This document shows, one piece after another, positions 1 through 32,000 of a DNA stretch of 32,000 nucleotides (positions within the stretch are counted from its first letter, which is position 1; every line of letters starts with the position of its first letter). A model generated the notes under the pieces. It saw nothing but the letters and a program-made list of their open reading frames with translations. It made no database searches and was not told the origin of the DNA. Both the position numbers and the translations under genes were made by a program. The stretch comes from Crocosphaera subtropica ATCC 51142. Lineage in GTDB: Bacteria; Cyanobacteriota; Cyanobacteriia; Cyanobacteriales; Microcystaceae. The stretch covers positions 1,830,001 through 1,862,000 of the forward strand of contig NC_010546.1 in the NCBI RefSeq assembly GCF_000017845.1, written 5' to 3'.

Positions 1-582
1 GGTGTCAATGGTACGAGGATTATCGATCGCCTCTGGCCAAGCTCTTTGCAGCAATTCTGAACGACTGAGGGGGTTTCCTTCTGCTTGAGCTAGGACATAC
101 AATAAGCTAAATTCTTGAGGGGTTAAATCCACAAAATGCCCTTGAAACTGAACTCGGCGTTGTACCAAATCAATTTTTAAGTCCCCATAATCAAGGAACA
201 AAGGAGCAGAAGCAACACGCACCCGCCTGATGAGGGCTTCAACCCTGGCCATAAATTCTTGCATTCCGAAGGGTTTAGTCAAATAATCGTCAGCCCCTGC
301 ATTTAATCCTCTGACAATATCCTTTTCTGTGTTACGGGCTGATAAAATGAGAATCATGGATTGCCGTTGTTGGTGAAGCCACCGGCACAATTCTAGAGGA
401 TCTCCGTCAGATAGATCAGCGTCAAGGATCACTAAGGTGGGTTGGCGACGGGTAAAGACAGTACGAGCTTGTTGCAGATTCGCACATTGTTGCGCTGTGT
501 ATCCTGCCTGTTGCAGATGCCAACCTAATAATGAGCGTAGATGAGGATTTCCCTCAACAATAGCGGTATAAATGAGACTCAC
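1..582 (-). CDS. OmpR/PhoB-family response regulator (receiver + winged-helix), C-terminus runs off the window start
   Basis: Not in the ORF track because it is edge-truncated. The reverse strand from GTG (580-582) reads VSLIYTAIVEGNPHL...TLVILDADLSDGDPLELC...ILILSARN...GADDYLTKPF...DLTPQEFSLLYVLAQAEGNPLSRSELL. This contains the phospho-Asp context, the S/T and K receiver positions, and the start of an OmpR-type wHTH. An in-frame stop lies upstream at 634-636. Confidence 0.8.
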   Translation of the reverse strand, partial: MSLIYTAIVEGNPHLRSLLGWHLQQAGYTAQQCANLQQARTVFTRRQPTLVILDADLSDGDPLELCRWLHQQRQSMILILSARNTEKDIVRGLNAGADDYLTKPFGMQEFMARVEALIRRVRVASAPLFLDYGDLKIDLVQRRVQFQGHFVDLTPQEFSLLYVLAQAEGNPLSRSELLQRAWPEAIDNPRTIDT

Positions 583-903
583 CTTAGTTTTCGTCCTTCT
601 AGTTTGACAGTCCTTAGCGTAGCAAACGTATTGTCAAGAATTTGTAACATCGGCTACGGTGCTATGGCTTATTTCCTAAGAAAATCTTAAAATTTACAGC
701 ATTCATCTCTTGTATTATCAATTGAGTTGTACGGTTTTCAAATTCATAAGACAGAGATAGAATATAAAATGCCGAACTGGTAGGATTTTCTTAAATTTTT
801 GCTTTATCTAATATTGTAGCTTGTTTTTCTGTTAATGATTCATTAAGATCAAGTCATTTATTTTTCTATCAATTTCCCTTTCAGTCATTCCCATTCATCG
901 ATT

Positions 904-1155
904 ATGCTGCAACATCCCTTGGCAATCCGTTATTACCAAAATCTTACAGACGGCATGGTGGAGCTATGGAACCGAGGCCGTCGCTTTGATGAAATTCAGT
1001 GTTATATGGATGGCTATCTTGCTTGTCTGCGACAGGTAAACGTTTTAGAACCCTATTTAATTCATCGTTTGGAAGAGGATGCTTGGCGTTTTTTCCGCGA
1101 TCCATCTAACTTTGAGTTCACTGCTTTAGAACCTGAAACCGATTATTATCGATAA
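904..1155 (+). CDS. small conserved hypothetical protein (83 aa), no assignable function
   Basis: Clean ORF in an otherwise non-coding stretch, followed by a strong intrinsic terminator. The sequence (IRYYQNLTDGMVELWNRG...YLIHRLEEDAWRFFRDPSNF) looks like a folded soluble protein, but I cannot name the family. Confidence 0.5.
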   Translation: MLQHPLAIRYYQNLTDGMVELWNRGRRFDEIQCYMDGYLACLRQVNVLEPYLIHRLEEDAWRFFRDPSNFEFTALEPETDYYR

Positions 1156-1246
1156 TAATCATCTTTGTCTTGCGGGTCAAGATGTTAAGAGAACAAGCAA
1201 TGAACCCTGTAAACTTTAACCTCAAAAACTTATGAAACAGAACGTT

Positions 1247-1274
1247 AGCCCGCTAATGCGGGCTTATTTTTTTT
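1247..1274 (+). terminator. rho-independent terminator downstream of the 83-aa ORF
   Basis: Stem agcccgc (1247-1253), loop taat, stem gcgggct (1258-1264), followed by tatttttttt. The T-tract overlaps the grxD stop codon on the other strand. Confidence 0.6.
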
Positions 1275-1614
1275 ACGAAGCCAGAGCCACTTCTACCATT
1301 TGTTGTAGCTCTCCATTTTGGTACATTTCAATCATAATATCGGAGCCACCAACAAATTCCCCATTGATATAGACTTGGGGAATGGTAGGCCAGTTAGAAT
1401 ATTCTTTAATGCCTTGACGGATTTCAGGATCGGCTAAAACGTCAATGGTTTCAAAAGGAACGCCAAGGGTATTAAAAATTTGTACCACATTGTTAGAAAA
1501 GCCACATTGAGGCATTAACTTAGCACCTTTCATAAAGACCAATATTTTGTTATTTTTAACGAGTTGGTCGATTTTTTCTTTGGTTTCTGGTGTCATACTT
1601 ACTCCTTGAGACAT
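1273..1614 (-). CDS. grxD: monothiol (CGFS-type) glutaredoxin, Grx4/GrxD family
   Basis: The CGFS active site is encoded at 1495-1506 (tgtggcttttct on the - strand). [16 protein letters not shown] is typical of the family, as is the ~110 aa size. Confidence 0.9.
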
Positions 1615-1754
1615 TGATTCAGTGTTAATCCGCTCGAACTAAGATAAATTAGCTGGCTTGATCCCTGCGGTACAGGGCTGTTTTTTTGAGAAGAGTCAAA
1701 AAAATCGGCCGCACCTCCATAACTAAGGTTATTTCATCTCAGTATATACAGCAC

Positions 1755-2009
1755 TTATTTTTGGGCTGCTTCCCAACCTTGGGGGGTGTAAGTTTTCAAG
1801 GCCAGGGCATGAATAGCCTCAGATGCCATGGCATCTTGAAGTGCGCCATATACGATTTGGTGTTGTTTAATCATGGTTTTGCCTTCAAACGCAGCAGAGA
1901 CAACGATCGCTTCAAGATGATCCCCACCACCGGTCAGATCCCTAACCACCACTTGAGCATCGGGGAGTTGGGCTTTAATCATATCTTCAACTTGTGCAAG
2001 TGCAACCAT
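1755..2009 (-). CDS. BolA-family protein
   Basis: 84 aa with ...[36 protein letters not shown]...[11 protein letters not shown], the BolA signature. It is adjacent to a CGFS glutaredoxin, its well-known partner. Confidence 0.85.
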
Positions 2010-2217
2010 GGGCTTTTTCTTTGGAAAACGAATAAAAAGACTACAATTAGTCTGACACTTTTTTTACCCATTGACTACCAACAAGGGGTTATAATCGGGG
2101 ACGAGTATTAAATTTTGAGAACATTTAGCATTCATCAGCAAAAACTATCTTTAAGATAACACCAACAACATGATTAGTTGATTGCATTTTTATTCAAGTT
2201 TGCTCATAAATTAAGTT

Positions 2218-2637
2218 ATGTCTCCTTTACCTGAGTACCGCCCCCAAAAATTGTCTTTAGGCTCCCTAGAAACGGAAATTTTAGAGATTATTTGGGACTT
2301 TGGCCAAGCCACCGTCAAGCAAATCCACGATCACATTTTGGCTGATCCAGAACGGGAACTGGCCTATGCTTCTGTAACGACGGTGTTAAACCGTTTAAGC
2401 AAAAAGGGTTGGCTCAAATGTTGTAAAAAAAATAAGGCTTTTGTATGGGAACCGTTAGTGTCCCGTGAACAGGCTAAGGCATTACAAGCTTACGAACAAT
2501 TACAACAATTTCTGGCTATCAGTAACCCAGATATGGTGGCTTCTTTTGCTGATAGTTTAGACGCAACCAGTTTAGAACAGTTAGAGGCGATCGCCACTCG
2601 TCTAAAAACGATTCGTCGTCAACGGGGGACTCCTTAA
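2218..2637 (+). CDS. BlaI/MecI/CopY-family winged-helix transcriptional repressor
   Basis: LGSLETEILEIIWDFGQATVKQIHDHI...LAYASVTTVLNRLSKKGWL is the typical Penicillinase_R N-terminal wHTH. The gene is 2 nt upstream of an M56 protease gene. Confidence 0.85.
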   Translation: MSPLPEYRPQKLSLGSLETEILEIIWDFGQATVKQIHDHILADPERELAYASVTTVLNRLSKKGWLKCCKKNKAFVWEPLVSREQAKALQAYEQLQQFLAISNPDMVASFADSLDATSLEQLEAIATRLKTIRRQRGTP

Positions 2638-2639
2638 CT

Positions 2640-3491
2640 ATGCACTTAATGATGATTTTAACGGCGTTGGCTTTGGCTGTAGGAATACGGTTAATTGATA
2701 GTTTATGCTGTTATAGCATGAGTCGTTGGCAGCGATCGCTAATTGCTTTTATTCTTCCCCCTTTATTATTATTGATGACAGCAATTGCCGTCATTTCTAT
2801 GGGATATCATGGAGAAATGTTAGGGTTTCCTGCGAGTCGTTTTAGTTATTTATTAGCCATATTTTTCCTAATATTTGCATTAATAAGAGGATTAGAAATT
2901 ACCTATCAAGGATGGTTGTCTATCCAAAAATTAAGGAATTATCCTCAAAAAAATATTAATCATCATCTAGCAAGAATTATTAACATCAATTTACCCTATA
3001 GCGCACAAATAGGGTTTTGGAATTCCCAGTTAATCATTAGTGAGGGTCTATTGCAAACTCTCGATAATGAGCATTTAAACGCTGTTATTGCCCATGAACA
3101 AGCCCATGCCCATTATCATGATACCTTTTGGTTTTTTTGGTTAGGTTGGTTAAAACGGATTAGCTTTTGGCTGCCTAATACTAATGCACTATGGCAAGAT
3201 TTATTACTATTAAGGGAAATTCGGGCTGATCAACAAGCGGCTCAAACAGTTGACCCGTTAACCTTAGCTGAATCCTTACTCATGATTGCCCAAGCAATTA
3301 ATCACATCACCACAGCTAGTCCTCTGGGCGTTGTAGAAGCAGGGTTTCATGATCTAGGCATAGATAATCGACTGGAAGAAAGAATAAACGCTTTATTTAA
3401 CGAATCCGATTATCTCAGGTTTGAGGGCATTGATTGGTATTTCATGTTATTAACCTTACTCCCCTTGGTTTCTATTCCCTTTCACCGTTAA
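2640..3491 (+). CDS. M56-family (BlaR1/MecR1-like) membrane zinc metalloprotease, without C-terminal sensor domain
   Basis: N-terminal hydrophobic segments are present, and a HEQAH zinc motif is encoded at 3093-3107. It is paired with the BlaI-type gene. At only 283 aa there is no penicillin-binding/transpeptidase-like domain. Confidence 0.8.
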   Translation: MHLMMILTALALAVGIRLIDSLCCYSMSRWQRSLIAFILPPLLLLMTAIAVISMGYHGEMLGFPASRFSYLLAIFFLIFALIRGLEITYQGWLSIQKLRNYPQKNINHHLARIININLPYSAQIGFWNSQLIISEGLLQTLDNEHLNAVIAHEQAHAHYHDTFWFFWLGWLKRISFWLPNTNALWQDLLLLREIRADQQAAQTVDPLTLAESLLMIAQAINHITTASPLGVVEAGFHDLGIDNRLEERINALFNESDYLRFEGIDWYFMLLTLLPLVSIPFHR

Positions 3492-3495
3492 TGAT

Positions 3496-4074
3496 TTAGC
3501 GGCCAACTAATTCAGCTTGAGCCGGGGTTAAAGAAGGTCTTTGACCGGGTAAAAAGGCAATAGGATTAACGGCTTTTTTGCCGTTAGGACGAATTTCAAA
3601 ATGTAAATGGGGGCCGGTACTAAATCCCGTGCTGCCCATTTCAGCAATTTGTTGGCCCCTTTCGACGGTTTGTCCTGAAGTTACCAGAAGCCGTTGGTTA
3701 TGGCCATAAACACTAACATTACCATCAGGGTGACGAATACTGACTTGATAACCAAGACCTTTATTACTCCAACCGGCAAACACCACCACTCCTGAGGCTG
3801 CAGCAACAATAGGGGTGCCAATAGCTGCAGCAATATCAACCCCTGTGTGTAGCTTATCAAACCGCATTCCAAAACCAGAGGTCAGGTTTCCTTGAGCCGG
3901 CCAAATATAACCCTTTGCTGATTCAGGGGTTTGGGGTAAATAGCGATCGGAAGGAAGGGGGCGTAACTTAGACCCTGTTTCACTCTCTCCGGAGGCGGAC
4001 ACCACAGTATGACAAACTAAAGAGAAACAAAGACTAATACCAGCAATAATTAATCGATTTGATAAAAATTTCAT
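3496..4074 (-). CDS. secreted M23 (LytM-type) peptidoglycan endopeptidase
   Basis: Signal-peptide-like N-terminus (MKFLSNRLIIAGISLCFSLVCHTVVSASG). Motifs HTGVDIAA and GSTGFSTGPHLHFEIR match HxxxD and HxH of M23. Confidence 0.85.
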   Translation of the reverse strand: MKFLSNRLIIAGISLCFSLVCHTVVSASGESETGSKLRPLPSDRYLPQTPESAKGYIWPAQGNLTSGFGMRFDKLHTGVDIAAAIGTPIVAAASGVVVFAGWSNKGLGYQVSIRHPDGNVSVYGHNQRLLVTSGQTVERGQQIAEMGSTGFSTGPHLHFEIRPNGKKAVNPIAFLPGQRPSLTPAQAELVGR

Positions 4075-4284
4075 AGGTTAATAATTGGGGTGCAAGGATT
4101 AAAGGGTTCTGATTGCGTTAAGAAAGTTAAAGAGTTGTAAGCCACTGTAGCAGAAAATTGACTTTTGTAAAATTCAATCAATTCCCTCAAATCTTTTAAT
4201 CTGATGATTACCCAATGTTTACCTTCATCTTTTAGACTGTCTCTTAAAGTATTGTCGTTTAACGGTGGGACAACTAAAATCAAG

Positions 4285-4887
4285 ATGCTGTTAGCTTATA
4301 ACCCAACACAACCGCTATCCCTAGAAGACACAGAGGGAGGACGACTACACTTTTATGAGCGAGGGGAAAATATTCCTTTAGTCACCGAAGGGGTGTGGCA
4401 AGTTTATCGTGGTGTTGCTCAATTGAGTCAACTATCTCCCCAAGGAGAGGAAATTTTGTTAGGGTGGGCGCAACCTGGTACTTTTTTTGGTTCCTGGTTA
4501 ACCTGTGTAGATTCTTATCAAGTCAAAGGATTATCGGATCTTTATTTAAAGTGGTATCCCATTGCAGACTTGAGCAACTCTCCTGAGTTGAGTCAAATGG
4601 CCTTTACCCAATTAGCCCGCCGAATGCGTCAAACCGAAGCTTTGTTAGCGATTTCAGGATTGAAACGGGTTGAAGATCGTTTACAGCAATTACTTTGTTT
4701 ACTCAAACAAGAATTGGGAGAAACCACAGACGAAGGAATCCGTATTCGAGTGCGTTTAACGCATCAAAATTTAGCCGGAGCGATTGGAACTACTAGGGTA
4801 ACAGTGACTCGTTTAATAGGAGAATTTCAACGGCAAGGATGGCTGAGTTTCGATGGCGATCGCCATATGATACTAGATCCGCTTTAG
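4285..4887 (+). CDS. Crp/Fnr-family transcriptional regulator
   Basis: cNMP-binding beta-roll-like segment (VWQVYRGVAQLSQLSPQGEEILLGWAQPGTFFG) and a C-terminal HTH (LTHQNLAGAIGTTRVTVTRLIGEFQRQGWLS). I prefer the ATG at 4285 over the track start at 4204. It gives the usual ~20-aa lead-in and leaves a divergent promoter region. Confidence 0.8.
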   Translation: MLLAYNPTQPLSLEDTEGGRLHFYERGENIPLVTEGVWQVYRGVAQLSQLSPQGEEILLGWAQPGTFFGSWLTCVDSYQVKGLSDLYLKWYPIADLSNSPELSQMAFTQLARRMRQTEALLAISGLKRVEDRLQQLLCLLKQELGETTDEGIRIRVRLTHQNLAGAIGTTRVTVTRLIGEFQRQGWLSFDGDRHMILDPL

Positions 4888-4950
4888 ACAGTAGACAGTC
4901 ATCTTGAGAAGGCAGAGGGAGCAGAGGGAGAAAGAATATTACTTAGCTTC

Positions 4951-4970
4951 AAAAAAAACGGGAAAAACCG
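4951..4970 (-). terminator. weak candidate terminator after the giant kinase gene
   Basis: The - strand reads cggtttttcccg followed by T8 (4951-4958), 27 nt past the stop at 4997. The stem is only about 3 bp, so support is weak. Confidence 0.3.
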
Positions 4971-4996
4971 ATAATTATGCTAGGGGAAATTAACGG

Positions 4997-7900
4997 TTAA
5001 GGTGAGATTTTTCCTATCATATTTCCAGTCGGTAGAATAATTTTTAATTCGGTATAATCGTTCTCTTGACTATCTATCAAAATTTGTCCTTGGTGTCCTT
5101 GTACGATAATATCATGGCTAATAGATAATCCTAATCCCGTTCCTTGTCCGGTGGGTTTAGTGGTAAAAAAGGGATTGAACACCTTATCTATGATGGGTTG
5201 AGCAATGCCTTTGCCATTGTCTCGAATCATGATTTCTATTTGTTCATGTTTAGCTGCTGTGGTTATTGTTAACGTTGGGGTGAAGTCTTCTTGAAGCGAT
5301 TTGCCCTTTTCATGAACAGCATAACAAGCATTATTAATAGCATTGAGAAAAACTCGACTAATATCTTGGGGAACAATGTTAATTTCTGGGATATTACTGT
5401 CATAATGAGTGTTAATTTTAATTTTAAAAGAAGGCTCTTTGACCCGCATTCCATGATAGGCTAAATTAACAGACTCAGCTAATAAATTATTAATATCTGT
5501 TAGTTGTCGTTGTCCTGGTTTTCCTTTCGAGTGCATTAACATTCCATGAACAATTTTATCGGCCCGTTGTCCATGTTCATGAATTTTCTGAGAATTTTGT
5601 TTAATATCTTCTAATATTTCTTCTATATAATCGATGGTTTCTGTATCTAATCCATCTTTGTGATCTTCTATTTCTTCTTGTAATTCTTCTGTTAACTCGA
5701 CACAAATTTCTGCAAAGTTATTGACGAAGTTTAAAGGGTTTTTGATTTCATGAGCAATTCCAGCTGTTAAAGCCCCAAGAGAGGCTAATTTTTCTTGGGC
5801 AATAATTTGATTTTGGGTTGCTTTAAGTTTGGCTAAAGTTACATTTAATTGCTTATTTTTATCTTGTAATTCTTGAGTTCTTGATTGAACTTTCTTTTCT
5901 AGGGTTTTACTATAGTCTTCTAGTTGTTCATAGAGACGAGAATTCTCAATGGAAATCGCAGCAGAACTCGATAGGATTTTAACAATTTCTACCCTTGCAG
6001 GGGTAAAAGCATCGGTAGTTAAATTATTTTCTAGATAAATAATTCCGTTGATTTTTCCTTGGTTAATAAGAGGAGTACAAAGAATTGATTTAGGTTTATT
6101 GTTAATAATGTAAGTCGTTTGAGTAAAGTTACCTTCTTGAGTCGCATCATTTAAAACAATACTTTCCTGGGTATGGGCAACATAGTTGATAATAGGTATT
6201 GATAGTCGAATATCGTGAGAATTTTGCTCAGAATTATTAAGAGGTATTGATTGTAAAATGGTCAGATTTGTATTGTCAATATTGCCTTCTGCTTCAATCA
6301 ACCAATTATTATTATGTTCGAGTAATAAAAATCCTTTTTGTGCGCCAGCATTTTCGATGATCGTTCTCATCAATTTTTCTAATAAATTTTTTAAAATAAT
6401 CTCACCAGAAATCACTTGAGATGCTTTGAAGATACTATTAAAATCTAACTCTTTAGTGAATCGTTTTTCAGTGATTTTTGTTTTTAATTTCTTGGGAGAA
6501 TAGTTGTCTTTTGAGATTAACTGAGGATAGGTTTCTTCTAAGTGTTTTAGTTTAGCAGTAGCACCCCAAACTTGATAATAGTAGTAGGCATCCTGTAAGT
6601 AATAATGAGCTAAATGGGTATGTTCTTTATTCAAATAAAATTTAGCAGCTAATTCATAAGCGATCGCTTGTTCATGAATATAATTACTTTTTTCAAAAGC
6701 AGTGATAGCTTGATCATAGCATTCTCTAGCATTTTTATCATCTCCTAATACACGATATAATTCAGCTTCGATTAAATAAAATTTACCTAAATAGTGACTA
6801 GGATTATGGGTTGCTAAAAGGTTTAGGTTTGTTTGGTGATTGGTGACTTTTTTGATGATACTCTGTTGTTCTTTTTCAGATTTTTGGTCATAAATAGCTA
6901 AATGGGTTAAACAATAGTAAAAAAGAAATTTTGGTGATCCTGCTGTTAACATTTCTCCTATATATTTTTCCCCTTCTAAAGCATATTCTAAGGCGTTTTC
7001 TAACTCACCCAATAGATAACAAATGGTAGTTTTATGGGTATAAATATGAAATAAAGCTAAATTATAGTTACCTTTTTTATACAAGGGAAGCATTTGCTCT
7101 TCGTTAAAGGCTTCACCAACTAAGCGACAAGGAAATTGGCATTCATTCTGCAAGTTAAGCACAAGTTGATAATTCATTGCTAAGAAATATAGACTATTCT
7201 TACTTTGCATTTTTTTAGCAGCTTGTATATATTTACTTAACTCGCTTTTCACTTGAGTTAATTCTTTTCCTATAGCAAATAAATAATTGCAATAGAGTTG
7301 AGCATTCCACATTGCATACTCAATATTACCTATTTCTAATCCTTTTTCATATCCTGACCGCAAAGGATTTAATAGTTCTTTAATAGGTTCTTTCCAATGT
7401 CTAATGGCTAAGATAACAACAAAGGAGGTTTGCGCTTCTACACGTTTTGCTTGAAGTTTTGATAATAAGGATAAAGCAAGTTTTCCAAATTCATAACCAG
7501 CATCAAAATTTTCACTAATTTGACATAATAGTTCACCATAAAAAGCATAAGCAACACAAGCTTCAGGGGAATTTCCATAGTTAAGGCATAACTTAATCTG
7601 TTGAGTAACGGTTATAATAAATAGTCGAGGACTCGCCAAAAATGCGGCCATACTCATAGTGACTAAAATTCGCAAAGAAGCTATGGCTTTATTATCAGTA
7701 ATCAGGGGTAAATTAACTAAGTCTTTGATAACTGTATCTTGGAGTAATAGATTCGTTTCTTCTAAGGAGTTTTTAATCTCTGAAGCAGTAGGATTTTTAG
7801 GAATAATGATACCTAATAAAGCTAAAGTTGATAACGATAAATTTATGGCTTCTAGTAAATTATTTTGGGATGTATAGGCCTTGATTTTTATTTCATACGC

Positions 7901-10405
7901 TTTAACCTGATCTAAGATAAATTTACTATGTTCTATAATAGTTAGCACCAAAACTTCCATAACTTGAAAGTTACCCGTTAAATAAGCCGATTCCGTTGCT
8001 TCTAAATAAACTTCTAAGGAAAATTGATATTGAGTGTTCCAAATTTGATCCTTGTCTAAAATACTAATGGCAAATTGTAAATAATTTAAAGCAACTTCAT
8101 AGGCTGCTGATGCCTTTGCTTTTTTTCCAGCTATTAAATTTAATTTGGCAAGTTGCTCATATTCTAAGGGGTTTTTAATCAGCTTATAACCAATATTAAT
8201 TTGATTAACAATATCAAATATTTTTTCTTCTTGTTTTATTTTAGGTGTGTTATTTAATAATAACTTTCCTATTTTTAGATGTATTTCTTCCTGCTTTTGC
8301 TTAGATAGTAGGGAATAAGCTGCCTGTTGTACCCGATCATGGGAAAATTGATAGGTAACTTTTAGTGTTTGAGGGATTTCTTCATCTTCTTGATAATTAT
8401 TAATGAGTTTATATTGATTATTAAGAGGTAAAATCAAACCTTTTTCTAAGGCATTGACCAAATAATTTCCTGTTGCAATTTGTGAATAATTACTAACCAT
8501 TGCTAAGGTAGTTAAATCAAACTTACTACCGATACAAGCTGCTATTTTTAAGATTTCTTGTATTGTTGTTGGTGTATTTTTGATATTAGTGGACATTAAG
8601 TCAACAACATTTTCAGTGATTTGTAAAGCTTGAATTTTATCTTCATTATAATCCCATTGTCTTTGGAAGTTATCAAAAACTAAAATTTCATTCTGATGCA
8701 GAGAGGATAAAAATTCTTTAACAAAGAAAGGATTACCATTTGTTTTTTTCTTAACTAATTTTGCTAGTTTTTTACAGCTTTTTTCTTCTAAGTTTATGGT
8801 GTCCTTAATTAATCCTTCAAGCTGAGAAACTGTTAAATTATTGAGTACAAGTTCTTCAATAATTACCCCTTGATTATGAATATCATTTAAGGTTAATCTG
8901 ACAGGGTGCGCTAAATCAACTTCATTATCTCGATAAGCACCAATAATAAATAAAGATTGATCATCTAATGTGGTAATTAAAGACCGTATTAATTGTAATG
9001 AAGCCGTATCAGACCATTGCAAATCATCTAAAAAGATTACCAAAGGATGCTGTTGCTTAGTGAATACTTTTAAGAAATTTTGAAACACTAAATTAAAACG
9101 ATTTTGTGCTTCTTTAGGTTCTAAGGGAATAACTGCTGGTTGCGATCCAATAATCTGTTCAATTTCGGGGATAACATCAATAATAACTTGTCCATTAACC
9201 CCTAAAGCCATTAGTAATTTTTCACGCCATTGGCTAATATTTTGGTTAGATTCTGTGAGCAATTGGTTAACTAATTCTTGACAAGCTTGTATAATAGCTG
9301 CATAAGGAATATTTCGTTGAAATTGCTCAAATTTTCCCGAAATAAAATAGCCTTTTTTTTCAGTAACAGATGGGTAAATTTCACGAATTAAAATTGATTT
9401 ACCGATACCCGCATATCCAGACACTAATATCATGGCATTGTGTCCTTTCGTTACTGTATTAAAAGTATTAATCAACCTCTGGATCTCGGTTTCTCTACCA
9501 TAAAGTTTTTGCGGAATTTGAAACTTCTCAGAGACATCATATTGTCCTAATAAAAATAATTTAATTTCATTTTTTTCTGTTAATTGGTTTAAACATTGTT
9601 GTAAATCTGCTTTAATTCCTTTAGCACTTTGATATCTATCTTCAGGAGTTTTAGCCAATAGTTTCATAATAATATGAGAAATAATTATAGGAAGATTGGG
9701 GCTAATCTGATGAGGATAATTCGGCTGTTTCGCAATATGAAAATGAACTAATTCTAAGGGATCTTCCGTGATGAAAGGAAGTTGATGGGTTAACATTTCA
9801 TAAAAAGTAACTCCTAGGGAATAAAAATCAGTATGATAATCAATTTTTCGGTTCATTCTCCCTGTTTGTTCAGGGGACATATAAGCTAAAGTTCCCTCGA
9901 TTAAATTAGGGTTAAGTTCCTGAGTATTCTCTAAAGCCAGTTGGGTCGAAATTCCAAAATCTATTAATTTTATCTCCTGACTTTTCGGATGTATAATAAT
10001 ATTAGTTGGGTTAATATCTTTGTGGATAATATCAGCATCATGAACCACTTCTAATCCTTCAACGATTTTGATAGCAATGTTCAAAAAACAGTCTAGATTT
10101 AAGGGCTTTTCTTTTAATAAAGCGTCTAAAGCTATTCCTCCAAAATCTTCGAGAAGAATGACTAAAGTATTTTGATATTTGTCAATTCCGTAGGTTTTAA
10201 TAATTCTTGGGGAATTGAGTCGACGTAGTATTTTATATTCTTGTTTAAACTGTGATAGGGTCAGAGGATCTGGATGATTTTCTTGAAGAATTTTTAAGAT
10301 GACAGGTTGCTGATCTTTTTCCCTAATACCACGGTAAATTAAAGAGTGAGAACTTTCGTAAAGTCTTTCTATAATACGACAATTATTGATAATCATATTC
10401 ATCAT
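4997..10405 (-). CDS. multidomain sensor: Ser/Thr protein kinase - P-loop NTPase (AAA_16/STAND-like) - TPR-like helical repeats - GAF - histidine kinase (HisKA + HATPase_c)
   Basis: Kinase motifs are VILKIL, HKDINPTN, DFG and AYMSPEQ. Walker A SGYAGIGKS is encoded at 9395-9421 and Walker B-like VIFLDDLQW follows. A long helical repeat region and a GAF-like block (...IIYLENNL...) come next. The H-box is AHEIKNPLN with the His codon at 5750-5752, followed by the N box (NAINNA), DNGKGI and GTGLGLS. Confidence 0.9.
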   Translation of the reverse strand: MMNMIINNCRIIERLYESSHSLIYRGIREKDQQPVILKILQENHPDPLTLSQFKQEYKILRRLNSPRIIKTYGIDKYQNTLVILLEDFGGIALDALLKEKPLNLDCFLNIAIKIVEGLEVVHDADIIHKDINPTNIIIHPKSQEIKLIDFGISTQLALENTQELNPNLIEGTLAYMSPEQTGRMNRKIDYHTDFYSLGVTFYEMLTHQLPFITEDPLELVHFHIAKQPNYPHQISPNLPIIISHIIMKLLAKTPEDRYQSAKGIKADLQQCLNQLTEKNEIKLFLLGQYDVSEKFQIPQKLYGRETEIQRLINTFNTVTKGHNAMILVSGYAGIGKSILIREIYPSVTEKKGYFISGKFEQFQRNIPYAAIIQACQELVNQLLTESNQNISQWREKLLMALGVNGQVIIDVIPEIEQIIGSQPAVIPLEPKEAQNRFNLVFQNFLKVFTKQQHPLVIFLDDLQWSDTASLQLIRSLITTLDDQSLFIIGAYRDNEVDLAHPVRLTLNDIHNQGVIIEELVLNNLTVSQLEGLIKDTINLEEKSCKKLAKLVKKKTNGNPFFVKEFLSSLHQNEILVFDNFQRQWDYNEDKIQALQITENVVDLMSTNIKNTPTTIQEILKIAACIGSKFDLTTLAMVSNYSQIATGNYLVNALEKGLILPLNNQYKLINNYQEDEEIPQTLKVTYQFSHDRVQQAAYSLLSKQKQEEIHLKIGKLLLNNTPKIKQEEKIFDIVNQINIGYKLIKNPLEYEQLAKLNLIAGKKAKASAAYEVALNYLQFAISILDKDQIWNTQYQFSLEVYLEATESAYLTGNFQVMEVLVLTIIEHSKFILDQVKAYEIKIKAYTSQNNLLEAINLSLSTLALLGIIIPKNPTASEIKNSLEETNLLLQDTVIKDLVNLPLITDNKAIASLRILVTMSMAAFLASPRLFIITVTQQIKLCLNYGNSPEACVAYAFYGELLCQISENFDAGYEFGKLALSLLSKLQAKRVEAQTSFVVILAIRHWKEPIKELLNPLRSGYEKGLEIGNIEYAMWNAQLYCNYLFAIGKELTQVKSELSKYIQAAKKMQSKNSLYFLAMNYQLVLNLQNECQFPCRLVGEAFNEEQMLPLYKKGNYNLALFHIYTHKTTICYLLGELENALEYALEGEKYIGEMLTAGSPKFLFYYCLTHLAIYDQKSEKEQQSIIKKVTNHQTNLNLLATHNPSHYLGKFYLIEAELYRVLGDDKNARECYDQAITAFEKSNYIHEQAIAYELAAKFYLNKEHTHLAHYYLQDAYYYYQVWGATAKLKHLEETYPQLISKDNYSPKKLKTKITEKRFTKELDFNSIFKASQVISGEIILKNLLEKLMRTIIENAGAQKGFLLLEHNNNWLIEAEGNIDNTNLTILQSIPLNNSEQNSHDIRLSIPIINYVAHTQESIVLNDATQEGNFTQTTYIINNKPKSILCTPLINQGKINGIIYLENNLTTDAFTPARVEIVKILSSSAAISIENSRLYEQLEDYSKTLEKKVQSRTQELQDKNKQLNVTLAKLKATQNQIIAQEKLASLGALTAGIAHEIKNPLNFVNNFAEICVELTEELQEEIEDHKDGLDTETIDYIEEILEDIKQNSQKIHEHGQRADKIVHGMLMHSKGKPGQRQLTDINNLLAESVNLAYHGMRVKEPSFKIKINTHYDSNIPEINIVPQDISRVFLNAINNACYAVHEKGKSLQEDFTPTLTITTAAKHEQIEIMIRDNGKGIAQPIIDKVFNPFFTTKPTGQGTGLGLSISHDIIVQGHQGQILIDSQENDYTELKIILPTGNMIGKISP

Positions 10406-10468
10406 TCACCTATGGAAAATTCTATACCAGAAATAAACAATTTTTGGTTGAAAGTATATCAGCAATCA

Positions 10469-12529
<2,061 letters not shown>

Positions 12530-12921
12530 CTAGTTGAGCTTACAGCAATTTTTTAATATTATACTTTAATTAAGGTCGTTGATTCGCCCTATCCTCAGAT
12601 AACTTAAATTATTGATAATAAGTTAAACAAAATTATTATCAACTCCTAAAAAATAAATTTTGTATAATTATATTCCTTGATTTTTGACGAATAGAAAGAG
12701 AAAACTTCTGAAGAAAAAAGAGTACAATTAACTCTCAAATAAGATAAGACTATTCTTTTGTGATCGTATAAATTCCTGTTACTCAATTATATCTTGATGG
12801 CTAATATTGAGTTCAGATGCAGTTTTAACCCTTTACAATCTGTTAAGATATGCTATGATAACAGTGTTTTAATTCTTTTTGCATTAGTTAAGTAGTTGAT
12901 ATTTTGAAGTGATAGAAGAAA

Positions 12922-14022
12922 ATGAACGATAGTATTTCATTCAGTATCGATATAGATAGCATTATTATTTTCGCTGTTGTTACCCTAATTTTAATCATTG
13001 CTGCCATTGGTTTATTTTTGTTACCTAGAATTTTAGGAAACATTATCACGAATATTTTTTCGAGTGAAGTTAAAGTTATTTATGATAAGATTATTCCCCC
13101 TTATCAAAACTGGTTAGGATTAGTCGGATTATTAACCATTACGGATCTGAGTTTATCACTTTTTTCCTTACCCAGTTGGCTAAAATTCCTAGAAATCCCT
13201 TTAAGTCTGGCAATTGTGTTTACCGTTATTTGGGTTGGGTTACAAATTTGTCAAACCTTTTTTGATGACCATTTATTACAATTGGCGATCGCTAATAGTA
13301 GTAAACTGAATAGTGAATTTATTATTATTGCCAAATATCTCACTAAAGCTGCTATTATTCTCATTGTTTTATTCATCTTTGCAGAAACCCACGATATTAA
13401 TGTATTTGGGTTATTAGCCAGCTTAGGAATTGGAGGCTTAGCGGTGGCTTTTGCAGCCCAAAAAAGCCTTGAACAACTATTAGGGGGAATTGTTCTTTAT
13501 TTAGATAAACCCTTCATTGCAGATGATTATATTGGCTTACCCGATGGCACGTTTGGCAGAGTTGAATCGGTGGGGTTACGGTCAACAAAAATTAGAACAT
13601 CAGGGAAAGGAACCCTCATGATCGTACCGAATAGTTCCTTAACCCAGATGAATATTGAAAACTACACCGGTGCTAAAAAAGTAGTTTCTTTGATTTATTT
13701 AACCTTTTATCGCTTAATTCCTAAAGATGAAGAAGCATTAATTCGTCAAGTCATCTTAGACAGTACAAGCGACATTTTTGGCATTGACTCTCGCAGTACC
13801 GACGTTATTTTTAAAGAAGTGGCTGTTAAGAATGGAACGGGTTTAGTGACTCAAGCACAAATTAACTTTTTTATCTTGGGATCAGGAGAAGTATCTATGG
13901 AGTTACGCCGTCAATTTTTAGAGATTGCCAATCAACAAATTACCTATCAATTAAAAGAATATGGTATTGGCTTTGACATAGAAGATAAAACCATTAACGT
14001 TGATTCACCCATTACTGTTTAA
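12922..14022 (+). CDS. MscS-family mechanosensitive channel (paralog 1)
   Basis: N-terminal TM helices followed by the pore-helix signature GLLASLGIGGLAVAFAAQKSLEQLLGG and a beta-domain (GRVESVGLRSTKIRT...). Confidence 0.85.
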   Translation: MNDSISFSIDIDSIIIFAVVTLILIIAAIGLFLLPRILGNIITNIFSSEVKVIYDKIIPPYQNWLGLVGLLTITDLSLSLFSLPSWLKFLEIPLSLAIVFTVIWVGLQICQTFFDDHLLQLAIANSSKLNSEFIIIAKYLTKAAIILIVLFIFAETHDINVFGLLASLGIGGLAVAFAAQKSLEQLLGGIVLYLDKPFIADDYIGLPDGTFGRVESVGLRSTKIRTSGKGTLMIVPNSSLTQMNIENYTGAKKVVSLIYLTFYRLIPKDEEALIRQVILDSTSDIFGIDSRSTDVIFKEVAVKNGTGLVTQAQINFFILGSGEVSMELRRQFLEIANQQITYQLKEYGIGFDIEDKTINVDSPITV

Positions 14023-14028
14023 TAATCA

Positions 14029-15159
14029 TTGATCATGACAGTTATTATCGAATATTTCACCAATTTATTCCAATTTGATGAAGCAGCCCAAAAGGGTATT
14101 ATTACCTTTGGCTTACAATTACTGATTTTTCTTGTTTTTGTCCTGTTATCCTTATTAATTGGACGCTATACTCCCTTTTTAGCTAGGCTTATTATTCAAC
14201 GATTTTCTCCTAAGCAAGTTGCTAGTATTTATGGAAATTTAATTACGCCCATTGAAGACTTATTCCGTATTACAGGCACTTTAATTCTTGTTTCTATTTC
14301 TCTCAATTTTTTGGTTAACTACACGGGGATTTATCGATTTTTAAATTTCTTTATTGATCTAGCTGTAATTAGTAGTTTTGCTTGGCTTTGTTCTCGGCTT
14401 TTTCGGCAATTTGTTCGGTTTTATGGCATTGATTTAGTGAGAAAACTAGGCCGACAAGTGGATGAATTATTGTTAGTCTTTGAAACCATTGCCAATGTTA
14501 TTATTGGTTTTATCGCTGTCTTAGCTTTTGCCCAAAGTCAACAAGTGAATCTAGTGGGATTATTAGCCAGTTTAGGAATTGGGGGTTTAGCCATTGCGTT
14601 TGCAGCCCAAAAAACCCTCGAACAACTATTAGGAACCTGCGTATTATATCTTGACCGTCCGTTTATTCCTGGGGAATATATACGGCTTCCGAGTGGCTTA
14701 TTTGGTCGGGTTGAATCCATTGGTTTACGGTCAACAAAAATCCGTACAGCAGCCAAAAGCACCCTGATGATTGTTCCTAATTCTATCATGGCTAACCTAG
14801 AAATTGAGAACGTTACCCGTGGGAAAAAGGTAATGGTTTTACTCTATTTAGACTTTCTTAAACAGTTAGAAGATTCCGAACAAGCTTTAGTCGAACAAGT
14901 GGTAAAAGAAAGTACCGATGCTTTATTTGGTATCGATCCAGGCAGTACCAAAATTTCTTTATTTCCCAAAGAAGGCAGTGATGGAATTCGGGCAAGAGTG
15001 ACCTTTTTTATCCTAGGTTCCAGTGAAAATTCCATTGAATTAAGAAAACGGTTATTAGAATTAGCCAATGAAACCATTACCAATAAACTCAGTAATTATG
15101 GTATTGAATTTACTGTACAAGAACCGACAATTTATGTAGAATCTCCTGTTACCATTTAA
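14029..15159 (+). CDS. MscS-family mechanosensitive channel (paralog 2)
   Basis: Same core as paralog 1 (GLLASLGIGGLAIAFAAQKTLEQLLGT...GRVESIGLRSTKIRT). TTG start at 14029, with an alternative ATG at 14035. The N-terminal TM region is diverged. Confidence 0.85.
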   Translation: MIMTVIIEYFTNLFQFDEAAQKGIITFGLQLLIFLVFVLLSLLIGRYTPFLARLIIQRFSPKQVASIYGNLITPIEDLFRITGTLILVSISLNFLVNYTGIYRFLNFFIDLAVISSFAWLCSRLFRQFVRFYGIDLVRKLGRQVDELLLVFETIANVIIGFIAVLAFAQSQQVNLVGLLASLGIGGLAIAFAAQKTLEQLLGTCVLYLDRPFIPGEYIRLPSGLFGRVESIGLRSTKIRTAAKSTLMIVPNSIMANLEIENVTRGKKVMVLLYLDFLKQLEDSEQALVEQVVKESTDALFGIDPGSTKISLFPKEGSDGIRARVTFFILGSSENSIELRKRLLELANETITNKLSNYGIEFTVQEPTIYVESPVTI

Positions 15160-15184
15160 CAGATATGACTTAGGAGTACATATT

Positions 15185-15928
15185 TTGGTAAACATTCGCT
15201 GTGGTGACATTGAGTTTAATAATATTGAAGCCATTATCTTTGATAAAGATGGCACCTTAGAAGATTCTAATAACTTTTTGCGAGAATTAAGTATTCGTCG
15301 GGCCCGTTTATTAGATGCCCAAATACCGGGGATTGGGGAACCTTTATTAATGGCCTTTGGTCTTCAAGATAATCAACTCGATCCCACCGGTTTGATGGCT
15401 GTAGGGAGTCGTCAAGAAAACTTAATTGCTGCTGCTGCTTATATTGCAGAAACGGGACGAAGTTGGTTTGAAGCCTTAGAAATGGCTGACAATGCCTTTC
15501 GGGAGGTTGATAAATATCTTAAAAAAGATCAAACCACTTCCCCATTATTTACTGGCAGTTTAGAGGTGTTAAAAACCTTATTCGAGGCTGGATTAAAACT
15601 AGCAATTCTCTCCGCTGCCCCAACTCAAGACGTGGAACATTTTGTCGAGGAACACAATCTTTCTAATTATATTCAAGTAATGATGGGAGGGGATCAAGGA
15701 TTAAGCAAACCTGACCCAAAACTATTGATTAAAGCCTGTGAAATGCTTAAAACACCGCCAAATAAGACCCTCATGGTAGGAGATTCTCAAGGAGATATTA
15801 CCATGGCCAAACAAGCCGGCGTAGCAGGAACCATCGGTATTTGTTGGGCTAACGAAATAGCTGGTCACCTTGATCAAGCTGATATGATCATTACTCAAAT
15901 CGACGTAATTCAACCCTTAAAACCATAA
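15185..15928 (+). CDS. HAD-superfamily hydrolase (phosphoglycolate-phosphatase-like subfamily IA)
   Basis: Motif I is IIFDKDGTL, motif II ILSAAP, and motif III/IV K...VGDSQGD. TTG start preceded by aggag. Confidence 0.75.
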   Translation: MVNIRCGDIEFNNIEAIIFDKDGTLEDSNNFLRELSIRRARLLDAQIPGIGEPLLMAFGLQDNQLDPTGLMAVGSRQENLIAAAAYIAETGRSWFEALEMADNAFREVDKYLKKDQTTSPLFTGSLEVLKTLFEAGLKLAILSAAPTQDVEHFVEEHNLSNYIQVMMGGDQGLSKPDPKLLIKACEMLKTPPNKTLMVGDSQGDITMAKQAGVAGTIGICWANEIAGHLDQADMIITQIDVIQPLKP

Positions 15929-16036
15929 GATTCTTAAACAACAATCCTCACATTTCCTAATTCGGATTTTAGGGTGTATGATCAGAGGTTAACAAAAGCT
16001 TTAATTCTGTATCGTTATTAGAGAGGGTAAAAAACA

Positions 16037-17287
16037 TTGTCTCGCCGTTATCTATTTACATCTGAATCTGTAACTGAAGGTCATCCTGATAAAATTTGTG
16101 ACCAAATCTCTGACACTATTATTGATACCCTCCTCTACCACGATGATCAAAGTCGGGTAGCGGCCGAAGTAGTCGTCAACACGGGTTTAGTCTTGATTAC
16201 TGGGGAAGTTACCTCCAAAGCGAATGTTAATTTTGTGGAACTTGCCCGCAAAAAAATAGCAGAAATTGGTTATACTAACGCTGATAATGGTTTTTCTGCC
16301 AATAGCTGTGCGGTTTTAGTGGCTTTAGACGAACAATCTCCCGATATTGCCCAAGGAGTGACTCAAGCACACGAACAACGTCAAGCCCTCAGCGATGATG
16401 AGTTAGACCAAATTGGTGCTGGTGATCAAGGCATTATGTTTGGTTATGCTTGCAACGAAACCCCTGAATTAATGCCTTTACCCATTAGTTTAGCCCATCG
16501 TTTTTCCCGTCGTTTGGCTGCCGTCCGCAAAACCGGTGATTTAGGCTATTTACGACCCGATGGTAAAACTCAAGTTTCCATTGTCTATGAAGATGGTATT
16601 CCCGTTGGTATCGATACCATTCTCATTTCTACACAACACGATGAAACCATTGACTCTATTACTGATAATGATGGCGTTCAAGCTAAAATTAAATCTGATC
16701 TTTGGGATGCCGTCGTATTACCGGTGTTAGACAATATTGGGATTAAACCGTCTCAAGAAACCCGTTTTTTAGTTAATCCTACCGGAAAATTTGTTATCGG
16801 TGGTCCTCAAGGGGATGCAGGGTTAACTGGTCGTAAAATTATTGTCGATACTTACGGTGGTTATTCTCGTCATGGTGGTGGGGCATTTTCAGGAAAAGAT
16901 CCCACAAAAGTTGATCGTTCTGCTGCCTATGCTTGTCGCTACGTTGCTAAAAATATTGTTGCTGCTGGTTTAGCTGAAAAGTGCGAAGTTCAACTCAGTT
17001 ATGCCATTGGAGTTGCCCGTCCGGTTAGTATTTTAGTGGAAACTTTTGGCACTGGTAAAGTGGATGAAAACAAGTTACTCGATGCTGTCAAGGAACTCTT
17101 TGAATTACGGCCTGCCGGCATTATTCAAGCTTTAAACTTGCGTCAACTGCCTTCCCAAAGAGGGGGTCGTTTCTATCAAGATGTGGCTGCCTATGGACAT
17201 TTTGGACGCAATGATCTCGATCTTCCCTGGGAAGCAACGGATAAAGCAGCCTTACTTAAAGAAGCTTTATTAAAAGTTGGGGTTTAA
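16037..17287 (+). CDS. metK: S-adenosylmethionine synthetase
   Basis: Near-canonical MetK: [72 protein letters not shown]. Confidence 0.97.
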
Positions 17288-17309
17288 CCTTAACTCGGTT
17301 ACAAAATGG

Positions 17310-17345
17310 AGGGAAAAGGGGATAACTCTTTTCCCTTTCATTTTA
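17310..17345 (+). terminator. rho-independent terminator of metK
   Basis: Stem agggaaaag (17310-17318) pairs with cttttccct (17328-17336) across a 9-nt loop, followed by the T-rich ttcatttta. Confidence 0.55.
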
Positions 17346-17621
17346 TTAGATTGAAGAAGTATTATGAATTAATCGTATTAACAAACGTAATCCTTCATTA
17401 ACGGCTGCTGAATCAGGAAAAAGATTAGCAATATCAGGCTCAATTTTAACAGTAACCGATTTATTATCAGTATTTAATTTTATACCAGGTCGGACAGTGG
17501 CAGATTGTAACATTTCTGGGGTAATTTCTGGACAATCTGAAAAATCAATATTCTCGTCTTCCATAGCGTCTAATCTTGTCCAATCAGTTAGTGATTTGTT
17601 CAAAGTAGGTTCGTTGTTCAT
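17346..17621 (-). CDS. BrnA/DUF4415-like (COG3514-type) putative antitoxin
   Basis: N-terminal TDWTRLDAMEDENIDFSDCPEITPEM and a C-terminal K-SVTVKIEPDIANLF...LRLLIRL follow the DUF4415/BrnA layout (TDW.R.D.M.DE.ID.SD.PE ... VTLRLD.D.L.WF). Assigned from memory of the family pattern. Confidence 0.6.
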   Translation of the reverse strand: MNNEPTLNKSLTDWTRLDAMEDENIDFSDCPEITPEMLQSATVRPGIKLNTDNKSVTVKIEPDIANLFPDSAAVNEGLRLLIRLIHNTSSI

Positions 17622-17661
17622 ATTTCGTTCCTTTTCTGATGGAGATAATTCTTAGGCTGTT

Positions 17662-17874
17662 TTAAGGATTAAATACATCATCTTCTATACCTACCCACCA
17701 TTCACCCAATTTCATTAATTCTTGGTGTAATTCAGACATTTGGGCGATATATTCATCGGATGACATATTTTGACGATTTTCTTGTAATTTTTTGAGTCTT
17801 AATTGTATCAATAACCAGGGTTGTGATATTCTGTCAGTTTCTTCAATATATCGGGCTAATTCTTCACTATTCAT
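17662..17874 (-). CDS. hypothetical 70-aa helical protein
   Basis: ORF only. It shares strand and tight spacing with its neighbours. It bears no resemblance to BrnT/DUF497. Confidence 0.4.
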   Translation of the reverse strand: MNSEELARYIEETDRISQPWLLIQLRLKKLQENRQNMSSDEYIAQMSELHQELMKLGEWWVGIEDDVFNP

Positions 17875-17895
17875 AATTTAATTAAAATTAGACTA

Positions 17896-18219
17896 TTAGT
17901 AATCAATAGAACCATCAGGTCTTTTGTAAAAATGATAAGATGGTTTGATACCTAATAGTGTCGGTAAACCATCAGCATCAATACAAACTGCTATAGTTCC
18001 ATTTTTCTCTACATGATAAGCATCGATAGAACAGCTTATTTGTTGCTCTTCAGATAAGTTAATTATAATTGTTTTCTCTGAAGAAGACAAAATTTCTGTA
18101 TAGGATTTTTGTTCATATTCTTTACCAATTTTTTCAGCTTCTTGCCATAAAATTTGATAATTTTCTCGTAGTTTTTCTCTTTGTTCTTTTCTAAACGGGA
18201 ATAACTCAACCAGTTTCAT
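17896..18219 (-). CDS. hypothetical 107-aa protein
   Basis: ORF only. Its start overlaps the upstream ORF by 14 nt, which suggests translational coupling. Confidence 0.45.
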   Translation of the reverse strand: MKLVELFPFRKEQREKLRENYQILWQEAEKIGKEYEQKSYTEILSSSEKTIIINLSEEQQISCSIDAYHVEKNGTIAVCIDADGLPTLLGIKPSYHFYKRPDGSIDY

Positions 18220-18661
18220 AAAATTGTTTTAACGGTAAAAATATAATTTGGTCAAGGGGCAAACTATCCACAGAGAAGTCAGCAATATTATGATTAACTT
18301 CAACAATTTTAATAGGAGGAAAACGCTTCAATGAATCAGACCAATATTTTAATAATCCTATCTCTCCATAAATATAAATGTCAGCTAACCAGACTAAAAA
18401 ATTTTGCAGAATATGAGAAGGGGGAAAGTAAAACCCCCAGTCGATTACATGATAACGATGATAAATTTTTTCGGGTAAATCTGCATTAACATCTGACTGA
18501 TTTACAAAGTCTGATAACTGTAAAAAACTATAATTACAAAGATCAGACTCTGTTGATTTTTGATCGCTACATTCAGTTATCCATCTCTTTAGTTTATGAG
18601 AAAAATGTTTTTCTATTTGTAAGATTTTGGATGGTATAAATAGACAAAATTTAGCAGACAC
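18206..18661 (-). CDS. hypothetical 151-aa protein
   Basis: ORF only. It begins 28 nt after the ictB stop on the same strand. No recognisable motif. Confidence 0.45.
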   Translation of the reverse strand: MSAKFCLFIPSKILQIEKHFSHKLKRWITECSDQKSTESDLCNYSFLQLSDFVNQSDVNADLPEKIYHRYHVIDWGFYFPPSHILQNFLVWLADIYIYGEIGLLKYWSDSLKRFPPIKIVEVNHNIADFSVDSLPLDQIIFLPLKQFYETG

Positions 18662-18689
18662 TTTACATTGACAACCACAATAAAAACAA

Positions 18690-20093
18690 CTAAATCCTGA
18701 CTTCTAATTTCTCAGCTTTCACCTCCTTAACTTGTTGTTTGGGTTGATATTGACTGGCAATTAAAGCCACTAAAAACCACCATAAGGTATTAACTTGGGG
18801 ACGATACCAAACTGTATCAAATAACCCTTGGGCCATTAAGCCAGCCATAGCAGCGATCGCAGCTATTAACCACATACCATAGAGATTATTTTGATCCCGT
18901 AATTGTTGAATTTGTCGGACTCCTTGATTAACCGTAACAACAATTAACCAAACAAAAATACTTAGGCCAATTAATCCTGTTTCAACTGCGGTTTCTAACA
19001 ACACAGAGTAAGAACTTAAAGCACTATATTTCGGACTCATGTAAAGGGGATAAATTTTATTAAACGCATTATTACCGGGACCAATCCCAATTAAAGGGCG
19101 ATCGCGAATCATATCTAATACTGCCATCCAAACATTCATACGAAAATTATTACTACTATCTTCTCGTCCCATAAAAATAGTCATAACCCTCATTCGTAAT
19201 GAGTCAACGGAGAGAATAGCAGCAAACATTAAACCCCCTAAAACAGCAAAGACTAACGGTAATAACCACCTACGCCAAAATGGGGATAAATTGTTTTTAA
19301 ACCAAACAAAAAATAATAATAAAAAGGTTGCCATTAACGCTACCATTGCAATCCAACCGCCCCGACTTCCCGTAAAATAAAGACAGGCGGTATTCACTAA
19401 CGTAATAGTAATGGCTAATAGTTTAGGAAATAAACCTCGCCAAACAAAAAAAGCAGCAACTCCAAAAGCAATAGAGGGTAATAAATAAGCAGATAACAAA
19501 TTAGGATTACCCAAATAACTATAAACCCTAGTTGCACCAGCTAATTCAGAAGTCGGATCATTCCAAGTCGCTAATTGTTCCACCCCAAAAATTTGTTGGC
19601 GAACGCCATAACAACCCACCACTAAACCAATACCTAAAACTGCCGTAATTAAGTAATTCGTTAATCGAGGCGATCGCAAAATCCTCGCACAAAAAACAAA
19701 AAATACTAAATACAAAGTTAACTTAACAAATCCCGAAAAAGCGGCAGCTTTAACAGGAGATAATGCCACCGCAACCGCCGAAATTCCCCAATAAAGAAAC
19801 ACCAATAAATGAATCGGACTAAACCCAGGTTTTTCACGATCAGATAGGGTTAAAATACCCCAATAACCTGTAATGGCGATTAACCAAACCCCGATCAAAC
19901 CAGTGGTAATAAAGGGACTAAAAATAAAGACAAGACTAATTAATAATGCCCCAATCGCCTCGCTCCACTGTAATAAAAAACTCGACTCACGCCAAGCAGC
20001 CAATAAACCCACCAAACGGTAAACATAACTCGCATTGAGCCAAGTTTTCGGTGAAAAGTAAGAGAGGGTAACAAGATCCCAAGTTGAATTCAT
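18690..20093 (-). CDS. ictB: IctB-family membrane protein (O-antigen-ligase/Wzy_C-like domain; historically 'putative bicarbonate transporter')
   Basis: 467 aa, polytopic. The N-terminus (W..VTLS.F.P..W...S...RLVGLL.AWR.SS.LL.WSEA), RVYSYLGNPNLLSAYL, GREDSSNNFR.NVW and GIGPGN.AF closely follow the IctB sequence of Synechococcus PCC 7942 as I remember it. Confidence 0.85.
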   Translation of the reverse strand: MNSTWDLVTLSYFSPKTWLNASYVYRLVGLLAAWRESSFLLQWSEAIGALLISLVFIFSPFITTGLIGVWLIAITGYWGILTLSDREKPGFSPIHLLVFLYWGISAVAVALSPVKAAAFSGFVKLTLYLVFFVFCARILRSPRLTNYLITAVLGIGLVVGCYGVRQQIFGVEQLATWNDPTSELAGATRVYSYLGNPNLLSAYLLPSIAFGVAAFFVWRGLFPKLLAITITLVNTACLYFTGSRGGWIAMVALMATFLLLFFVWFKNNLSPFWRRWLLPLVFAVLGGLMFAAILSVDSLRMRVMTIFMGREDSSNNFRMNVWMAVLDMIRDRPLIGIGPGNNAFNKIYPLYMSPKYSALSSYSVLLETAVETGLIGLSIFVWLIVVTVNQGVRQIQQLRDQNNLYGMWLIAAIAAMAGLMAQGLFDTVWYRPQVNTLWWFLVALIASQYQPKQQVKEVKAEKLEVRI

Positions 20094-20283
20094 GAATCCT
20101 TACCAAAAAAGATTAGTTATTAGTTATCACGGATCAAGCTTGCTTTTGTCAACCGATATTTAAAGCAGTGATTGAGAAGCAGAACCCAAAATAACGATTT
20201 TACGTCATCATATATTATTGTCCCTAATTCTCCTTTCCCTGTTCCCTTAAAAACCTTTATTGTGTACCCTATAACTAAATTCC

Positions 20284-21111
20284 ATGCTGACCTATCCAAA
20301 GGGAGATAACCCGTTGACTACGCTAATACATCCTACTGCTGTCATTCATCCGAAGGCACAAATCGATCCCACCGTGGAAGTAGGCCCCTATGCTGTCATT
20401 GGTGATCAGGTGAAAATAGGCGCACAAACCACAATAGGACCCCATGTGGTCATCGAAGGTCCCACAGAAATTGGCGAAAATAACCGCATTTTTCCCAGTG
20501 CAGTCATTGGTTTAGATCCCCAAGACCTCAAATATAAAGGGGCCCCCAGTCGGGTCAAAATTGGAAATGGCAACACTATTCGGGAGTTTGTGACCGTTAA
20601 CAAAGCAACCCACGCCGATGAAGTGACTGAAATTGGCAATAATAACTTGTTGATGGCTTATGTTCATGTTGCCCATAATTGTGTGATCGAAGACCATGTA
20701 ATCATTGCTAACGCGGTCGCTTTAGCCGGCCATGTTCACATTGAGTCTAGGGCAGTCATTGGGGGAGTTTTAGGGATTCATCAATTTGTGAGAATTGGCC
20801 GTAATGCTATGTTAGGGGGAATGAGTCGCATTGATCGCGATGCCCCTCCTTTTATGATGATTGAAGGAAACCCTTCTAGAGTGCGATCGCTCAATTTAGT
20901 GGGGTTAAGACGGGCGGGACTCACCACCGAAGATGTGGGCTATCTTAAAAAAGCGTTTCGTCTCTTGTATCGGTCTGATCTCACGTTACAACAAGCTTTA
21001 GAAAAGTTAGAAAGCTTCGATAATAATGAATATTCCCAATATTTACGTCATTTTCTTCAACTCTCAACCACAGGAGAAAAACGACGGGGCCCCATTCCAG
21101 GTAATAATTAA
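20284..21111 (+). CDS. lpxA: acyl-ACP--UDP-N-acetylglucosamine O-acyltransferase
   Basis: Left-handed beta-helix hexapeptide repeats, PQDLKYKG, YVHVAHNCVIEDHVI, and a C-terminal helical domain. It lies immediately upstream of lpxB. Confidence 0.93.
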   Translation: MLTYPKGDNPLTTLIHPTAVIHPKAQIDPTVEVGPYAVIGDQVKIGAQTTIGPHVVIEGPTEIGENNRIFPSAVIGLDPQDLKYKGAPSRVKIGNGNTIREFVTVNKATHADEVTEIGNNNLLMAYVHVAHNCVIEDHVIIANAVALAGHVHIESRAVIGGVLGIHQFVRIGRNAMLGGMSRIDRDAPPFMMIEGNPSRVRSLNLVGLRRAGLTTEDVGYLKKAFRLLYRSDLTLQQALEKLESFDNNEYSQYLRHFLQLSTTGEKRRGPIPGNN

Positions 21112-21235
21112 GATTAACCATTAATAGCCAATAAAAATTAAGACGGTTTTTTATCATGTTTTTTTGTTCAAAAGAGAGAGTTAAACACTGAATTACCTAA
21201 TGATAAATTGATAATCACGGGTTAAAGAGGAAGTT

Positions 21236-22408
21236 ATGCAAATTTTTATTAGTACCGGGGAAGTTTCAGGGGATCTACAAGGATCAATGTTAGTTGAAGC
21301 CTTGTATCGACAAGCCAAACAGCAAAATATTCCTTTAGAAATTTTGGCCTTGGGAGGTAATCTCATGGAAGCAGCCGGGGCGAAGTTATTGGGCAATACG
21401 GCCGGTATTGGGTCTATTGGTATTGTTGAAGCCTTACCCTTTATTATCCCTACTTGGTTAATGCAGCGTCGGGTTAAGGCTTATTTACGGGAGAATCCCC
21501 CAGATGTTTTAATTTTATTGGATTATATGGGACCGAATGTGGCGTTTGGTAAATACGCCCGTAAATATTTACCTAACGTGCCGATTATTTATTATATTGC
21601 TCCTCAGTCTTGGGTTTGGGCTCCCAATAATAAAACCATTGAACAATTTGCCGAAATTACTGATATTTTATTGGCGATTTTTCCCGAAGAAGCACGATTT
21701 TTTGAGAAAAAAGGGGTAAACGTTAAATGGGTAGGTCATCCTTTATTAGATAGAATGGCTAAAGCCCCCACCAAAGAAGCGACTCGTCAAGCTTTAGGAC
21801 TGACAGAAGATCAGCGTGTGATTGCTTTATTTCCAGCCTCTCGTTATCAAGAACTAAAGTATCATTTACCCTTAATTTGTAAAGCGGCACAGAAGTTACA
21901 AGAGAAGGTTCCTAATGTTCATTTTCTTTTACCTGTTTCTTTAAAAGAGTATCGTCACACCATCGAAGAAATGGTGAAACAATATGATTTACCTATTACT
22001 TTATTTGATGGACGGGCTATTGAAGTGATGGCGGCTGCTGACTTTGCTATTGCTAAATCAGGAACCGTTAATTTAGAATTAGCCCTGTTAGATATTCCTC
22101 AATTAGTTCTCTGTTTAGTGAATCCTTTAACCATGTGGATTGCTAGGAATGTTCTTAAGTTTTCTATTCCTTTTATGTCTCCTCCTAATTTAGTTGTTAT
22201 GAAGAAAATTGTTCCCGAATTATTACAAGAAGAAGCAACTGTTGACCGTATTGTTGATGAATCTTTAGACTTATTATTAAACCCTGAACGCCGTCAAAAA
22301 ACTTTCGCTGACTATGAAGAAATGAGAACACTTTTAGGAGAAGTTGGAGTCTGTGATCGCGTGGCTAATGAAATTTTAAGCTTTTCCCCTGTCTCTAGTC
22401 CCTCGTGA
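21236..22408 (+). CDS. lpxB: lipid-A-disaccharide synthase, copy 1
   Basis: MQIFISTGEVSGDLQGS... is the typical LpxB N-terminus (GE.SGD). The length and GT-B layout fit, and it sits downstream of lpxA. Confidence 0.9.
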   Translation: MQIFISTGEVSGDLQGSMLVEALYRQAKQQNIPLEILALGGNLMEAAGAKLLGNTAGIGSIGIVEALPFIIPTWLMQRRVKAYLRENPPDVLILLDYMGPNVAFGKYARKYLPNVPIIYYIAPQSWVWAPNNKTIEQFAEITDILLAIFPEEARFFEKKGVNVKWVGHPLLDRMAKAPTKEATRQALGLTEDQRVIALFPASRYQELKYHLPLICKAAQKLQEKVPNVHFLLPVSLKEYRHTIEEMVKQYDLPITLFDGRAIEVMAAADFAIAKSGTVNLELALLDIPQLVLCLVNPLTMWIARNVLKFSIPFMSPPNLVVMKKIVPELLQEEATVDRIVDESLDLLLNPERRQKTFADYEEMRTLLGEVGVCDRVANEILSFSPVSSPS

Positions 22409-22482
22409 AACTTGTTACACAGTCCCATAAACCTCTTCATCATAGCTACAATCAGACCGTTGATATGGGAAGGAGAATCTAA

Positions 22483-22613
22483 ATAACATCTAAGTTGGCT
22501 TTTCAAGATAACTTAGACAGTGTTTTTTCAAAAATGAATCTACCGAATATCTGCGTCAATTTATACAATGATCAATTCCAGAAACAGAACGACAGAGTAG
22601 ATTTATTGGATTA
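22483..22613 (+). pseudogene. degenerate, frameshifted relic of the lpxA 3' end
   Basis: 22533-22568 (aatgaatctaccgaatatctgcgtcaatttatacaa, NESTEYLRQFIQ) matches lpxA 21025-21060 (aatgaatattcccaatatttacgtcattttcttcaa, NEYSQYLRHFLQ) at 28 of 36 nt. Upstream, in a frame shifted by 1 nt at the A-run near 22530, ...LAFQDNLDSVF resembles lpxA ...QALEKLESF. Stops occur at 22480, 22509 and 22569. Confidence 0.55.
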
Positions 22614-22645
22614 GTTGTCACAAAAATAGCAAAAAATAGAGAAAA

Positions 22646-23803
22646 ATGCAAATTTTTATTAGCACAGGGGAAGTGTCTGGGGACTTACAGGGATCACTAT
22701 TGGTTGAAGCCCTCTATCGACAAGCCAAACAGCAAAATATTCCTTTAGACATTTTGGCCTTGGGAGGTCACCTCATGGAAGCAGCCGGGGCTAAGTTATT
22801 GGGAAATACGGCTGGTATTGGGTCTATTGGTATTGTTGAAGCTTTGCCTTTTATTATCCCCACTTGGTTAATGCAGCGTCGGGTTAAGGCTTATTTACGG
22901 GATAATCCTCCCGACGTATTGATTTTATTGGATTATATGGGGCCTAATGTAGCTTTTGGTAAGTACGCCCGTAAATATTTACCTAATGTGCCGATTATTT
23001 ATTATATTGCTCCTCAGTCTTGGGTTTGGGCTCCCAATAATAAAACCATTGAACAATTTGCTGAAATTACTGATATTTTATTGGCGATTTTTCCCGAAGA
23101 AGCACGATTTTTTGAGAAAAAAGGGGTCAACGTTAAATGGGTGGGTCATCCTTTATTAGATAGAATGGCTAAAGCCCCCACTAGAGAAGCCACTCGTCAA
23201 GCTTTGGGACTAACAGAAGATCAGCGTGTAGTTGCTTTATTTCCTGCGTCTCGTTATCAAGAATTAAAGCATCATTTACCCTTAATTTGTAAAGCGGCAC
23301 AAAAGTTACAAGAGAAGGTTCCCGATGTCCATTTTCTCTTACCTATTTCTTTAAAAGAATATCGTCACACCATCGAAGAAATGGTAAAACAATATGATTT
23401 ATCTATTACTTTATTTGATGGACAAGCAATGGAAGTAATGGCAGCTGCTGACTTGGCTATCACTAAATCGGGAACCGTTAATTTAGAATTAGCTTTGTTG
23501 AATGTTCCACAATTAGTTTTCTTTTTAGTCAACCCTATTACCATTTGGATTGCTAGAAATATTTTAAAATTTTCGGTGCCTTTTATCTCACCCATTAATT
23601 TAATTGTTATGAAAGAAATTGTCCCCGAATTATTGCAAGAAGAAGCAACAATTGACCGTATTGTTGATGAATCTTTAGACTTATTATTAAACCCAGAACG
23701 CCGTCAAAAAACCTTCGCTGACTATGAAGAAATGAGAACCCTTTTAGGAGAAATTGGAGTTTGCGATCGTGTGGCTAATGAAATTTTACATTATCAAAAG
23801 TAA
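22646..23803 (+). CDS. lpxB: lipid-A-disaccharide synthase, copy 2
   Basis: Intact 385-aa ORF. By hand count about 28 of 381 aligned residues differ from copy 1, and the C-terminal tail is different (HYQK vs SFSPVSSPS). Confidence 0.9.
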   Translation: MQIFISTGEVSGDLQGSLLVEALYRQAKQQNIPLDILALGGHLMEAAGAKLLGNTAGIGSIGIVEALPFIIPTWLMQRRVKAYLRDNPPDVLILLDYMGPNVAFGKYARKYLPNVPIIYYIAPQSWVWAPNNKTIEQFAEITDILLAIFPEEARFFEKKGVNVKWVGHPLLDRMAKAPTREATRQALGLTEDQRVVALFPASRYQELKHHLPLICKAAQKLQEKVPDVHFLLPISLKEYRHTIEEMVKQYDLSITLFDGQAMEVMAAADLAITKSGTVNLELALLNVPQLVFFLVNPITIWIARNILKFSVPFISPINLIVMKEIVPELLQEEATIDRIVDESLDLLLNPERRQKTFADYEEMRTLLGEIGVCDRVANEILHYQK

Positions 23804-23824
23804 ATAACCTATGGTTCGTTAACA

Positions 23825-24673
23825 ATGCGTCGAGATTCAATCTTTTATAAACTCTTTCAAACCTATCCAGGTTTATTGTTTAAACTATTAACAAATCCTC
23901 CAGGAAATGCTGAGGAATATAGATTTGATTCTGTGGCTGTTAAAGAACCGAGATTTGAGATCGATGGAGTATTCTTACCCCCAGAAAATGAAGATCCAGG
24001 AGTCGTTTATTTTTGTGAAGTACAGTTCCAAAAAGACGAAAGATTGTATGAGAGAGTCTTTGCTGAATCGTTACTCTATTTCTATCGTAACCGCAATCGC
24101 TTTAGTGATTGGCAAGGAGTAATAATTTATCCCAATCGCAACATCGAACAAAGTGAAACTCGTCCTTATAATGATTTATTGAGAAGCGATCGCATCACCA
24201 TAATCTATTTAGAGGAATTAGGCAATATTCGAGACTTACCTCTAGAAATAGCCGTCATGTTGTTAACCACAGTAGATGAAGAACAAGCACCCCAAGAAGC
24301 TAGGTATTTGTTACAAAAAACTCAACAAGAAATCCCTCAATCACTAAATCAAGGCATAATAGAGTTAATTACAACCATCATCGCTTATAAATTTGAACGG
24401 CTAAGTAAAAAGGAGGTAGAAGAAATGCTAGGAATTACTTTTGAAGAAACACGAGTTTACCGAGAAATTAAGCAAGAAGGAAGGGAAGAAGGAAGACAAG
24501 AAGGAGAAAAATACCTTATTATCCGCCAACTAACGAAACGAGTGGGAGAATTATCCCCAGAAGTTCGTCAAAATGTTGAAGCTCTCTCGATCAAACAATT
24601 AGAAAGCCTCGGTGAAGCACTCCTTGATTTTACTAACATGGCTGATTTAAAAAATTGGTTAGAAGTACATTAA
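23825..24673 (+). CDS. Rpn-family recombination-promoting nuclease / putative transposase (cyanobacterial DUF2887 + DUF4351 type)
   Basis: N-terminal DSIFYKLFQTYPGLLFKLL...YRFDSVAVKE..FEIDGVF.P......VYFCEVQFQKD is the PD-(D/E)xK-like DUF2887 pattern. The C-terminal ...IIRQLTKRVGELSPEVRQNVEALSIKQLESLGEALLDF matches DUF4351. Confidence 0.75.
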   Translation: MRRDSIFYKLFQTYPGLLFKLLTNPPGNAEEYRFDSVAVKEPRFEIDGVFLPPENEDPGVVYFCEVQFQKDERLYERVFAESLLYFYRNRNRFSDWQGVIIYPNRNIEQSETRPYNDLLRSDRITIIYLEELGNIRDLPLEIAVMLLTTVDEEQAPQEARYLLQKTQQEIPQSLNQGIIELITTIIAYKFERLSKKEVEEMLGITFEETRVYREIKQEGREEGRQEGEKYLIIRQLTKRVGELSPEVRQNVEALSIKQLESLGEALLDFTNMADLKNWLEVH

Positions 24674-24730
24674 TTTTACTTAAAAGCGATCGCAAAAATA
24701 GACAGATTGAGCATAGCTAGTTAGCTATAG

Positions 24731-25144
24731 TTAACAGTCATCTTGATTTGATCGTAACCACTGAGTTATAGATAATGATAAAGAAGTACGTTGACGAATT
24801 TTAGGATTAATGGAAACGTGCTTAGTGGTTGCTTTAGCAATCAATTTATCTAAATTATTTTCATTGAAAACTTGATACTTAATCTCAAATTCTGTTTCGT
24901 TTAATTGAGTCGGGGTTAAATTAATTTGAATGCGATCGCCACAAAATAAGGGTTGATAAAAATCAATGTCAGCATGAACAATAGGAATAGCAATATCTGA
25001 ACTGGTAAAAAACGTTTTTAGATCAATTCCTGCTACTTGTAAAGAATTTTCATAAGCTTCGTGACATATAGATAAGAAAGCCGCAAAATAAACAACCCCT
25101 GCTGCATCCGTATCAGAAAAATGAATGGTTCTATTATAAGTCAT
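24731..25144 (-). CDS. hotdog-fold thioesterase, 1,4-dihydroxy-2-naphthoyl-CoA hydrolase type (phylloquinone pathway)
   Basis: YNRTIHFSDTDAAGVVYFAAFLSICHEAYENSLQVAGIDLKTFF...IPIVHADIDFYQPLFCGD closely parallels Synechocystis Slr0204 as I recall it. The 137-aa size fits the 4HBT fold. Confidence 0.75.
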   Translation of the reverse strand: MTYNRTIHFSDTDAAGVVYFAAFLSICHEAYENSLQVAGIDLKTFFTSSDIAIPIVHADIDFYQPLFCGDRIQINLTPTQLNETEFEIKYQVFNENNLDKLIAKATTKHVSINPKIRQRTSLSLSITQWLRSNQDDC

Positions 25145-25147
25145 TAA

Positions 25148-26269
25148 TTAATTATTGTTAGATGAGTTTAGATTAAATTCTAATTGACTTTGAACGGCAA
25201 TCTCTTGAATAATATCTGATATATTCCCCTGCTCAATAATTGTGTTAATATATTCATGTAATATAGGAAGATTAATGATTTCTTCAACAGAGTCTAAGTA
25301 ACGATTAACAATTGCGTTTATTTTATATTTAAGTTTAGCTTGTTGTTGAATTTTTTCTTTAATCTTTTCTGTTGTTTCATTGGATTTTACAACAAAAGTA
25401 ATAGGGTATTTTTGTACTTTATCAATATCTAAAAAATACTTATTAACATCTATAGTCTCTGTAACTTGAAAAAAACGACCTAATGGTTTCATGACAAAAT
25501 CAATACCACCATCATTAGCATTAGTTCGACCAGTTTTATATAGTATTAAATTATCTTCGGTTAGTTCTTCTAAAGAATAACCCCAAAATATTTTTTGTTC
25601 TGCATAAAAAGTTTTAAGAATTGCATAACTTGTAATTTCAAATACTCTCGCATCTATATTAGGTCTTAAAAGAGTTTTGATGAAATTTACTGCGTCATTA
25701 TTATCTTTATTTTCAATTTGTAGTAATTCATCACAATAACTCATAAAATCTCTGAATGATTGTTGACGTGCATTTACATAAGCATCTATAATGTGTTTAA
25801 CAACTAGAGCAATATTATACTTAATTTTTGACACTTCTATAATTAATAAGTTTTCATTAATCCAGTAACGACTGGTTTCTACATCTCTTAAAATGGGTTT
25901 TTGTTCAATAGTAGGAAAATATTTACTAAATTCCATGTTAAGACGATGATTCAGTGCATGATTTTGTAACTTTTCTCCAAAAGGTAATTCTCGTTGACGA
26001 CGTAATAAGTCTGAAAATCTTGCTCCTTCATATTCTTCATAATTATTTTGATTATAAAACCCTTTATTAATATAATCTTCAACTAAGACATAAAGTGCAT
26101 AATGATTACCAAGAGAAGGTCTAGACTTTGATCCTTTATTGGCTGATTTTGTTTTAATATTCAAATATTGTAATAATGGACTATTTTGAAAAATATCCTC
26201 AGCATTTTCGTCAAAATATTGGGTTAATATTTCAAGAATAATCTGCGTAAATTGGTGTTTTTTAATCAT
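25148..26269 (-). CDS. putative type II restriction endonuclease (family not assignable)
   Basis: Overlaps the 3' end of the methyltransferase gene by 8 nt and is very AT-rich. The segment NDGGIDFVMKPLGRFFQVTE (25457-25513) is reminiscent of a PD-(D/E)xK/Mrr-like core. The call rests mainly on context. Confidence 0.55.
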   Translation of the reverse strand: MIKKHQFTQIILEILTQYFDENAEDIFQNSPLLQYLNIKTKSANKGSKSRPSLGNHYALYVLVEDYINKGFYNQNNYEEYEGARFSDLLRRQRELPFGEKLQNHALNHRLNMEFSKYFPTIEQKPILRDVETSRYWINENLLIIEVSKIKYNIALVVKHIIDAYVNARQQSFRDFMSYCDELLQIENKDNNDAVNFIKTLLRPNIDARVFEITSYAILKTFYAEQKIFWGYSLEELTEDNLILYKTGRTNANDGGIDFVMKPLGRFFQVTETIDVNKYFLDIDKVQKYPITFVVKSNETTEKIKEKIQQQAKLKYKINAIVNRYLDSVEEIINLPILHEYINTIIEQGNISDIIQEIAVQSQLEFNLNSSNNN

Positions 26270-27116
26270 CTTTAAATAGCTCTAATTGTTGGTAATTTCT
26301 TTGATAGCTTTTTAAAGGCTTTTGTAAGAGATTACCATTATAATGTGTACAAATTCCTAAACGTCTTAAACCAATTTTTATATAATCTTCTTCAATTTCA
26401 ATTCCAATAGATTTTCGCCCTACTTTTTGAGCAACTGCGGAAGTTGTAAAAGTGCCGGCAAAAGGATCAAGGATCGTATCTCCCACATTACTACTTGCCA
26501 AAATAATACGTTTTAAAAGTGCTTCTGGTTTTTGAGTTGGATGTTTTTCATATTCTTCCATACGATAACGAACCCTTGGGAAATACCAAACATTTCCAGG
26601 AACTTTGTGGGAATTATAAACTTTTGGGATTGCTTTACGATAATCAATTAATTTTCGTTTTGAACCTGTTTTTGCTTCTACTTTTATGTCATCCCGATTA
26701 AATGTATATGATTTAGGATTTTTGACTCCATAAATTATCGGTTCATATAAAGAACCAAAATAATTCTTAGCTTGCACTCCTGAGCTATCATAATGCCAAA
26801 TAATTCTTGATAAAATATGAATATGTTTACGTAAATAAATATCTAAGTAAGGAATAGTTTGTGTACTAGCCATAAGATAAATACTACCTTCAGGATGAAG
26901 CTTTTTAAAACATAATTCTAACCAAGAATAACACCATAATAAATAGTTTTCTTCTGTTGGCCATTTATCAATAAAATTAGCGTATTTTTTACCAATATTA
27001 TAAGGAGGATCAACAAAAATAAGGTGAATACTTTCATCTTGGATTTCTTGGTCTAAAAGTTTAATACTGTCTCCAAATAGAATAATATGCTCGCCACTAC
27101 TATCTTGATATTTCAT
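26262..27116 (-). CDS. beta-class DNA methyltransferase (N6-adenine or N4-cytosine; PF01555-like)
   Basis: The DPPY catalytic motif is encoded at 27000-27011 near the N-terminus. The AdoMet motif ILDPFAGTFTTSAVA lies near the C-terminus, and the order IV before I indicates the beta class. HPTQKPEALLKRII is also present. Confidence 0.9.
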   Translation of the reverse strand: MKYQDSSGEHIILFGDSIKLLDQEIQDESIHLIFVDPPYNIGKKYANFIDKWPTEENYLLWCYSWLELCFKKLHPEGSIYLMASTQTIPYLDIYLRKHIHILSRIIWHYDSSGVQAKNYFGSLYEPIIYGVKNPKSYTFNRDDIKVEAKTGSKRKLIDYRKAIPKVYNSHKVPGNVWYFPRVRYRMEEYEKHPTQKPEALLKRIILASSNVGDTILDPFAGTFTTSAVAQKVGRKSIGIEIEEDYIKIGLRRLGICTHYNGNLLQKPLKSYQRNYQQLELFKDD

Positions 27117-27129
27117 GTTGAACTAATAA

Positions 27130-27345
27130 TTAAGCACTAATATAAATTGGTTTAGCTTTAATAGAAGGTTCTGGAATAGGTTGACCATCTTCTTTTAAAG
27201 TATCAATATATAATTTGATCGCTTCTTTAATATTTATCTCAGTTTCTTCGATGGTTTTACCGGTGGAAATACAACCCGGCAAATCAGGTACATAAGCTGA
27301 ATAATTATTTCCTGCCCATTCAAAAATTACATAGTATTCTTTCAT
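27130..27345 (-). CDS. hicB: HicB-family antitoxin (UPF0150-type, short form)
   Basis: YYVIFEWAGNNYSAYVPDLPGCISTGKTIEETEINIKEAIKLYI is the typical HicB N-domain. It starts 3 nt after hicA. Confidence 0.8.
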   Translation of the reverse strand: MKEYYVIFEWAGNNYSAYVPDLPGCISTGKTIEETEINIKEAIKLYIDTLKEDGQPIPEPSIKAKPIYISA

Positions 27346-27348
27346 TTT

Positions 27349-27537
27349 TTAATCCTCTAACTTTGCTTGTTTCCAAATACTGTTTAATGTCCCAATTGCA
27401 ACGTCATCCCCACAGTTTCCAGGGACAACAACAATCCCAGATTTAGTTGGATGTTTAAAAACTCGATGACTCCCTTTAATTCTTGCTTCATACCAACCAT
27501 CAGTTTTTAATCTTTTGATTACTTCACGAACTTTCAT
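27349..27537 (-). CDS. hicA: HicA-family mRNA interferase toxin
   Basis: 62 aa: KVREVIKRLKTDGWYEARIKGSHRVFKHPTKSGIVVVPGN...DVAIGTLNSIWKQA, the canonical HicA dsRBD-like toxin with the GSH motif. Confidence 0.9.
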   Translation of the reverse strand: MKVREVIKRLKTDGWYEARIKGSHRVFKHPTKSGIVVVPGNCGDDVAIGTLNSIWKQAKLED

Positions 27538-27881
27538 TGTTATTCGTTATTGTACATGAATCTCTTGATATCTATTCGATAATAATAATCTAGAACCAAA
27601 CTTCAAAAATTCTACTTTTATCATAATTTTCATTCTTTTACTCCGAGTTAGGATAAAAAACTAGAACAGATAAACTATGCAATCCTTACTACAGGAGACT
27701 AAAAAACTTGCAATCGAGACTAACAATAGTTACACTTCTTTAAATAAATTTCATTTTCTTGGCATAATGTAGGTTAGCTGACTTTTGGGTTGTGAGAGTT
27801 GTTTGACAGCGATCGCCTAACACAAGTCACATAACCTTAACATCCATAAGAAAAAAACGTCGAAGTAGACATATTCTCAAC

Positions 27882-27887
27882 AGGAGG
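27882..27887 (+). promoter_or_regulatory. Shine-Dalgarno sequence of psbB
   Basis: aggagg lies 10 nt upstream of the ATG at 27898. Confidence 0.5.
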
Positions 27888-27897
27888 AGCGTAGTCA

Positions 27898-29427
27898 ATG
27901 GGACTACCTTGGTATCGAGTTCACACAGTTGTTCTGAATGACCCAGGACGCTTAATTTCCGTCCATTTGATGCATACTGCCCTAGTAGCTGGTTGGGCAG
28001 GTTCTATGGCGCTTTATGAGTTAGCCATTTTTGATCCCAGTGATCCCGTTCTTAACCCCATGTGGCGACAAGGGATGTTCGTTCTTCCCTTCATGGCCCG
28101 TTTAGGGGTTACCGGATCTTGGGGTGGCTGGAGTGTCACCGGAGAAACCGGCGTTAACCCTGGTTTCTGGTCTTTTGAAGGTGTGGCTGCTGCTCACATC
28201 GTTTTATCGGGTCTATTATTCCTAGCTGCGGTTTGGCACTGGGTATTCTGGGACTTAGAGCTATTTATTGATGCTCGTACAGGGGAACCCGCCCTGGATC
28301 TTCCCAAAATGTTTGGGATTCACTTATTCTTATCTGGACTCCTCTGCTTCGGTTTTGGAGCCTTTCATTTAACTGGACTCTGGGGACCGGGAATGTGGGT
28401 ATCAGACCCTTACGGTTTGACGGGCCACGTGCAACCGGTAGCACCGGAATGGGGTCCGGCCGGCTTTAACCCGTTTAACCCTGGGGGTGTGGTGGCTCAC
28501 CACATTGCAGCCGGTATTGTGGGCATTATTGCTGGTCTGTTTCACTTAACGGTAAGACCACCAGAACGCCTCTACAAAGCACTGAGAATGGGTAACATCG
28601 AAACTGTGTTATCCAGTAGTATTGCTGCTGTCTTCTTTGCTGCTTTCGTGGTTGCTGGAACCATGTGGTACGGTAACGCCACAACCCCCATCGAACTCTT
28701 TGGACCAACTCGTTATCAGTGGGATAACGGTTATTTCCAACAAGAAATCGAGCGCCGGGTTGAATCAAATATCGCTGCTGGCGACAGTTTATCGGAAGCT
28801 TGGTCAAAAATTCCTGAAAAGCTCGCTTTCTACGATTATGTCGGTAATAGCCCCGCTAAAGGTGGTTTATTCCGTACTGGTGCTATGGATAGCGGTGACG
28901 GTATCGCTCAAGAATGGTTAGGACACCCTGTATTCAAGGACAAAGACGGTCGTGTTTTAACCGTTCGTCGGATGCCTAACTTCTTTGAAACTTTCCCCAT
29001 CGTCTTAACCGATGCTGATGGTATTGTTCGCGCGGATATTCCTTTCCGTCGGGCTGAATCTAAACTCAGTATTGAGCAAAGTGGTGTAACCGCTACTTTC
29101 TACGGTGGTGCGTTAGACGGTCAAACCTTCACCAATGCTGCTGACGTGAAGCAGTTTGCTCGTAAGGCGCAGTTAGGTGAACCCTTTACCTTTGACCGTG
29201 AAACCCTTGGTTCTGACGGTGTATTCCGTACCAGTCCCAGAGGTTGGTTTACCTTCGGACACGCAGTCTTTGCTCTGTTGTTCTTCTTCGGTCACATCTG
29301 GCATGGTTCTCGTACCTTGTACCGTGACGTATTTGCTGGTATTGATCCTGATCTTGAGGAACAAGTGGAATGGGGTCTATTTGCTAAGGTGGGTGACGTA
29401 ACAACCCGTACCAACCCCGAAGGCTAA
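27898..29427 (+). CDS. psbB: photosystem II CP47 chlorophyll apoprotein
   Basis: [43 protein letters not shown]... is essentially invariant CP47. It is 509 aa. Confidence 0.98.
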
Positions 29428-29464
29428 TTCTGTTTTTTGGGTAAACATCTTATCAATTAATTTC

Positions 29465-29504
29465 AGAGAGTCAAGGCGCATCTTTCCTTGACTCTCTCTT
29501 TTTG
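29465..29504 (+). terminator. rho-independent terminator of psbB
   Basis: Perfect 12-bp stem agagagtcaagg (29465-29476) / ccttgactctct (29486-29497) with a 9-nt loop, followed by ctttttg. Confidence 0.7.
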
Positions 29505-29620
29505 CGACTTTGTTAAAGTTTCGACAAATTTATGTAATACTTTGATAAAGTATGGTATAAATTTAGGTACATTTAAGTAAAAATATTTGATGTTCTTCAG
29601 GGCAATACCCTGGTAAAGTT

Positions 29621-29818
29621 ATGCAGTTAGGTCAAATTTTGCTTCAGAAAAAGTGGATTTCCTCTGAGCAACTCGAAGAAGTGATTCAACTCCAAATCTC
29701 TCAAAAGAATCGTTTAGGTGAATTATTACTCCAGAAAGGTTTAATTGTCAACAATCAACTAGAAGCAGCCCTGAAAGAACAATACTGGCGGAAAAACGGG
29801 TTTTGGGTGATTGATTAA
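29621..29818 (+). CDS. 65-aa stand-alone MshEN-like (T2SS-E N-terminal-type) protein, candidate c-di-GMP receptor
   Basis: Residues 31-54, RLGELLLQKGLIVNNQLEAALKEQ, fit RLGxx(L/V/I)(L/V/I)xxG(L/V/I)(L/V/I)xxxxLxxxLxxQ at every constrained position. Residues 2-25, QLGQILLQKKWISSEQLEEVIQLQ, are a degenerate first copy. The spacer between them is exactly 5 residues (ISQKN). Confidence 0.6.
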   Translation: MQLGQILLQKKWISSEQLEEVIQLQISQKNRLGELLLQKGLIVNNQLEAALKEQYWRKNGFWVID

Positions 29819-29983
29819 TTAACGTCCATTCGGGATAAGCTTAAAGGTTAATAAAATTGTTGTCGAAAACACCCATTATTTCGTTGCATATGCTCTAACT
29901 CCGTTGCGTAGCACGGCGTAGCCACACTCCGAACTCAGGTTAATTAATCATTTGAGACAAACAGAAATTAATAATTAAAGAAT

Positions 29984-30016
29984 AAAGCCCCTACCGTTGA
30001 TAGGGGCTTTTTATAT
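29984..30016. terminator. hairpin between convergent genes, probable bidirectional terminator (small MshEN-like gene / infB)
   Basis: Stem aaagccccta (29984-29993) pairs with taggggcttt (30001-30010) across a 7-nt loop. Both strands are T-rich after the stem. Confidence 0.6.
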
Positions 30017-30025
30017 TCTCAGTAT

Positions 30026-32000
30026 TTAACTGGATTTTCCGGCTAAGGTACGGCGTTTCATGACCAGTTCGTAGGCTTCGATGATATCGCCTTCTTCCCA
30101 ATCATTAAACTTATCCACACCAATACCACACTCGTAACCAGAGTTAACCTCTCGCACATCTTCTTTGACACGCTTCAGAGAATCCAAGGCCCCTTGATAG
30201 ACCACCTTGTCGCCTCTGTGGACACGAATTTGACGGTTACGGACGACTTTACCCGACTGTACATAACAACCAGCTACGGCACCACGACCCACGGTGAATA
30301 CAGCCCGAACTTCCGCTTGGCCTAGGGGAGATTCCACTTCTTCGGGTTCAAGTAACCCTTCCATCGCTCCCTCAATATCATCAAGAAGTTTATAGATAAT
30401 ATCGTATTCACGAATATCTACCCCTTCATGATCGGCTGCTGCCCTAGCACCACTGGCTAAGGTGGTATTAAAGCCAATAATTACCGCACCACTAGCGGCT
30501 GCTAGATCCACATCCGTTTCCGTTACTTCTCCTGGAGAAGCAAGAAGAACCCGTATTTGCACCTCATTTTGAGGTAACTGTTCTAACGCTCCTAAAATCG
30601 CTTCAACAGACCCTTGAACATCCGCTTTGAGGATGAGATTAAGTTCTTTTAACTCCCCTTCTTGCGCTTGAGCGGATAGGGTACTTAAAGTAACCCGACG
30701 GGAAGACATGGCCTGTTGCAGACGGGTTTGACGTTGATTTTCCGCATTATTCTCAGCAATGGTGCGAGCTTCTTTTTCACTGGGATAAACCTCAAATTCA
30801 TCCCCGGCAGCTGGCACACTATTTAAGCCCAAAATTTCTACGGCAAAAGAAGGAGAAGCTTCTTCTACTTTGTTACCTCGATCGTCGATCATGGCACGGA
30901 TTTTACCAAAGACAGAACCGGCTACGATGGCATCTCCCACCCGTAACGTCCCATTTTGCACCAGAAGGGTAGCAACGGGTCCTCTGGTGCGGTCTAAGTT
31001 GGCTTCTATGACCGTTCCTTTGGCTAAGCGATCGGGGTTGGCCACTAATTCTTCTACTTCTGAAACTAGGACGAGCATCTCTAATAATTCATCGAGATTT
31101 TCTCCTTTCAACGCACTCACCGGCACCATAATGGTTTCACCGCCCCATTCTTCGGGGACGAGACTGAGTTCGGAGAGTTCTTGTTTAATGCGATCGGGGT
31201 TGGCTTCTGGTTTATCAATTTTATTAATGGCCACCACAATGGGAACTTCTGCTGCTTGAGCGTGACTAATGGCTTCTCTGGTTTGCGGTTGTACCCCATC
31301 ATCGGCAGCTACCACTAGAATAGCCATATCCGTGACCCTAGCCCCTCTCGCTCGCATGGCGGTAAAGGCTTCGTGGCCTGGCGTATCTAAGAAGACAATT
31401 TGTTGAGTTTCTCCTTCATGGGTGATATCCACATGATAAGCCCCGATATGTTGGGTAATACCGCCTGCTTCTCCTTGAGCCACTTTGGTTTTACGAATGG
31501 AGTCGAGCAAGGTCGTTTTCCCGTGATCTACATGACCCATAATGGTAACCACAGGGGGACGACGTTGTAGATTTTCCAAGTCTTGCTCATCGAGCATTTC
31601 TGTATTCTTAGTGGCCGCTGATTTAGCTTCAGGAATTTCTACCTCAATATCAAAGGCTTCTGTGACCATTTTGGCCGTATCTTGGTCTAATGTTTCGGTG
31701 ATATTAACCGCAATGCCTTTGGAAAACAGATGTTTAATAATTTCGGTTTCAGCAATTTGCAAGTGTTCTGAGAGTTCCCTAACCGTTAAGTTTCTATCAA
31801 GAACAACTTTTTCAGGCTTCTGACGAGCTTCTGGCCGTTCTCGTCGCTCTGTGCGACTGCGATCGGGACTACTATCGGCGGTTTTGAGGGTTGGTTTTTT
31901 CGGTTTTTGGGCGTTTGTGTTAGGTTTGGTTTGAGATTTCGGTTTCGGGGGACGGGCTGTAGACAGACTTAAACTGAGAGAAACCGGATTAGCATTGAGT
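30026..32000 (-). CDS. infB: translation initiation factor IF-2, N-terminus beyond the window end
   Basis: G-domain motifs [20 protein letters not shown] and NKIDK, plus the C-terminal IF-2 domains. The track ORF starts at an internal Met (31762), but the frame stays open to base 32000 and encodes the usual basic/Pro-rich N-terminal region. Confidence 0.95.

Follow-up and report, generated by a model that had tools for sequence, protein, structure and literature searches.

Within the window of 32,000 nucleotides from Crocosphaera subtropica ATCC 51142 that was analysed here, two genes for lipid-A-disaccharide synthase, lpxB1 and lpxB2, lie in direct tandem. Our data indicate that they are probably an old duplication of single origin, homogenised by gene conversion and kept as two working enzymes, with one segment of the second copy resisting the conversion. 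The gene is counted among the single-copy core genes of outer-membrane biogenesis, little is understood of how cyanobacteria make lipid A, and tandem repeats collapse easily. The survival of lpxB in direct tandem across a deep divergence would indicate that this model nitrogen-fixing cyanobacterium has two forms of the enzyme, each with its own job. The locus can also be seen as a clean natural example of conversion limited to the coding repeat, with the scar of the duplication, a remnant of lpxA, still readable alongside. It appears to be a new and well-documented case of a textbook process, in genes which were annotated previously and whose function is predicted.

The source chromosome is finished (4.93 Mb) and the proteins of the pair have been deposited as ACB51179.1 and ACB51180.1. 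It was confirmed that the two full-length reading frames stand head to tail on the forward strand (Table 1), as a sequence-only reading of this DNA had claimed. Its colinearity without gaps over 1143 nt at an offset of 1410 was reproduced, and so were the 28 differing positions among 381 residues (4 within residues 1-179 and 24 beyond) and the 3 mismatches in the low-divergence block 21578-21770. In the ungapped alignment 107 of the 1143 nt differ (90.6% identity, 9.4% different) and the proteins are about 93% identical. The limits of the homology had to be redrawn. It does end after codon 381, beyond which lpxB1 finishes in SFSPVSSPS and lpxB2 in HYQK, but its 5' start is not strictly the ATG, a remnant of lpxA being present upstream of copy 2. 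Similarly, the diverged 3' third shrinks to gene nt ~763-1016, and the last 127 nt are similar again.

Table 1. Features of the tandem lpxB locus (positions in the window)
Feature	Position	Strand	Basis
lpxA, UDP-GlcNAc acyltransferase, intact	20284..21111	+	Pfam Hexapep and Acetyltransf_11 matches
lpxB1, lipid-A-disaccharide synthase, 390 aa, full-length	21236..22408	+	PF02684, TIGR00215
Least diverged lpxB stretch, candidate recent conversion tract	21578..21717	+	1 mismatch in 140 nt against 22988-23127
lpxB1 tail SFSPVSSPS and stop, end of colinearity with lpxB2	22379..22408	+	alignment
Spacer part 1, 3' flank of copy 1, homologous to the lpxB-argF intergenic region	22409..22495	+	four-way alignment
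Pseudo-lpxA, decayed 3' end of lpxA (~40 codons) interrupted by in-frame stops	22497..22610	+	blastn, tblastn
Decayed copy of the lpxA-lpxB intergenic region, directly 5' of lpxB2	22611..22645	+	colinear with L012, L018 and L030 spacers
lpxB2, lipid-A-disaccharide synthase, 385 aa, full-length	22646..23803	+	PF02684, TIGR00215
lpxB2 core island, codons 260-300 (Q260 L270 T273 F293 I298 I300)	23423..23545	+	shared with L030 copy 2
Extension of the diverged patch, codons 301-324	23546..23617	+	changes seen only in lpxB2 of ATCC 51142
Rpn-family (DUF2887/DUF4351) gene	23825..24673	+	PF11103, PF14261, TIGR01784

Repeats call for general caution, and beyond this nothing speaks for an assembly artefact in which a single gene is represented twice. 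The copies differ at 107 positions and have unlike tails and flanks, both proteins are deposited for a finished chromosome, and a separate and unrelated metagenome assembly (scaffold L030) has the matching arrangement. We give an artefact practically no weight; the pair is neither a chance repeat nor a product of assembly.

Both copies belong to the LpxB family. PF02684 was matched with 348 bits by lpxB1 and 346 bits by lpxB2 (cut-off 22.6; profile positions 1-365 of 374), and the equivalog model TIGR00215 with 384.6 and 382.9 bits (cut-off 190.25). Both align to E. coli LpxB over residues 9-356. The residues with catalytic and UDP-binding roles in the E. coli enzyme, E15, S17, D98, S200, R201, T277 and E281, and the structural residue N316 (PMC5785501) correspond to E9, S11, D96, S202, R203, T277, E281 and N318, and all are kept in both copies. 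None of these residues is among the 28 differing positions. By family, both enzymes are predicted to join UDP-2,3-diacylglucosamine to lipid X or a comparable acceptor. The pair stands in a lipid A gene neighbourhood, with lpxA directly upstream, and the LpxA protein has 96-98% amino acid identity to that of the nearest Crocosphaera genomes.

The two copies differ in their surroundings. lpxB1 is nearer than lpxB2 to every single-copy orthologue, and it has the ancestral upstream context with a non-ancestral C-terminal tail. For lpxB2, both the HYQK tail and the downstream context are ancestral: its tail and downstream DNA match the single-copy lpxB genes of L001 and L020. In these two loci a Rpn-family gene also directly follows lpxB, and it is the ancestral 3' neighbour of lpxB in this clade.

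The junction between the copies can be read in two parts. The first part is an lpxB tail with its 3' flank as in genomes ordered lpxA-lpxB-argF, where argF is the OTCase gene downstream of lpxB. The second starts inside lpxA at about codon 231, crosses the lpxA-lpxB spacer and leads into the second lpxB. The lpxB1 tail can be aligned to those of the single lpxB genes in Crocosphaera XPORK-15E and UHCC 0190 (L012 and L122), and in the four-way alignment the homology of spacer part 1 with these two genomes reaches the argF start codon. A tail of the lpxB1 type was not found in the crown Crocosphaera orthologues, all of which end HYQK-like. The pseudo-lpxA that follows corresponds to LpxA residues ~231-273, and blastn matched it to the lpxA 3' ends of L012, L018 and L003 and to that of ATCC 51142 itself. 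This remnant marks the 5' boundary of the duplicated unit, and the intact lpxA of the window would be its source gene. A one-sided illegitimate insertion into C. subtropica lpxA was also considered and is disfavoured, the intact lpxA being native over its full length. A search of the spacer against Rfam gave no match, its predicted RNA fold was not significant (z=-0.7), and a promoter and terminator scan of it stayed at background level, with no terminator-like site between the copies.

A single lpxB was present in 22 of the 22 related genomes examined, and among 13 crown Crocosphaera genomes the pair was found in C. subtropica alone. The claim that lpxB is normally single-copy thus stands for these relatives but is not general, lpxB1/lpxB2 paralogues having been recorded in Leptospira (PMC4758666). 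The gene order lpxA-lpxB is also found in the related loci in which lpxA was located (L001-L021, L030, L032 and L122). L030, a Crocosphaera-like metagenomic scaffold with about 20% DNA divergence, is the only other tandem-bearing lineage found and carries the same pair and the same junction. Its layout is lpxA, a 390-aa lpxB ending SFSLASCPS, a spacer that is 237 nt long as in ATCC 51142, and a 386-aa lpxB ending HYQRG. Gapped global alignments were not used to date the spacer, an unrelated control having reached 62% apparent identity with the same aligner; z-scores and MAFFT figures were used instead. Over the 267-nt junction the two lineages align with z=12.7, as compared to -0.7 for a control flank. 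The 33 nt from position 22379 (tail, stop and 3 nt more) have 82% identity to the first copy of L030, with the stop in the same position (z=9.9). For spacer part 1 the comparison between the two lineages gave z=4.2, and the L030 spacer compared to the sequence downstream of lpxB in L012 gave z=5.4. With LpxA as query, tblastn matched residues 243-273 in the ATCC 51142 spacer and 234-271 in the L030 spacer. Homology between the two lineages thus extends over the tail with its stop position, the 237-nt spacer and the lpxA remnant, and independent duplications are ruled out by a junction that is homologous in all three parts. A junction common to two lineages that differ by about 20% in DNA shows that the duplication in ATCC 51142 and L030 had one origin. 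The pair would have reached both lineages by vertical inheritance, with other lineages collapsing repeatedly to one copy, or by horizontal transfer of a cassette. An 18-nt word from the junction, AAATTTTAAGCTTTTCCC, was scanned in metagenome contigs and gave 88 matches, none of which encodes LpxB; these are chance matches, the word being too short for the collection.

A horizontal assembly of the locus is a variant of the best explanation and a non-exclusive rival to it. Here a cassette, or the junction, would have come from a lineage like XPORK-15E, UHCC 0190 or L030 and recombined via its lpxB arms with the resident lpxB, and conversion would have followed. It accounts for the agreement of the copy-1 tail and flank with the lpxB-argF stretch in L012 and L122, for an upstream gene order in L030 that is the same as in L122, and for a copy-2 tail and downstream gene that fit the crown Crocosphaera context. 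The lpxA remnants of ATCC 51142 and L030 are both closest to the lpxA of L012 (0.64 and 0.69), but this preference is within sampling error. With C. subtropica alone among 13 crown genomes in having the pair, one transfer is more economical than at least 6 independent losses; on the other hand tandem repeats of 1.1 kb collapse easily, so that repeated loss is not costly. Moreover, lpxB1 and the greater part of lpxB2 look native, at a distance of 7-9% from L002-L004 and of 20% from L030, and no donor-like arm is visible. We take this history as a real possibility, while leaning against it.

The preferred reading, an old pair homogenised by conversion, draws on a comparison of the copies within and between the two genomes. 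Within a genome the dS between lpxB1 and lpxB2 is 0.375 in ATCC 51142 and 0.547 in L030, whereas between the genomes it is 1.34-1.93 for all combinations of copies (saturated values), as compared to 1.25 for lpxA. Nucleotide identity of lpxB is likewise 90.6% and 87.8% within the genomes and 77.5-79.6% between them, and silent-site identity between the copies is ~70% and 61% (pS 0.295 in ATCC 51142 and 0.388 in L030). With the lpxA of the same genome the remnant has 56% identity in ATCC 51142 and 59% in L030, whereas a duplication of the young age suggested by the lpxB silent sites should have left ~72-79%; the remnant is near saturation. Copies that are closer within than between genomes, together with a remnant near saturation, point to gene conversion that is apparently restricted to the coding sequence. 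Both coding sequences would have been homogenised repeatedly within each genome, a step which we infer strongly, and the non-coding remnant between the copies would have escaped conversion. Strong homology would start at the ATG because this remnant decayed freely.

It should be noted here that the mosaic pattern is insufficient to carry this conclusion. The sequence-only reading had proposed an older duplication, partly homogenised, and this is the best-supported reading through the L030 junction, the likeness within genomes and the near-saturated remnant; its argument from non-uniform divergence does not suffice for it. Silent-only codons of the ATCC 51142 pair are compatible with uniform divergence (max-chi-square P=0.31), third positions set against the orthologue rate profile gave P=0.056, and the longest identical run has P=0.06 in ATCC 51142 and 0.08 in L030. 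It is the amino-acid-changing codons that are clustered (P<0.002), and 27 of the 38 substitutions unique to copy 2 fall within nt 741-950. The visible mosaic is mainly a cluster of copy-2-specific amino acid changes, and no individual conversion tract is demonstrated in the pair. The stretch 21578-21717, where one mismatch parts identical runs of 74 and 65 nt and divergence is 0.33-0.41 of the expectation from the orthologue rate profile, is suggestive only as a candidate tract of recent conversion.

These same figures bear on a recent duplication in the C. subtropica lineage, of an age given by the dS of ~0.37 and free of conversion, in which relaxed or positive selection, acting in a local burst on copy 2, would have produced the diverged patch. 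Such a history agrees with the lack of significant heterogeneity in silent-only codons, with the clustering of changes in amino-acid-changing codons, with neighbour-joining trees that place lpxB2 as sister to lpxB1 over most of the gene, and with the single lpxB of all close relatives. It is nevertheless improbable. The junction, tail and 237-nt spacer recur in L030 at ~20% divergence, their common ancestry being supported at z=12.7, and in the same unit divergence is much higher for the lpxA remnant than for the silent sites of lpxB. Third-position changes are in excess in copy 2 (47 against 21, P=0.0016), and copy 2 has substitutions in common with the second copy of L030, among them the same change of two bases in one codon.

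The segment of lpxB2 that would resist homogenisation covers codons ~260-300. A signature of R260Q, F270L, A273T, C293F, L298I/V and M300I recurs in the second copies of ATCC 51142 and L030, whereas lpxB1 is of the orthologue type at these sites (R260, F270, A273, C293, L298, M300). The six positions differ in both pairs and in the same direction; the overlap of differing positions between the pairs has P=0.018 before direction is counted. First copies and the single-copy Crocosphaera-clade orthologues examined have F270, A273, C293 and M300, with R or Q at 260 and L or V at 298. At codon 260 both second copies show the identical two-base change CGG to CAA, and five sites, one of them silent, are exclusive to these two copies. 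In residues 255-320 lpxB2 comes closest to L030 copy 2 (88%, as compared to 79% for lpxB1-type proteins). Across 134 cyanobacterial LpxB proteins, positions 270, 273 and 293 covary as F-A-C or L-T-Y/F. Import of the island from a distant L-T-F cyanobacterium (of the P0028, P0031 or P0032 type) was rejected, the nearest sequences being L030 copy 2 and Crocosphaera/UCYN-A proteins. The nucleotide sequence of the lpxB2 island does not place it nearer to L030 copy 2 than to lpxB1, so the common ancestry of the signature rests on few sites. As 22 of 22 relatives are single-copy with copy-1-type residues at the signature sites, pure vertical descent calls for numerous collapses, every one of them resolved on the 3' side of the island. 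In the extension of the patch the changes I306, V311, I314, I317, I320 and E324 are confined to lpxB2 of ATCC 51142 and most substitutions at codons 301-324 match no other sequence; the L030 copies are identical to each other over nt 907-962. A 91-residue profile of the island, run against the protein collection, yielded nothing but short pieces of ordinary cyanobacterial LpxB; another protein of the copy-2 type was not among them.

Both copies are under purifying selection. Between lpxB1 and lpxB2 dN is 0.037 and dS 0.375, giving a dN/dS of 0.10 (0.03-0.18 by segment; 0.18 in the codon 261-330 block, which holds most of the diverged patch). Both frames are open in ATCC 51142 and in L030, lineages separated by dS >1. 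Such selection would keep both copies as working enzymes. Some observations could be taken instead as signs that copy 2 is a redundant copy on the way to a pseudogene, with the patch as early decay: it has evolved faster (20 specific amino acid changes against 7, P=0.012), its Shine-Dalgarno-like sequence is weak, and it has unique changes beside N318, including P317I. We regard this as very improbable in view of a frame that is intact across such a divergence, the dN/dS values overall and in the block, a TIGR00215 score equal to that of copy 1, the retention of all catalytic residues, and changes at the signature sites that are conserved and not random.

The signature sites adjoin the uracil-contacting G261, the UDP-binding T277 and E281, and the equivalent of E. 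coli F298, which stacks on the catalytic R201 of the partner subunit and lies in the chain-swap helix of the dimer (PMC5785501); the placement uses the residue roles of that study and an alignment to E. coli LpxB 5W8S. These six distinctive copy-2 residues near the active site suggest two specialised enzymes. LpxB2 most likely differs from LpxB1 in donor-substrate handling or dimer pairing, in which case the pair would be sub- or neo-functionalised and not redundant. For the subfunctionalisation proposed earlier, six conserved residues next to the UDP pocket and to the helix where the dimer chains cross are a hint. A bolder and rather unlikely extension is that LpxB2 is a long-maintained, distinct enzyme form that moves between Crocosphaera lineages as a cassette with LpxB1. 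A six-residue switch (F-A-C to L-T-F at 270/273/293, with changes at 260, 298 and 300) would then repack the dimer-crossover helix, and the enzyme would use a different UDP-diacylglucosamine donor or acceptor, making a second lipid A species, or would form a LpxB1-LpxB2 heterodimer with two non-equivalent active sites. A literature search for Cyanothece lpxB returned no paper that mentions these genes, and neither expression nor biochemical data.

The comparison with known systems places the pair. E. coli LpxB (family GT19; structures 5W8S and 5W8X) shares with both copies the full-length family models and the catalytic and UDP-binding residues. A typical LpxB is present in one copy, whereas ATCC 51142 has two, and copy 2 has its set of substitutions at 260, 270, 273, 293, 298 and 300, in the surroundings of the UDP pocket and of the helix at which the chains of the domain-swapped dimer cross. 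Paralogous lipid A genes exist in Legionella. Only lpxA, lpxC, lpxD and lpxB of the nine-enzyme lipid A pathway are found in cyanobacteria (PMC3087551), and therefore the true substrates of these predicted LpxB enzymes may differ from those of E. coli. Leptospira has lpxB1/lpxB2 paralogues, the second copy being present in some lineages only (PMC4758666). It likewise has more than one lpxB per genome; the ATCC 51142 copies are adjacent, 93% identical as proteins and apparently evolving in concert. Bacterial duplicate genes can evolve in concert by conversion while selection keeps a few differences, the classic example being tufA/tufB. As in such cases, the likeness of the lpxB copies within a genome exceeds that across genomes, and the coding repeat alone is homogenised while the flanks have diverged. 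Unlike them, the lpxB copies stand in direct tandem, an arrangement that is normally unstable; their identity is only 91%, so that conversion would be infrequent or old, and an island specific to one paralogue persists.

The window contains two intact LpxB genes, lpxB1 and lpxB2, arranged head to tail as a direct repeat whose units start 1410 nt apart. Both are already annotated as lipid A disaccharide synthase and their proteins are deposited as ACB51179.1 and ACB51180.1, on the 4.93-Mb chromosome of C. subtropica ATCC 51142. Each protein covers the full length of the PF02684 (LpxB) model (348 bits for lpxB1, 346 bits for lpxB2), and each exceeds the cut-off of 190 of the NCBIfam equivalog TIGR00215 (385 and 383 bits). 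The copies are colinear up to codon 381 and then run into separate tails. Ungapped comparison over 1143 nt revealed 107 mismatches (90.6% identity), distributed as 24, 4 and 79 over codon positions 1, 2 and 3. There are 28 amino acid changes, 4 within residues 1-179 and 24 beyond, and the block 21578-21770 carries 3 mismatches. The ORFs, the offset, the 28 changes with their 4 + 24 partition and the 3-mismatch block had all been noticed in the sequence-only reading, and every one of these figures was reproduced.

Features of the lpxB locus and of two single-copy relatives (window positions, except for L012 and L122, which have their own numbering)
Feature	Position	Strand	Description
lpxB1	21236-22408	+	ORF, 390 aa, tail SFSPVSSPS, then stop
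lpxB2	22646-23803	+	ORF, 385 aa, tail HYQK, then stop
Copy-1 tail and next ~85 nt	22379-22495		homologous to lpxB tail and lpxB-argF intergenic region of L012 (XPORK-15E) and L122 (UHCC 0190)
lpxA remnant	~22497-22610		second half of spacer; decayed last ~40 lpxA codons with in-frame stops
Rpn family gene (recombination-promoting nucleases/putative transposases)	23825-24673	+	DUF2887 and DUF4351, TIGR01784; 21 nt past lpxB2
L012 flank of single lpxB	7174-7260		390-aa lpxB form, tail AF(Q/K)GSS..I, then argF
L122 flank of single lpxB	5174-5260		390-aa lpxB form, tail AF(Q/K)GSS..I, then argF

The pair has a dN of 0.037 and a dS of 0.375 (ratio 0.10, Nei-Gojobori). Key residues were mapped by alignment to E. 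coli LpxB (5W8S), with residue roles taken from PMC5785501: E15, S17, D98, S200, R201, T277, E281 and N316 correspond here to E9, S11, D96, S202, R203, T277, E281 and N318, and none of the eight falls among the 28 difference sites. Judged by their sequences, both copies look functional. lpxA directly adjoins lpxB1 upstream. A scan between lpxB1 and lpxB2 gave no terminator-like site, and the 237-nt spacer matched no RNA family and did not fold significantly, so that transcription of lpxB2 together with lpxA-lpxB1 would be the default assumption.

Scanning of relatives at one genome per species gave 22 Crocosphaera-clade loci, and a single lpxB was found in all 22, in most of them with a HYQK-like tail resembling that of copy 2. 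The Rpn family gene also lies downstream of single-copy lpxB in two of the relatives' loci (L001 and L020) and is thus an old neighbour unconnected with the duplication. Taken together, the HYQK-like tails and the shared Rpn-like gene indicate that the ancestral context is kept on the 5' side by copy 1 and on the 3' side by copy 2. What is new is the stretch of 267 nt separating the colinear cores of the pair. The length of the lpxA-lpxB spacer differs among close relatives, from about 25-40 nt (L030 and L003) through about 109 nt (L005) to 124 nt in the window (21112-21235). In another relative, the Cyanothece sp. UBA12306 MAG (L022, 6001-7333), the single lpxB is broken after codon 136; the tblastn match resumes 179 nt on, and reading from the start codon gives an ORF that stops at 235 aa. 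An insertion, a frameshift or an assembly error could have caused this break.

It had been proposed that the ATG is the exact point where homology between the two genes begins. This is true for strong homology, but not overall, as lpxB2 is preceded by the lpxA remnant and, 3' of it, by a decayed lpxA-lpxB intergenic region that extends up to the gene. The flank of copy 1 aligns with those of XPORK-15E and UHCC 0190 with the stop codon in register, and the homology reaches the start codon of argF; both of these genomes have one lpxB with argF next to it. The sequence behind lpxB1 apparently came from a lpxB-argF flank of this type. Alternatively, XPORK-15E and UHCC 0190 could descend from a tandem-bearing ancestor and have since lost copy 2. 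The junction reads as the end of a lpxB-argF spacer fused to lpxA at about codon 231, and exactly this would result if the segment between mid-lpxA and the start of argF were duplicated in tandem in a genome with the order lpxA-lpxB-argF. The junction is a duplication scar with a remnant of lpxA inside.

The same junction exists in a distant lineage. L030, a 51.7-kb metagenome scaffold holding two matches of the protein search, has the order lpxA, a 390-aa lpxB (tail SFSLASCPS), a spacer of likewise 237 nt and a 386-aa lpxB (tail HYQRG). Compared with C. subtropica, its LpxA is 89% identical and its lpxB DNA about 20% different, a distance equal to that of the deepest Crocosphaera lineages; its upstream gene order is common to UHCC 0190. 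Alignment of the 267-nt junction between window and L030 gave z=12.7 as compared to z=-0.7 for a control flank, and its three parts gave z=9.9, 4.2 and 7.6. The junction thus had a single origin.

The copies are more alike within genomes than between genomes. Within one genome they show 90.6% identity and dS 0.375 (window) or 87.8% and dS 0.547 (L030), whereas every combination of copies between window and L030 gives 77.5-79.6% identity and dS 1.34-1.93, with a dS of 1.25 for lpxA. Given the shared origin, this pattern is the mark of homogenisation inside each genome. The lpxA remnant, being part of the duplicated unit, provides a second, single-genome line of evidence. Compared with lpxA of the same genome it is 56% identical in the window and 59% in L030, and it lies no nearer to that gene than to its counterparts in other species. 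Between the lpxB copies, silent-site identity is about 70% in the window and about 61% in L030; if the duplication were as young as these values imply, the identity of the remnant, calculated from pair distances, would be expected at roughly 72-79%. Our data strongly argue that gene conversion was limited to the coding repeat and that the unselected remnant decayed until it was unable to take part. Lineage-specific third-position changes are more numerous in copy 2 (47, vs 21 in copy 1; P=0.0016), and this excess fits an older copy overwritten only in part.

The sequence-only reading had also described a mosaic, gene-conversion-like identity. Taken over all sites, the unevenness of the divergence is confirmed (max-chi-square P<0.002), with 26 of the 107 differences in nt 847-951, and against the orthologue rate profile it gave P=2.6e-6 for all sites and P=0.056 for third positions. 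The max-chi-square test detected unevenness in amino-acid-changing codons but gave no significance in silent-only codons (P=0.31), so that the mosaic is chiefly a patch of protein change rather than a set of proven conversion tracts. For the longest identical run between copies, P was 0.06 in the window and 0.08 in L030. The stretch 21578-21717, with one mismatch in 140 nt, is a candidate recent conversion tract. In region trees copy 2 groups with copy 1 as its sister for nt 1-740 and for nt 951-1143, and in nt 741-950 it lies on a long basal branch; most of this branch is made up of copy-2-specific changes, 27 of 38 of which fall within nt 741-950 (binomial P=2e-12).

Six sites differ from copy 1 to copy 2 in the same direction in window and L030, namely R260Q, F270L, A273T, C293F, L298I/V and M300I, and thus copy-2-specific residues have been kept in both lineages. 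The two first copies and every single-copy orthologue of the Crocosphaera clade have F, A, C and M at 270, 273, 293 and 300; at residue 260 the first copies and the crown genomes share R, some deeper relatives having Q instead, and residue 298 is L or V. Several signs point to a shared ancestry of this signature. Both second copies have the identical two-base change CGG to CAA at codon 260, and at five copy-2-unique sites between nt 779 and 885, including a silent one, lpxB2 matches L030 copy 2 only. Over residues 255-320 lpxB2 is nearest to L030 copy 2 (88%, vs 79% to lpxB1-type proteins); elsewhere in the protein, outside this island, its identity is 93-94% with lpxB1-type proteins and 84% with L030 copy 2. 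Among 134 cyanobacterial LpxB, residues 270, 273 and 293 covary as F-A-C (this family) or L-T-Y/F (others), which indicates that copy 2 switched a coupled residue set. Alignment showed that E. coli LpxB numbering equals that of the present proteins across this part of the chain. The signature sites adjoin G261, T277, E281 and position 298 and also fall in helix 14; in the E. coli enzyme G261 makes a water-mediated uracil contact, T277 and E281 contact phosphate and ribose, residue 298 stacks on the partner subunit's R201, and the dimer chains cross at about residues 295/296 of helix 14 (PMC5785501). Past codon 300 lpxB2 has changes private to this genome (I306, V311, I314, I317, I320 and E324), and the L030 copies are identical to each other over nt 907-962. 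We infer that selection blocked homogenisation at the signature sites, and from residue positions LpxB2 may be unlike LpxB1 in donor handling or dimer pairing.

How C. subtropica got the pair can be explained in two ways, and conversion is required under both. Vertical descent of the pair needs many independent collapses in the crown group, each of which must leave copy-1-type residues with a copy-2 tail; this is possible if the copy-1 form is what a cell with a single copy requires. Horizontal transfer of the cassette from a XPORK-15E-, UHCC 0190- or L030-like lineage would need one event only and would account for the crown-foreign look of the copy-1 tail and flank, but a donor-like arm is not visible in the coding sequences; some role for transfer is a real, if somewhat doubtful, possibility.

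The window has a second pair of tandem paralogues, the adjoining ORFs 12922-14022 and 14029-15159 (+; 366 and 376 aa), each with a MscS mechanosensitive-channel beta domain. A N6/N4 DNA methylase gene (26262-27116, -) and a 373-aa ORF with no convincing Pfam match (25148-26269, -) have a few bases in common, and the two (25148-27116) look like a restriction-modification pair. A very large ORF of 1802 aa (4997-10405, -) combines Ser/Thr protein kinase, AAA_16 ATPase, GAF and a histidine-kinase module. The palindrome GCGATCGC occurs in several short repeats around the locus (19082-19105, 24175-24194, 24675-24694 and 24930-24955); it is the HIP1-like motif that is frequent in cyanobacterial genomes.

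The locus itself is real and already annotated, with a history of greater interest than that annotation implies. In a gene that usually occurs as one copy, the pair adds a new and well-characterised case of processes already known: tandem duplication, concerted evolution and the retention by selection of differences between paralogues. Among the papers searched, none discusses the two C. subtropica genes; a second lpxB per genome is also on record in Leptospira, as the paralogues lpxB1 and lpxB2 (PMC4758666).
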